Of a stretch of 36,730 nucleotides of DNA, positions 1 to 36,730 are shown piece after piece; position 1 is the first letter of the stretch; each line of letters begins with the position of its first letter. The notes beneath the pieces were generated by a model. The model did not search any database. It had not been told where the DNA came from and was given only the letters and a program-made list of their open reading frames with translations. The stretch is taken from positions 1 through 36,730 of the forward strand of contig CAYILI010000003.1 of NCBI GenBank assembly GCA_964364105.1, in the 5' to 3' direction. Both the position numbers and the translations under genes were made by a program. Source of the stretch: an uncultured Gammaproteobacteria bacterium. GTDB lineage: Bacteria; Patescibacteriota; Microgenomatia; Levybacterales; UBA12049.

Positions 1-371
1 AAGTCACACTTTATACAAAATCCATAATTGACGATCTTAATTAAAAGCATTGCTTTACAAAAGTAATGCTTGTGACTAATACCAAAATCACAGTTGATGC
101 ACTGGCTTATGCCGATTGCCAGGAGGTTAAAGTTTTAAGCTGGGAACATCCGGAAGGGGAAAGTCTTAGAGAAAAAGTAGAAAAATATAAACTTTACCCT
201 ATAACTTCTTTATCTTTTCTTTCTATGCCTCAAAAACAGGAACTTTTAGCAAAAAACATAGTTTTAGTAAAAAGTATTTGTGAAAATCCAGAAATAATAA
301 ATCAAATCTCAATTCCTATTAACAAACGCGAAGAAATACTTGATGAAGCCAAAAGAGTCTGCACACTCTAG
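1..371 (+). CDS. C-terminal part of a restriction-endonuclease-like protein (Mrr-like/ATP-cone-associated type), 5' truncated by the window edge
   Basis: Frame 3 reads VTLYTKSIIDDLN*KHCFTKVMLVTNTK...DALAYA.C...LSW..P...LYPIT, a pattern I recall from this family. An in-frame TAA at 42-44 is either a sequence error or pseudogenisation. Confidence 0.55.
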
Positions 372-1345
372 GCAATTATTTTGGAATTATTATAAGTTTG
401 CGTATATAAAATTGGCTTGTCAAAGCTCACAACCTCTGGAATCGATAATTCAGCGAAAGTAAATTCTTTTGGTTTTTTATTTTCATCTATTACAGTAGAC
501 GTGTATCCTGCCCTATAGTTAATAGCTCGTTCTATTGATAAGCCATTAAAAAGTTGTAATTGAAAATAAGAACATGCTCCTTCCATAGTCTTTCCAGACA
601 CAGAATCTTCTTCAAATACAATAATCCTTCTTGCTTGGGTCATTTCTCTTAATTGGGCGATTTCTGAAATGGTCAACTGAGGTTTTTCATCTTCCTTCTT
701 GTGTCTAGAAAAACGAACAACATAGAAAGCTGAATCACTTTGGGTAATGTCTTGGTAGCGTAGGAATACGTCCATTCCTGCAGCCGTTCCCCCATGCCCT
801 AAAGCTATAAGCAAAATATTGTCACCATCATATCCATATGCCAACCTCTTTGCTGTTTCATAAGACTTTTCTGGATCTGTACCAACCCAAGTAGGTAAGT
901 CGTCTTTTTGCTCTACAATCGTAGTTAATAATTGTGGCTGTTCTAATTCTATTCTGCCTCGAAAAGCTTGTAAAAGTTCAGGCGCATTTGGATCCCCAGC
1001 ATAAATTGCTAGTCCTGTCTGCACAACCTGACTAACTAAATCTTCCACTTCATCAAATGGATTTTCAATTTTCCAATCAATTACTGCTCTGATAAGTCGC
1101 GGGGGATGAAGTGCAATAGAAAAAAAATCTCGGTCTTGGTCTGGACCTACCAATGCGTCCTCAAGATTATTAATTACAGAAGCAACTGTGCCTCGATACG
1201 CAGCTATTTCCGACATGTCTTGCCACTTTATGTGAGGAAATCTCTGTTTAAAAGCTTCAAAAGGAGATACGTAAACATCAGGTCGTTTATCTCTTGCCTC
1301 TATGGCATTATAAACAGCATCAACTCTATCTAGCTCGGGAATCAT
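368..1345 (-). CDS. Hypothetical protein with C-terminal type I phosphoribosyltransferase-like domain
   Basis: 325-aa ORF. IIVFEEDSVSGKTM resembles the PRPP-binding loop (hhhhDDhhxTGxT); LIALGHGG resembles the upstream PRTase loop. Confidence 0.55.
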   Translation of the reverse strand: MIPELDRVDAVYNAIEARDKRPDVYVSPFEAFKQRFPHIKWQDMSEIAAYRGTVASVINNLEDALVGPDQDRDFFSIALHPPRLIRAVIDWKIENPFDEVEDLVSQVVQTGLAIYAGDPNAPELLQAFRGRIELEQPQLLTTIVEQKDDLPTWVGTDPEKSYETAKRLAYGYDGDNILLIALGHGGTAAGMDVFLRYQDITQSDSAFYVVRFSRHKKEDEKPQLTISEIAQLREMTQARRIIVFEEDSVSGKTMEGACSYFQLQLFNGLSIERAINYRAGYTSTVIDENKKPKEFTFAELSIPEVVSFDKPILYTQTYNNSKIIA

Positions 1346-1393
1346 GGAATAATTTTATCAAAAAAAAGAAATAATTACAACTATAGGACTATA

Positions 1394-2656
1394 TTAGGCA
1401 TTGACCAATTTGTGTCTTTCAAGCTTATCTGCCATAAAACCATTTGGTACAGTTTTTAAATTAGGACCATTTGTTAAAAATCCGTTTCTGATAGTATGAT
1501 CTCCGAACCGTTCGTTCAATGTATCAATCGTAGATTGGATCTTAGAAGTTTTTGCTTTAGTGTCAAACAAAGAAAGAGTAAGATTTACGGAGTCCTCCAG
1601 ATTCCCTGCCCAAACAGAAATTTGTCTTACCATAGAAGGATTCCATTCATCATATAAATTTTTACAAAGGTTATAAATATCAGAGCCCTTATCTATGTGG
1701 TAACTAAGAGTTCTTCTTCCGTGATTAGTTTGATTTCCGCTTAAATACAAACCAATAGTCCGTGCTTTTTTATTAAGACGTCTTAACTTTATCCCAATTT
1801 CCTCACAAAGCTCATAAATATTCTGAAGAATTATCCTCTGATCATACTCATTTCTTGGCATACAGTAATTTCTGCCCACTGATTTTGTTTCCGATGCTAA
1901 ATAATAGGGAATTACCTCAGAATCATCTACGCCTAATCCCAAATTTTTAAGAAAATGTCCCTCAACATCCTTAAATTCTTCTATTAATGTGTCAAGCGAG
2001 GCTGCGCGAAGCTGAAGGGGGGTAGTAATTCCTATTTTTCGAAGCCTAATCTCTGTTCTTTCTCCAATTCCGCAAAAATCAGTAAGCTTTACTTGAGAAT
2101 AGACTCTTTCAACATTCCCAAAGCTAACTTCAACAAAACCCCGCCTGCCAAAGCCTGGCACTGGCGGGCAGGCGTTTGGTTTATTCATACCTGAGGCAAG
2201 TTTGGCGAGTAATTTATTGTGAGATAATCCAACTGAAACAGTAATATATTCGCCAATTTCTTCTTTTATTCTCTTTTTTATTAGATCGATAATTCTATAG
2301 CGGCTGCCAAATAAATGCTCGGTCGGGGAGATATCTATAAAAACCTCATCGAGTGAAAATAATTCAACATAAGGAGAATAGTCTTTACAAATATTTAAAA
2401 ATATTTGAGTAACTTCCCAGTATTTTTCAAAATGTGCGGGAACAACCATGATTTGCGGACAAATTTTTTGCGCCTCCCAAACTCTGGTTACGTTCTTAAC
2501 GCCAAACTTCTTAGCTTCACGACTCGCTGCAATTATGCAAGTCCTGCCATTTGTGGCAGTTACTCCAATTGGCTTACCCCGAAACGAAGGATCGAACTGC
2601 TGTTCGCATGAAGCAAAAAAAGAATCGAAGTCTATATGAAGAATCGTTCGTATCAT
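1394..2656 (-). CDS. dinB: Y-family DNA polymerase IV
   Basis: Motifs ILHIDFDSFFASCE, AASREAKKFGV, SLDEVFID, SVGLSHNKLLAKLAS..KPN and GIGERT, plus a C-terminal ID.LN.RFG tail. Confidence 0.95.
   Translation of the reverse strand: MIRTILHIDFDSFFASCEQQFDPSFRGKPIGVTATNGRTCIIAASREAKKFGVKNVTRVWEAQKICPQIMVVPAHFEKYWEVTQIFLNICKDYSPYVELFSLDEVFIDISPTEHLFGSRYRIIDLIKKRIKEEIGEYITVSVGLSHNKLLAKLASGMNKPNACPPVPGFGRRGFVEVSFGNVERVYSQVKLTDFCGIGERTEIRLRKIGITTPLQLRAASLDTLIEEFKDVEGHFLKNLGLGVDDSEVIPYYLASETKSVGRNYCMPRNEYDQRIILQNIYELCEEIGIKLRRLNKKARTIGLYLSGNQTNHGRRTLSYHIDKGSDIYNLCKNLYDEWNPSMVRQISVWAGNLEDSVNLTLSLFDTKAKTSKIQSTIDTLNERFGDHTIRNGFLTNGPNLKTVPNGFMADKLERHKLVNA
2140..2172. repeat. 33-bp GC-rich REP-like palindrome inserted in frame in dinB
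   Basis: CCCGCCTGCCA-N11-TGGCGGGCAGG. Removing it restores the conserved KPNG motif. Confidence 0.75.
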
Positions 2657-2762
2657 AATTTAATTTTAAATTTTTAGTTTTCAATTTTCATTGAATTTTC
2701 AATTATTTAATTTTTAAACATTTAGATTTCATTTCAAATTTTAAATTTCGAATTGAAAATTT
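2657..2762. repeat. AT-rich degenerate heptamer (AATTTTC/AATTTTA) repeat tract with inverted ends
   Basis: Repeated aattttaaa/ttttcaattttca/aattttcaatt units, ending in the complementary aattgaaaattt. Confidence 0.6.
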
Positions 2763-2844
2763 ATATTAGAATCCAGAAAGCATACATTTTAATAACTTTT
2801 TTAAAAGCTTTTAGAGGATTTAACTTGGACAGAAAGTCGAACAT
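2761..2844 (-). CDS. Possible 27-aa small protein upstream of dinB (MFDFLSKLNPLKAFKKVIKMYAFWILI)
   Basis: ATG at 2844, TAA at 2761-2763. A TTGTTT-17-TATATT promoter-like sequence lies just upstream on the minus strand. Confidence 0.3.
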   Translation of the reverse strand: MFDFLSKLNPLKAFKKVIKMYAFWILI

Positions 2845-2882
2845 ATTTATAAATATACGTGAATTTTATACGCAAAACAATA

Positions 2883-2897
2883 GAACAAAACTAGAAC
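2883..2897. promoter_or_regulatory. Candidate LexA/SOS-type box GAAC-N7-GAAC upstream of dinB
   Basis: GAAC-AAAACTA-GAAC (GTTC-N7-GTTC on the minus strand), adjacent to the putative -35. Confidence 0.35.
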
Positions 2898-2999
2898 ATA
2901 AATATTCAAACGCTCTCAATTTTAGTAACACTTGACAGAATTTTTAGTATATGTCTAACTAAATATATAGAGATAAATTATAGAGGGGAGGTGAATTAT

Positions 3000-3230
3000 A
3001 TGAGCAAAGATACAATGAAATGGGTTGAATTAGTTGCAACACTCTTAGTGGTAGTTGGAGCTGTCAACTGGGGGCTAGTAGGGCTCGGTGGATTTATGGG
3101 CGCTAACTGGAACTTGGTAAATATGGTGCTCGGATCCTGGCCACAAGTTGAATGGCTAGTATACGTATTAGTAGGAGTAGCTGGTATTTGGCTATTCTAC
3201 GATTGGTGGATGAAAATGTCGAAAAAGTAA
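3000..3230 (+). CDS. DUF378 family small membrane protein
   Basis: Signature LVVVGAVNWGLVG...NLV......VYVLVGVAG. RBS GGAGGTG favours ATG 3000 over the GTG at 2991. Confidence 0.9.
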   Translation: MSKDTMKWVELVATLLVVVGAVNWGLVGLGGFMGANWNLVNMVLGSWPQVEWLVYVLVGVAGIWLFYDWWMKMSKK

Positions 3231-3233
3231 ATC

Positions 3234-3410
3234 CAGTACTTTTTCTACGGAGCGTTAAACCAACGTAGAAAAATGAAAAACGGCACATGCAAAACAAGTT
3301 TAGAGGTATTAAAAGTGCCGGATAAACCAATCGACTACTGAAAAGTATTTATTAACCTCACTCGTTTTGGCGGCTAGTTAAGATATATATAGTCGGAATG
3401 GGTGAGGTTA
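3234..3410 (+). ncRNA. Candidate structured RNA / structured 3' UTR
   Basis: Stems TTTTTCTACG/CGTAGAAAAA, CGGCAC/GTGCCG and closing CAGTA/TACTG, then a long G-U-containing hairpin AACCTCACTCGTTTT/GGAATGGGTGAGGTT. Confidence 0.3.
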
Positions 3411-3425
3411 TAATTTTATTTAAAA

Positions 3426-3581
3426 CTAAACAGAAACTCCGAAATATCCAAGAACTCTATTAAAAATAAATCTTGGCCCCTGATAAAGAACAGTAAAAAG
3501 AATTAAAAGGCCAATTAGACCTACTAAAAATAAAGCGACCTCAAACATTTTTTCCCGCATTTCAGTTGATATTTTTGCCAT
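3426..3581 (-). CDS. Small membrane protein
   Basis: One hydrophobic helix. ATG 3581 follows a TGTTACAAT extended -10 on the minus strand. Confidence 0.55.
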   Translation of the reverse strand: MAKISTEMREKMFEVALFLVGLIGLLILFTVLYQGPRFIFNRVLGYFGVSV

Positions 3582-3640
3582 AAAGCTATTGTAACACCAA
3601 AAAATTGCTTGTAACAACTATTTTTTGTTACAATTTTTAT

Positions 3641-4516
3641 ATGCAGTCTCCTAATTATCAGTTTCTAAAAGATAAGTGGACTAAAAGACATAAAGAACTA
3701 CAAGAGGCAATAGCTCAAAAACATTCAGATTCATTTCGATGGCTTTCAGATAACACAAAGCAGCTAGCGGTTGGATCCTTAGGAAGTCTTGTTCTATTAA
3801 CTTCTCCTATCCAAAAAGATTCCATGAATACGAAAGTAAAAGTAGCGGGTCTAGAAGCGCAAAAAATTAATACCAATGTATTTCTCATAACAGATCTCTC
3901 TAAATCTCTGCCTGATTTAGTTAGACCTCTTACCGGTAGCGAGGAAGCAGCTGCGAGCGCAATTCTCTCAAAAAACTTCGGAATGACTGTAACACCTGAA
4001 ATTAACGGCTTAAGACTAAACAGAAGTTACGGACTTATCGGGTCTGAACAGCATTTAGCAAGATATCCGGGAGACAATATGAGCACACATTTTGATGGAA
4101 ATAGTGAAGACGCAGAAAAATATCATTCATCTGGAATGGCACCAGGCCTTGGCGCTTGGGGATATTTCACCACTTCCAGGTCTCAAATGACAGAGGAAGA
4201 CACCCTGCGTGAGAAATACTATATAGCAGTTCAGACCTTTCTGGCTCCAGATTTTAATAGTAGAGTTTCTGAATACAGAGACTTTTTCAAATACAGAAAA
4301 ATGCTTGTAGTAAATCCAGAAAACGGTAAAGCAGTAGTCGCTGTAATTGGAGACGCTGGGCCCGCTGAGTGGACAGGAAAACACCTTGGGGGAAGCCCTG
4401 AAGTGATGAAGCACCTAGAAAGAGTAGATGGCGCAGCAAAAGGACCAGTTCTATATTTTTTCATAGAAGATCCTAACGACGCTATTCCATTAGGACCAGT
4501 AAAAGCTTTACAATAA
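3641..4516 (+). CDS. Hypothetical exported protein, possible C-terminal RlpA-like double-psi beta-barrel
   Basis: V.NP.NGKAVVAVIGDAGP resembles the RlpA/DPBB pattern V.N..NG.SV.V.I.DRGP. Start at ATG 3641 after TGTTACAAT. Confidence 0.55.
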   Translation: MQSPNYQFLKDKWTKRHKELQEAIAQKHSDSFRWLSDNTKQLAVGSLGSLVLLTSPIQKDSMNTKVKVAGLEAQKINTNVFLITDLSKSLPDLVRPLTGSEEAAASAILSKNFGMTVTPEINGLRLNRSYGLIGSEQHLARYPGDNMSTHFDGNSEDAEKYHSSGMAPGLGAWGYFTTSRSQMTEEDTLREKYYIAVQTFLAPDFNSRVSEYRDFFKYRKMLVVNPENGKAVVAVIGDAGPAEWTGKHLGGSPEVMKHLERVDGAAKGPVLYFFIEDPNDAIPLGPVKALQ

Positions 4517-4524
4517 TATTATGA

Positions 4525-4638
4525 ATCCCGTTAAAAGCCGCGATCGTATGGGCCTTAACGAGACAACTTAAAATATGAATACAAAAATAAATACAAAAAG
4601 GAGGACTAAGTAGATCGCGATCTGCTTCTAAACGGGAT
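4525..4638. mobile_element. MITE-like palindromic insertion with ATCCCGTT...AACGGGAT termini
   Basis: Terminal inverted repeats, internal CGCGATC/GATCGCG pairing, and ATGAA at both ends (4521-4525, 4637-4641). The right end supplies the start codon of the next gene. Confidence 0.5.
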
Positions 4639-4975
4639 GAAAAATCATTTTTATACCCACGTTATAGAAACCTCATCAATCAGCCTTGCTTTAGCTGAAA
4701 TGGAGCTAACTCAGAAAGAGCGAAAACATTTAATAGATCTTGCTCAGGAAAATCTACATCACGCAATTTTAGATTCGGTTTTATCAGAACTTTCCGATAA
4801 AGATAAGCAGGAATTTTTACTACTTCTTGCTCAGGACGATCATAAAAAAATCTGGAAACTTCTAACAGAGCGGGTTGACCACATAGAAGATAAAATTAAA
4901 AAAACCGCTGAAGACTTGAAAAAAGAACTTCACAAAGACATAGAGGAGTCGCATAAAAAATCTTCCAAAAAGTGA
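4637..4975 (+). CDS. Hypothetical helical protein
   Basis: 112-aa ORF that overlaps the next gene (GTGA), consistent with an operon. Confidence 0.7.
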   Translation: MKNHFYTHVIETSSISLALAEMELTQKERKHLIDLAQENLHHAILDSVLSELSDKDKQEFLLLLAQDDHKKIWKLLTERVDHIEDKIKKTAEDLKKELHKDIEESHKKSSKK

Positions 4976-6153
4976 TAAATAAATTTAAATTAAGTTTTGC
5001 TAAATCTGGTTTGACCGTTGGAAAACTTATCCCAATACTTGCTGGTGTTTTAATATTAACTAGTATTGGATTCTTAGCTTACTACAAACAATCGACGAAT
5101 CTAAACAAAGAACTTAAACTAACTAATGAAAAGGCTCAGGCTGAACTTAACAAATTAAAATCCGAAGATCAATTTAAGAAAAATAAAGATCTTGAAGCTA
5201 CCATCGCGAGTATTGAGAAAACATACGCTCAAGCCGTAACTCTTTATGAAAAAATAATTGATGCAAAAGACGCTAAGAGAAATGTAGTGGAATATGAAAA
5301 GACATTTGCCGCAAATCTAAACCTATTATCTAAAAGAAACTATGCTTCAGCAGGGGCGCAGTTTACTAAGCTAAGTACTAAAATAGATCAAGATGCTCCC
5401 AAACCTTTGGCATCAAGCGCGGTGGGAAACACGGCCAATGTAGCAATTAACAATACGGCACCAGGCTCAGGATTTAGTAGACAAAAGGTTAAAACAGATT
5501 TTGGAGAATTTATAGTAGACATTGTAGCTGCTGACATGAATTCTACCCGAGTTATTGTGGATACTGCTTCGGACGGAGACTGCAGAGATAATTGCCCGGT
5601 TTTGGCTTTAGGAGATTATGTAGGCAGAAGTGGTGCGTTTGCAGGAATTAATGGATCTTATTTTTGTCCGGCAAGCTATCCATCATGTGCTGGAAAAACC
5701 AATTCATTTGATACACTTCTTATGAATAAAAATAAGAAATATTTTAATTCTGATAATAATGTCTATTCTAATGTTCCGGTAGTAATATTTTCAGGAAATT
5801 CTGCTAGATTTATAGGAGCTAGTTCTGAGTGGGGAAGAGATACTGGCGTAGATGGAGTCTTAGCTAACCAACCGCTTTTAGTCTCAGGCGGGAACGTAGT
5901 TTTTGGAGGAGATGATGAAGTTAAAAGAACTGGATCTGGAAGCAGAAGTTTTGTTGGCTCTACTGGTTCAACTGCTTACATAGGAGTTGTTCACGGCGTA
6001 AATGCAGCACAAATGGCCAGAGTACTTTACGCTATGGGCATCCAGAACGCTTTAAACTTAGACTCTGGTGGATCAACTGCTCTTTGGAGCGGAGGTTATC
6101 GTGTAGGCCCTGGCCGCGCAATCCCAAACGCAATCTTATTCATTAGAAAATAG
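4972..6153 (+). CDS. Membrane-anchored phosphodiester glycosidase (NAGPA) family protein
   Basis: N-terminal TM and coiled coil, then the motifs AGINGSYF, RSFVG, ALNLDSGGSTAL and R.IPNAI. Confidence 0.8.
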   Translation: MINKFKLSFAKSGLTVGKLIPILAGVLILTSIGFLAYYKQSTNLNKELKLTNEKAQAELNKLKSEDQFKKNKDLEATIASIEKTYAQAVTLYEKIIDAKDAKRNVVEYEKTFAANLNLLSKRNYASAGAQFTKLSTKIDQDAPKPLASSAVGNTANVAINNTAPGSGFSRQKVKTDFGEFIVDIVAADMNSTRVIVDTASDGDCRDNCPVLALGDYVGRSGAFAGINGSYFCPASYPSCAGKTNSFDTLLMNKNKKYFNSDNNVYSNVPVVIFSGNSARFIGASSEWGRDTGVDGVLANQPLLVSGGNVVFGGDDEVKRTGSGSRSFVGSTGSTAYIGVVHGVNAAQMARVLYAMGIQNALNLDSGGSTALWSGGYRVGPGRAIPNAILFIRK

Positions 6154-6213
6154 TTTTCAGAAAAAACAGCTTGAGCAAAAAACCACTTCCAGAATCACAT
6201 GTCTTACCCTATT

Positions 6214-6244
6214 TAGCCACACAAGGTCGGACCTTGCGTGGCTA
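6214..6244. repeat. REP-like palindrome copy 1 (TAGCCACACAAGGTCGGACCTTGCGTGGCTA)
   Basis: 31-bp near-perfect hairpin, identical to 7204-7234. Confidence 0.9.
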
Positions 6245-6301
6245 ACTTACTGGTAGCTTACTTGTGATATTCTAGGTAATACAAACACGTAGACAGAGGA
6301 G

Positions 6302-7120
6302 CTAAAAATCATGATATGACAGTCCTGGTTCATCAGATTTTACGTTCATAAAATTCAAACGGCCAAGCGGATCCACCTCTACGCGATCCCATGCTTTTCC
6401 ATACTGATCAAATATTCCTGTCGTCCTACTTGGAGGATGAATTCCACCGGAAATTCCATTTCCGTACCTAAAAAATCTTCTAATTGGATTCTGTATAGCA
6501 TCAACTAGACTTGGCATAATTTCATCATTATTCCTTATAAAAGCATCTGTTCCAATTGCGCTTGGGACACCAGATCCATATGTAGATATTTCTGTTGGCC
6601 CTACGGCTATCGAAACAAGATAGAAATCTTCACTATATCCTGAACCAGATTCTGATGAATTAAATAATTTTCTGAGTTTATCTAATTTCCCTGCTCCGGG
6701 ATTGTTTGGTTGGAGTGTTTCGCGAAATGAGGAACCAAAATGATTGCCCCAAAAAAGCTGTATTAAATCAAACACTTCAACTTCTCCAGAAGTCGTTTGT
6801 TTCCATTTTAAATCTGAAGATACACCGCTAAATCTGGTCGCCTGTATGACTGGGTCATGATCTTTTATTGCCATTAATAAATCAGTCAAATCAGATCTAA
6901 CAGGTGGAATTTCTCTTGTTTTTTCTGCAACTAGTCTCATTACCCGTAATCTTTCCTGATATTCTCTCTCGAGCTTCAGATTTCTAGCTTGTCTTTCTGC
7001 AGCAAGCTCAGCATACTGCGCTTCGCGAAGCCTTCTAAGTTTACCTAATTCTTCTGCGGCTTTTTGCGCAGCTAGAGCTTCCTGGGCGGATTTAAAACGT
7101 TCGTAAATATCCTTAGACAT
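6302..7120 (-). CDS. Hypothetical protein with N-terminal coiled coil
   Basis: 272-aa ORF with no recognised motif, flanked by identical palindromes. Confidence 0.7.
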   Translation of the reverse strand: MSKDIYERFKSAQEALAAQKAAEELGKLRRLREAQYAELAAERQARNLKLEREYQERLRVMRLVAEKTREIPPVRSDLTDLLMAIKDHDPVIQATRFSGVSSDLKWKQTTSGEVEVFDLIQLFWGNHFGSSFRETLQPNNPGAGKLDKLRKLFNSSESGSGYSEDFYLVSIAVGPTEISTYGSGVPSAIGTDAFIRNNDEIMPSLVDAIQNPIRRFFRYGNGISGGIHPPSRTTGIFDQYGKAWDRVEVDPLGRLNFMNVKSDEPGLSYHDF

Positions 7121-7203
7121 ATATTAAGCCCAAAGTATATTCTTACTCAAAAGAAAAATCAAATTTTCAGTTTAAATTCAGTAAAATGATCTAACTTCTA
7201 AAC

Positions 7204-7234
7204 TAGCCACACAAGGTCGGACCTTGCGTGGCTA
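7204..7234. repeat. REP-like palindrome copy 2
   Basis: Identical to 6214-6244, same orientation, 990 bp apart. Confidence 0.9.
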
Positions 7235-7274
7235 GAGCCTTAAATTTCCACGTAAACAAACTTTGCCGGTGGAC

Positions 7275-7303
7275 TGGACAAAATAGCCTCTAAATTATAT
7301 AAT
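7275..7303 (+). promoter_or_regulatory. Sigma70-type promoter
   Basis: TGGACA-17-TATAAT, with ATG 7 nt downstream. Confidence 0.55.
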
Positions 7304-7310
7304 CGCGTGA

Positions 7311-8042
7311 ATGTTAAGAGGAATAGATACAGCAATATTAGCCGGAGCGATAACCTTTTCAGGAATTGGAAGCACTCCACAGCCAGCAAGAATCAGTGAA
7401 AATCCAATTAAACCTAGAATAGAAACAGTTACAAGTATGGCTTCGCCTGCAAAGACTGAAACTCCCGAACCAACCTTTAATCAAGAAGCTTATACTCCTA
7501 ACGAGGAAGATGCGACATTTATTAGTGACATTTCTAAATTTCTTTTAGAAACGGCTTCAAACCCGGTGTTTTACCAAGAAATGATTGACAGATACTATGG
7601 AGATTTTGATACTTATTTTGATATCTATAAAGCTCCTAATGAATTCGGTTTTCAATATAACCCGTTTGGAAAAGAAAATCCTGTGATGATTAACTTTTAT
7701 GCTCGGGGGTACAATGATACAGATATCGACGGCGGGGAGCTTACCCATACTATAAACACTCTTTACTTAAAAGTGGGCGATGACGGAACTATATTTACGC
7801 CTAGAGAGGACGTGGATTCATTCCCCCTAGAGTATTTACCGGAAATCGTGGAAGATAATTTTATAACTCTCGGGATGGAAGGACTAGAATGGCAAGCTAA
7901 TACTACTGATCCAATGAGGCAAATAATTTTTAAGGAAATAATTACTCCAATAACTTCATACAGTATCGCAGGTGATACGCTGGGAAATTTATTTCTAAAC
8001 ACCGAGAGCACTCTTCCCGCATCAATTGACCAACAACAGTAA
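7311..8042 (+). CDS. Hypothetical secreted acidic protein
   Basis: 243 aa with an N-terminal hydrophobic stretch and a Pro/Thr-rich linker. Confidence 0.7.
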   Translation: MLRGIDTAILAGAITFSGIGSTPQPARISENPIKPRIETVTSMASPAKTETPEPTFNQEAYTPNEEDATFISDISKFLLETASNPVFYQEMIDRYYGDFDTYFDIYKAPNEFGFQYNPFGKENPVMINFYARGYNDTDIDGGELTHTINTLYLKVGDDGTIFTPREDVDSFPLEYLPEIVEDNFITLGMEGLEWQANTTDPMRQIIFKEIITPITSYSIAGDTLGNLFLNTESTLPASIDQQQ

Positions 8043-8073
8043 CTTACTCTCAGTGTGATATACTCTATCCTTA

Positions 8074-9243
8074 ATGGAGATCATTCCCCAGCTTGGCCTC
8101 GTAATTCTTCTCGTATTTTTAAACGGTTTTTTCGTGGCTTCTGAATTTGCATTAGTAGGAGTTAGAAAAACCAGAATTGATGAGTTAGCAAGAAAAGATA
8201 ATAAATCAGCAAAATTAGTCCAAAAGGCGCTAAATCACCTTGATACTTATATTTCAGCTACACAGCTAGGAATTACTCTTGCAAGCCTAGCTCTAGGTTG
8301 GGTAGGAGAACCATTTTTGGCACGATTTTTTGAGCCTATTCTTGAACACTATATGCCGACAAATCTGGCTTTTATTTCTAGCCACGGTCTATCATTCACA
8401 ATCGCTTTTTCAATAATCACATTTCTTCATATAGTAATGGGTGAGCTTGCGCCTAAATCTATTGCATTGCAAAAAGCAGAGAAAACTTCCCTCTGGATAA
8501 TTAGACCTCTTCTTATTTTTACTGCTATCTTTAAACCTTTTATTTATGTTTTAAATGGTGCAGGAATTTTAGTACTAAAACTTGTTGGATTTAAAGCTCC
8601 AAGTGGACACCAATTAGTTCATTCTGAAGAAGAAATAAAAATGATCTTAGCCCAAAGTGCAGAAGAAGGTGCAATTGAAAAACAAGAAGCTGAAATGGTT
8701 TATAGCGTCTTAAAACTTGGAGACACGCCAGTTAGAAAAGTTATGATCCCAAAAAGCAAGGTCATAGCTTTTGAAAAAGATACATCCCTAAAGCACATGA
8801 TTAAAATTTTTCAAAAAAACCCGCACAGCAGATTCCCCATATATCAAGATGACATTGATCATGTTTTAGGGTTTATTCACGTAAAGGACGTTTATAAAAA
8901 TCTTTTCTCTCAAAGTAAATTTGAAAGTTTTAGGGAAGTGTACTTAAACTTTTTATTTAAAAATAGGGAAAGAAAATTATCGAAAATGGGAATAATAAGA
9001 GAAGTTCCTAAAATTTCTGAAAATAAAAAAATTGACGATGCGATGATCTTACTCCGAGAAAAAAGGGTGCATATGGCAATAGTTAAAGATGAAGACAATA
9101 AAACGGCAGGCATAGTCACCTTGGAAGATCTGGTAGAAAGCTTAGTCGGAGAAATTCATGATGAATTTGAAATGCCAGAAAAAGGAGTTACGAAAACAGA
9201 AAAAATCAAAAAAATTACATCTTTTATCAAAAAACAGATTTGA
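8074..9243 (+). CDS. Hemolysin-family (CNNM/DUF21 + CBS pair) transporter, TlyC/CorC-like
   Basis: Motifs NGFFVASEFALV, QLGITLASLALGWVGEP, GELAPKSIA, HSRFPIY and GIVTLEDLVE.LVGEI.DE. Confidence 0.92.
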   Translation: MEIIPQLGLVILLVFLNGFFVASEFALVGVRKTRIDELARKDNKSAKLVQKALNHLDTYISATQLGITLASLALGWVGEPFLARFFEPILEHYMPTNLAFISSHGLSFTIAFSIITFLHIVMGELAPKSIALQKAEKTSLWIIRPLLIFTAIFKPFIYVLNGAGILVLKLVGFKAPSGHQLVHSEEEIKMILAQSAEEGAIEKQEAEMVYSVLKLGDTPVRKVMIPKSKVIAFEKDTSLKHMIKIFQKNPHSRFPIYQDDIDHVLGFIHVKDVYKNLFSQSKFESFREVYLNFLFKNRERKLSKMGIIREVPKISENKKIDDAMILLREKRVHMAIVKDEDNKTAGIVTLEDLVESLVGEIHDEFEMPEKGVTKTEKIKKITSFIKKQI

Positions 9244-9274
9244 AAACTTCTAAACTATAGGGCTACTTATTTAG

Positions 9275-9303
9275 TTGACATTCAAAATAAAATAACCTAT
9301 AAT
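9275..9303 (+). promoter_or_regulatory. Consensus sigma70 promoter
   Basis: TTGACA-17-TATAAT, 10 nt before ATG 9314. Confidence 0.75.
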
Positions 9304-9313
9304 ATATATTACT

Positions 9314-9862
9314 ATGGGACGAAGAGAAATACTTATAACTGCTGGCGTAATACTGTTTATAGTGGTTTTTGTCGTGCTTTTTATTTTAAGCAGAATTCAA
9401 CCTGCGATTAACACAAATTCTACGAAAAGCTCTAAAATAACATCAAAGTCTACTACGATAGTTGTAAATAAGAATATAATTTCAGTAGACAATTTAGTTA
9501 GTGATCCACTTGTTTATGATGGCCTAAATGTTGAAGTTGAATCTAAAGTTGTTGATTGGGCTACTAAAAGAGTCTTTACCGTAGGAAGCACACCTGGGTT
9601 ATTGGGCGGTGGAGGAAAAACATTAATAGTAGTTAGAAGAACTAATTTTAGATTACCAAAAGACACAAAAGGCAATGAGTTAGGACTTGGTGAATTAGTA
9701 AATGTCAGACTTAAAGGAAAAGCCAGAATCATGGATAAAACCGAATTGGGACTCCTTATGGGTATTGATCTTGATGGATCAGACATAAGACTAGATGATG
9801 GAAATATAAATAACTGGAAAGAAGGAACAATTCTTATCTTAGATTCTGTAGAAAAAATTTAA
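9314..9862 (+). CDS. Hypothetical membrane-anchored protein, possibly OB-fold
   Basis: N-terminal TM, then a ISV..LVS.P..YDG..V.VE..V pattern typical of extracytoplasmic OB-fold proteins. Confidence 0.65.
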   Translation: MGRREILITAGVILFIVVFVVLFILSRIQPAINTNSTKSSKITSKSTTIVVNKNIISVDNLVSDPLVYDGLNVEVESKVVDWATKRVFTVGSTPGLLGGGGKTLIVVRRTNFRLPKDTKGNELGLGELVNVRLKGKARIMDKTELGLLMGIDLDGSDIRLDDGNINNWKEGTILILDSVEKI

Positions 9863-10092
9863 AGCGCCACCACGGATCCCTTTTGCCAGCCAACTGGCAC
9901 CTCACACTGATTCGCGAATGTCTTATGCCTACCTGAAATCGGATTCTTAGCGCTTACTGCTAACTCTGAATCGCAATTACCACTTCTGTCCAAATTCATT
10001 CCAGTCCCAATAAAAAACCAGTATAAAATTACTAAAAGCACTATCGTACCAGTAAGTCCAAAGATTTTCATAGGAAGTGTTAAAAGAAACAT
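9859..10092 (-). CDS. Small membrane protein with Cys-containing C-terminal domain
   Basis: TM helix followed by C......AKNP.SG....F.N.C.VP.GW. Confidence 0.6.
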   Translation of the reverse strand: MFLLTLPMKIFGLTGTIVLLVILYWFFIGTGMNLDRSGNCDSELAVSAKNPISGRHKTFANQCEVPVGWQKGSVVAL

Positions 10093-10142
10093 AAATTTAG
10101 TATAGCAAGTTTTCTATACTGATATACTAGAATAGATATAGA

Positions 10143-10844
10143 GTGAAAAATTCTAAGAAGCTTATCAAATTTTTGTCTAAATCCAGACTCTCCTTAATCC
10201 TATTTATTGAAATCTTAGTTAGTTTATTTATAAGCTTAGGCTCTCTATATTTATTTCTAAAAATAGGACATGAAGCATTAGATAAAGATATCTTAGTCAT
10301 AGATTCTGGAATTATAAATTATATCTATAGCTTTAGAAGTCCGGCCATGAATAATATAATGATGTTTTTTACGTCACTTGGAAGCGGACTTTCTCTAATA
10401 TTACTTTCAACTATTATGATTCTCTATATTGGCACAATACGCAAAAAAGACGTAGGAATTTATCTGGCAATTCTTTACTCAGGCATACTCTTAAATGCAA
10501 TCCTAAAATTTACTTACCAAAGACCTAGGCCTGATTATCTACCCTTAATTCATGAGACAAGTTCAAGTTTTCCCTCGGGGCACTCTATGAATAGCTTTGT
10601 TTTCTTCGCGGCTTTTTCCTATTTTATTTTAAGAGAAACAAAAAACACAAAACTTACTGTCATAATTTCAATTCTTTCAACAATAATTATTATTCTTATC
10701 GGCATAAGTAGGATTTATTTAGGAGCGCATTATCCCAGTGACGTTATAGGTGGATTCATTGCTGGATTTTTATTGTTCACATCTGCTATTCTTTTTGAGA
10801 AGATAATTATCTTTAAAAGATTATATAAGTCTTCTAAAAAATGA
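10143..10844 (+). CDS. PAP2-family phosphatase (undecaprenyl-pyrophosphate phosphatase-like)
   Basis: Motifs K.....RPRP, SFPSGH and SRIYLGAHYPSDV.GG. Confidence 0.93.
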   Translation: MKNSKKLIKFLSKSRLSLILFIEILVSLFISLGSLYLFLKIGHEALDKDILVIDSGIINYIYSFRSPAMNNIMMFFTSLGSGLSLILLSTIMILYIGTIRKKDVGIYLAILYSGILLNAILKFTYQRPRPDYLPLIHETSSSFPSGHSMNSFVFFAAFSYFILRETKNTKLTVIISILSTIIIILIGISRIYLGAHYPSDVIGGFIAGFLLFTSAILFEKIIIFKRLYKSSKK

Positions 10845-11218
10845 GAGACGCAAAGCCCACATTTCTAGAATCAGTAGGATATGCCATAACAGGCATAAAA
10901 GTTGCTATCAGGTATAACCGGAATATTCGCATCCACATTGTAATAGCAGTTTTAGTAGTTATTGCTACTTTTATTTTCGGGCTAAATCAATTTGAAAAAG
11001 CTATCATTTGCATGATCATTCTTCTGGTAATTTCCGCTGAAATGATCAACACGGCGATTGAAGAGATTGTGGATTTAGTAACCAAAGATTATAGAGAAGA
11101 GGCAAAATACGCTAAAGATGTCTCAGCGGGAATGGTATTAATTGTTGCTGGGGGATCAATTGCGGTTGGATTTTTAGTATTCACACCTCATGTTCTCAAG
11201 TTTATTTTCCCAAGCTAG
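10841..11218 (+). CDS. dgkA: Diacylglycerol/undecaprenol kinase
   Basis: Motifs YAITGI, N.RIH, EMINTAIEEIVD and AKDVSAG.V; ATGA overlap with the PAP2 gene. Confidence 0.9.
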   Translation: MRDAKPTFLESVGYAITGIKVAIRYNRNIRIHIVIAVLVVIATFIFGLNQFEKAIICMIILLVISAEMINTAIEEIVDLVTKDYREEAKYAKDVSAGMVLIVAGGSIAVGFLVFTPHVLKFIFPS

Positions 11219-11400
11219 GTTCTATTTCTTCCACTCCCTTTTCCTCTGTTTGCTCTTGCAATTTTTGTCGCTTCTTCACGTCTTGCTTTTTCAGCATCAA
11301 AGTCTGTTTCGAAAGGTAACGGAGTATATGAATCCGGAGCTGGAAGCCCCATCCTACTGGCCCTCACATAATCACCATGGCTTAATCTTTTCTCTCTCAA
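11215..11400 (-). CDS. Hypothetical protein, start uncertain
   Basis: The frame stays open up to 11538 with no ATG, so it may be a longer or frameshifted gene. Confidence 0.3.
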   Translation of the reverse strand: MREKRLSHGDYVRASRMGLPAPDSYTPLPFETDFDAEKARREEATKIARANRGKGSGRNRT

Positions 11401-11598
11401 TGGCGTAACGTCTATTGCTTTATGCTCACCACCATTTAAAACAGTTGAAATTTCAGTAAAGGTCGCATCCCGAACAGAAGTACCAACTACCCCATTCTCA
11501 CTAGTTCTTAATGACTGAGTCCTTGATTGAACCTTACGTCAATAACCAAACTATAGGACTCCTTATTGTGGCTATAACTCCGCTTTGATATAATAGTT

Positions 11599-11633
11599 TT
11601 AGCTTTAGGTCTAAGTGTTTGATTGTGGATCCA
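11599..11633 (+). other. Degenerate tRNA-His 5'-half remnant
   Basis: TTAGCTTTAGGTCTAAGTGTTTGATTGTGGATCCA: a D-arm-like segment plus GATTGTGG, which is shared with the anticodon arm of the tRNA-His at 12146. It follows TGATATAAT. Confidence 0.4.
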
Positions 11634-11697
11634 CTAGATATTGTTATTATTAATTTGTTCATTGACAGTAAGTCCACATAAGCCTTATTCTTATAGA

Positions 11698-12169
11698 GTG
11701 AAGTCTTGCATCAGATGTAAGAATAAGTTTAAAGCTTCTTAGTAGGCACCTTAATTGTCCAAGCTGTAGAAAAAAATCTTACAAAAATTCTTGTCCAATT
11801 TGCAAAAAACCAAAACAAAGAAAGTCCAATTTATGTTCTGTTTGTTTTAATCTGAGTAAACAGTACCCATGCTCAAAAACAAGACATATTAGTAAGAATG
11901 GGTATGTCTACGTTTATTTTAGAGCTCATCCAAACTGCGACAAAGAAGGAAGGGTATTTGAACATCGTCTGATTATGGAGAAAAAACTAGGAAGATATTT
12001 GCTCCCTTTTGAAAATGTACATCATAAGAATGGGTTAAAATCAGATAATAGAATTGAAAATCTTGAACTTTGGGTTAAGGCTCAGCCTGCTGGCGCTAGA
12101 GTCGAGGATGTTGTAAAATGGGCTGAGGAAATCATGAGATTATATGGTGGCGTTAGCTCAATTGGCTAG
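11698..12169 (+). pseudogene. Zn-finger + HNH endonuclease, frameshifted by 1 nt at about 11740
   Basis: GTG 11698 after TTGACA-18-TATTCT. Four CxxC pairs (CIRC, CPSC, CPIC, CSVC), then GYV...HP...EHRLIME..LGR.L...ENVHHKNG.K.DNRIENLEL. An extra T at GCT-TCT-T-AGT breaks the frame. The stop codon lies inside the tRNA D-loop. Confidence 0.8.
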
Positions 12170-12220
12170 AGCATCAGATTGTGGTTCTGAAGGTTGCCGG
12201 TTCGATTCCGGTACGCCACC
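12146..12220 (+). tRNA. tRNA-His (GTG)
   Basis: G-1, acceptor GTGGCGT/ACGCCAC, D arm GCTC/GAGC, anticodon arm TCAGA-TTGTGGT-TCTGA, T arm GCCGG-TTCGATT-CCGGT, C73. The full CCA is not encoded. Confidence 0.96.
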
Positions 12221-12295
12221 CATTCGACAAGCTCGAGGTTACTGACCTATTTTGTATTCATTGAAATCTTCTTATCCAAGTTGTATTCTTTAATT

Positions 12296-12517
12296 ATGTT
12301 AACTAAAAATGATTTGAGTGAAATTGGAAAAATAATAAGAGAAAGCATAAACCCTCTTGAACTTAAAGTAAACTCGATGGAGAAAGATCTAAAAGATGTT
12401 AAGAAGAGAGTTAGAAAAACTGAAAAGACTGTAAATATAATGATCGATCGTTTTGATAAAGATATAGTAGGAACCCAGAGGCGAGTTAGAATTATAGAAG
12501 ATCATCTAAATTTATAA
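12296..12517 (+). CDS. Small coiled-coil protein (MLTKNDL...IEDHLNL), paralog of 13688-14020
   Basis: ATG 12296. The track ORF from 12194 overlaps the tRNA and is over-extended. It shares N- and C-terminal motifs with the 13688 ORF. Confidence 0.75.
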   Translation: MLTKNDLSEIGKIIRESINPLELKVNSMEKDLKDVKKRVRKTEKTVNIMIDRFDKDIVGTQRRVRIIEDHLNL

Positions 12518-12523
12518 AGCCGT

Positions 12524-12548
12524 CGAACCATCCCCATTATCCACCCAT
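12524..12548 (+). repeat. att-like junction, family A
   Basis: CGAACCATCCCCATTATCCACCCAT, 22/25 identical to 14027-14051. Confidence 0.75.
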
Positions 12549-12635
12549 AAAATTTGTCCGCAGATTTCAGGGTAAACCCCAGATTTTCTAGCCTCGAAAA
12601 TCTACGAACCATAATGAGATCTAGAACAACTATAA

Positions 12636-12977
12636 TTACCAAGCATTATTTACGTAATTTAATAAGAAGACAAGCGGTAAGAATGCTAATGTCCAGATGA
12701 TTCCAAATGCTACTCTTTTTATAATAATTTCTTTATCTTGTAAGCCTTTATTACCTTGCCTCAATCTTATTAAAATAACTGTTATACCGATAAATAATGT
12801 TATAAATTTTAAAAAATGTATTTCAGGACTTCTTCCATAGTCTATGTTGATTCTTGTTCCCCAATGTGAAATTTCATGAGTTAAATCATAGGCAAAAGCA
12901 TATAAAAAATAACTTGGGACATAATATAAAATTATCCCAAATACATCGAACCAGTAAAATTTCTTTTTTTGCTTCAT
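12636..12977 (-). CDS. Hypothetical membrane protein
   Basis: 113 aa with three hydrophobic segments. Confidence 0.65.
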   Translation of the reverse strand: MKQKKKFYWFDVFGIILYYVPSYFLYAFAYDLTHEISHWGTRINIDYGRSPEIHFLKFITLFIGITVILIRLRQGNKGLQDKEIIIKRVAFGIIWTLAFLPLVFLLNYVNNAW

Positions 12978-13041
12978 AAAAAAAGACTAACATAAATTAA
13001 TTAAATTGACAATTACCTTCGTGTAGGTATATAAAAGTTAT

Positions 13042-13551
13042 ATGGCAAAAAAGGCACCTCCGGTAACTATTACGCAGTTTCTATTTATAGTAATTCCTCT
13101 ATTTTTGCTTTTTCCCATTGTTTTTTATTTAGGCGAAAATGGCATTGAAATTGGTCTCGGGATGATAGTTTTATGGGGTTTATTTGTTTTTTATCAAATG
13201 TATAAGCACCGAAATTACAAGAAACCAGAAGATACATTATTTAAAAGTTCAATTGAAAGGCAAAATAAAATATTTATTTTTGGGATAATTGGAATAATTA
13301 TTTTTATGTCAATGTTTTTCGGAATTATGTATTACTGGCTTAAAGACGTTGCAGTTGTTGAGAACTGTAAAGAAATTGCATTTGCAAAAGGACAAAGTGT
13401 TTATACGACAGGAAAGGTAGACATTTTAACTTATAATAAAACTTTTGAAGAATGCGTTAAGACTTATAAAGTTTCTTTTGGTGATTTTTACAAGGATATC
13501 TTCGGTGCAGCTAGAGATAGAGCTGAAGAAGATAAGAAGATAAGAAGATAA
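13042..13551 (+). CDS. Hypothetical membrane protein
   Basis: 169 aa with three TM segments; TTGACA upstream at about 13006. Confidence 0.7.
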   Translation: MAKKAPPVTITQFLFIVIPLFLLFPIVFYLGENGIEIGLGMIVLWGLFVFYQMYKHRNYKKPEDTLFKSSIERQNKIFIFGIIGIIIFMSMFFGIMYYWLKDVAVVENCKEIAFAKGQSVYTTGKVDILTYNKTFEECVKTYKVSFGDFYKDIFGAARDRAEEDKKIRR

Positions 13552-13585
13552 GAGATAATTTGATTTTTCGTAAGCTACTAGAATT

Positions 13586-13615
13586 TGTTCTAGGAACTCA
13601 TCATCTAGGACCCAC
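13586..13615 (+). repeat. att-like junction, family B
   Basis: TGTTCTAGGAACTCATCATCTAGGACCCAC, 28/30 identical to 14725-14754. Confidence 0.85.
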
Positions 13616-13687
13616 TCGACAGGTTCAAGGTTTGCTGACCTAATTTGTTATATTGAAATAAATTAATCAAAGACTTATTCTTAAGAC

Positions 13688-14020
13688 ATGATAACGAAAA
13701 CTGATTTAGATCAGATAGGAAAAGTTGTTCGAAAAATAGTAAGAGAAGAAGTAGAGGCTGAATCTAAAAACATAAAGGATGACTTAGAGCACGAAATAAG
13801 GACAGCAAATCTTCATATAAGAAAATCGATTGGGGAATTAGAAGATAGACTGAAAAACGTAGAAATTAGGTTATCTTCTATTGAAAATGAGCTAAAATCA
13901 TTGAGAAAAGATGTTAAAAAGCTCCAGAAAGATGTAAGCGTCGCTATTGATGTCTTTAATGTTGAAGATACAAGGCTAGGTAAAAGAGTTCAAAAAATTG
14001 AAGCCCATCTTCAAATTTAA
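13688..14020 (+). CDS. Small coiled-coil protein (MITKTDL...IEAHLQI)
   Basis: Heptad-rich; paralog of 12296-12517. Confidence 0.8.
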   Translation: MITKTDLDQIGKVVRKIVREEVEAESKNIKDDLEHEIRTANLHIRKSIGELEDRLKNVEIRLSSIENELKSLRKDVKKLQKDVSVAIDVFNVEDTRLGKRVQKIEAHLQI

Positions 14021-14026
14021 ACTTTC

Positions 14027-14051
14027 CGAACCATCTCCGTCATCCACCCAT
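14027..14051 (+). repeat. att-like junction, family A
   Basis: CGAACCATCTCCGTCATCCACCCAT. Confidence 0.75.
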
Positions 14052-14100
14052 CGTCCTATAGTATTGACTTTTAACTTCACTTTTGATATAGTTCTACTCT

Positions 14101-14721
14101 ATGTATGGACCAGAATCTTCACCACTAAGACCCGATGCGGCCGATCTTTTAATTGAGGGGGTATCTATGTTTCCAAATATTCAATTCGATAAAATAGATG
14201 TTCCTACCACTCAGTTTCCAGCTCTAACGGATAGAGTTCAGGCAATTCAAGATGAATTAGGCAGGCCGCCCGTTACGGCAGTTTTTTGTTCTCAAGGAAT
14301 ATATAGATCTCGTATTATTGCAAGTAAGCTACATGAAGCAAGTCTTGTTCAGCTTTCAAAATTTAACTGGAGACGTCAGGATATACCGGGGGATGAAAGG
14401 GGTAAGCCATGGACCTCATCTGAACATGAAATGGCATTAGGTGCGGGGTTGCGGGGTTATGAGGCTAATTCTTTAGGAATTGATGATGATGGTGGAATTG
14501 TCAATACAAAGGGAGAAACTGAACTAATTGATTTGTTGATTATAGCTCTCTCTTCAGATGTTATTAGAACAAGAAATCTAGAAGTTTTAGTTAATTTATT
14601 AAAATATTTTCAAGCAAGATTACCAGAAACTGAACAAACCAGACCCGCTTATCTTGTATGGTTAAATACCTCTGAAGATGATCTTGATATTTGGTTTCCG
14701 GAGTTAGCGCAAAAAGAGTAA
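14101..14721 (+). CDS. Hypothetical protein with CX5RS (LMW phosphatase-like) P-loop
   Basis: VTAVFCSQGIYRS; promoter TTGACT-17-TATAGT at 14064-14092. Confidence 0.6.
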   Translation: MYGPESSPLRPDAADLLIEGVSMFPNIQFDKIDVPTTQFPALTDRVQAIQDELGRPPVTAVFCSQGIYRSRIIASKLHEASLVQLSKFNWRRQDIPGDERGKPWTSSEHEMALGAGLRGYEANSLGIDDDGGIVNTKGETELIDLLIIALSSDVIRTRNLEVLVNLLKYFQARLPETEQTRPAYLVWLNTSEDDLDIWFPELAQKE

Positions 14722-14724
14722 ATC

Positions 14725-14754
14725 TGTTCTAAAAACTCATCATCTAGGACCCAC
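14725..14754 (+). repeat. att-like junction, family B
   Basis: TGTTCTAAAAACTCATCATCTAGGACCCAC. Confidence 0.85.
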
Positions 14755-14797
14755 GATATAGTTTGATATAGTTTAAATATTCATATATAATCTCCCC

Positions 14798-15250
14798 ATG
14801 GAAAGACCAGGCTCTACACCTGAAATTGATGGTTTACCAACTGGGTTAATTTATACTCCTGAGCAATTTGATGCAAAAATGTTATCAGGTCAATTTCCAT
14901 TGACTGATTTAATAGCATGTCATTCTCATAAAACAGAACGTATTCAAATGGATTTTAGAGATGAAGACATGGAGAGAAAACAATGGATTCAATTGTTTCC
15001 AAAGCAAGTAAAACAAATTGGTTTTGGTAGATTTAGTCACAGGTTAGAAAGATATTATATTCCGCCAGTAGAGCTGCTTCGTGCTAATAGAGTGGATTTT
15101 GCTCATGAAATTCAGGTTGTATATGGTGGTTTAGATTTAGAAGGATATATTGCAGGACTTAATCCCAGACAAGACCCTGAATGGTTTGGGGCTGTAAGAC
15201 TCGAAAGAAGAATTCCCGCTACTTATATTAAAGTAATAATCCCATTTTAG
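14798..15250 (+). CDS. Hypothetical protein
   Basis: 150 aa; promoter TTGATA-17-TATAAT at 14763-14791. Confidence 0.7.
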   Translation: MERPGSTPEIDGLPTGLIYTPEQFDAKMLSGQFPLTDLIACHSHKTERIQMDFRDEDMERKQWIQLFPKQVKQIGFGRFSHRLERYYIPPVELLRANRVDFAHEIQVVYGGLDLEGYIAGLNPRQDPEWFGAVRLERRIPATYIKVIIPF

Positions 15251-15345
15251 TAATTAGTTAATTTGTTTTAAGAATTTAATTTATAAAAATAAATTAACAA
15301 AAGATATTTTATAAAACTCGATTTCTTCAGCCTTCAACCTACTGA

Positions 15346-15379
15346 AATAAGTCCGAACATCTTTCGCTAACCCACCCAT
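15346..15379 (+). repeat. att-like junction, family C
   Basis: AATAAGTCCGAACATCTTTCGCTAACCCACCCAT; the first 16 nt are identical to 23814-23829. Confidence 0.75.
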
Positions 15380-15556
15380 TAAATTGTTTTGAGGGTGCAA
15401 AAAGGCACTTTGACTTAATATAGAATCAAAATTAACAGACCCCTCCGCTATTGTTTTTCAATTCTCCATAAGGTCAGGGGTTAATCCCGCATTAACCTAT
15501 AAGTTTGGTGATTTGTTAATAAAATTGTATAATAGGGAAGAGAGGAGAAAAATAGT

Positions 15557-15754
15557 ATGAACGGAATAATTAAAACAAAAACAGAAAAAGGATTTGGATT
15601 TATTTCTCGTGAAGGAGAAGATAGAGATCTTTTTTTCCATTCAAATGATTTAGTCGGTGTGACTTTTGATGAACTTCAAGTAGGAGCAGCCGTGACTTTT
15701 GAGGTTGTACAAACCGAAAAAGGATCAAATGCAAAAAACGTAAAACTTGCTTAA
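15557..15754 (+). CDS. cspA: Cold-shock protein
   Basis: RNP motifs KGFGFI and DLFFHSN, plus VTFEV...KG..A.NV; AGGAG RBS. Confidence 0.93.
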   Translation: MNGIIKTKTEKGFGFISREGEDRDLFFHSNDLVGVTFDELQVGAAVTFEVVQTEKGSNAKNVKLA

Positions 15755-15774
15755 AGTCTTACTAATTGCAAATA

Positions 15775-15802
15775 AAGAGCCTCGCACCATGCGAGGTTTT
15801 TT
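15775..15802 (+). terminator. Rho-independent terminator
   Basis: CCTCGCA-CCA-TGCGAGG followed by a T run. Confidence 0.85.
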
Positions 15803-15905
15803 GTTATGTATCTCATGCGCTTTACTCGAGGAATGAGAAGACCTTGTTGTTTCAATAGAAATCTATGCAGTAGCCTTATGTCTCAAAAAATTGGCAATTT
15901 TTAAC

Positions 15906-16550
15906 TTAAAAACCAAGCTTCTCATTAACGATGATTACATAAATTTGTCTACCCATCATTGGATTTTCCTTGTGAAGAATAAGTGTTTTGGCGTGAGTTG
16001 TACCAACTCCATAAACTCCTTGCATTCTTTTATTTTCAAGAGGTATTACGTGCTCATCTAATCTTTTAAATGCTCCGTCAAGGTCGGTTACAATTTTTTG
16101 CGCTCCCACTACAAATATTATATTTTGAGAAGTAAATACCAAATGGGGAAGCTGACTACCCGTATTAGAAGCAATCAGAATTTCACCATTTTGTGTAACC
16201 GCATGAGCACTACCTAAATAGAAATCAGAAATTACTGATGTTTTCCTAAGCTTACTCTGTTTTTCCGGATCAAGTTCAGCTAAAACTTTTTCATGAAGAT
16301 TATTCCACTTATGCTTGCCATTTTTTAAATAATCTATATATCCAATTTCCCCAAGTGTTGCTGATGCTCCATTCATGACTGTTGCCTCATGTGGAATTAA
16401 GTCCTGAATTTTTTCAAATGCTTCTTCTCTTGTATCTACAAATATAGGTAAGAATCCATTTACCTTAAGAGAGTTAATTGTTTTTAAAACTACTGAATTA
16501 TCAGCTAGTTCGTTAAAATTGTTTTTATTATTTGTTTGAGCGGGTGTCAT
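15906..16550 (-). CDS. LUD-domain (lactate utilization LutC/YkgG-like) protein
   Basis: Motifs L..NGF, GASATL.EIG, DFYLGSAHAVT.NGEI, VVGAQKIV and E.LGF. Confidence 0.85.
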   Translation of the reverse strand: MTPAQTNNKNNFNELADNSVVLKTINSLKVNGFLPIFVDTREEAFEKIQDLIPHEATVMNGASATLGEIGYIDYLKNGKHKWNNLHEKVLAELDPEKQSKLRKTSVISDFYLGSAHAVTQNGEILIASNTGSQLPHLVFTSQNIIFVVGAQKIVTDLDGAFKRLDEHVIPLENKRMQGVYGVGTTHAKTLILHKENPMMGRQIYVIIVNEKLGF

Positions 16551-16574
16551 ACTTATGTTATAATTGCTACATAA

Positions 16575-16616
16575 ACTATAGCGCTAAGAAATTTATAGTA
16601 CTATAGAAATTATAGT
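16575..16616. promoter_or_regulatory. Candidate HxlR operator (ACTATA/TATAGT inverted repeats)
   Basis: ACTATA at 16575 and 16600, TATAGT at 16594 and 16611; TATAGTACTATA is a perfect palindrome between the divergent genes. Confidence 0.45.
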
Positions 16617-16928
16617 ATGTCAACGACCAAATTTGAAGCTTCAGAAATAGATAATGCAATCTCAATGATTGCTGAAGCTCATATGCTTTGTATTATCAAT
16701 CATCTTTCTGAAAAAGAAATGAGATTTAATGAAATTCAGCGCTCAATTAAGGATTTAAATCCGGCTACACTTTCTGATCGACTGAAAAAACTTGAAAAAG
16801 ACGGATTAGTTAATAGGAAAGAAGAAACACTCGATAAGGTTTCTGTTGTTTATGCTCTTACTGAAAAAGGGAGGGCAATTCTTCCTGTCATAAATGAGAT
16901 TTCAAAATTCGCACAGAAATATTCATAA
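16617..16928 (+). CDS. HxlR-family winged-helix transcriptional regulator
   Basis: Motifs MRFNEI, TLSDRLKKLE.DGLV.R and V.Y.LTEKG..I.PVI. Confidence 0.9.
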   Translation: MSTTKFEASEIDNAISMIAEAHMLCIINHLSEKEMRFNEIQRSIKDLNPATLSDRLKKLEKDGLVNRKEETLDKVSVVYALTEKGRAILPVINEISKFAQKYS

Positions 16929-16975
16929 CTTCCGAAGCATCAACTATCACGAAATAAGTGATATAATTCCTCCTT

Positions 16976-17728
16976 ATGTCTAGGGAAATTCCAACAAATG
17001 TTGAGACCGTCGAAATGCAGAAGGAAATTGTCAGAGTAACTGATACTGCAAGAGCATATACCGCATTTGAACGTAATCATTTTTATAGTGCTCAATGGCC
17101 CAGGGACCTTAGATGGTATACTCAGGACCACCCTGATTTGACTCCTGAATATTTTCAATTGATAGGCTTGGTAGGAATTCTTGCATCCCAATATGGTTTT
17201 CAATCTTTAGACTACACTGCGACCAGACACGCTAGGGGTGACTGGGACCAACCATCTGCAGATCCAAAGCATCAATTAGCACTAGGCATAGAGATTGCAA
17301 AGAAGGGAGATCAGGCATATCCAATTAAAGAATCAATTGCATCTAGGTTTGAGGAAGGTTCACCCGGGTGGTGGGGAACATGGAATGTTTTTATAAAATC
17401 ACGAGGAGGGATAGTACCAGTTCCTCAGACTCTTGGAGAAATAGAAGGACTTATGAAAAATGCGGAATATAGATTTAAGGATGGCAGAAAAATAACTTTA
17501 CCAGACCCAGACTTAAATAGTAGATTTGCCAGATTACGTTTTACTGGAGATAAGGCAGACACAATATCTAATGAAGAATTCGAACAAGAAGTTTTACCTA
17601 GGGTAGTTGAAACAACTCAAGGGTGGATAAATCCTATTCCTGTGTTTACTAGAGATAGACCGACACCAAAATCCATATTTGTGGATACTGATCAAGAATC
17701 TATAGGTGGTACAACGCCAATTGCCTAA
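16976..17728 (+). CDS. Hypothetical protein
   Basis: 250-aa ORF; TGATATAAT 8 nt before the ATG. Confidence 0.7.
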   Translation: MSREIPTNVETVEMQKEIVRVTDTARAYTAFERNHFYSAQWPRDLRWYTQDHPDLTPEYFQLIGLVGILASQYGFQSLDYTATRHARGDWDQPSADPKHQLALGIEIAKKGDQAYPIKESIASRFEEGSPGWWGTWNVFIKSRGGIVPVPQTLGEIEGLMKNAEYRFKDGRKITLPDPDLNSRFARLRFTGDKADTISNEEFEQEVLPRVVETTQGWINPIPVFTRDRPTPKSIFVDTDQESIGGTTPIA

Positions 17729-17730
17729 AA

Positions 17731-18672
17731 TTAGAAATTGTTTTCTGAAATTATTTTAAGTAGATTTGGAACTCCGGGATCTCCTGGCATGTACCATTCG
17801 CTTCCTTTTGCTCCATATTTAAAATATGCAATACCTGAAAGACTATTATCCCTCATGACTTGGTCTATGTCATTTAAAAGCTGACTTTCTGATGGCTTCA
17901 CCCAAAGAGGCTGTTCTTCCCAAGCACCAAGCGCAATGATAATTTTAGTATCTGGGTCAATTTTTCTGATCGAACTTTTAGCTCTTTCTGTTACTACGCT
18001 TACAAAATCATCATAATAGTCGTCAACATTACTATACGCATTAACCATAACTATATCTGCCGTATTCTTATCAAAGGGATTTCCGCCTCTAAAAAAATTA
18101 TTGTCATTATCATAAAAAAACCATCCGTTCATACGTACGAGAATTGGGTGAACTGGATCAGCTTGCTTTACATCTTTATAAGATTGCTTAAGTTGAAATT
18201 GAGTCAGCATAAACCTTGAAGGGTTAGGAAAAACAGATCCTGCCTCATTGGATATGTCCCAAGCGTATACAGCAGGGTGGTCTTTCCACCTCTTAATCCA
18301 ATCCACCACATCTTTTTTATTCCAGGTAGGCTTTTGGTCATCCGGATATCTTTCCTGATCGCACTTATAACCCCACTCAGCTTCTCCCGAACCTGCAGGC
18401 ATTATAACTTTAATGTGATATTTTTGACTTTGATCCAGGAAATATTTAATATTCTCATCACTTGCGCAAATATCAAAATTTCCCTCTATAACATCTACTT
18501 TTGCATCTTCTAAGATTTTAAAATCCGCTTCTGCTAGACCAAAATGATCCATATAAGCTTCTCCAACATCCTTCATGATTTTCAGATGGGGAACATTTGA
18601 AGCTTTATAATTCGTAATAACAATTAAAAATGCTATTAAAAAAAGTGTAATTAATAAATATAAGTATTTCAT
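17731..18672 (-). CDS. Membrane-anchored clan GH-A glycoside hydrolase (GH5/GH2-like)
   Basis: KDHPAVYAWDISNEAG acid/base motif and K..DP.HPI; N-terminal TM. Confidence 0.75.
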   Translation of the reverse strand: MKYLYLLITLFLIAFLIVITNYKASNVPHLKIMKDVGEAYMDHFGLAEADFKILEDAKVDVIEGNFDICASDENIKYFLDQSQKYHIKVIMPAGSGEAEWGYKCDQERYPDDQKPTWNKKDVVDWIKRWKDHPAVYAWDISNEAGSVFPNPSRFMLTQFQLKQSYKDVKQADPVHPILVRMNGWFFYDNDNNFFRGGNPFDKNTADIVMVNAYSNVDDYYDDFVSVVTERAKSSIRKIDPDTKIIIALGAWEEQPLWVKPSESQLLNDIDQVMRDNSLSGIAYFKYGAKGSEWYMPGDPGVPNLLKIISENNF

Positions 18673-20513
18673 TTGCCAAAGAATACAGAGTCTACATAAA
18701 GTTCAGTTGTGCTATTTGGAGTTGAATAGTATTGCAAACGCACACTTTTAACTTGCGCACTTGTTGGCGCATAATCAAACTCTTTAGTACCTATAAAAAC
18801 AGAGTCTACAAGCCCTTTCCATTGTCCCGAAATCCAATTACCTGATAAGTCATATTCATCTATATAAAACCCAAACTCTCCGCCAATCGTTAAAGTCTTA
18901 AGATATTGTGTCCACTTATAACTCACGGTTGAATCCACACTAATTTTTGAACTAAATGCATGCGTGGAAAGAAGATTAGGAACAAGATGAAGTGAATTTT
19001 TCCCGTCATTTCCAAGTGAATTCTGGTCTATGGAAAAGCTATCGCTATCTCTTTCCCATAAATCTGCCCAATCACTTATAAGACTCTCAAAACTATTATT
19101 CGCTATAAGGCTTATACTAGCGATGGAAGTAGGCGAAGCCGTAGGCGTCGCAGTAGGGAAGGGAGTCAAAGTTATAGTAGGTATTAATGTCAAAGTTGGT
19201 GTTAAAGTAGGTGATGGCACTGGCAAGCTCTCTACTGGATCTAAATCGTCTAGCGGATTTACGACACCTTGCGCATTCGTTAAATTATATAATTGATAAT
19301 TATCTACGAAGATTTGCCCAGAAACCGCAGCACTAAAAAATGTTTGGATTTTAAATTTTGCAACAGAAGGAGAAGACGGCGTATAAATAGTTGAAAAATA
19401 TGAAACAACTAAATTATTAACTGGATAATACTGGCCTGATATCCAATTATTTGAAGAATCATATTCATCTATATAAAAACCAAATTCTCCGCCTTTTCTG
19501 CCCAGTGTATTAATAAAAGCTTTAAAAGCATATTTTGAACCTGGAATTACAGATACTCTTGGTGTGTAAAGATGTCCCTGCGCTGTTCCCGTAAACTTAA
19601 TCGAGTCCACAGAAGAGGGAAAAACGCCTTTTGACGAGATATCTTTTATAACACTTGCTGGATTATCAGCGACCCAGCCCTGTGAAATTCCACCCGAAAA
19701 ACTTCCATTCGGGAGTATATTCGTAGATCCCATGTTAAACCCTTCACTCACTTTAACTGAACGAATCAAACCTACATTCTGCTTGGTTTTAACGTATGAT
19801 GCTATTTGATCAAGTTTTGCTTTACTATACTCATATTCGTCAGGATTTGAATTAGCGGTTATTTTTACTTTATGAAAAACTAGAATGAGCCACTGCTTAT
19901 TTGCAATAGCAGTATCAATTGCTGTTTTTACCTCTGCAACTGTCACTGGTTCCTGTACCTGTTTTACCTGAAGTATATAATCATTATAGGGGAAGATGTT
20001 TTTATTCCTATCCCAAAAGCCCCTATGGGAGGCATAGTACTTTGCAACAATCGCTAAAGAACTATAATCATAGTCTCCTTCTGGGCTTGCAAACTGAGAA
20101 ACTTTTAAACCGTGGTTTTGTAATTCTTTCTTGCCTTGTAGAATTTCTGTTTCTTTTTGCGCAGCCGTTAGCTCAGAAAGTCTTTTATGATTTATGCTGT
20201 GCCCGCCAACCTCCCAGCCATATAGATCTTGTAATTGTTTTACCTGGGTCCAATTCATGTACGAAGCTGTTGGATCTACATTATTCCTGCAAACTCCCGT
20301 ATTATTAATGCATCCAGTCGATACATAGACAGTCCCATCAATTCCATATTTAGCCAATACGGGTTCCGCTATGTTAATCGTACTTTGAAAACCGTCATCA
20401 AACGTAAAAGAAACTTTTGCAGTATTTGATGCAGCATATGCATAGGTTCTTATAAAACCAAACATAAGAACGAAAATTAAAATGACAATTGTTTTATTTA
20501 ATATTTCTTTCAT
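18669..20513 (-). CDS. Secreted polysaccharide deacetylase (NodB/CE4) with two CBM-like domains and a Pro/Thr linker
   Basis: Motifs VSFTFDDG, GWEVGGHSINH and WLILVFH; duplicated GGEFGFYIDEYD..NWISGQ domains. Confidence 0.88.
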   Translation of the reverse strand: MKEILNKTIVILIFVLMFGFIRTYAYAASNTAKVSFTFDDGFQSTINIAEPVLAKYGIDGTVYVSTGCINNTGVCRNNVDPTASYMNWTQVKQLQDLYGWEVGGHSINHKRLSELTAAQKETEILQGKKELQNHGLKVSQFASPEGDYDYSSLAIVAKYYASHRGFWDRNKNIFPYNDYILQVKQVQEPVTVAEVKTAIDTAIANKQWLILVFHKVKITANSNPDEYEYSKAKLDQIASYVKTKQNVGLIRSVKVSEGFNMGSTNILPNGSFSGGISQGWVADNPASVIKDISSKGVFPSSVDSIKFTGTAQGHLYTPRVSVIPGSKYAFKAFINTLGRKGGEFGFYIDEYDSSNNWISGQYYPVNNLVVSYFSTIYTPSSPSVAKFKIQTFFSAAVSGQIFVDNYQLYNLTNAQGVVNPLDDLDPVESLPVPSPTLTPTLTLIPTITLTPFPTATPTASPTSIASISLIANNSFESLISDWADLWERDSDSFSIDQNSLGNDGKNSLHLVPNLLSTHAFSSKISVDSTVSYKWTQYLKTLTIGGEFGFYIDEYDLSGNWISGQWKGLVDSVFIGTKEFDYAPTSAQVKSVRLQYYSTPNSTTELYVDSVFFGK

Positions 20514-21085
20514 ATTTCTTCTATGTTAATAAGCCTTGCTCTGACCCTATATCTATTTTGATCAAAAACCCCATCGCAAGTAATTAATGTTAAAATTGGA
20601 TTTTCCTCCGGGTAAAATGCTTCAACTGATGAAGGTAAAACCTTATCGCTTGCCTCAACTACGTAAAATGCTTTATAGTTTTGACCATAAACAATTACGC
20701 TGTCTCCAACCGAGAGCCTCTTAATATTTAAAAAAACATCAGGAAGGGCATGACCAAATATTCCTACATTTCCTGTCTTTTCATTAATAAGACTCGTACC
20801 TTCTGCGAAATTTGCAACACCCGGATGAACTTCCCATGTACCATTTTCCATAGGAACCGAAACAACAGGAAGATCAATACCCGCTTTCTCCATTACCACC
20901 CTTTCTGGAGTAAAAGATATTACGTTTTCTTGTTCCACGTCAACCGACACATAACAATTAGCACACTCCCCGTCACCAGCATCTACTACCTGCGCAAACT
21001 TTTGGTCCAGTGTGACAAAACTTAATATTGCAGTAGTTAATAAGAAAACTGCAAATATGTTAACCCTATTTAATAAAAACTTCAT
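20510..21085 (-). CDS. Sortase
   Basis: N-terminal TM and the catalytic triad GNVGIFGH, LTLITC and R (NRYRVRA). Confidence 0.9.
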   Translation of the reverse strand: MKFLLNRVNIFAVFLLTTAILSFVTLDQKFAQVVDAGDGECANCYVSVDVEQENVISFTPERVVMEKAGIDLPVVSVPMENGTWEVHPGVANFAEGTSLINEKTGNVGIFGHALPDVFLNIKRLSVGDSVIVYGQNYKAFYVVEASDKVLPSSVEAFYPEENPILTLITCDGVFDQNRYRVRARLINIEEI

Positions 21086-21270
21086 ACACTCCTATTTTTT
21101 AAATATCGGCTGATATGTCCCAATAACATTAAGAATAATATTGCGTTAATAACTACAAAACTTGCTGCTATTACAGGGTGAACTTTATCTGCTAGGATAA
21201 ATCCTGCAGCTGAAGTCGCTGGCAATGCAGTTGCTAAACCCAATACTCCTCCTTTTCCATATTCTGTCAT
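21082..21270 (-). CDS. Minimal sortase-substrate-like peptide (LPATS + TM + basic tail)
   Basis: RBS AGGAGGTG 9 nt before ATG 21270; sequence GGVLG...LPATS, a hydrophobic helix, then RYLKNR. Confidence 0.7.
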   Translation of the reverse strand: MTEYGKGGVLGLATALPATSAAGFILADKVHPVIAASFVVINAILFLMLLGHISRYLKNRSV

Positions 21271-21290
21271 ACTATAAAACACCTCCTTTC

Positions 21291-22718
21291 TTACCTGGTT
21301 CCCCAGGCAGCTCCATAACCAATTCTGGAAAATCCAGATTGGCTTAGCTTATATAAATTGTTAATTCCAGTTACAAACTTAGAAGCGGCAAAACTATAAA
21401 ATAAAAACAAATATGAACCTAAAAGAATAAGACTTAATAAATTCGAATAAATGAATTCCGGGAAGAAAGTAAATTTAAGAATAGAATCTTTGAAATCCCG
21501 ATCAGGATAGGAGAGATGTGTGAAAACCGTATAAACTATAATTACTGCAAAATTTATTGAAGAAATTGCAAATAAAACAGGCGTAAATGCTGACTCCTTA
21601 TAAGTTCCTGCATAAATAAAGGATAGTGTAATCAAGATCAACAAAACTATAAAAGTGAAATGTCCAACCAGGTCTTGGTAAATTGCAATAAACCAATTCC
21701 AGTTCTGAATTATTACTCTTAAGCCTCCACTTGTCCATCTTGCCCGTTGTTTCCAAAGACTACTAAATGTTTCCGGAACTTTTGTCCATGCCACAGCAGT
21801 CTGAGAAATTCTAACTTCCCATCCTTTTATTTTTGATCTAACAGTAAAATCATAGTCTTCGATCAGATGCCCCTTTGAAAAACCGTTTAGATCTTCTAGA
21901 ACAGTCATTCTAATTGCTGCTAACATCCCCTGCATTACGAGAGGACCCCGGAAAAAACCATTATCAGCAATTTTCGTAATATTAAAACTGTGATACTCCA
22001 TCGCTTGCATGCGAGTTAGCAAATTTTTATTTTTGTTTATCACTCTAACTTGAGAGCAAACAATTCCAATTTTTGAATGTTTATAAAGTTCATTTATCAT
22101 CTCGGGAATTGTACTTTGGATAATTTTTACGTCATCATCAAATGTGAAGACTACATCTGGTCTTTGATAAACCAATGATCTTAAATAATTCACTCCATAA
22201 TTTAGGGCTCCAGCTTTCATTTGATTTTCAGCCGTTCTTAGAATAATAATCTTGTAATTAAATCTTGCTAATTCAGAAATCATAGAAAAAATATTTTGAG
22301 TTTCGGAATCATTTGGAGAAGAATCATCAACTACCACAATTGATACCTTTGGAAACCAATCAGAAATGGATTTTATTAAATTATATGTTTCAATTGATGG
22401 CTTATAAGTGGGAATTACTACTGAAACACTTTTACCATAAAAGGTGGCTTCAAAGCTTTTTTTAGCAGGAGTTTTTGGAATAAAAAAACTAGAAAAATTC
22501 TCTAAAGTTTTTTTAGAGATGTTACGTAAGATAAATTTTCGAGCGTTATAAAGTATAAAAAATATTTTTATAAAGCCTGAAACTAATAGATATAGCTTGA
22601 AGCTTGGGGACGATAAAACTTGTTTTGCGATTAAAATATCGCCTGTTAAAAATAGCAAAATAAATAAGCTATCTAGAAAAAACCTCAATTGCCCCGAAAT
22701 ATTTGTGTTCTTATACAT
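21291..22718 (-). CDS. Processive GT2 glycosyltransferase (IcaA/PgaC/cellulose-synthase-like)
   Basis: Motifs VSVVIPTY, VVDDSS, KAGALN, FDDD, IEDYD and QRARW; flanking TMs. Confidence 0.9.
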   Translation of the reverse strand: MYKNTNISGQLRFFLDSLFILLFLTGDILIAKQVLSSPSFKLYLLVSGFIKIFFILYNARKFILRNISKKTLENFSSFFIPKTPAKKSFEATFYGKSVSVVIPTYKPSIETYNLIKSISDWFPKVSIVVVDDSSPNDSETQNIFSMISELARFNYKIIILRTAENQMKAGALNYGVNYLRSLVYQRPDVVFTFDDDVKIIQSTIPEMINELYKHSKIGIVCSQVRVINKNKNLLTRMQAMEYHSFNITKIADNGFFRGPLVMQGMLAAIRMTVLEDLNGFSKGHLIEDYDFTVRSKIKGWEVRISQTAVAWTKVPETFSSLWKQRARWTSGGLRVIIQNWNWFIAIYQDLVGHFTFIVLLILITLSFIYAGTYKESAFTPVLFAISSINFAVIIVYTVFTHLSYPDRDFKDSILKFTFFPEFIYSNLLSLILLGSYLFLFYSFAASKFVTGINNLYKLSQSGFSRIGYGAAWGTR

Positions 22719-22929
22719 AAAACAGGGCAAGGACAGAGATTATATTGTACATTATAGGTTGTGTCAACAAGAAATCTTAAATTCTAAGAATTACAGTTAA
22801 ATCAAGAACTTACAAATGATAGGGGACTAGATGCTTATAGGATAATTTTTCCGCAAATTCTATAATTTTCTTAACCCAAATCTTCAAATACTAATACTAT
22901 AGTTTGATTTAAGAATAAAAAGATTAAGA

Positions 22930-23721
22930 CTAACTTTCTAAATACAAATTAAGGAGTTCTTGGTGGATTTCTTTATTTTTTCCTGCTATAGCTCCTACTG
23001 ATTTAACCGTCCATTCGTTTCCGGAAAGATCAGTTATTACACCACCTGATTGCTGAATTAAAAAACTGGCAGCACTGATATCCCATGGGTGATTATATGA
23101 ATTTAAAAAACCATCTACTTTACCTACTGCTGTATAGGTAAAACTAAGAGAAGAATTAAGAGAAATAATATTAAAATTATTATCCAAAACTAACTTTTTC
23201 AAAAAATTATTGTGTTTTTTCTTTTGTTCTTTTTTTAGAGAAGCAATAGAACCAAAATCCACTTCTAAAGTTGTGTCAAATCTTTTTTCATTCGGCTGAA
23301 ATACTTTTTCATTTACGTAAATTCTATTCCCGCCAACTGACCAAAAATAATCTTTCTGACTGTGATCAATAACACATGAAGCAATAATCTTACCTTTTTC
23401 TGTAAGGACTATATTTGTACAATAATTATTTATCCCCCTGGCGAGATTACTAGTTCCGCAAATAGGATCAATAATCCATATCCGACCTTCTGGAATTGCA
23501 GTATTTGTATTGTTTTCTTCCGCAAGTATTTGATCTTTGGGAAATCTTTTTTTAATTTCCTCAACGATGAGGTTCTCAACATCAATATCAACCTGTGTAG
23601 AAAAATCACCCTCTCGCTTATGCTGAGCGATTGCCATGCTTTTATCAGGATTTGAGACCAAATCACGAACGACATCAGCAATATAATGAAAAAGGTCCTT
23701 TTCCTGTTGGAGCTTATTCAT
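22930..23721 (-). CDS. Inositol monophosphatase family protein
   Basis: Motifs T.VD, ILAEE, WIIDPICGT.N and PWDISAA...QSGG.ITD. Confidence 0.88.
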   Translation of the reverse strand: MNKLQQEKDLFHYIADVVRDLVSNPDKSMAIAQHKREGDFSTQVDIDVENLIVEEIKKRFPKDQILAEENNTNTAIPEGRIWIIDPICGTSNLARGINNYCTNIVLTEKGKIIASCVIDHSQKDYFWSVGGNRIYVNEKVFQPNEKRFDTTLEVDFGSIASLKKEQKKKHNNFLKKLVLDNNFNIISLNSSLSFTYTAVGKVDGFLNSYNHPWDISAASFLIQQSGGVITDLSGNEWTVKSVGAIAGKNKEIHQELLNLYLES

Positions 23722-23813
23722 GTGGAATAATTATATCATGACAGAAGGTCAAAATTTACAGAGTTGCAAACGCGGTCTGTAGAATATTAGTTCTTGTGCT
23801 TGGAAGGTGCTAT

Positions 23814-23847
23814 AATAAGTCCGAACATCGTTCGGTAGGCTACCCCA
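23814..23847 (+). repeat. att-like junction, family C (distal copy)
   Basis: AATAAGTCCGAACATCGTTCGGTAGGCTACCCCA, homologous to 15346-15379. Confidence 0.65.
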
Positions 23848-23898
23848 AAAAACCTACTGTTTTATTCAATAGCTACAAATTTGATATAATCCCTTCCT

Positions 23899-24609
23899 AT
23901 GTCTGTTGAGAGTCAATATTTCCCGGATGTTAATTTTAGAGAATTAACTGAAGTTTTACCTGAAAGAAGTAGACTAGAACGGTTAATACCCGGATTTTTA
24001 CGAAGAGAACCGCGCGTTTATTACGATGAACACGTAGCTCTTGATCAACTATTAGACGATTTTAGTGAAACATTAGGTATGGTCTCGGCTTCTACAGGAA
24101 CAAGGCTTACCATGGATGGCGTTCATGTCCAGCTGATAACAAGAAAACAGTTAATCAATTCATTAAACAATCCTTCTAAACTAGAAGAGGTGCATGGAGA
24201 TGGAGTTTTGCAAATGATAGACGGAAATTGTACGAAAAACCCAGACGGAACATGGTTAATAAACATAGTCCAAAATAGAACAGATCATGTAGTTCAAGTA
24301 TCGCGGTCTATGGAAATCTTAGCCCATGAGTACGGACATACTCTTGGAAATGAATTTAACGCACATCCGATGCTGGAAGAAGTAAAAGCATATGCTTTTC
24401 AAGCTATGGCAATGGCAGCAAATTGGAAAATTCCAGAAAGCTATTACAAACTAAGCGGCACGTATGTAAATTACACGCATGACGTTGCAAGAGATCGGCT
24501 TATGCAGCTTAGAGATAGAGGTTTTCCTACAGGAATAATAATCGCTACTTTAACCGACAAACCTTTCGGAAATTTCAGAGTCAATAGCAATATGCATCCT
24601 GATCTTTAA
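23899..24609 (+). CDS. Hypothetical protein with HExxH zinc-metallopeptidase-like motif
   Basis: ILAHEYGHTLG followed by EEVKAYAF (possible third Glu ligand). Confidence 0.6.
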   Translation: MSVESQYFPDVNFRELTEVLPERSRLERLIPGFLRREPRVYYDEHVALDQLLDDFSETLGMVSASTGTRLTMDGVHVQLITRKQLINSLNNPSKLEEVHGDGVLQMIDGNCTKNPDGTWLINIVQNRTDHVVQVSRSMEILAHEYGHTLGNEFNAHPMLEEVKAYAFQAMAMAANWKIPESYYKLSGTYVNYTHDVARDRLMQLRDRGFPTGIIIATLTDKPFGNFRVNSNMHPDL

Positions 24610-24620
24610 GGCAATTTTCA

Positions 24621-25379
24621 TTACGGATGGTAGGGGACTTCGTGCTTGAACTTACTTTTTTCTGCAAATTTTATAATTTTCCGGGCTCCCTGATGCATCG
24701 ATTCAATTGTCCAAACCGGGTTTTTCTTATCAAAATATAAATAAAGAACAGGATCTGCTTCTGCATAAGTAAAACCAAACTCTCCTTCGTCAGTTTGATC
24801 ATTCCAAAGGTTTGCAGAAGGAGGTTTGTCGATGATTGATTTTGGTAAACCTAAATACCTGGCAAGTTCATAAACCTGAGTCTTGTACAAATGCTGGAGG
24901 GGCTCTACGTCTGATGCCTCATCTCCAAACCTTGTAAAATATCCCAATTGGTATTCAGATCTATTTTCTGTACCAATTACGAGTGCATTATTTTTCTTAG
25001 CAAAATCAAAAAGTGTAATCATCCGAACGCGTGCCATTATATTTCCGCGTCTTACAAGATCTTCCTTTGGAATTTCAAGCCTGCTAAACATATCATCAAC
25101 AAAATTATTTATAGAAATTTTTGTAGTTCTGATTCCAAGACTTTCTTCAATTACTTTTACATCTGGATCAATTTCATTAAAATAGGGGAGGTGTATTGCG
25201 ATTATGTTTTCCGGAGCAATAACTTTTGAAACAAGATAAAGACTGGTTGCAGAATCCACTCCTCCCGAAATCCCAATAACTACTTTTTCTATTTTCTGCT
25301 CCGTAAAAGTCTTTTTTAAGAAAGCGACAATCTTTTTTTCTTCTTCCGCTGGATTGATCTCAAGTAAATTATTAAACAT
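24621..25379 (-). CDS. nadE: NH3-dependent NAD+ synthetase
   Basis: Motifs VIGISGGVDSA, GNIMARVRM, GTENRSE..LGYFTRFGD, LYKTQV, PPSANLW and QTDE. Confidence 0.95.
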   Translation of the reverse strand: MFNNLLEINPAEEEKKIVAFLKKTFTEQKIEKVVIGISGGVDSATSLYLVSKVIAPENIIAIHLPYFNEIDPDVKVIEESLGIRTTKISINNFVDDMFSRLEIPKEDLVRRGNIMARVRMITLFDFAKKNNALVIGTENRSEYQLGYFTRFGDEASDVEPLQHLYKTQVYELARYLGLPKSIIDKPPSANLWNDQTDEGEFGFTYAEADPVLYLYFDKKNPVWTIESMHQGARKIIKFAEKSKFKHEVPYHP

Positions 25380-25938
25380 ATAAATTATTTTCTTTTATGT
25401 ATCTTTCTACTTTTTCTGGTACTAAATATTTTATAGTTTTACCGGTTTTTATTCGCGCTCTTATAACAGTTGATGAAAAATTTGCGACCTGAAGAGTAGA
25501 GGATTCTACTAGCTTAAATCCAAGTGGCAAATTTTCTGGTAATTTATAAGGATCTCTGGGAAAAACTAAAAACGTAGCTTCTTTTACTAATTCCTCTGTG
25601 TTTTTCCATCTATCAAATTCTCTAACGATGTCAGATCCCACTACCCAAAAAATCTCTGCATTTGTTTCTTCTTTTAATGCTTTTATGGTATCGATTGAGT
25701 AACTTACGCCTTTTCTTTTTATTTCTATGTCTGAGACTTCCATTCTTTCTTCAAGAACTGACTTAATCATTTCCGTTCTATGTTCTGGACTTGCCTGAAT
25801 AGGCTTCCAGTGGTGTTCATAGGCTGGCACAAAAACAACTTTGTCTATATTTGGATCAAATTCTAAAACCTGTCGGGCAATTAATAAATGGCCCACGTGA
25901 ATAGGATCAAAACGTCCTCCCAAAACTGCTATCCTCAT
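25372..25938 (-). CDS. nadD: Nicotinate-nucleotide adenylyltransferase
   Basis: Motifs GGRFDPIHVGH, SYSIDT, VVGSD and SST.IR; likely start MRIAV at 25938. Confidence 0.93.
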   Translation of the reverse strand: MRIAVLGGRFDPIHVGHLLIARQVLEFDPNIDKVVFVPAYEHHWKPIQASPEHRTEMIKSVLEERMEVSDIEIKRKGVSYSIDTIKALKEETNAEIFWVVGSDIVREFDRWKNTEELVKEATFLVFPRDPYKLPENLPLGFKLVESSTLQVANFSSTVIRARIKTGKTIKYLVPEKVERYIKENNLYV

Positions 25939-25991
25939 TTCGAAAGTATAACACGTCAAGCGGACTAGCTTCAAACTGATATAATAAACGA

Positions 25992-26771
25992 ATGAAAGCT
26001 TGGTTATTTGACGTAGATGGAGTTATTACAAATCCAGAGCTTAAAAAGGCAAATCCCCAAATTATTAAAAAACTTTCCGAAATCCTAGAAAGAGGAGAAA
26101 TCCTGGGTTTTAATACAGGCAGAGCACTTGAGTTCGTAATCGAGGATGTTTTAAAACCACTGAACGTGGCACTCACAAACAAAGAGCTTTTATATAATGT
26201 TTTCTTCGTTGGGGAAATGGGTGGAACATGGGGAGATTATAAAAATGGAAAAATCGAAGATACAATTGACCCTCAAATCACAATTCCTGATGAATTAATC
26301 CAGAAAATTAGAGATCTAATTTCTTTTAAATATTCTGACACTATGTTTTTTGATGAAACCAAAAAAACTATGATTTCTGTCGAACTTATAAAAGGAAAAG
26401 ATTTGGCTCGGTTTCACGAAGAACAAAAAAAACTTATAGAAGATATGAGGAAGATCCTTGAGCATTTAGGTGACGCTAATTTAGTAATTGATCCAAACAT
26501 TATTTCGACAAATATCATAAACTCTCATGTGGGGAAAGACCTAGGAGTCAAAAGATTTCTCATGCTTATTAAAGACCGACCCGAACCTGAAGAATTTGAG
26601 ACATTTGGTGATAACCAAAGCGACTTAGAGATGCATAAATATCTTATTAAAAACGGCCACAAATCGAGATTTATATATGTAGGAGCTAAAGAAATCGAAG
26701 AAGGGAAAAATATAATTAAAACAAAAGCCAAATTCGACAAAGGAACTATAGAATATTTATCAGTAAACTAA
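25992..26771 (+). CDS. HAD-superfamily hydrolase (Cof/IIB-like)
   Basis: Motifs LFDVDGVIT, NTGR, K (GKDLG) and FGDNQSD. Confidence 0.85.
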   Translation: MKAWLFDVDGVITNPELKKANPQIIKKLSEILERGEILGFNTGRALEFVIEDVLKPLNVALTNKELLYNVFFVGEMGGTWGDYKNGKIEDTIDPQITIPDELIQKIRDLISFKYSDTMFFDETKKTMISVELIKGKDLARFHEEQKKLIEDMRKILEHLGDANLVIDPNIISTNIINSHVGKDLGVKRFLMLIKDRPEPEEFETFGDNQSDLEMHKYLIKNGHKSRFIYVGAKEIEEGKNIIKTKAKFDKGTIEYLSVN

Positions 26772-26780
26772 TACTAAATA

Positions 26781-28172
26781 TTATATTTCTGGAAATATAA
26801 TTGTGTCTTTGATATTCTGTCTATCACCCAAAACCATTAACAATCGGTTTATTCCTATTCCAACTCCTGCTGTTGGGGGAACCCCATATCTTAATGCTTT
26901 TACCAAAGGATTGTTTGCATGATTCTGGCCACCTATACCTAATTTATTCTCTAGATCTTGAAGCTCAAGTCTTTGCTGTAGTTCGTCAGGATCTGTTAAA
27001 TTGCTTGAAATGTCAGCAAAACCCATACCAGCAATACACGCCCAGGCTCTCTCAACAATTTTTGGATCATAAGATTTTGCTTTCCCAAGCGGAGCTACTG
27101 ATACAGGAAACTCTTTTAAGAATGTCGGCTGAATCAATCTAGGAACGACTAATCTCTCTATTAACTTACTTATTCCCTGGCTATATGTTAAATTTTCTAT
27201 ATCTATTCCTAATTGCATTGCCCTATCTCTAAGCTGACCTTCAGTCTCTACATCGGTTAAGGAAAAACCACCGTATGTTCTTAGGGCATCATTTACCGTT
27301 ACTTGATCCCAGATTCCAGACAAATCCACAGCATTCCCATCAACGAAAAATTCCATTTTTCCAAATGCCTTAAATGCTGCATTTTTTACCAATACCTCAG
27401 TTAGCAACATCATGTCATCATAATCTGTGTAAGCAGCATATGCTTCAAGAGTTGTGTACTCAGGACTATGCATCCTGTCCATTCCTTCATTGCGAAACGA
27501 CTTTCCAAGCTCATAAACTCTTTCAAATCCACCTGCTATTAATTGGACAAGCTCAACTTCACTAGTGGGACGCATGTACACATCTGAGTCTAAGGAGTTA
27601 TGATGGGCTATAAAAGGACGGGCCTGACCAGATTGAAATCTTCTTCTCAGTACCGGAGTCTCAAATTCTTGAAACCCTAACGAATTTAAATTATCTCTAA
27701 ATGCTCTTACTAGAGTTGAGGCCTGGCTAAAAAATTCCAAAGAATCACCATCAGAAATTAACTGTAATGGAAAATTGTCTCTTCTTTTTCCAACATCTCT
27801 TACCCCATGAAACTTATCAGGATATCTATCTAGAAACTTAGCAACTACATCATGCTCTGATACTAAAATACTCGGCTGCTGGCTTTTTGGTAAAAAAGGG
27901 ACTCCATTTACTCGTAAAATATCTCCAAGCGAGACGCCACTAAGCACTCCTGAAGTAGACTCTTCATCAGCGGGAAATACAGCTTGAACTGTTCCAGTCA
28001 TATCTTTTAAGTCAGCAAATCCAATCGTCTTCATCCTTCGTATACCGGCAACTCTTCCTCTCAACTGGACAGGGCTGGGATTCTGCAGCGAATCTGCGAA
28101 CGCTGCGTTAAAATCTCTCATACTTTGATAAGACTCTTGTTGATCTTGACTCCTTCGACCTAACTCAGGCAT
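26781..28172 (-). CDS. Divergent class II lysyl-tRNA synthetase paralog
   Basis: OB-fold (GRVAGIRR...FADLKD.TG.VQ), motif 1 GFQEFETPVL, motif 2 FRNEG..HSPEY and motif 3 YGVPPTAGVGIGINRL, with an altered ERAW/GMGFADISSNL segment. Start ATG 28172 overlaps the upstream stop (alternative TTG 28193). Confidence 0.85.
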   Translation of the reverse strand: MPELGRRSQDQQESYQSMRDFNAAFADSLQNPSPVQLRGRVAGIRRMKTIGFADLKDMTGTVQAVFPADEESTSGVLSGVSLGDILRVNGVPFLPKSQQPSILVSEHDVVAKFLDRYPDKFHGVRDVGKRRDNFPLQLISDGDSLEFFSQASTLVRAFRDNLNSLGFQEFETPVLRRRFQSGQARPFIAHHNSLDSDVYMRPTSEVELVQLIAGGFERVYELGKSFRNEGMDRMHSPEYTTLEAYAAYTDYDDMMLLTEVLVKNAAFKAFGKMEFFVDGNAVDLSGIWDQVTVNDALRTYGGFSLTDVETEGQLRDRAMQLGIDIENLTYSQGISKLIERLVVPRLIQPTFLKEFPVSVAPLGKAKSYDPKIVERAWACIAGMGFADISSNLTDPDELQQRLELQDLENKLGIGGQNHANNPLVKALRYGVPPTAGVGIGINRLLMVLGDRQNIKDTIIFPEI

Positions 28173-29160
28173 GACTAGACCCGTCCTCTCCAAATAAATA
28201 TCTCATTGGGTTAACATATGACATCGATCTTCTAATTTGATCAGGTAACCTATTGAGTAGAGCCACTTCATCTTCATAGGTAACTTTTACGAGAATTTTT
28301 TTATTTGCATCGTCGGTAACCGTAGTCCACGGTTCATCTGTTCCCCAAAGAACTCTGTCGGGTATTAAATCATAAACTTGAGCTAATACCTCAAGTGGAT
28401 CTTCGTATGCGAGATCTAAAACTTCTCCATCAGTTCTTTGTTGTGCAAAGTGACAGTTAGTAATATGGGGTGCTACATCTACAAAAAGATTTTCTGATCT
28501 TCCCGCTCTTAACCGATTAAAAAAAGTTGCTTCGAAATCACCTGCATGAGCTATGCAAATCCTAAGATCGGGTAATTCTTCAGCAACATCTAGGGCTTGC
28601 TCTGGTCTTGAATATTCATCAGGTCCCGAATGAAACATTACCGGAAGGGAATGATCCTGGGCAAATCTTGCAAAAAGTGATTCAACGAAAGAAGACAGTG
28701 GTGTGTGTGTCGCTAATGAGTGGAACTTGAGGCCAAATAATTGATCCGTTGAGGTAAATTCTCTAAGCAAGTCAATCTGCTCTTCTTCTTTTACTCCAGG
28801 TAAAACATTCGCGAAGGGCATAATTCTATCCCTGCCAAACAATTCTACTTCAGAAAAATGAGCTCTATTTGCGTGTTCATATGGAAACCTTTCCGCAGGC
28901 TCCCGTGAAGGCTCCCAGTTCGCATCAAATGCAACTCCTCTTGCATCAAACCAAAATAGATCACTTGGAGCAGGAAATACCGCTGCATGACTTACACCAT
29001 TTGCATCCATTTTCCTTACCATATCTAAAATTCCTTGAGCTATTGGATACCTTCTTCTTACGATATTTGTGGCATCAAAACCAGCATGAGAATGCGAATC
29101 AATAATTGAAGCATCCGGAGTATTTAATAAAACGCTATAGGCTTTGGCTCTTTCTGTCAT
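28165..29160 (-). CDS. Amidohydrolase-superfamily (Amidohydro_2-like) metal-dependent hydrolase
   Basis: Motifs IIDSHSH, GLKFH, PVMFHSG, IAHAG and VLWGTDEP; likely start MTERAK at 29160. Confidence 0.85.
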   Translation of the reverse strand: MTERAKAYSVLLNTPDASIIDSHSHAGFDATNIVRRRYPIAQGILDMVRKMDANGVSHAAVFPAPSDLFWFDARGVAFDANWEPSREPAERFPYEHANRAHFSEVELFGRDRIMPFANVLPGVKEEEQIDLLREFTSTDQLFGLKFHSLATHTPLSSFVESLFARFAQDHSLPVMFHSGPDEYSRPEQALDVAEELPDLRICIAHAGDFEATFFNRLRAGRSENLFVDVAPHITNCHFAQQRTDGEVLDLAYEDPLEVLAQVYDLIPDRVLWGTDEPWTTVTDDANKKILVKVTYEDEVALLNRLPDQIRRSMSYVNPMRYLFGEDGSSHA

Positions 29161-29163
29161 ACT

Positions 29164-29213
29164 ACTTGTAAAACAAGTTTGGCTAGTATACAATACAGTA
29201 TTAATAAAAACAA
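29164..29213. promoter_or_regulatory. Overlapping divergent promoters with a palindromic operator
   Basis: Plus strand TTGTAA-17-TACAAT (29166-29194); minus strand TTGTTT-17-TATACT; ACTTGT-AAA-ACAAGT at 29164-29178. Confidence 0.55.
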
Positions 29214-29217
29214 TCCT

Positions 29218-30228
29218 ATGAGATATAAACTTTTACTAATCTTATTCGGAATAATTTTAATTGCTGGATTTACAGCGATATATACCAGAAATACTGAAAC
29301 TGAAAAAACCAATAATATAAATATGAAGATTGGGTGGCAAACACCTTGGGCAGTACAAGGTCAATTGACTCAAATACTAAAACACACAGATATTCTTGGC
29401 AACGAAAACATATCCGCAGAATTTAAAGGCTTTACTTTCGGCGCACCCCTAAACGAAGCAGCACTTTCAGGCCATGTTGACGTAATTTTTACCGCAGACC
29501 AGCCAGCAGCAACTCTCCTAAGCAAAAGTTCGGACTGGGAAATTATTGGAAGACTTATGTACAATAGAGTCTCCGTTTACGTCCCCCCGCAATCTCCAAT
29601 AAAAACAGCAGCAGACCTAAGGGGTATGACTGTAGCAATGCCTTTTGGCGCAGCTGCACAAAGATATGCATATAAAATTCAACAAGATTCTGGCTTAAAT
29701 CCTGCGACTGATGTTAATAACATTAACCTGGATATCCTAGAACAAGCATCTCTCGTAAATGATAAAAACGCAGTAAAGTGGGGGAATATCGATGCATTAG
29801 CAGGTTTTGATCCCACACCGGCAATATTTGAAGAAAAAGGATTAAGCAGAAATATAGGCGTAGGACATGTAGTTTCGGTTATTTTAATGTCAAAATCATA
29901 TATAGCAAGCAATCCAGATGCTCCTGAGAAATTTCTAAAAGCTTTTGAAAGCTCTTATGCTTACTATAAAAATAACCAAGCTCAAGCAGATGACTGGTTT
30001 ATTAAAGAATCTAAGCTACAATTGTCACCCAAGGCATTGCAACTATCAGCAAGTCTTGAACCGAATTTAAAAAAGGATAATGAAATAAGAATTTCCTTTA
30101 ATGATAGCGACTATAAAATCATGCAAGAAGCTGCTAATTTCTTGTATTCTCAAAAATTAATAAATAAGCAGGTTAACATGAAAGAACATGTGAATTTAAA
30201 TTATTTAAATAAAATCAAAGGTGAATAA
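29218..30228 (+). CDS. ABC transporter substrate-binding protein (SsuA/TauA/NMT1 family)
   Basis: N-terminal TM, F..GAPLNEA..SGHVD, SPIKT.ADLRG.TVA.P.G and Y...NPD...KFLKA. Confidence 0.88.
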   Translation: MRYKLLLILFGIILIAGFTAIYTRNTETEKTNNINMKIGWQTPWAVQGQLTQILKHTDILGNENISAEFKGFTFGAPLNEAALSGHVDVIFTADQPAATLLSKSSDWEIIGRLMYNRVSVYVPPQSPIKTAADLRGMTVAMPFGAAAQRYAYKIQQDSGLNPATDVNNINLDILEQASLVNDKNAVKWGNIDALAGFDPTPAIFEEKGLSRNIGVGHVVSVILMSKSYIASNPDAPEKFLKAFESSYAYYKNNQAQADDWFIKESKLQLSPKALQLSASLEPNLKKDNEIRISFNDSDYKIMQEAANFLYSQKLINKQVNMKEHVNLNYLNKIKGE

Positions 30229-31349
30229 TGCAAAATTTACTTCTTATTTCACTTGATACAGTAAGAGCCGACGTAGCGTACAGCAAGAAATTTCCAACAA
30301 TAAATAAACTAAGATCGGAAGGGGTTACATTTTTAAACACAGTCTCCTCGTCTCCTCTTACACCTTGTAGCCACACAACAGTTTTTACTGGTCTCCAGCC
30401 TTATAACCATGGAGTGAGGCACTTATTTAGAGAAAGGTTACCAAAAAACATTCCTACATTTACTCAAGCGCTCAAACAAAAAGGCTACAAAACAAAAGCG
30501 ATTGTTTCCTGTCCGGGAATGAATAAATGGTATGGATTCAGCAAGGGATTCAACAGCTATGATGATGAAATCCCAAGATTAGCGGACGGCTCCGATCCAT
30601 TAAAAACAGTGGATGTTAAAAAAAGAGGAACTGCTTTAAAAAGAGCAAAGCTTGTAAGCGAAAAAGCGATTGAGTGGCTAGAGAATAATAAAAAAGAGAA
30701 TTTTTTTCTGTTTATCCATTTTTTTGATGCACACTGGCCCTATGAAGCACCTGAAAAAATTATGGGAGACAATCCCTACGAAGAAGAGGTAGGATATATG
30801 GACCATTACCTGGGAAAAGTTATTGAATATCTTAAGAAGAATAATCTTTTTGATAACACTACTATTATTGCCTTTTCTGATCACGGTGAAGATTTAGACG
30901 GATGGTATCCAAATGACAAGGGAGGATCTAGATTAGGCCATCCAGAGGAGATGGGACACGGATGCCTATTATATCAGCAGACACAAAAAGTTTTATTAAT
31001 TATAAAAGATAAAAACTTACCGTCAAATAAAAACATTAAAAACCAGGTAAGACTTGTCGATGTAAACCCAACAATTCACGATCTAATGAGTCTTAAGCAA
31101 AAACAGAAAAAACTTGACGGCGTTAGTATTCTACCAATCATAAAGGGCTCAAGCTTAAATCTTATCGGATATTCTGAAACCCTATATCCTGAGGAGCTTG
31201 CTAAAAATGACCCAAAATTCAAAAAAATAAAAACAAAAAAATCCATTATCTACAATCAAACTAAGCTCATCTCTGATATATCAGGAAACAATACAGAGGT
31301 GTATGATTTAAATAAAGATCCAAACGAAACGAATAACCTTTTTAAATAA
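30228..31349 (+). CDS. Sulfatase-like alkaline-phosphatase-superfamily hydrolase/transferase (Thr nucleophile)
   Basis: Motifs ISLDTVRAD, SPLTPCSH..FTG, HFFDAHWPY, FSDHGE, GHG and YDL.KDPNE; no CxPxR. Confidence 0.85.
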   Translation: MQNLLLISLDTVRADVAYSKKFPTINKLRSEGVTFLNTVSSSPLTPCSHTTVFTGLQPYNHGVRHLFRERLPKNIPTFTQALKQKGYKTKAIVSCPGMNKWYGFSKGFNSYDDEIPRLADGSDPLKTVDVKKRGTALKRAKLVSEKAIEWLENNKKENFFLFIHFFDAHWPYEAPEKIMGDNPYEEEVGYMDHYLGKVIEYLKKNNLFDNTTIIAFSDHGEDLDGWYPNDKGGSRLGHPEEMGHGCLLYQQTQKVLLIIKDKNLPSNKNIKNQVRLVDVNPTIHDLMSLKQKQKKLDGVSILPIIKGSSLNLIGYSETLYPEELAKNDPKFKKIKTKKSIIYNQTKLISDISGNNTEVYDLNKDPNETNNLFK

Positions 31350-32227
31350 TGGACTTAAATAAAGTAGTTAAATTTCTTGACGGCTTCTTTAACACCAAAC
31401 AATCTGGTCCGGATCTTCCTTTCTCTAGACTTATTCCTAATATATATAATAGTGGTGGAATTAGACTTTCAAATTTCGTATACCCTGATTTTACGAAAAA
31501 TTTTAATGGGCTAATGTTCAAAAACGCCGACCAGGTCGATGATTTTTTTTCCACAGTTTTCCTGTCTCAAGATGCAATTGACCGCATTGCTAACAATGAC
31601 AGTAGGAAACTATTAATTACGCATCACCCCATGGATGATAATACAAGCGAAAAAGGTTTTCTTCCATTAACAGAAGCGTATCTGGATAAAATAATAAAAT
31701 ATAAAATATCAATTTACTCACTACACAATCCTCTTGACCAAAATAAGAATATTTCTTCTTCTAAATCAATCGCAAATGCTCTTTCATTAAATAATTTAGA
31801 ATACTTTATGGATAACGAGGGGGTAGTTGGAGAACTACCAGAATGGTTATCTACAGAAGAACTATTAATAAAAGCTAAAAGTATTTTTGGAATATCTGAC
31901 ATTAAGTCAGTTGAAAAATCAAAAAAGAATAAAAGAATTGCAGTAGTTGCTGGGGGCGGTTCCGAGCCAAGCACCTTAGAAATTATAAGGAACCTAAAAC
32001 CTGACGCATATATAACTGGCGAATATATTAGTAGAATAAAAAATAATTTTGCCGAGAAGGAAAGAGGTAAATTCAATGAACTTTTACCAAGCTTAGACTT
32101 TAGCCTAATAGGCGCTTCTCACTATGCGACAGAAAGCTTAGTGCTTAAGAATGAACTCAAAAAATTACTAGACGATGAGCTTGGGATAAACCTCAAATTT
32201 TTAGATCAGGAGGATTCCTGGTATTAA
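31349..32227 (+). CDS. Nif3/YbgI-like dinuclear metal protein (annotated family 'GTP cyclohydrolase I type 2')
   Basis: Motifs NGL, ITHHP, IYSLHNPLD, IAVVAGGG, YITGE and SHYATE. Confidence 0.85.
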   Translation: MDLNKVVKFLDGFFNTKQSGPDLPFSRLIPNIYNSGGIRLSNFVYPDFTKNFNGLMFKNADQVDDFFSTVFLSQDAIDRIANNDSRKLLITHHPMDDNTSEKGFLPLTEAYLDKIIKYKISIYSLHNPLDQNKNISSSKSIANALSLNNLEYFMDNEGVVGELPEWLSTEELLIKAKSIFGISDIKSVEKSKKNKRIAVVAGGGSEPSTLEIIRNLKPDAYITGEYISRIKNNFAEKERGKFNELLPSLDFSLIGASHYATESLVLKNELKKLLDDELGINLKFLDQEDSWY

Positions 32228-33633
32228 TGAAGAGTAAACCCTATGAAAAAATTATACTCATCTCTCTTGATACACTTAGAGCAGACTGTATTCCGTCTAA
32301 TCCTAATAAACTTTATAAAAATAAATATCAATTAGATATAGAAATCGAAGACTCTATTTTAAATCAAATATCCAAGAGTGGATTTTTCTTTAACAATGCC
32401 GTTTCCGTTGCGCCTTACACTTCAGCATCTCATGCTGCCTACTTTACGGGTAAATGGCCAAAAAATAATGGCTTATATGACCAGTTCAATAGTAAACTAC
32501 GAAACGATGTCAAAACAATTTTTAAGCTTCTTAATGAAAATGGGTATGAAACTATTTTTAAAACAGATTTTCCCTTCATTCTTGGAAAGTATCTAAATTT
32601 AATAAAAGGGGTGGATAAATATTTCATCGAAGATGACAACGCTGCATTATCAAGCATAAAGAAGAATAAAAAACAGCTTGTTTTTTTTCATTTTGGACAA
32701 ATACATTACCCCTATGGTTTCCACAACTTAAAGTATGGAGGAGAAGACTACGTTAAAAAACTAAATCAACTTGAAAAAAAATACAAAATAAAAACAAATG
32801 AAATCAGCTTAGAAGACATGGCAATCGAATCCTTTAGATCTGATAAAGATATAGAAATGCTTTTTCGATATAAAAAAATAATTTCACATTTGTATAAAAA
32901 TAGGCGAGATAGCGAACTCTTCAATCTGTACATTGAGGGAATTAATTATTTTAATAAAAAGAAGCTGAACGGTTTTCTATCAAAGCTTATTGATTTGTTG
33001 AATAAAGAAAATTATCTGATAGTGATCTTTGCTGATCACGGAGAAGCCTGGAACGATAGCGCCTATGGTCATCATAACTCATTAGATGAAGATGTTTTAA
33101 GAGTCCCAATAATTTTCTACTCAAAAGATATAAAACCAAAAACCTACGGAAACAGAATTCGGACAATTGATCTAGCGCCTACAATCGCGGACATTCTTGG
33201 AATAAAAGCTGATTACGATGGGAAAAGCTTGAAAGATATAATTTACAGCGATATTGTTGAAGAGGATAGAGAGGCATTCTCTGCAATTTGGGTAAATGAA
33301 TCCAATGCTGTAATAAAACAGATTAAAAGTTTATTAAAGAAAGATAAAATAAGCTTCAATAAGTCTAAGTCTATTAAATATGGCGCTAGTGTATACAAAA
33401 ATAATTTTAGATACGTTGAGTACTATAAGAAATTTGCAAATAGAAGTGAGGAGCTTATCAACCACAACAGTGAAGCATTGTACAAAAATGGAGAACTAGT
33501 TAGAAAAAAAGACTCAAAGGTTCTAAAAGGACTTAAGGCTAGGATTTCAACTCTAAACAATATTAACACTCAAAGCAATATTTCACCTGAAGAAATAAAA
33601 AGCTATTTAAGATTACAAGGATATAAAGTCTGA
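32227..33633 (+). CDS. Second sulfatase-like alkaline-phosphatase-superfamily protein
   Basis: Motifs ISLDTLRAD, APYTSASH..FTG, IHYPY, FADHGE, GHHNSL, VPIIF and IDLAPTI; C-terminal LRLQGY. Confidence 0.85.
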   Translation: MKSKPYEKIILISLDTLRADCIPSNPNKLYKNKYQLDIEIEDSILNQISKSGFFFNNAVSVAPYTSASHAAYFTGKWPKNNGLYDQFNSKLRNDVKTIFKLLNENGYETIFKTDFPFILGKYLNLIKGVDKYFIEDDNAALSSIKKNKKQLVFFHFGQIHYPYGFHNLKYGGEDYVKKLNQLEKKYKIKTNEISLEDMAIESFRSDKDIEMLFRYKKIISHLYKNRRDSELFNLYIEGINYFNKKKLNGFLSKLIDLLNKENYLIVIFADHGEAWNDSAYGHHNSLDEDVLRVPIIFYSKDIKPKTYGNRIRTIDLAPTIADILGIKADYDGKSLKDIIYSDIVEEDREAFSAIWVNESNAVIKQIKSLLKKDKISFNKSKSIKYGASVYKNNFRYVEYYKKFANRSEELINHNSEALYKNGELVRKKDSKVLKGLKARISTLNNINTQSNISPEEIKSYLRLQGYKV

Positions 33634-33634
33634 T

Positions 33635-34213
33635 ATGTCAATCGTAAGTACAACAAAACTGCAACTAAAATATGGGGAATTTAACGTAAGCTACCATTCA
33701 TCTAAAAAGGGTGAATGCGTTTCATTCTGGCTCGGAGATTTATCAAAAAAAAATCCTGTTATAAGAATCCATTCTGCCTGTCTTTTCGGTGAGGCCTTCT
33801 CCTCCCTTCACTGCGACTGCAATGATCAACTCAATGAGACTCTCAAAGAGATTAAAAGTAATGGAGCCGGGGCAATAATTTATTCGTATTCTGAGGGCAG
33901 AGGAATAGGACTAAGAAAAAAAATTGAAGCAATGGAGATCCAGAGAACGAAAAAGCTAGATACTGTACAAGCTTTTGCCAAACTAGGACTTAAGCCAGAT
34001 CTCAGAGGCTATAATTGTGAAATTAATGCACTAAATGAATTAAGAACTAATAAGTCTATTAAATTAATATCTAATAATCCTAATAAAATAAATTCCTTAG
34101 AAAAAGCAGGTTATAAAATTACTGAAAATATAAAAATAAAAATTAATCTAAATAAATATAACCGGCAAGAGTTATTAATAAAAAAAACAAAAATGGGCTA
34201 CTACATTGACTAA
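33635..34213 (+). CDS. ribA: GTP cyclohydrolase II family protein, Tyr-to-Met variant
   Basis: Motifs RIHSACLFGE.F.S.HCDC..QL, EGRGIGL..KI.AM..Q, D.R.Y and LISNNP.K. Confidence 0.9.
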   Translation: MSIVSTTKLQLKYGEFNVSYHSSKKGECVSFWLGDLSKKNPVIRIHSACLFGEAFSSLHCDCNDQLNETLKEIKSNGAGAIIYSYSEGRGIGLRKKIEAMEIQRTKKLDTVQAFAKLGLKPDLRGYNCEINALNELRTNKSIKLISNNPNKINSLEKAGYKITENIKIKINLNKYNRQELLIKKTKMGYYID

Positions 34214-34218
34214 CAAAG

Positions 34219-34947
34219 ATGAGAAAAAATATATTAATTTTCATCTGTCTATTAATTGTCTGGCAATTATTAATAACCTACATTGTTACTGATAAAAATT
34301 TGCCTACATCACTATCTCTAACTCAGGAATTTATAAAAAGCATGAAAGAAGGGCAGATCATAAATGACATGTTCTACAGCGTTAAAAGAGTTTTTGTTGG
34401 ATATTTGATGGCATGTTTTTTTGGGATTTTTTTGGGACTCGTTGCTGCATATTTTCAAAGAATTGGCTCAACATTAAAACCAATCGTTGAGCTATTAAGA
34501 CCAATTCCCCCAATTGCCTGGATACCACTTTCTATCATTTTTTTTGGATTAGGAGACAATGCGTCTTATTTTATTGTTTTTTTAAGCTCATTTTTCCCAA
34601 TCTTTACTAACACTTATTTTGGTGCTTCGAGCCTTCCTCAGATTTATATAAATATAGCAAGGACCTATGAGGTTAATTTTCAGGATTATTTCTTTAAAAT
34701 ATTATTGAAATATTCTCTTCCTAATATTTTTACAGGATTAAAAATTGGTGTTGGAATGGCTTGGATGAGCGTAATTGCATCTGAATTAGTTAGTGCGCAA
34801 TCTGGCCTTGGATACTATATACAGATAAACCGACTTCTTCTTAATATGGATAGGATAATAATAGGAATGTTTCTTATCGGAATTATAGGGCTAATATTCA
34901 ATAAATTAATATCAATTGGTGAAAAGAGGATAATTTCATGGAAATGA
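34219..34947 (+). CDS. ABC transporter permease (SsuC/TauC family)
   Basis: Motifs S.KRV..GY, LRPIPPIAWIP and LPNIFTGLKIG...AW..VIASE....SGLG. Confidence 0.92.
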   Translation: MRKNILIFICLLIVWQLLITYIVTDKNLPTSLSLTQEFIKSMKEGQIINDMFYSVKRVFVGYLMACFFGIFLGLVAAYFQRIGSTLKPIVELLRPIPPIAWIPLSIIFFGLGDNASYFIVFLSSFFPIFTNTYFGASSLPQIYINIARTYEVNFQDYFFKILLKYSLPNIFTGLKIGVGMAWMSVIASELVSAQSGLGYYIQINRLLLNMDRIIIGMFLIGIIGLIFNKLISIGEKRIISWK

Positions 34948-35645
34948 ATGATACATTGATTTTAAAAAAAATTACTCATGTTTATTATACAAAAAGAGGG
35001 GACAGGAGAAGTATTTTTAATAATGTTAATCTAAGCATCAAAAAAGGAGAAACAGTAACAATTTTGGGGAAATCAGGATATGGCAAAACTACATTAGCAA
35101 ATATCATTTGCGGCTATCTGGAACCCACGAATGGCAATGTTTTTGTAAATGGACTAAATACAAATTCTCCTTCTAAAGAGAGGGTCATGGTAAATCAAAG
35201 TGATGACCTGTTTGACTGGATGTCGATTGAGGAAAACATGAAAATTGCTACTAAAGATGTGGCAAAAATTAATAGATATCTCATTGCCGTAAATTTAATT
35301 AATTTAAAAAATGAATATCCCCATAAACTGTCTGGTGGCATGAGAAAAAAGCTATCTCTTGCTAGAGCATTAGCAGCCAATCCAAGTATACTCGTACTGG
35401 ATGAGCCCTTCTCTTATCTAGATCATTCAACCAAAAGTGAGTTATTTTTATTCCTAAGTAAGAATCTTAAAAAAGCCAAAACAACAACTATTTTAATTAC
35501 GCATGATATTGACGAAGCCATTTATTTGTCAGATAGAATTTTCGTTTTATCAAACACTGGTGGTGGTACTCTTAAAGAATTCTTATTTAAAAAAAATAGA
35601 CTCAAATCAAAAACTTTAGTCGAGGAAATTAAAAGTCTATACTAA
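34938..35645 (+). CDS. ABC transporter ATP-binding protein (SsuB/TauB family)
   Basis: Walker A GKSGYGKTT, LSGGM, LVLDEPFSYLD and ITHDIDEA. Confidence 0.93.
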   Translation: MEMNDTLILKKITHVYYTKRGDRRSIFNNVNLSIKKGETVTILGKSGYGKTTLANIICGYLEPTNGNVFVNGLNTNSPSKERVMVNQSDDLFDWMSIEENMKIATKDVAKINRYLIAVNLINLKNEYPHKLSGGMRKKLSLARALAANPSILVLDEPFSYLDHSTKSELFLFLSKNLKKAKTTTILITHDIDEAIYLSDRIFVLSNTGGGTLKEFLFKKNRLKSKTLVEEIKSLY

Positions 35646-35701
35646 AAGCCTATAATATACTTCCTTTAAATATTTTGGTATAATGCGTTCCACTATTAAT
35701 T

Positions 35702-36730
35702 ATGGCTAATGAAAGCAGTCAACCAAGAGGCATAGGCCACCCACCAGTCGAATCTGAAGCAGGCAGGACAACATCTTCAGAATTCAACGAACAAACAAGA
35801 GTGAGGCTCGAAAAACTTAGGGCACTAAGGTCAATGGGAATAAATCCCTACCCGGATCATTTTGAAAGATCTCACCAGCCTCTAGATATCAGAACTAATG
35901 CAGATTTACTTGGAGAGACAGTTACAACTGCAGGAAGGCTAGTTGGAATTCGCAGAATGGGAAGAACCAACTTTGCTCATATTCAAGATAGTTCTGGACG
36001 AATTCAAATACACATGAATCCTGAAGGAGTAGGGGAAGACGGATTAGGATTCTTCAATGATTATTTTGATTTAGGAGATATTATTGGAGTAAGAGGAAAA
36101 CCATTCGTAACAAGGACGGGGGAAACAACAATCGGAACTGAATCTTTTCAGATGCTTGCAAAAGCTCTCAGGCCTTTACCTGATAAACATCACGGCTTAA
36201 CTAACGACGAGCTAAGATACAGAAGAAGATACTTGGAGCTAATTGCAAATCCCGATACCAGAGACAGATTTGTTACAAGAACAAAAATAGTGAAAGGTGT
36301 TAGGAATTTTCTTGATGCGCATGACTTTATGGAAGTCGACACTCCAGTTCTACAACCAGATCCATCCGGAGCTACTGCTAAGCCTTTTGTAACACATCAT
36401 AATGCTTTGGACCAAGATTTATTTTTAAGAATAGCGCCTGAAACATACCTTAAAAGATTAATCATAGGTGGATTTGACAGAGTATATGAAATGGGGAGAA
36501 TTTTTAGGAACGAAAATATTGACCCTTCTCATCTTCAAGATTTTACAATGCTTGAGTTTTATGCTTCATACTGGAATGCAGACAGAAGTCTTAAGTTTAC
36601 TGAAGCACTCTTGAGGAGCACTGCACAAGCTGCTTTAGGCGAAAATCAGGTTATTCAAATTGGAGAAAATACAATTGACTTCTCAGCACCTTGGCCAATA
36701 GCACAATATAGAGACCTTGTTTTAGCTCAT
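35702..36730 (+). CDS. lysS: Lysine--tRNA ligase (class II), 3' truncated by the window edge; absent from the ORF track
   Basis: My translation from ATG 35702 gives RLEKLRALRSMGINPYP, AGRLVGIRRMG..NFAHIQDSSGRIQ, TRTGETT, RYRRRYLELIAN, SGATAKPFVTHHNAL, LRIAPETYLKRLIIGG and FRNENIDPSHLQDFTMLEFY. Confidence 0.93.
   Translation, partial: MANESSQPRGIGHPPVESEAGRTTSSEFNEQTRVRLEKLRALRSMGINPYPDHFERSHQPLDIRTNADLLGETVTTAGRLVGIRRMGRTNFAHIQDSSGRIQIHMNPEGVGEDGLGFFNDYFDLGDIIGVRGKPFVTRTGETTIGTESFQMLAKALRPLPDKHHGLTNDELRYRRRYLELIANPDTRDRFVTRTKIVKGVRNFLDAHDFMEVDTPVLQPDPSGATAKPFVTHHNALDQDLFLRIAPETYLKRLIIGGFDRVYEMGRIFRNENIDPSHLQDFTMLEFYASYWNADRSLKFTEALLRSTAQAALGENQVIQIGENTIDFSAPWPIAQYRDLVLAH

What the first reader, a model, noticed from the sequence alone, without database searches (positions are those of the whole stretch)
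12146..15379. tRNA-His-anchored array of miniature integrase-less gene cassettes (integron-like)
Seen: the tRNA 3' end CCACCCAT recurs exactly at 12541, 14044 and 15372, and as GGACCCAC at 13608 and 14747, always between genes. This cuts the region into units of 325, 1067, 436, 703 and 625 bp, each carrying 1-2 orphan genes, mostly with a visible promoter of their own. The arms before the cores form three families (A, B, A, B, C). There is no recombinase in the window. Known: tandem integration at a tRNA 3' end regenerates the tRNA and leaves attR copies downstream. Inference: non-autonomous minimal integrative elements, mobilised in trans, that accumulate like integron cassettes but use a tRNA as the platform. 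I do not know of a description of such a system.
Basis: partly seen in the sequence, partly recalled or inferred. Interest (0 to 1): 0.88.

Follow-up and report, generated by a model that had tools for sequence, protein, structure and literature searches.

The report
tRNA-His-anchored miniature gene cassette array
Just after the only histidine tRNA gene of this groundwater candidate-phyla bacterium lies a row of tiny one- or two-gene units, each ending in a mimic of the tRNA's tail, which relatives gain, lose and reshuffle like integron cassettes although no recombinase gene sits nearby.

Summary
CCACCCAT stands four times on the + strand in 12216-15379 (0.56 expected per window) and GGACCCAC twice, all between genes. 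The junction common to all is ACCC. I found three more degenerate junctions (ending 12579, 15442, ~15489); the array runs 12222 to ~15489. Arms A copy the last ~32 nt of a tRNA-His allele used by sister species. Arm C is the end of a ~90-nt element kept across Microgenomatia. Arm B shares only the ACCC tail. Relatives differ by whole cassettes, and homology blocks stop at ACCC. The same cassette occurs behind the tRNA in one genome and behind an arm in another. Cargo elsewhere includes AadA-, APH-, GNAT- and RibD_C-type genes. No tyrosine recombinase lies in the loci examined. The host carries only Xer-like, serine and RAYT-type enzymes elsewhere. Best reading (0.55): tandem site-specific insertion at the tRNA-His 3' end of minimal, integrase-less cassettes served in trans. 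No circles or excision were seen, because only contigs could be laid. Closest known are CIME/accretion arrays, ssrA islands and tycheposon islands. I rate it a new variant of a known kind.

The parts
11656..12169 (+). HNH_3 endonuclease-like ORF that overlaps the 5' end of the tRNA. In this genome it is read in two frames, with a frameshift near 11739. It is linked to this tRNA-His allele in relatives.
   Evidence: Pfam HNH_3 E 2e-09. tblastn with the intact 175-aa G014 copy hits 11656-11739 and 11729-12166 in two frames. The G014-like run X4 lacks one base at 11739.
12147..12221 (+). tRNA-His(GTG), the anchor of the array. The G at 12146 is the encoded G-1. The 3' end ...CGCCACCC carries the first ACCC junction (12218-12221).
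   Evidence: ARAGORN; Rfam RF00005 66.5 bits; only tRNA-His in the assembly.
12222..12546 (+). Cassette 1: leader R1 (12222-12295), coiled-coil ORF 12296-12517 (73 aa), and arm A1 (about 12515-12546), which copies the last ~32 nt of the sister-species tRNA-His allele.
   Evidence: Arm versus tRNA: z 5.0, 0/300 shuffles. 99.1% identical to G014 up to 12546, then unrelated.
12547..12579 (+). 33-nt remnant unit ending in gggtaaACCC.
   Evidence: The R3 leader profile starts at 12576; junction printed.
12580..13613 (+). Cassette 3: R3-type leader, ORF 12636-12977 (-, 113 aa, membrane-like), ORF 13042-13551 (+, 169 aa, membrane-like), and arm B1 (13582-13613). G014 holds a different cassette at this place.
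   Evidence: X4 contig joint 12546->13583. Short gapped inverted repeat between leader and arm, 17/20, 0/500 shuffles.
13614..14049 (+). Cassette 4: leader R1, coiled-coil ORF 13688-14020 (110 aa, paralogue of cassette 1), and arm A2 (about 14018-14049). Its last 15 nt equal the tRNA-His 3' end of G001/G008/G015.
   Evidence: (15/15 identity). The same cassette lies directly behind tRNA-His in G012, 77% over 440 nt, core to core.
14050..14752 (+). Cassette 5: generic promoter leader (R2; TTGACT-17-TATAGT), ORF 14101-14721 (206 aa, no family), arm B2 (14721-14752). Absent from G014.
14753..15377 (+). Cassette 6: promoter leader (TTGATA-17-TATAAT), ORF 14798-15250 (150 aa, no family), and C element 15289-15377 with hairpin CGAA/TTCG and the end ...CTAACCCACCC. 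Absent from G014.
   Evidence: (G186 2785-2873 = 15289-15377).
15378..15489 (+). Degenerate remnants (junction-like ends ...acagACCC at 15439-15442 and ...aatCCCG at 15483-15489). The conserved csp flank follows.
   Evidence: Sequence. Homology with relatives resumes at 15481 (G006) and 15498 (G014, G003). Boundaries are approximate.
23757..23845 (+). Second C element, co-oriented with the tRNA, in the divergent intergenic space between an inositol monophosphatase-like gene (-) and a 236-aa ORF (+).
   Evidence: nhmmer E 0.0027; pattern with 1 mismatch; sequence; alignment; Pfam.

Best explanation
The stretch 12222 to ~15489 is a tandem array of miniature gene cassettes. I infer that it grew by repeated site-specific insertion at the 3' end of the tRNA-His gene. 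Each cassette is a leader with its own promoter, one or two genes, and a right-end arm that stops at ACCC. Arms A and C are att-type copies of the 3' third of a tRNA-His (variable loop, T arm, acceptor strand). Arm B shares only the ACCC(A) tail. On this reading, a circular cassette whose arm abuts its own leader recombines with the ACCC-bearing end of the tRNA, or with the arm of a resident cassette. The tRNA stays intact and older cassettes are pushed downstream. The enzyme is not encoded in the array and would act in trans. Candidates are the two Xer-like tyrosine recombinases present in all ten genomes examined for them, a large serine recombinase, or a passing element. SHOWN: the modular anatomy; the tRNA origin of arms A; cassette-level differences between genomes with block ends at ACCC; the same cassette in different positions; tRNA-His linkage and co-orientation across an order and beyond; no tyrosine recombinase or RAYT-like gene, by tblastn, in the arrays apart from the RAYT-like genes named below. 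INFERRED: site-specific recombination as the mechanism, the exact crossover point, trans action, and present-day mobility.
For: (1) Arms A1, A2 and the G012 arm align to the last 32 nt of tRNA-His (24 of 32 for A1). With the 8-nt core held fixed z is 4.6-5.0, and 0 of 300 shuffles reach the score. A2 shares 15/15 nt with the tRNA 3' end of G001/G008/G015. (2) G014 is 99% identical in 11847-12546 and 13583-14049. It diverges exactly after ACCC at 12546 and 14049, carries another cassette between, and lacks 14050 to ~15497. Elsewhere the two genomes are 80-87% identical. A run from another study holds the G014 form, joint 12546->13583. (3) Blocks bounded by cores occur in other contexts. The coiled-coil cassette lies behind the tRNA in G012 but behind arm B in the window. 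The GIY-YIG cassette lies behind the tRNA in G015 but behind a C arm in G195. G186 and G195 share tRNA+leader+Peptidase_S51 gene+C arm and diverge at its ACCC. Two cassettes stand in opposite order in G030 and G033. (4) Arm profiles hit this genome only in the array, plus one C element 11.6 kb downstream. No other tRNA of the genome has such repeats. (5) The C arm occurs in 17 of 245 genomes of the order, 23 matches against 7 for the reversed control. Of the 23, 16 lie downstream of tRNA-His on the same strand and contig. In 44 further loci from two collections, 18 show tRNA-His upstream on the same strand. The pattern there is typically tRNA | leader + one gene + C element | next leader. (6) Cargo is accessory and varied: AadA_C/NTP_transf_2, APH, Acetyltransf_8, RibD_C, Peptidase_S51, Exo_endo_phos, PQQ_2. 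(7) No tyrosine recombinase was found by tblastn in the array loci held or in the 44 collection loci.
Against: No circular form, empty site or excision joint was seen; only contigs at depth 3-7 could be laid. No enzyme is tied to the arms. RAYT-type genes are missing from 5 of 5 array-bearing genomes tested. Serine recombinases are missing from G002, G008 and G186. The Xer-like pair is universal, so it carries no signal. Arm B has no tRNA similarity, and the C arms only a modest one (z 1.6-3.7). 10 of 22 tRNA-His loci examined show variable genes but no detectable arm; two of these had little or no downstream sequence. Leader R2 is the organism's generic promoter, so leader 'families' are not evidence of recombination sites. 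The G000/G014 pattern would also arise by homologous exchange using shared neighbouring cassettes as flanks. The C element is kept over ~90 nt across orders, more than a simple att site needs.
Confidence: 0.55

Rival explanations
1. Fossil array. The units are what remains of ordinary integrase-carrying islands that once integrated at tRNA-His and lost everything but a gene and the att repeat (CIME-like decay). They no longer move by site-specific recombination. Differences between genomes arise by homologous recombination between repeated arms or shared neighbouring cassettes after DNA uptake.
For: Decay to att-flanked, integrase-less units and tandem accretion are documented (passages). Several arms are degenerate: remnants ending at 12579 and 15442, and the G001 coiled-coil arm. 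No circles were seen. The G000/G014 replacement is flanked by 99%-identical cassettes that could serve as homology arms.
Against: No integrase fragment was found by tblastn in any array locus searched. Units are compact (0.3-1.5 kb): intact ORF, promoter, arm. The same small unit recurs with the same ends in different genera and positions. The one-gene unit ending in a well-kept C element is the rule across Microgenomatia, which does not look like random decay.
Confidence: 0.2
2. Nuclease-driven hotspot. The HNH or GIY-YIG endonuclease gene that sits just upstream of tRNA-His cuts at the tRNA-end/trailer junction of cassette-free alleles. Break repair copies inserted genes from an occupied allele (intron-less homing). 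Arms that mimic the tRNA end recreate the target, so insertions pile up.
For: An HNH_3 ORF abuts and overlaps one tRNA-His allele in 6 loci (window, G014, G005, G025, G031, G017). A GIY-YIG ORF precedes the other allele in 5 genomes (G008, G009, G015, G030, G033). GIY-YIG genes are also cassettes (G002, G015, G195). The HNH+tRNA+cassette-1 block is 99% identical between genomes that are otherwise 80-87% identical.
Against: The window's HNH ORF is frameshifted. Several array-bearing loci show no nuclease hit near the tRNA (G001, G186, G195, G067, G206). Homing does not explain the tRNA-derived arms, or arm B, at every unit end. Cleavage specificity is unknown.
Confidence: 0.1
3. The arms are functional signals, not recombination scars. 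The C element (two -10-like boxes, a short hairpin, a tRNA-like tail) and arms A/B would be promoter, terminator or RNA-processing modules kept by selection. Gene turnover would use them only as chance homology.
For: The C element is conserved over ~90 nt in 34 distinct copies from several orders. It contains TGnTATAAT-like boxes and a hairpin. One copy sits in an ordinary divergent promoter region. Leaders R2 and R1 have look-alikes elsewhere in the genome.
Against: Arms A/B/C occur nowhere else in the 1.2-Mb assembly. They are tied to one tRNA and one strand. Arms A are plainly tRNA copies. There is no Rfam match and no consensus fold beyond a 4-bp hairpin.
Confidence: 0.1
4. Single-strand (HUH/Y1) transposition. 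The cassettes are non-autonomous IS200/IS605- or REP-like units that insert 3' of ACCC and end in hairpin + ~10 nt + ACCC, moved by the RAYT-like Y1 transposases of the host.
For: In C arms the hairpin foot lies 10-11 nt before the ACCC end, and the tRNA T arm lies 9 nt before it. Insertion is always 3' of ACCC in one orientation. Y1_Tnp genes occur in 134 of 245 genomes of the order, 4 in this genome. One is the first gene behind tRNA-His in G206.
Against: 0 of 5 array-bearing genomes tested have a Y1_Tnp match even at E 0.1. Arms A and B have no conserved hairpin. Left ends show no matching hairpin. RAYT genes lie in or near only 4 loci: G206 and G002, and L131 and L145 among the 44 collection loci. 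By my rough estimate that is about chance.
Confidence: 0.05

Closest known systems
Tandem accretion arrays with cis-mobilizable elements (CIMEs) at tRNA/tmRNA 3' ends, e.g. streptococcal ICE/IME/CIME tandems and Dehalococcoides ssrA genomic islands
   Same: Units lie head to tail behind an RNA gene, each bounded by a direct repeat of its 3' end. Some units have neither integrase nor transfer genes. The cargo is strain-specific (passages read in PMC5704250, and PMC3146451).
   Different: Those units are several kb and the arrays contain integrase-bearing members (16 ssrA islands carry a serine-recombinase module). Here units are 0.03-1.5 kb, mostly one gene, and no tyrosine recombinase was found in any array locus searched. 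There is a non-tRNA arm family (B) and a ~90-nt end element conserved across orders.
Tycheposon-built tRNA islands of Prochlorococcus
   Same: Serial integration at a few tRNA genes leaves partial tRNA copies between elements and degenerate remnants, in a streamlined genome with few other mobile elements. The cargo is niche genes (passages of the preprint 10.1101/2020.12.28.424599).
   Different: Tycheposons carry their own tyrosine or large serine recombinase and often replication genes plus up to 10 kb of cargo. No such module is seen here.
Integrons and integrase-less attC clusters (CALINs) - features recalled, not from a call
   Same: One-gene cassettes in a co-oriented array, each with a conserved right-end element. 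Cargo includes AadA-, acetyltransferase- and reductase-type genes. Cassette order differs between relatives.
   Different: No IntI. The platform is a tRNA end, not attI. The junction is ACCC, not GTTRRRY. There is no attC-like long imperfect palindrome. Cassettes bring their own promoters.
Xer-dependent modules (pdif modules, IMEX) - recalled
   Same: Small gene modules without a recombinase of their own, moved by housekeeping recombinases. The Xer-like pair is the only recombinase type present in all ten genomes examined for it.
   Different: I saw no dif-like 28-bp site with inverted arms at the junctions. This rests on inspection only. The dif site of this organism is unknown.
IS200/IS605 derivatives and REP/RAYT systems - recalled
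   Same: Orientation-specific insertion 3' of a short fixed word; a hairpin about 10 nt before the right end.
   Different: RAYT genes do not co-occur with arrays. Only C arms have the hairpin. Left ends lack one.

Membership tests
tRNA-anchored tandem integrative elements / CIME-type accretion array | Each unit is bounded by a direct repeat of the 3' part of the target tRNA gene | tested here: met
   Met for arms A (32-nt alignment, 0/300 shuffles; 15/15 identity). Weaker for C (z 1.6-3.7). Arm B shares only ACCC(A).
tRNA-anchored tandem integrative elements / CIME-type accretion array | The target tRNA gene stays intact at the head of the array | tested here: met
   ARAGORN and Rfam call a complete tRNA-His. 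The same holds in relatives.
tRNA-anchored tandem integrative elements / CIME-type accretion array | A tyrosine or serine integrase of matching specificity in a unit of the array or in an accreted neighbour | tested here: not met
   PF00589 and PF00239 hits of G000 lie on other contigs. tblastn with two tyrosine recombinases finds nothing in the array loci or the 44 collection loci. Serine recombinases were sought only at genome level, not by tblastn in the loci.
tRNA-anchored tandem integrative elements / CIME-type accretion array | Excision to a circle and re-integration | tested here: inconclusive
   Only Logan contigs at depth 3-7 were available. There were no joints except the alternative strain form.
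Integron | intI integrase gene beside the insertion point | tested here: not met
   Upstream genes are an HNH_3 ORF and unrelated genes. There is no PF00589 hit on the contig.
Integron | attC sites: imperfect palindromes with a GTTRRRY core at the cassette boundary (definition recalled) | tested here: not met
   The boundary word is ACCC. The consensus fold of 34 C elements gives only a 4-bp hairpin, -0.9 kcal. No dedicated attC model was run.
Integron | Promoterless cassettes read from a common promoter | tested here: not met
   Cassettes 5 and 6 have 10-11/12 sigma-70-like sites in front of their ORFs. Leader R2 equals the genome's generic promoter. Some cargo genes lie on the opposite strand.
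IS200/IS605 or REP/RAYT elements | A Y1 HUH transposase present in genomes that hold the elements | tested here: not met
   0 of 5 array-bearing genomes (G030, G033, G186, G067, G015) have a PF01797 match at E<=0.1.
IS200/IS605 or REP/RAYT elements | Related subterminal hairpins at both ends | tested here: not met
   Only C arms have a hairpin. Left/right end comparison is at chance for 5 of 7 cassettes.
Xer-dependent modules (pdif/IMEX) | dif-like site (two inverted 11-bp arms around a 6-8 bp spacer) at each module boundary | not tested
   Inspected by eye only. No dif model of this organism was at hand.

The most novel reading that the evidence does not exclude
A gene-capture system of its own kind in Microgenomatia (candidate phyla radiation). 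The tRNA-His 3' end would serve as the fixed insertion point. The ~90-nt C element and the shorter A/B arms would be the cassette-borne recombination sites. The enzyme would be a host function encoded elsewhere: the housekeeping Xer-like pair, or the HNH/GIY-YIG nuclease gene tied to the tRNA. The result would be an integron-like cassette economy, with AadA-, APH-, GNAT- and RibD_C-type cargo, that works without an integron integrase and has lasted across several orders.
Probability: 0.25. Interest if true: 0.9.

Novelty: new variant of a known kind. Interest (0 to 1): 0.64.

Why it matters
Candidate-phyla bacteria have tiny genomes and few recognisable mobile elements, and how they take up accessory genes is largely open. 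The locus looks like a dedicated, conserved place for that. One tRNA gene is followed by single-gene units with their own promoters and standard ends. Even near-identical strains differ in these units, and units are shared between genera. If the units are moved in trans, this would be the smallest known class of integrative element. It would resemble the integron in outcome while resting on different parts. It would also give a simple marker for mining the flexible gene pool of Microgenomatia, namely tRNA-His plus C element. That pool includes drug-modifying enzyme families in groundwater organisms. If the array is only a fossil of ordinary islands, it still shows that tRNA-His is a long-lived integration hotspot across an entire class.

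Tried and rejected
Read evidence for circles: the look-up of sequencing runs listed 12 runs from 4 studies, all kept as contigs. Laying X1-X4 gave no arm-to-leader joints and no deletion joints. The only joint was 12546->13583 in X4, which is the G014-type strain. Contigs at depth 3-7 cannot show rare forms, so this says nothing about mobility.

Viral origin: the C-arm word occurs in 47 IMG/VR contigs. 43 of them are one conserved phage coding context with different flanks and 4 are unrelated. The B-arm word occurs in none. No link to viruses was found.

RNA family: Rfam at gathering and at E<=10 gives nothing for the arms or the C element. RNAalifold on 34 C elements gives only a 4-bp hairpin on + and nothing on -.

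Terminal inverted repeats: by eye the R3 leader and the reverse of arm B looked alike. The ungapped repeat finder did not report this. A gapped local alignment supports a short repeat only for R3...B cassettes (window 17/20, 0/500 shuffles; G001 12/13, 11/500). It does not support one for five other cassettes. I leave it unexplained.

Leader families as recombination sites: dropped. R2 matches ordinary promoters on contigs C1, C2 and C85, and an R1-like word follows a gene on C11.

Cargo function: Pfam finds nothing above cut-off for the six window ORFs, only coiled-coil noise. PADLOC finds nothing credible. The protein atlas gives no usable lead.

Literature: searches (listings only) gave no paper on tRNA-His cassette arrays in Patescibacteria. 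The library holds open-access papers only, supplements were closed, and none were consulted.

Full report
WHAT IS THERE. The window is a whole 36.7-kb contig of a 1.2-Mb, 116-contig assembly. Related records carry titles such as Levyibacteriota, Roizmanbacteria, Woesebacteria and Daviesbacteria, which are Patescibacteria of the Microgenomatia group. ARAGORN finds a single tRNA in the window, tRNA-His(GTG) at 12147-12221 (+). It is the only tRNA-His among the 29 tRNAs of the assembly. CCACCCAT occurs on the + strand at 12216, 12541, 14044 and 15372. Expected 0.56 per window, and 1 of 100 shuffles reaches the window total of 5. GGACCCAC occurs only at 13608 and 14747. Expected 0.16, and 0 of 100 shuffles reach 2. 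All six sites lie between ORFs.

ANATOMY. Printing every junction side by side shows that the common boundary is ACCC, followed by 2-3 variable bases. To its left stands an arm and to its right a leader.
- Arms B (13582-13615, 14721-14754) are 91% alike over 34 nt.
- Arms A (to 12546 and 14049) and C (to 15377) are found by one nhmmer profile.
- Three further degenerate junctions end at 12579, 15442 and about 15489.
- Homology to the csp flank of relatives resumes at 15481-15498.
The array therefore spans 12222 to ~15489 and holds six units with genes or remnants plus terminal debris. Units 1 and 4 are paralogous along their whole length: leader, coiled-coil ORF of 73 or 110 aa, and arm A. The other ORFs (113, 169, 206 and 150 aa) match no Pfam, PADLOC or atlas family. 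Good sigma-70-like sites precede the ORFs of cassettes 5 and 6, and weaker ones those of cassettes 1 and 4.

THE ARMS ARE tRNA-His TAILS. The genus has two tRNA-His alleles. The window and G014 carry one of them, ending ...CCGGTACGCCACCC. G001, G003, G008, G009 and G015 carry the other, ending ...CCCCGTCATCCACCC. Arm A2 shares 15 of 15 nt with the second allele. A1, A2 and the corresponding arm of G012 align to its last 32 nt, from the variable loop through the T arm to the acceptor end. With the 8-nt core held fixed z is 4.6-5.0, and 0 of 300 shuffles reach the score. C arms resemble a tRNA-His tail less strongly (z 1.6-3.7). They keep a T-arm-like hairpin 10-11 nt before ACCC. Arms B show no similarity beyond ACCC. 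Copies of the 3' part of a tRNA at the far end of inserted DNA are the classical mark of site-specific integration into tRNA genes (passages read).

CASSETTES ARE THE UNITS OF CHANGE. G014 belongs to another species of the genus and is 80-87% identical elsewhere. It is 99.1% identical over 11847-12546 and 98.9% over 13583-14049. The identity ends exactly after ACCC at 12546 and at 14049. Between the two blocks G014 has an unrelated 1.4-kb cassette with ORFs of 99 and 346 aa. That cassette also ends in a B arm, which differs from the window's at 2 of the 33 aligned positions (93.9%). After 14049 G014 runs straight into the csp flank. A metagenome run of a different study carries the G014 form. 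Other block comparisons say the same:
- The coiled-coil cassette of G012 (5129-5556, directly behind its tRNA-His) matches window 13610-14049, core to core, where it follows arm B.
- A GIY-YIG cassette follows the tRNA in G015 and a C arm in G195.
- G186 and G195, from different genera, share tRNA, leader, a Peptidase_S51 gene and a C arm, and diverge at its ACCC.
- Two cassettes stand in opposite order in G030 and G033.
One caveat applies. Where two arrays share neighbouring cassettes, homologous exchange would give the same picture. These data therefore prove modularity, not the exchange mechanism.

DISTRIBUTION. In this genome the arm profiles hit only the array and one further C element at 23757-23845, same strand, 11.6 kb downstream. 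No other tRNA has comparable repeats. Of 22 tRNA-His loci examined in the order, 12 have at least one A/C or B arm at E<=0.01. The other ten have variable genes without detectable arms; for two of them little or no downstream sequence was available. The C-arm word (up to 2 mismatches) occurs in 17 of 245 genomes of the order, 23 matches against 7 for the reversed control. Sixteen of the 23 lie downstream of tRNA-His on the same strand and contig. The other seven are on short contigs or could not be placed. In 44 loci from the species-genome and metagenome collections, some of which duplicate the above, 18 show tRNA-His upstream on the same strand. There the usual picture is tRNA-His | leader + one gene + C element | next leader. 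The C element is conserved over about 90 nt in 34 distinct copies. G001 has the largest array seen, with six arm-marked junctions within about 6.5 kb behind the tRNA. In G010 an array lies inverted upstream of the tRNA.

CARGO. Outside the window the cassettes carry AadA_C/NTP_transf_2, APH, GyrI-like, PQQ_2, Peptidase_S51, GIY-YIG and Y1_Tnp proteins. They also carry Acetyltransf_8, RibD_C, Exo_endo_phos and AAA_18 proteins. This is accessory gene content of the kind seen in integron cassettes.

WHO MOVES THEM? Nothing in cis. The contig has no recombinase. G000 has two Xer-like tyrosine recombinases (C53, C4), one large serine recombinase next to tRNA-Arg(TCT) on C55 plus a fragment on C45, and four RAYT-like Y1 genes. 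tblastn with the tyrosine recombinases finds nothing in any array locus held or in the 44 collection loci. RAYT genes are absent from 5 of 5 array-bearing genomes tested. Serine recombinases are absent from G002, G008 and G186. Only the Xer-like pair is present in all ten genomes examined for it, which fits a trans role but is no evidence for one. An HNH_3 ORF overlaps the 5' end of one tRNA-His allele in six loci, and a GIY-YIG ORF precedes the other allele in five genomes. This points to a rival, nuclease-driven route.

VERDICT. I did not test the 'mobilised in trans, like integron cassettes' step. The mechanism class is known from CIMEs and accretion, ssrA islands and tycheposon islands. 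The new features are:
- the miniature single-gene format;
- no integrase found in any array locus searched;
- a non-tRNA arm family (B);
- a long conserved end element (C) that persists across orders of a candidate-phyla class.
I give the trans-mobilised cassette reading 0.55, the fossil/homologous-exchange reading 0.2, nuclease-driven conversion 0.1, a regulatory role of the arms 0.1 and HUH transposition 0.05. My literature searches (listings only, open-access library) found no description of this locus type in Patescibacteria.

Noticed in passing
window 11656-12221; loci L013, L016, L027, L028, L029 (HNH); L015, L019, L031, L021, L022 (GIY-YIG): Two tRNA-His alleles circulate in the order, and each is tied to a different homing-endonuclease-type gene immediately upstream. 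An HNH_3 ORF overlaps the tRNA 5' end in 6 loci. An 80-aa GIY-YIG ORF precedes the tRNA in 5 genomes. This suggests that the tRNA gene itself is exchanged together with a nuclease gene.
   Followed up: partly
window 11739: The HNH ORF of the window is split into two frames relative to the intact 175-aa copy of G014. The G014-like run lacks one base here, while three runs of the window's own type agree with the window.
   Followed up: partly
window 11847-12546 and 13583-14049 versus G014 (L013): These blocks are 99% identical between two genomes that are 80-87% identical in neighbouring genes. This implies recent exchange of HNH+tRNA+cassette 1 and of cassette 4 between species.
   Followed up: partly
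window 23757-23845: A solitary C element lies in a divergent promoter region, inside a segment (about 17731-24609) that G008 and G014 lack between their HxlR-like/fam11 and fam10 genes. It may mark an older or larger island.
   Followed up: partly
C elements, minus strand (e.g. window 23787-23828; 15319-15360): The reverse strand of the C element reads as a micro-ORF beginning in the hairpin loop (MFGLI...). A stop falls at the same codon (the 14th) in 10 of 22 copies, preceded by basic residues. Coding or coincidence was not resolved.
   Followed up: no
window 11536-11594: A ~59-nt stretch upstream of the HNH ORF is 80-92% conserved in G003, G005, G008 and G009. G014 and run X4 carry a 132-nt insertion exactly at 11536.
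   Followed up: no
G000 contig C55: 1972-2045 and about 7068: tRNA-Arg(TCT) is followed by a large serine recombinase ORF (514 aa open frame, opposite strand) and by an 8-nt repeat of the tRNA end 5 kb downstream. This looks like an ordinary integrated element. In relatives tRNA-Arg(TCT) lies next to tRNA-His.
   Followed up: partly
G000 contigs C1 ~4094-4141 (-), C2 24718-24767, C85 4109-4160; window 14052-14092: A strong promoter consensus with an upstream CCTATAG word (CCTATAG-TTGACA-like, 17 nt, TATAAT) recurs before unrelated genes. It appears to be the organism's standard promoter.
   Followed up: partly
L014 (G001:C5) 5875-12054: The largest array seen carries an AadA-like nucleotidyltransferase, an APH-family kinase, a GyrI-like protein, a PQQ beta-propeller and two secreted proteins as separate cassettes. 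The conserved LUD flank lies 32 kb from the tRNA in this genome.
   Followed up: partly
L024 (G010:C3) about 14400-16830: An array with A-, B- and C-type arms lies inverted, upstream of and divergent from the tRNA-His. It starts at a degenerate tRNA-tail-like word, which suggests an inversion between att copies.
   Followed up: no

Follow-up and report, generated by a model that had tools for sequence, protein, structure and literature searches.

Domain organization of the LysRS-like protein

The window, a stretch of 36,730 nt, carries a gene whose product aligns with class II lysyl-tRNA synthetase (LysRS) and is altered at residues that serve lysine and metal binding. The question is what such a protein might do in a small groundwater bacterium that also has a class I LysRS gene and a second class II one. 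The gene and its first domain lie as follows:

26781–28172, minus strand: LysRS-II-derived paralog ("RAW" family), 463 aa; PF01336 and PF00152
27855–28070, minus strand: OB-fold domain (anticodon-binding type), residues 35–106; PF01336, 42.4 bits, E = 6.9e-11

The length of 463 aa is counted from an ATG that has a GGAGAGG box upstream; the mechanical open reading frame extends to a TTG at 28193. Pfam detected both parts required of a class II LysRS, the OB fold and the class II core (PF00152, residues 142–462, 178.9 bits). The paralog aligned over its entire length with LysRS structures from the PDB (E = 1.4e-86) and, likewise across the full length, was 36–40% identical to class II LysRS. Its scores on the NCBIfam LysRS models, 387.8 bits for NF001756 and 338.8 bits for TIGR00499, were under the respective cut-offs of 468 and 427.6. 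An earlier, sequence-only reading of this DNA had derived the protein from class II LysRS and set it apart from EpmA, and this was borne out: the OB fold is present, and the EpmA model TIGR00462 gave 138.6 bits against a cut-off of 286.9. In an AF2 model of the protein, pLDDT was 46–65 over residues ~170–250 and 54–57 over ~410–440. As judged by these searches and the alignments below, the paralog is a conserved, very rare offshoot of class II LysRS with a rebuilt lysine and metal pocket.

Residues changed and kept

Residues were mapped by alignment to E. coli LysU (9kwd_A; numbering that of 1e1o plus 1), and alignment columns were compared between 11 members of the RAW family and 58 ordinary LysRS. 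The family is named for R-A-W in place of R-F-E; its motif also has D-I-x-[ST]-[DN] for N-A-F-S-E and R-x-T-x-E for R-I-A-x-E. Four segments of the paralog are central:

27540–27572, minus strand: RPTSEVELVQL, residues 201–211, the rebuilt form of RIAxELYLKRL, with the E240 equivalent kept
27483–27497, minus strand: motif 2, FRNEG, intact; residues 226–230
26997–27053, minus strand: ERAWACIAGMGFADISSNL, the rebuilt metal and lysine strand; residues 374–392
26844–26855, minus strand: motif 3, GINR, with Arg kept and Asp changed to Asn; residues 440–443

The substitutions quoted in the sequence-only reading are all present. ERAW occupies residues 374–377, GMGFADISSNL residues 382–392 and SQQ residues 97–99, and the alignment placed W377, G384, D387, S389 and N391 opposite LysU E414, E421, N424, F426 and E428, respectively. 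The residues scored as unchanged (LysU equivalents in parentheses) are E205 (E240), R227 (R262), E229 (E264), H235 (H270), Y239 (F274), E243 (E278), Y245 (Y280) and R443 (R480). They include motif 2 FRNE, the E.Y pair (E278, Y280) and the motif 3 Arg, which had likewise been called intact. P173, F226-R227-N228-E229 and R443 do not vary within the family, so that class II motifs 1, 2 and 3 are all present, and R227 and E229 are invariant in ordinary LysRS as well. The GGA loop, which is rebuilt across the family, and the DEDF motif are altered in the paralog relative to LysRS.

Across the family, the changes in the strand are E414W, E421G/A/F, N424D, A425I, F426S/Y and E428N/D. W377 and D387 are found in 11/11 members, and I388 in 10/11. 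In the 58 ordinary enzymes, the E414 column holds Glu in 45, Gln in 12 and Met in one, and the N424 column holds Asn in 50, Asp in five, Lys in two and Glu in one. E414, which the earlier reading had counted among the lost residues, is indeed changed here, but with Gln in 12/58 it is not universal in ordinary LysRS, and the weight therefore falls on E421 and E428, each Glu in 58/58. At the E421 position, the family has Phe (3), Gly (3), Asp (2), Ala (2) or Ile (1), so that nine of the 11 members have no acidic residue there; Gly384 of the paralog is among these, and the two that keep Asp are basal. E421 is an acidic metal ligand of LysRS, and no class II synthetase is known to function once its equivalent is lost, so that the paralog may be catalytically dead. 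At the E428 position, the family has Asp in six members and Asn in five (Asn391 in the paralog), and thus no Glu. Glu428 contacts the lysine side chain directly (PMC8251883).

Further columns separate the two groups. T203 is found in all 11 members, where ordinary LysRS have Ala (43) or Ser (15). The R210 position holds Gln (8), Glu (2) or Met (1) vs Arg in 58/58, and position 442 holds Asn (6), Ser (3) or Asp (2) vs Asp (56) or Glu (2). In motif 1, at the class II dimer interface, V170F gives Phe in 11/11 vs Val in 57/58. In total, 30 columns that are conserved in ordinary LysRS are lost in the family.

The 11-member alignment is thus in agreement with the earlier view that the lysine and metal side was rebuilt while the ATP-side residues stayed. 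By the same alignment, the family retains the class IIb architecture, the residues that bind ATP in LysU (R262, E264, H270, F/Y274 and R480), the equivalent of E240, the α-amino anchor, and two of the three ε-amine contacts (E278, Y280). Loss of adenylation by the paralog is not established, since Asp387 is invariant and the basal members have Asp in place of E421. A takeover by Asp387 is conjecture, given the low pLDDT of the model over the two stretches named above.

An enzyme that makes Ap4A/Ap4N, or a sensor of alarmones or nucleotides, would suit the kept ATP-side residues, and an Ap4N-type enzyme and a sensor were among the earlier proposals. LysU is the classical Ap4A synthase, and Ap4A is made from enzyme-bound lysyl-adenylate. 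The lysine and Mg residues required by this route are those that have been lost, and no neighbouring gene suggests nucleotide signalling; we consider such an activity very unlikely.

The N-terminal helix, previously described as missing, is shortened, with 38–51 residues before the OB "GR" motif in the family vs 29–97, mostly 49–71, in 81 ordinary LysRS. Likewise, the anticodon-binding fold is retained in its core, where all eight family members compared have G39, R40, R45, F52, D57 and Q63, but not in the loop that joins strands 4 and 5, where T-x-x-G-E has become P-K-S-Q-Q in the paralog. Ordinary LysRS have T95 in 78, G98 in 77 and E99 in 78 of 81 sequences; the family has Pro (5), Thr (2) or Ser (1) at the first of these positions, Gln (3), Asn (3), Gly (1) or Arg (1) at the second, and Glu (4), Gln (2), Thr (1) or His (1) at the third. 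In class IIb synthetases, OB-fold residues have a role in binding the central anticodon base.

A rare clade under purifying selection

The 11 RAW proteins comprise nine motif matches among 269 fetched proteins, the paralog itself and P0128, an N-S-W variant that was added by eye. They formed one clade apart from ordinary LysRS with an SH-aLRT support of 100, and of 99 after removal of 63 trait columns, in two quick tree searches without bootstrap on rows chosen by motif. Phylogeny had been suggested earlier as a way to see whether the substitutions define a clade, and in these trees they do.

The members have diverged to 32–75% identity, and all have intact reading frames. The dN/dS of the paralog relative to that of G007, the single congener that carries one, was ~0.08, with values of 0.03–0.15 for the neighbouring genes. 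Since the rebuilt positions are conserved in their own right, they indicate a new, selected pocket and not drift, and the Asp at the E421 position in the two basal members fits a catalytic ancestor. A decaying, functionless relic of a duplicated lysS might be expected from the 30 lost columns, but the intact frames, the dN/dS of 0.08, the changes that are invariant across 11 proteins and the conserved coupling to the adjacent gene make this highly improbable. Random decay of a single copy, which would have undone the earlier reading, is likewise contradicted by the 11 sharers and the low dN/dS. As far as alignment and trees can tell, the substitutions mark one clade that is under purifying selection.

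The family is very rare. Its 11 proteins were found among matches from billion-scale libraries, and the paralog was present in 2/245 genomes of the order and, in samples of the class and the phylum (401 genomes each), in the window's own genome only. A scan of a genome collection with a 5-member alignment and generic LysRS patterns listed 80 loci, all of them ordinary LysRS at 33–39% identity. A metagenome scan with the back-translated pattern MRPTSExELVQL gave 0 matches, and a search with an 11-member profile gave no new members among the 8000 candidates listed, which were dominated by ordinary LysRS. Two LysRS-like genes on viral contigs (~30% identity) were not RAW members. Searches by term of the literature and AARS Online returned no description of such a paralog.

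Both class II LysRS genes lie on an integrative island

The paralog stands at one end of a putatively mobile island of ~15.5 kb, of which the window contains the following further features:

26772–26780, no strand: left island edge, a 9-bp spacer from the stop of a HAD gene to the stop of the paralog
28165–29160, minus strand: Amidohydro_2 TIM-barrel metal hydrolase, 331 aa, upstream of the paralog; PF04909
29179–30228, plus strand: SsuA/NMT1-type substrate-binding protein of an ABC importer, divergently transcribed; PF09084
30228–31349, plus strand: alkaline-phosphatase-superfamily ("sulfatase" fold) enzyme 1, Thr at the nucleophile position; PF00884, PF01663
31349–32227, plus strand: NIF3/DUF34 family protein; PF01784; TIGR00486 at 85 bits, under cut-off
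32227–33633, plus strand: alkaline-phosphatase-superfamily enzyme 2, Thr at the nucleophile position (T-S-A-S-H); PF00884, PF01676
33635–34213, plus strand: GTP cyclohydrolase II (RibA-like); PF00925; NF001591 at 164.8 bits, above the cut-off of 148
34219–34947, plus strand: ABC permease, Ssu/Nrt/Tau type; PF00528
34938–35645, plus strand: ABC ATPase, Ssu/Nrt/Tau type; PF00005
35702–36730, plus strand: LysRS2, the second class II LysRS, N-terminal 343 aa; runs off the window

The island is located at a tRNA-Arg gene, tRNA-Arg(TCT) forming the junction, and has a serine recombinase (integrase; PF00239 and PF07508; phrog_95, 227 bits) and a TerS-like gene (PF03592; phrog_51). Its cargo consists of the paralog, the Amidohydro_2 hydrolase, the ABC importer, the two alkaline-phosphatase-fold enzymes, NIF3, GTP cyclohydrolase II and LysRS2. 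A close relative, G008, has the empty site: the HAD gene is followed by ~480 bp, tRNA-Arg and an AI-2E transporter, and the end of the tRNA is the exact point, on contig C55, from which the window's genome (G000) is again homologous to it. With an integrase at its edge, a tRNA 3'-end site, a packaging gene and absence from a relative, the island has the make-up of an integrative, phage-like and satellite-like element.

The substrate-binding protein scored 102 bits on TIGR01728, under the cut-off, and matched SsuA (PDB 2x26, E = 7e-6); the best NCBIfam models for the permease and ATPase were SaoP/SaoA and NtrB, all under cut-off. Enzyme 1 has T-P-C-S-H in place of a C/S-x-P-x-R motif. PADLOC matched 0/13 island proteins. 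No tRNA gene, and hence no dedicated tRNA, was found in the island; the assembly scan gave 29 tRNAs with no tRNA-Lys at all and is therefore uninformative here. A GC bump at 27–29 kb was considered as a sign of recent transfer and rejected: GC3 is equal across the block (0.26–0.31), and amino-acid composition explains the bump.

Class I LysRS was matched in 16/16 genomes of the genus, 15 of them above the Pfam cut-off, and the class I gene of the window's genome is at G000:C7. Strong class II LysRS matches in the genus were limited to G000 and G007. The remainder of LysRS2 is on G000 contig C55 (L020, 7609–7091, minus strand), and its ortholog in G007, which is full-length, scores above both LysRS cut-offs (586.9 vs 468 and 519 vs 427.6). 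The paralog and LysRS2 are co-inherited in one block in both genomes, and both class II LysRS genes are, by this gene content, cargo of one integrative island. The lysS at 35702 had been taken as a housekeeping reference, which can no longer be upheld, as the host genus matches class I LysRS and this lysS is itself island cargo. Because the host has the class I enzyme and the island a model-passing LysRS2, the paralog would be free of housekeeping duty.

Resistant copies of synthetases are common in biosynthetic clusters and on mobile elements, and a full-length LysRS alignment with all three motifs kept would be in line with a still working LysRS, such as a backup or inhibitor-resistant copy. 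This is quite unlikely, given the scores below both LysRS cut-offs, the Gly and Asn in place of E421 and the lysine-contacting E428, and the two other enzymes, one on the island and one in the host, that could already do this work.

The coupled hydrolase

The stop codon of the Amidohydro_2 gene overlaps the ATG of the paralog by 8 nt (ATGCCTGA), and the overlap and arrangement are the same in G007. The pattern HxH, H, H and D is invariant in 18 hydrolase homologs, and the AF2 model has a pLDDT of 92.1. By fold, the hydrolase comes closest to LigI-type lactonases and ACMSD-type decarboxylases, with which it shares 12–18% identity. A 9586-bp contig is listed with both an amidohydrolase (P0337, 60% identity) and a paralog (P0004). 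A LysRS-like neighbour was found beside the hydrolase family in 0/45 metagenome loci, showing that the pairing is not obligate. Synthetase genes were present near the family in 6/18 loci examined. The idea that the hydrolase family marks synthetase paralogs was weakened, as all full-length synthetases that were scanned score above one or more of the ordinary equivalog cut-offs.

Proposed activity of the paralog

We tentatively favour an ATP-binding ligase that was re-specified away from lysine, although we would stop short of calling it probable. We infer that ATP binding and catalysis would be retained, and that Lys-tRNA(Lys) would no longer be formed by the canonical route. The new substrate would probably be cationic and amino-acid-like, and the invariant Asp387 is a candidate replacement metal ligand. 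The paralog and the translationally coupled hydrolase may act together as island cargo; this cooperation and any nucleic-acid acceptor are, like the role of Asp387, suggested by us and not observed.

The main rival, which we rate only somewhat lower, is that the paralog is a non-catalytic pseudo-synthetase, a tRNA- or nucleotide-binding subunit that has the fold, dimer interface, nucleotide pocket and OB core but is unable to adenylate. It could then be a heterodimer partner of LysRS2, in the manner of SLIMP with mitochondrial SerRS2, or it could target or regulate the hydrolase encoded next to it, like DALRD3 for METTL2 or HisZ for HisG. The paralog and LysRS2 are co-inherited, and V170F at the dimer interface could have re-tuned partner choice. 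Loss of the E421-equivalent ligand, the E428 lysine contact, the GGA loop and R210, together with the kept OB core, would fit such a role. What speaks for an active enzyme is that all ATP contacts have stayed strictly unchanged despite deep divergence, that a new invariant Asp stands next to the lost Glu, and that the basal members have Asp where LysU has E421. ATP-side motifs are not kept in this way in pseudo-synthetases like HisZ and the polymerase γ accessory subunit. There is precedent for a binding role in DALRD3, SLIMP, HisZ and GCN2.

On a broader and, in our estimate, improbable view, the island as a whole could be a mobile "second lysine channel" for an imported and processed non-standard lysine-like amino acid. 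LysRS2 would charge a tRNA, or the paralog itself would activate the lysine-like amino acid, and the paralog and the TIM-barrel hydrolase would act on an aminoacyl-tRNA or nucleic-acid acceptor. If true, a phage-satellite-like element would be spreading a new system among ultra-small bacteria of groundwater, either a synthetase derived from LysRS or a modification system that depends on tRNA.

Comparison with known systems

Few synthetase paralogs are understood, and each has opened new biology: EpmA, HisZ, AsnA, the amino acid:carrier-protein ligases and SLIMP. If active, the re-specified ligase that we favour would be a natural re-specification of the LysRS pocket, of interest for genetic-code engineering; if inactive, the paralog would be a bacterial counterpart of the pseudo-synthetase subunits known from eukaryotes. 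In both cases, it is informative about the cargo that mobile elements bring to genome-reduced, auxotrophic bacteria.

Class II LysS/LysU (TIGR00499, NF001756; PDB 1e1o, 3a74, 9jkl) shares the OB fold, motifs 1–3 and the ATP-side residues with the paralog, which differs in its substitutions, shortened helix, altered OB loop, scores below the cut-offs and separate clade. LysX, an MprF–LysRS fusion, is similar in that its model NF002821 matches residues 27–461, but at 315.7 against a cut-off of 742, and the 463-aa paralog stands alone, with no MprF or membrane domain. Coexistence of class I and class II LysRS is known from Bacillus cereus. In the window's genome, the class I gene lies at G000:C7 and LysRS2 on the island; the difference is that the class II gene belongs to a mobile element and that a third, rebuilt paralog accompanies it. 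Neither the island nor the genome-wide scan (29 tRNAs) yielded a tRNA-Other-like gene.

SLIMP, HisZ, GCN2 and DALRD3 have lost ATP-site motifs, all of which the RAW family keeps. The pseudo-synthetase subunits SLIMP/SerRS2, HisZ/HisG, the GCN2 HisRS-like domain and DALRD3/METTL2 resemble the paralog in being synthetase-derived and kept for binding, and the paralog is co-inherited with a cognate-type LysRS2 and a partner enzyme gene. EpmA is the EF-P (R)-β-lysine ligase and retains the acidic metal ligands. The middle Gly of G-x-G-x-G, which is Gly in the paralog, is presumably Ala298 in EpmA, by our own alignment. According to a preprint, EpmA/PoxA/GenX is a LysRS-II paralog re-purposed off tRNA charging with its adenylation chemistry kept, and consists of the catalytic core without the anticodon-binding domain (bioRxiv 10.64898/2026.07.07.736966). 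The paralog differs from it by its OB fold and falls below the TIGR00462 cut-off. What distinguishes the RAW family, besides its rarity, is the combination of an OB fold and a full ATP site with a rebuilt amino-acid and metal side, in a protein that an integrative, phage-like island has brought, along with a bona fide class II LysRS, into a class I LysRS lineage.

The LysRS paralog and its family

The paralog gene and its domains are as follows:
26781-28172 (-): paralog ORF, 463 aa from ATG
Paralog residues 35-106: OB-fold nucleic-acid-binding domain (Pfam PF01336)
Paralog residues 142-462: class II D/K/N core (Pfam PF00152)

The mechanical ORF reaches an upstream TTG at 28193. The closest solved structures were bacterial LysRSs, 9jkl (E = 1.4e-86) and 3a74 (1.1e-84), with E. 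coli LysS (1bbu) at 1.8e-72 and LysU (1e1o/9kwd) at 9.1e-72; alignment to LysRS structures covered residues ~32–462. The top NCBIfam models were those for LysRS, yet the scores were below cut-off (NF001756, 387.8 vs. 468; TIGR00499, 338.8 vs. 427.6), and no curated NCBIfam model claims the protein.

Among 5.8 billion clusters searched, the close relatives numbered four, P0001 with 74% and P0002–P0004 with 53–55% identity, beyond which identity fell to ordinary LysRS at ≤40%. When 1.84 billion representatives were searched without a filter, P0001 (792 bits), P0121 (378 bits) and the 361-aa fragment P0122 (318 bits) ranked above ordinary LysRSs, which started at ≤289 bits. The motif R-A-W...D-I-x-[ST]-[DNE] gave nine matches among all 269 fetched proteins scanned, and P0128, an N-S-W variant, was joined to the family by eye. 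A maximum-likelihood tree was built from 71 rows (the 11 family members, 45 ordinary LysRSs, 13 from relatives, the second class II LysRS of the window, LysRS2, and one Asx-type outgroup). A single branch (SH-aLRT 100) split the 11 members from the other rows, its stem measuring 0.67 changes per column. Because the rows had been chosen by motif, the 63 trait columns were stripped and the tree was rebuilt, giving the family branch a support of 99; both trees were quick searches without bootstrap. Of the 245 genomes in the order, two matched the family profile (E ≤ 1e-105), and the window's own genome, G000, was the sole carrier in samples of 401 genomes each from the class and the phylum, the former taking in an unpublished genome, G128, as a non-carrier only.

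Rebuilt and kept active-site residues

The sequence-only reading had quoted a set of substitution strings and mapped the lost residues to LysU. Every string was found in the paralog, and residue-level alignment bore out the mapping, with W377=E414, G384=E421, D387=N424, S389=F426 and N391=E428 all changed. Kept relative to LysU were E205=E240, R227=R262, E229=E264, H235=H270, Y239=F274, E243=E278, Y245=Y280 and R443=R480. Structural work on LysU (Onesti 1995; Desogus 2000) is reported to give E414 and E421 as Mg ligands, along with the roles of the other residues. LysU Glu428 is a direct lysine contact, and Arg480 touches the ATP gamma-phosphate (PMC8251883).

Table. Residue counts in 11 family members and 58 ordinary LysRSs (45 random from the fetched hits, 13 from relatives' genomes).
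Site: family; ordinary
LysU position 414: W11; E45 Q12 M1
LysU position 421: F3 G3 D2 A2 I1; E58
LysU position 424: D11; N50 D5 K2 E1
LysU position 425: I10 F1; A38 G11 S4 N3
LysU position 428: D6 N5; E58
Query position 203: T11; A43 S15
Query position 210: Q8 E2 M1; R58
Motif-3 Asp: N6 S3 D2; D56 E2

The GGA loop, G53, G58 and A54 in ordinary LysRSs, is mixed in the family (A6 S3 G2 and G11), and the DEDF motif is likewise altered. The loss of E414 turned out to be a weaker argument than had been claimed, since 12 of the 58 ordinary LysRSs have Gln there; Trp occupies the site in 11/11 family members. The loss of the E421 ligand stood for the query, with Gly where all 58 ordinary LysRSs have Glu, but the basal members P0165 and P0237 have Asp at this position.

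The paralog shares 75% amino-acid identity with its ortholog in the congener G007, with a dN of 0.16 and a dS of 1.9 (saturated). The resulting dN/dS of ~0.08 (neighbouring genes span 0.03–0.15), together with a single 11-member clade in which the changed sites are themselves conserved, rules out random decay, the alternative raised earlier.

Anticodon-binding domain

The claim of a retained anticodon-binding fold held for the class IIb OB core (G39, R40, R45, F52, D57 and Q63), which was kept in all eight family members having the domain, but not for the T-x-x-G-E loop between strands 4 and 5, which is altered in the family (ordinary LysRSs: T78, G77 and E78 of 81). In class IIb enzymes this loop reads the third anticodon base. 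The kept core and altered loop therefore make some U35-type anticodon loop binding plausible, while specificity for tRNA-Lys is not assured. The pre-OB segment has 38–51 residues in the family and 29 to 97, mostly 49–71, in ordinary LysRSs.

Host LysRS complement

Class I LysRS (PF01921) was matched in 16/16 genomes of the genus, 15 of them above cut-off. In G000 (1.2 Mb, 116 contigs), it is an intact 507-aa frame on contig C7 (match at 18071-19144, outside the window). With the paralog as query against 61 relatives, strong class II LysRS-type matches in the genus were found only in G000 and G007; the remaining congeners gave weak matches at the Asp/Asn-RS level. The lysS at 35702 (LysRS2), whose N-terminal motifs had served for comparison, is thus not the housekeeping enzyme, and G000 and G007 each hold three LysRS-type genes. 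LysRS2 is split over contig ends (window 35702-36730 and contig C55 of G000, 7091-7609, with a three-codon overlap). Its full-length G007 ortholog (517 aa) scored above the LysRS cut-offs (586.9 and 519 bits) and has Gln at the E414 and Lys at the N424 position. In the tree LysRS2 was a long branch, grouping with neither the relatives' LysRSs nor the family.

The island

Window 25992-36730 has a collinear counterpart in G007, contig C11 (11,243 bp), in the order HAD, paralog, Amidohydro_2, SsuA-type binding protein, AP-fold enzyme, NIF3, AP-fold enzyme, GTP cyclohydrolase II, permease, ATPase and LysRS2. The features of the island are:
Window 26772-36730 plus C55 2013-7610: island, ~15.5 kb, from the HAD gene to tRNA-Arg(TCT)
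C55, past LysRS2: phage-type DNA-binding protein (phrog_1305)
C55, past LysRS2: TerS-like protein (PF03592; phrog_51)
C55, past LysRS2: two ORFs, unassigned
C55, past LysRS2: large serine recombinase, 508 aa (PF00239 + PF07508; phrog_95, 227 bits)
C55, after the recombinase: tRNA-Arg(TCT), then AI-2E transporter

The recombinase, TerS-like and DNA-binding genes sit at the tRNA end, the metabolic block being cargo. In another congener, G008, the site is empty, running from HAD through ~480 bp to tRNA-Arg and the AI-2E transporter with no island genes, and homology to G000 restarts exactly at the tRNA end. Because the block is collinear in G007, the recombinase and TerS genes lie on C55 and the G008 site is empty, the paralog is the cargo gene lying furthest out in an integrative island that is phage-satellite-like. 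GC3 was uniform over the block, which is therefore not a compositionally fresh arrival. No tRNA genes were found within the island. An ARAGORN scan of G000, a 92%-complete assembly too incomplete for judging the tRNA set, gave 29 genes, none for Lys; one is a tRNA-Ile with anticodon TAT.

The ~480-bp stretch in G008, which bears a small ORF, is absent from this site in G000. A second strain-variable segment, window 17731-24609, comprises six genes absent in G008 between nadE and the 16976-17728 homologs, including a polysaccharide deacetylase, a sortase, a family 2 glycosyltransferase and an inositol monophosphatase. The two "sulfatase" genes (30228-31349 and 32227-33633) lack the C/S-x-P-x-R formylglycine motif; Thr takes the place of the nucleophile, neither protein has a signal peptide, and both resemble phosphodiesterase/phosphotransferase members of the alkaline-phosphatase superfamily.

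The coupled amidohydrolase

28165-29160 (-): Amidohydro_2 gene, its end 8 nt inside the paralog start in G000 and G007

The HxH, H, H and D residues were kept across 18 aligned homologs, and the AF2 model was confident (pLDDT 92.1). The protein resembles LigI-type lactonases, COG3618 hydrolases and ACMSD/IDCase-type decarboxylases at the fold level only (12–18% identity, TM ~0.5–0.6), and a PDB sequence search with the protein gave no matches. In the cluster library, the family has 24 members; P0337 (60% identity) and the paralog P0004 are each listed on a 9586-bp contig, consistent with, though no proof of, their being on the same one. LysRS-like or other block genes lay beside Amidohydro_2 in 0/45 metagenome loci (homologs with 29–53% identity), and the pairing is therefore specific to this island type. 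Recurrent neighbours there were a PLP decarboxylase, class I/II aminotransferase, AP-fold phosphodiesterase, histidine phosphatase, methyltransferase, radical SAM-GNAT and AdoMet synthase.

Synthetase genes (three MetRS, two HisRS, SerRS and TyrRS) lay within 4 kb of Amidohydro_2 homologs in 6 of 18 metagenome loci examined. Each full-length one exceeded the cut-off of one or more ordinary models; the HisRS of locus L115, cut by the contig end, scored below its own. In L111, a 779-aa MetRS with an N-terminal nucleotidyltransferase (PF01909) at 828-3164 (-) adjoins a PLP decarboxylase and the amidohydrolase homolog. DNA near-identical to window 26781-29160 occurs in metagenome runs from groundwater; in three of these, which come from two studies, half or more of the sampled words are present, and one may be the source sample.

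Proposed activity and comparison with known systems

The nucleotide side and alpha-amine anchor of the paralog are conserved, the amino-acid and metal side is rebuilt and conserved, and the OB fold is partly rebuilt; the gene is coupled to that of a metal hydrolase and is free of housekeeping duty. Our tentative reading is a ligase that would still bind ATP, with a pocket re-specified for a substrate other than lysine, probably amino-acid-like and cationic; Asp387 is a candidate to replace the metal ligand. Only somewhat less likely is the main rival, in which the protein is a non-catalytic subunit that serves LysRS2 or the hydrolase; the lost Glu421 argues for it, as does V170F in motif 1, invariant in the family (F in 11/11, vs. 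V in 57/58 ordinary LysRSs). The AF2 model of the paralog was moderate (pLDDT 72.7, with 46–65 around motif 2) and does not discriminate between a ligase and a non-catalytic subunit.

The AARS Online passages found by term show a single LysRS-II family, and an open-access full-text literature search found nothing on such a LysRS paralog. The paralog scored below the cut-offs of the models for two known LysRS-related enzymes, LysX (315.7 vs. 742) and EpmA (138.6 vs. 286.9). Its island is like a phage satellite in size and layout.

Follow-up and report, generated by a model that had tools for sequence, protein, structure and literature searches.

The window analysed here, a stretch of 36,730 nucleotides, carries the gene of a stand-alone enzyme with the GTP cyclohydrolase II (GCH II) fold, set within a tightly packed operon (Table 1). 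Between 29179 and 35645, neighbouring genes overlap or leave gaps of no more than 5 nt, and a single nucleotide separates the stop codon of AP2, a phosphatase/sulfatase-superfamily gene, from the start of the GCH II gene. An amidohydrolase and a LysRS paralogue adjoin the operon and are transcribed divergently from it. A canonical-type LysRS gene runs off the contig; its C-terminal remainder was found at one end of contig C55, the two parts sharing the residues LAH. A promoter/terminator scan gave no useful signal, with 41 promoter-like sites where 40.1 would be expected.

Table 1. Features of the window, in order of position.
Feature	Position	Strand	Basis
Divergent class II LysRS paralogue, remodelled active-site block	26781..28193	-	NF001756, 387.8 bits vs cut-off 468
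Amidohydrolase-superfamily TIM-barrel hydrolase	28165..29193	-	PF04909, 1e-13
Substrate-binding protein, SsuA/NMT1-type ABC importer	29179..30228	+	PF09084, 1.7e-07
AP1, second alkaline-phosphatase/sulfatase-superfamily enzyme, putative Thr nucleophile, cytosolic	30228..31349	+	PF00884, 2.9e-35; PF01663, 1.2e-18
NIF3/DUF34 protein	31349..32227	+	PF01784, 1.7e-25
AP2, alkaline-phosphatase/sulfatase-superfamily enzyme, putative Thr nucleophile, cytosolic	32227..33633	+	PF00884, 7.1e-23
Stand-alone GCH II-fold enzyme, Tyr-less variant clade	33635..34213	+	192 aa plus stop; PF00925
Zinc-site segment C49...C60-x-C62, within variant motif HSACLFGE	33779..33820	+	2bz0_A alignment
Met100 codon, RibA Tyr105 column	33932..33934	+	ATG read; alignment to 2bz0_A
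ABC permease	34219..34947	+	PF00528; NtrB/TauC/SsuC-like; orthologues in related loci
ABC ATPase	34938..35645	+	PF00005; orthologues in related loci
Canonical-type LysRS, cut by contig end	35702..36730	+	NF001756, 381 bits over only 343 aa

A Pfam scan assigned PF00925 as the sole domain of the GCH II-type protein (1.9e-39, 135.3 bits against a cut-off of 23.3), and no GCH III (ArfA) fold was found. The protein exceeded the cut-off of NF001591 (164.8 against 148 bits) and fell below that of the ribA equivalog TIGR00505 (151.9 against 205.85). Residues 4–191 aligned with PDB 2bz0, which we take to be E. coli RibA (3e-28), the fold being common over the whole length. Structural neighbours at TM 0.95 in the Atlas are GCH II without exception.

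The first-pass annotation had placed a Met in the column of RibA Tyr105, and our alignment agrees. In the phmmer comparison, egrgiglrkkieameiq of the window's protein pairs with egrnigllnkirayalq of chain 2bz0_A; the latter stretch ends at residue 108, and Met100, whose codon reads ATG, therefore stands opposite Tyr105. Tyr also fills this column in 4rl4 and 4i14, the two further GCH II chains of that comparison. The catalytic tyrosine of GCH II, reportedly identified as the partner of the zinc-bound water by Ren et al. in 2005, is thus replaced by Met100. The protein is intact in other respects: the three zinc cysteines are present, as had been annotated, with C49, C60 and C62 opposite the cysteines of hsecltgdalfslrcdc in 2bz0_A and invariant in 51 sequences. 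R124, opposite R128 of 2bz0_A, is equally invariant, and the NNP-K motif is retained. Around the zinc ligands, A48, F51 and E53 stand for canonical E, T and D.

We then followed the Tyr column across relatives. The 51-row alignment comprises the window's protein and 50 of its 53 matches, the fragments P0020, P0051 and P0052 having been left out. Met100 is at least 90% conserved in it, and Met occurs in 14 of the 14 other rows of the window's 15-row subclade, whose rows come with the cluster or possibly with it. Across 81 genome loci, the window's own included, the column reads Y 75, M 5 and I 1; the tally for the best 150 representatives is Y 95, M 30, I 14, L 6, V 2, H 1 and N 1, with one unread. 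The 42 metagenome loci divide into 36 variant (M 26, L 4, I 4, unread 2) and six canonical, and Tyr is present in all 28 canonical-signature loci among the 29 same-phylum loci examined.

Loss of Tyr is accompanied by three further changes: HSEC to HS(A/S)C, CLTGD to CLFGE, and AN to AF. At positions 48/51/53/100/114 of the window's protein, canonical loci read [E/Q/S/K/A]-T-[D/E]-Y-N and variant loci [A/S/G/T]-F-[E/Q]-[M/L/I]-[F/Y/L]. The proposal of a Tyr-to-Met switch thus holds in part. The replacement itself is real, but Met co-varies with three other sites, so a single-residue switch is too simple a reading. The column also admits I, L, V and H, and three variant-signature proteins among the best 150 representatives keep Tyr; F51, E53 and F114 may therefore matter equally, and substitutions at these positions could alter the substrate.

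The Tyr-less clade consists of stand-alone homologues from tiny genomes, with Met and less often Ile, Leu or Val in the column; we infer that the hosts are candidate-phyla-radiation bacteria and DPANN archaea. Its core of 42 rows has an SH-aLRT support of 96, and of 97 with five trait columns removed. When the 150 nearest representatives are clustered at 50% identity, the clade accounts for no fewer than about 50 of the clusters. A literature search on it found nothing relevant among the papers covered. A lineage trait was rejected as the explanation for the cluster: AP2 matched in none of 24 same-family genomes and once, weakly, in 400 same-class genomes. When 400 same-phylum genomes were searched, the 29 best GCH II matches examined included no variant type.

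The host genome (1.2 Mb, 91.8% complete) contains a single GCH II match, the window's own. In searches for which every control genome set gave matches, this genome yielded no RibB, RibD_C or RibH and no GCH I, PTPS/QueD or FolP. A creatininase-family protein (PF02633) was likewise not found. No FMN riboswitch or other Rfam match lies within 25000–36730. RibH was not found either in four other small genomes (0.6–0.9 Mb), in each of which the variant is the sole GCH II. At 91.8% completeness, absence of a gene is no proof. With the riboflavin, folate and queuosine genes missing, the Tyr-less GCH II does not appear to feed those routes; a riboflavin role was rejected, as the earlier annotation had anticipated. 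A split GCH I route through NIF3 to pterins or queuosine was also rejected for this genome, given the missing GCH I, PTPS/QueD and FolP and the disputed NIF3 label, as was a known formamidase partner of the creatininase family.

The core genes of the operon, including the AP2–GCH II pair, recur in loci L112–L116, L119, L120, L123, L125 and L129, and wherever a related locus of the window's subclade has upstream sequence (10 of 10), AP2 directly precedes the GCH II gene. AP1 orthologues (59–64% identity) occur in L112, L119, L125 and L129. AP2 has D15, D20, T65, H69, D270-H271 and H282 as invariant residues, and those of AP1 are the same. S1 sulfatases carry a C/S-x-P-x-R motif whose Cys/Ser turns into formylglycine. 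All nine aligned AP1 and AP2 sequences have Thr instead, with His four residues on, and on this residue both were rejected as true sulfatases. By motif reading, rather than residue-level alignment to a solved sulfatase, the Thr would occupy the nucleophile position. Sequence matches of AP1 and AP2 among solved structures comprise distant S1 sulfatases and NPP only. The two phosphoesterases and the aaRS paralogues had gone unmentioned in the first-pass annotation.

NIF3 is single-copy in the host genome; tblastn matched it in L115, L116, L119, L120, L125 and L129, and gave no match in L112. Its enzymatic annotation, the 'GCH I type 2' label, is challenged in an excerpt of PMC8469502. The substrate-binding protein scored 102 bits against TIGR01728, below cut-off, and its nearest solved relative is the sulfonate binder PDB 2x26 (7.4e-06). 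Judging from the hydrophobic N-terminus, its translation probably begins at the ATG near 29218.

On the divergent side, the amidohydrolase (331 aa with a start at 29160 in the database gene call) has the invariant residues D-x-H-x-H, K145, H177, H205 and D275. Foldseek matched its AF2 model (pLDDT 92) to generic Amidohydro_2 folds of the LigI/ACMSD type only, at a TM of about 0.55 and 13–18% identity, and a specific assignment by fold was therefore rejected. The protein belongs to PF04909 and is not creatininase-type, in contrast to ArfB and BrbF (PF02633). Homologues of the amidohydrolase and of the GCH II are both found on contigs of 11243, 9586 and 14018 nt, a co-occurrence read from equal contig sizes. 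Deformylation would be a reasonable candidate role for the amidohydrolase, which shows no similarity specific to any formamidase.

The neighbouring LysRS paralogue also scored below the equivalog cut-off of TIGR00499 (338.8 against 427.6) and is 36% identical to the canonical LysRS nearby. A search for close orthologues gave only four, located on contigs of 11243, 16693, 13592 and 9586 nt. In the paralogue, the canonical block ERFExFIxGxExANAFSEL reads ERAWACIAGMGFADISSNL, a change kept in five of five paralogues. This conserved block, that of the acidic/lysine pocket, lies between motifs 2 and 3, whose arginines are kept, as is the OB anticodon domain. Related Cys-type contigs keep the core genes, but in place of the divergent pair they have a CysRS paralogue, a radical-SAM enzyme and an isochorismatase-like hydrolase; tblastn found no amidohydrolase in these loci, and the zinc site of the CysRS-type paralogue is retained. 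Recent tandem duplication was rejected for the aaRS pairs, whose partners are 31–36% identical, while divergent CysRS copies are 49–61% identical across loci.

Variant genes also occur in other settings. A NADAR-domain gene directly follows the variant GCH II gene in L136 and L139, hinting at ribosylaminopyrimidine chemistry. The operon of a more distant variant, L005, comprises an NMT1/SsuA-type importer, a phosphoribosyltransferase, a NUDIX hydrolase and an HD_3 nucleotidase, and an HD_3 gene also lies near the variant gene in L002. A binding-protein-dependent importer, present both in the window's operon and in L005, is easier to reconcile with salvage of a compound taken up from outside than with a pathway simply starting at GTP. 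The window's cluster contains no phosphoribosyltransferase, and neither it nor the host genome contains a NADAR gene.

We compared the locus with known systems. E. coli RibA (PDB 2bz0/2bz1) and the window's enzyme share the fold, the zinc Cys triad, the Arg128 equivalent and NNP-K; they differ in Met for Tyr105, in HSAC, CLFGE and AF for HSEC, CLTGD and AN, in the ribA equivalog score and in a host without rib genes. Another relevant enzyme is S. coelicolor SCO6655, a GCH II homologue with Met120 that reportedly makes FAPy, a finding ascribed to Spoonamore et al. in 2006. Tyr-to-Met exchange in S. coelicolor GCH II paralogues is said to switch the product, the Met-type enzyme opening the ring. 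SCO6655 resembles the window's enzyme as a GCH II-fold paralogue with Met in the Tyr column and outside riboflavin synthesis, but the latter is the sole GCH II of a roughly 1 Mb genome. The first-pass annotation had also invoked a formate-removing hydrolase next to SCO6655; our literature search found no paper on one. In an excerpt of PMC13151069, the third S. coelicolor GCH II copy is credited with 'a completely new function'.

The archaeal GCH III ArfA, together with ArfB or bacterial BrbF, parallels the two-step logic proposed here, namely ring opening with the formyl group left and a separate amide hydrolase. The GCH III fold is unrelated to GCH II. ArfB and BrbF are described as creatininase-family AFRPP formamidases in part of PMC9478397, where the bacterial 'GCH III' partner of BrbF is still sought. 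These enzymes feed riboflavin, whereas the window's cluster does not, and its genome has no creatininase-family protein. Another parallel involves COG3236, which we take to be the NADAR domain. According to passages of PMC5312566, COG3236 splits the N-glycosidic bond of early riboflavin intermediates, and RibA–COG3236 fusions are located in rib operons. The adjacent variant GCH II and NADAR genes of L136 and L139 recall these fusions; the window differs in having no NADAR gene. Finally, the pathways to azacitidine (AzaE) and 8-azaguanine begin with ring opening of GTP; a cluster with a phosphoribosyltransferase and a phosphatase then rebuilds the resulting aminopyrimidine, as set out in a portion of PMC13749301. 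Proposed GTP ring opening followed by a dedicated cluster is common to both cases. The azanucleoside gateway differs in being GCH I-type (same portion of PMC13749301) and in belonging to Streptomyces clusters with efflux resistance genes, and no homologues of the azanucleoside tailoring enzymes were seen in the window's cluster.

Our main reading, to which we assign a probability of about 0.5, is that the Tyr-less GCH II would make N-formyl AFRPP/FAPy from GTP as the entry metabolite of a non-riboflavin accessory operon. By analogy with SCO6655, a formylated product is plausible. Enzymes of this clade are predicted zinc-binding proteins of the GCH II type, with Tyr exchanged for Met (elsewhere Ile, Leu or Val) and nearby polar residues for Phe, Glu and Phe. 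Most likely, GTP would be bound, pyrophosphate released and the imidazole ring opened; the reaction would then halt at, or chiefly release, 2-amino-5-formylamino-6-ribosylamino-4(3H)-pyrimidinone 5'-phosphate (AFRPP/FAPy). This compound would enter a self-contained, patchily distributed accessory operon, with AP1 and AP2 as its presumed phosphoesterases and the SsuA/NMT1-type importer included. NIF3 is possibly a metal chaperone for the operon's metalloenzymes, and the divergent amide hydrolase, beside the aaRS-derived paralogue, is the best candidate for formyl removal. The sequence features, the clade, the gene neighbourhood and the lack of riboflavin genes are observed, whereas we infer what the enzyme acts on, that its product is formylated, what each partner does and what the pathway finally makes.

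The retention of all metal and phosphate ligands would also suit a complete GCH II, in which another pocket group replaces Tyr, formate is still released and the cluster uses DARP. The three variant-signature proteins with Tyr point to a pocket compatible with the full reaction, the known formamidase family is missing from the genome, and NADAR proteins, the neighbours in L136 and L139, are known to act on deformylated intermediates (excerpt of PMC5312566). We nevertheless consider a complete reaction unlikely: Tyr is kept in 75 of 81 genome loci and in every canonical-signature same-phylum locus examined, its loss coincides with that of two more polar residues, and an amide hydrolase co-occurs with the variant gene (an isochorismatase-family hydrolase in Cys-type clusters). 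The reported product switch upon Tyr-to-Met exchange in S. coelicolor argues in the same direction. If instead the ring chemistry were lost altogether, the protein could be a GTP pyrophosphohydrolase yielding GMP and pyrophosphate, or a GTP-binding subunit or regulator of its neighbours. The Arg128 equivalent and phosphate-binding motifs are retained while the residue activating the zinc water is gone, and the close, possibly translationally coupled pairing with AP2 would suit a complex. Clade-wide invariance of the zinc cysteines argues for zinc chemistry kept, and the Met-type S. coelicolor enzyme is reported to open the ring; such a loss therefore seems very unlikely.

Purine salvage, serving organisms unable to make purines, would run in the opposite direction. 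Instead of cellular GTP, an imported formamidopyrimidine base, nucleoside or nucleotide, for example damaged-guanine debris, would be converted to its 5'-phosphate by the phosphoesterases, or by a phosphoribosyltransferase in other genomes, and closed to a guanine nucleotide by an enzyme unable to deformylate. SBP-dependent ABC systems are importers, and ThiY, a related binding protein, binds a formylaminopyrimidine. Linkage of an NMT1/SsuA-type importer to the variant gene in two subclades, the window's and that of L005, fits such a route, as do the phosphoribosyltransferase, NUDIX and HD_3 genes of L005 and the HD_3 gene near that of L002. Against it, the reverse reaction is without evidence in any GCH II, the window's cluster lacks a phosphoribosyltransferase, and the nearest solved relative of the binding protein binds sulfonate, at 7.4e-06 only. 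Salvage would also leave the aaRS paralogues unexplained, and we regard it as quite improbable.

A more speculative reading, which we hold to be doubtful, takes in the aaRS paralogues: a ring-opened guanine nucleotide supplied by the Tyr-less GCH II would be reshaped by AP1, AP2 and the amide hydrolase, and the aaRS paralogue would couple an amino acid or tRNA to it in an undescribed GTP-derived pathway of ultra-small bacteria and archaea. If true, the outcome would be either a novel tRNA modification or a new aminoacyl-pyrimidine/purine nucleotide that could act as antimetabolite, cofactor or signal. The amino-acid module would change with the type of cluster, LysRS-type with a rewritten amino-acid/Mg pocket versus CysRS-type. 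Core genes with exchangeable aaRS-derived paralogues point to unexplored nucleotide chemistry in organisms deemed nearly without biosynthesis.

GCH II is usually taken as a marker of riboflavin synthesis, and a large Tyr-less clade in genomes without the pathway breaks this link; automatic annotation as 'RibA' thus gives false predictions of vitamin B2 autotrophy for genomes of the candidate phyla radiation and DPANN. With four co-varying sites rather than one, the clade is a natural test of the residues that govern formyl release. The search for the missing 'GCH III' partner of BrbF could likewise use its signatures.

The only actinobacterial Met-type sequence retrieved, L004 from Actinomadura, is one of three GCH II copies in its genome and has a gene context wholly unlike that of the window. 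It joins the variants with a support of 82, dropping to 29 without the trait columns, and L004 sits on a long branch. HSACLFGE and Met are common to L004 and the window's protein.

The 192-residue GCH II variant of the window, P0001, scored 164.8 against the NCBIfam RibA subfamily model, over its cut-off of 148, and 151.9 against the ribA equivalog, under its cut-off of 205.85. In a phmmer search of solved structures, 2bz0_A matched residues 4-191 at 3e-28 and set the P0001 segment egrgiglrkkieameiq opposite egrnigllnkirayalq. This chain segment ends at residue 108, and Met100 therefore falls in the Tyr105 column, where the 4rl4 and 4i14 chains also carry Tyr. With an ATG codon at 33932-33934, the alignment bears out the Met-for-Tyr105 assignment of the first-pass annotation. 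C49, C60 and C62 lie opposite the three cysteines of 2bz0_A and R124 opposite its R128, and none of the four varies across 51 aligned rows (the query and 50 of 53 hits; three fragments left out), so the zinc cysteines are intact, as had been claimed; the earlier description of P0001 was correct in all testable details.

Met100 belongs to a wider signature. At positions 48/51/53/100/114, all fetched canonical loci read [E/Q/S/K/A]-T-[D/E]-Y-N and all fetched variant loci [A/S/G/T]-F-[E/Q]-[M/L/I]-[F/Y/L]. The switch column held Tyr in 75, Met in five and Ile in one of 81 genome loci, the window's own included, while 42 metagenome loci divided into 36 variant (Met 26, Leu 4, Ile 4, unknown 2) and six canonical. 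In the 150 top representatives of a 50% clustering, the residues were Tyr (95), Met (30), Ile (14), Leu (6), Val (2), and His, Asn and unknown (one each). Three of these representatives, P0206, P0218 and P0219, keep Tyr despite the variant signature (S-F-E-...-F) and are natural 'revertants'; two more, P0214 (992 aa) and P0232 (988 aa), hold three GCH II-like stretches each.

A quick IQ-TREE analysis covered 92 rows: all 45 variant rows in which 150 or more residues aligned, and 47 of 104 canonical rows (45 drawn at random and, where the draw had missed them, chosen loci such as L146). It grouped 42 rows in a core variant clade with SH-aLRT support of 96, and of 97 without the five trait columns. 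Tyr loss is the trait of a clade, more than a point change. The only actinobacterial Met-type sequence found (L004, Actinomadura; 8.3 Mb genome with three GCH II copies) joined the variants weakly on a long branch, support being 82 and, once the trait columns were removed, 29. In L146, the gene at 3647-5248 (533 aa) joins a GCH II domain, signature A-T-E-Y-N, to a RibD_C reductase domain, and L147, L148, L150 and L151 hold such fusions too.

The window's genome (1.2 Mb, 116 contigs, 91.8% complete) gave a single GCH II match. Lumazine synthase, RibD_C and DHBP synthase, and likewise PTPS/QueD, dihydropteroate synthase and GCH I, had no match in this 91.8%-complete genome, with control genomes giving matches each time; this speaks against a riboflavin, folate or queuosine role of P0001. 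Positions 25000-36730 matched no Rfam family, FMN riboswitch included. Lumazine synthase was likewise not found in four other small genomes (0.6-0.9 Mb) with the variant as sole GCH II; in the Actinomadura genome, it adjoins a canonical GCH II copy. Across the phylum, 34 of 400 sampled genomes had a GCH II match, and of the 29 best of these 34, 28 bore the canonical signature, mostly in open frames of ~400 aa, and none was of the variant type.

The P0001 gene sits in a run of seven genes with overlaps or with gaps of no more than 5 nt; transcribed divergently beside this run are the genes of a LysRS paralogue and an amidohydrolase-superfamily protein.

Coordinates of the cluster and flanking genes
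Feature	Position	Strand	Description
Seven-gene run	29179-35645		SsuA/NMT1-type binding protein, AP1, NIF3, AP2, GCH II variant, ABC permease, ABC ATPase
AP1	30228-31349	+	
NIF3	31349-32227	+	
AP2	32227-33633	+	
GCH II variant P0001, 192 aa	33635-34213	+	PF00925, 1.9e-39, domain full-length
Canonical LysRS	35702-36730		Downstream of operon, broken by end of contig C3
LysRS paralogue	26781-28193	divergent	Without N-terminal helix, OB anticodon-binding domain kept

In all ten related subclade loci having upstream sequence, AP2 immediately precedes the GCH II gene, and NIF3, AP1, the binding protein, the permease and the ATPase also recur across related subclade loci. The cluster is rare; a search for AP2 found nothing in 24 same-family genomes and a single weak match among 400 of the same class, and every cluster gene is single-copy in the window's genome. 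Both AP1 and AP2 have sulfatase-family matches, yet the presumed formylglycine site, placed from the general sulfatase motif, holds an invariant Thr in 9 of 9 aligned sequences, with a His four residues on; Thr at this presumed site speaks against their being sulfatases. Their Asp and His metal ligands are retained and the N-terminus opens directly with the catalytic domain, and from that motif we read them as probable cytosolic phosphoester-handling enzymes. The 'GCH I type 2' label of NIF3 is disputed, and a metal-insertase role is proposed, in PMC8469502; such a role would suit a cluster rich in metalloenzymes. At 29160-29218, the 5' ends of the longest amidohydrolase and binding-protein ORFs overlap; with the former starting at 29160 (database gene call) and the latter probably near 29218, about 60 nt would be left for two divergent promoters. 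Farther off, the minus strand at 17731-22730 carries cell-envelope genes: a PgaC-like glycosyltransferase, a 614-aa polysaccharide deacetylase-domain protein and a sortase-like gene.

The LysRS paralogue shares 36% identity with the neighbouring LysRS and has only four close orthologues (74, 55, 55 and 53% identity) in a 5.8-billion-protein collection, making a family of five; beyond these, its matches are ordinary LysRS at no more than 39% identity. In all five, the motif 2-3 block reads ERAWAC..G.G.ADISSN in place of the canonical ERFExFIxGxExANAFSEL, and both the OB domain and the arginines of motifs 2 and 3 are retained. Because the rewritten block presumably carries the lysine pocket and the glutamates that bind Mg, ordinary lysine activation appears doubtful. 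Contigs with these orthologues include ones 11243, 16693 and 9586 nt long, which are also the lengths of the contigs of GCH II hits P0002, P0003 and P0004. The lengths 11243 and 9586 nt return among contigs with amidohydrolase homologues, together with 14018 nt, which is the length of the P0046 contig. We infer that equal-sized contigs are the same contig, which would place both sets of homologues on contigs that also hold a GCH II hit.

In L115/L119, L116, L117 and L125, the same core is accompanied by two CysRS genes, an isochorismatase-family hydrolase and a radical-SAM protein; the neighbours in these loci were annotated from 76 of 159 ORFs, those already identified by tblastn being left out. 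The two CysRS of a pair differ in score, 360-418 bits for one and 287-302 bits for the other. Between loci, the weaker copies share 49-61% identity, against only 31-34% with their own neighbours; they keep the zinc ligands, and read QIGN for HIGH and KMSKE for KMSKS. An aaRS gene also adjoins the variant in L050 (TyrRS), L141/L142 (LysRS) and L112 (class Ib), and CysRS lies near L002; no aaRS gene is adjacent in L003, L004, L005, L121, L124, L127, L131, L136 or L139. One adjacent aaRS in a ~1 Mb genome is not rare, and it is the paralogues specific to the cluster that give the strong signal. In L125, the stretch at 16330-19664, downstream of the Cys-type cluster, holds genes for a 23S rRNA intervening-sequence protein and for IleRS, the third aaRS gene in ~8 kb.

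In another subclade, a NADAR-domain gene directly follows the variant gene (L136:7099-7605, L139:6939-7520). We take COG3236 to be the NADAR domain. COG3236 splits N-glycosidic bonds of early riboflavin intermediates, according to PMC5312566. The pairing of the NADAR gene with the variant points to a path in two steps that would lead from GTP to a free pyrimidine and ribose 5-phosphate. The L005 operon encodes NUDIX, phosphoribosyltransferase, ABC ATPase, NMT1-type binding protein, permease, variant GCH II and HD_3 phosphohydrolase, and HD_3 is also near the variant gene in L002. The NADAR, L005 and L002 neighbours tie the variant to nucleotide/ribosylaminopyrimidine metabolism and, repeatedly, to an importer. 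In L112, an S66 LD-carboxypeptidase-family gene (7521-8525) lies between the permease and AP2, and a purine/uridine phosphorylase-family gene (11767-12534) just past the aaRS gene.

The Tyr/Met switch itself is already known. The S. coelicolor homologue SCO6655 is reportedly a Met120 enzyme in which M120Y restores the canonical product. Because of this work, we favour, with a probability of about 0.5, a reading in which P0001 would bind GTP, release pyrophosphate and open the ring at its zinc site; lacking the Tyr and the polar residues near it, the enzyme would leave the formyl group in place and so give AFRPP, the N-formyl ring-opened nucleotide, which the cluster enzymes would then process. 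A review describes a new function unrelated to flavin for the third S. coelicolor copy (PMC13151069). That P0001 carries out the full GCH II reaction in spite of its Met is unlikely. The importer that recurs near the variant and the L005 operon would favour salvage of an imported formamidopyrimidine through ring closure, which we consider improbable, and we give slightly less credence to P0001 being a pyrophosphohydrolase or non-catalytic.

Known AFRPP formamidases are of the creatininase family, as stated in PMC9478397, and that family had no match in the window's 91.8%-complete genome. The amidohydrolase is a metal-dependent hydrolase, with D-x-H-x-H, K145, H177, H205 and D275 invariant in nineteen homologues. 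It had no sequence match in the PDB; its AF2 model is confident (pLDDT 92), and Foldseek with this model returned only LigI/ACMSD/LigJ-type Amidohydro_2 structures (TM ~0.55, 13-18% identity). Since creatininase-family formamidases are absent and the amidohydrolase is metal-dependent, it is a fair but unproven candidate for deformylation, a part that the isochorismatase-family protein may take in Cys-type clusters.

The literature searched, which took in a minority of subscription papers, yielded no description of a large variant clade in riboflavin-less ultra-small genomes, of the four-site signature, or of a conserved cluster with swappable aaRS-derived paralogues; the pathway containing the variant GCH II may well be new. 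The C-terminal ~170 aa of the canonical LysRS lie at an end of C55, another contig of the same genome, with shared residues LAH, and C3 and C55 probably join at the LysRS break.
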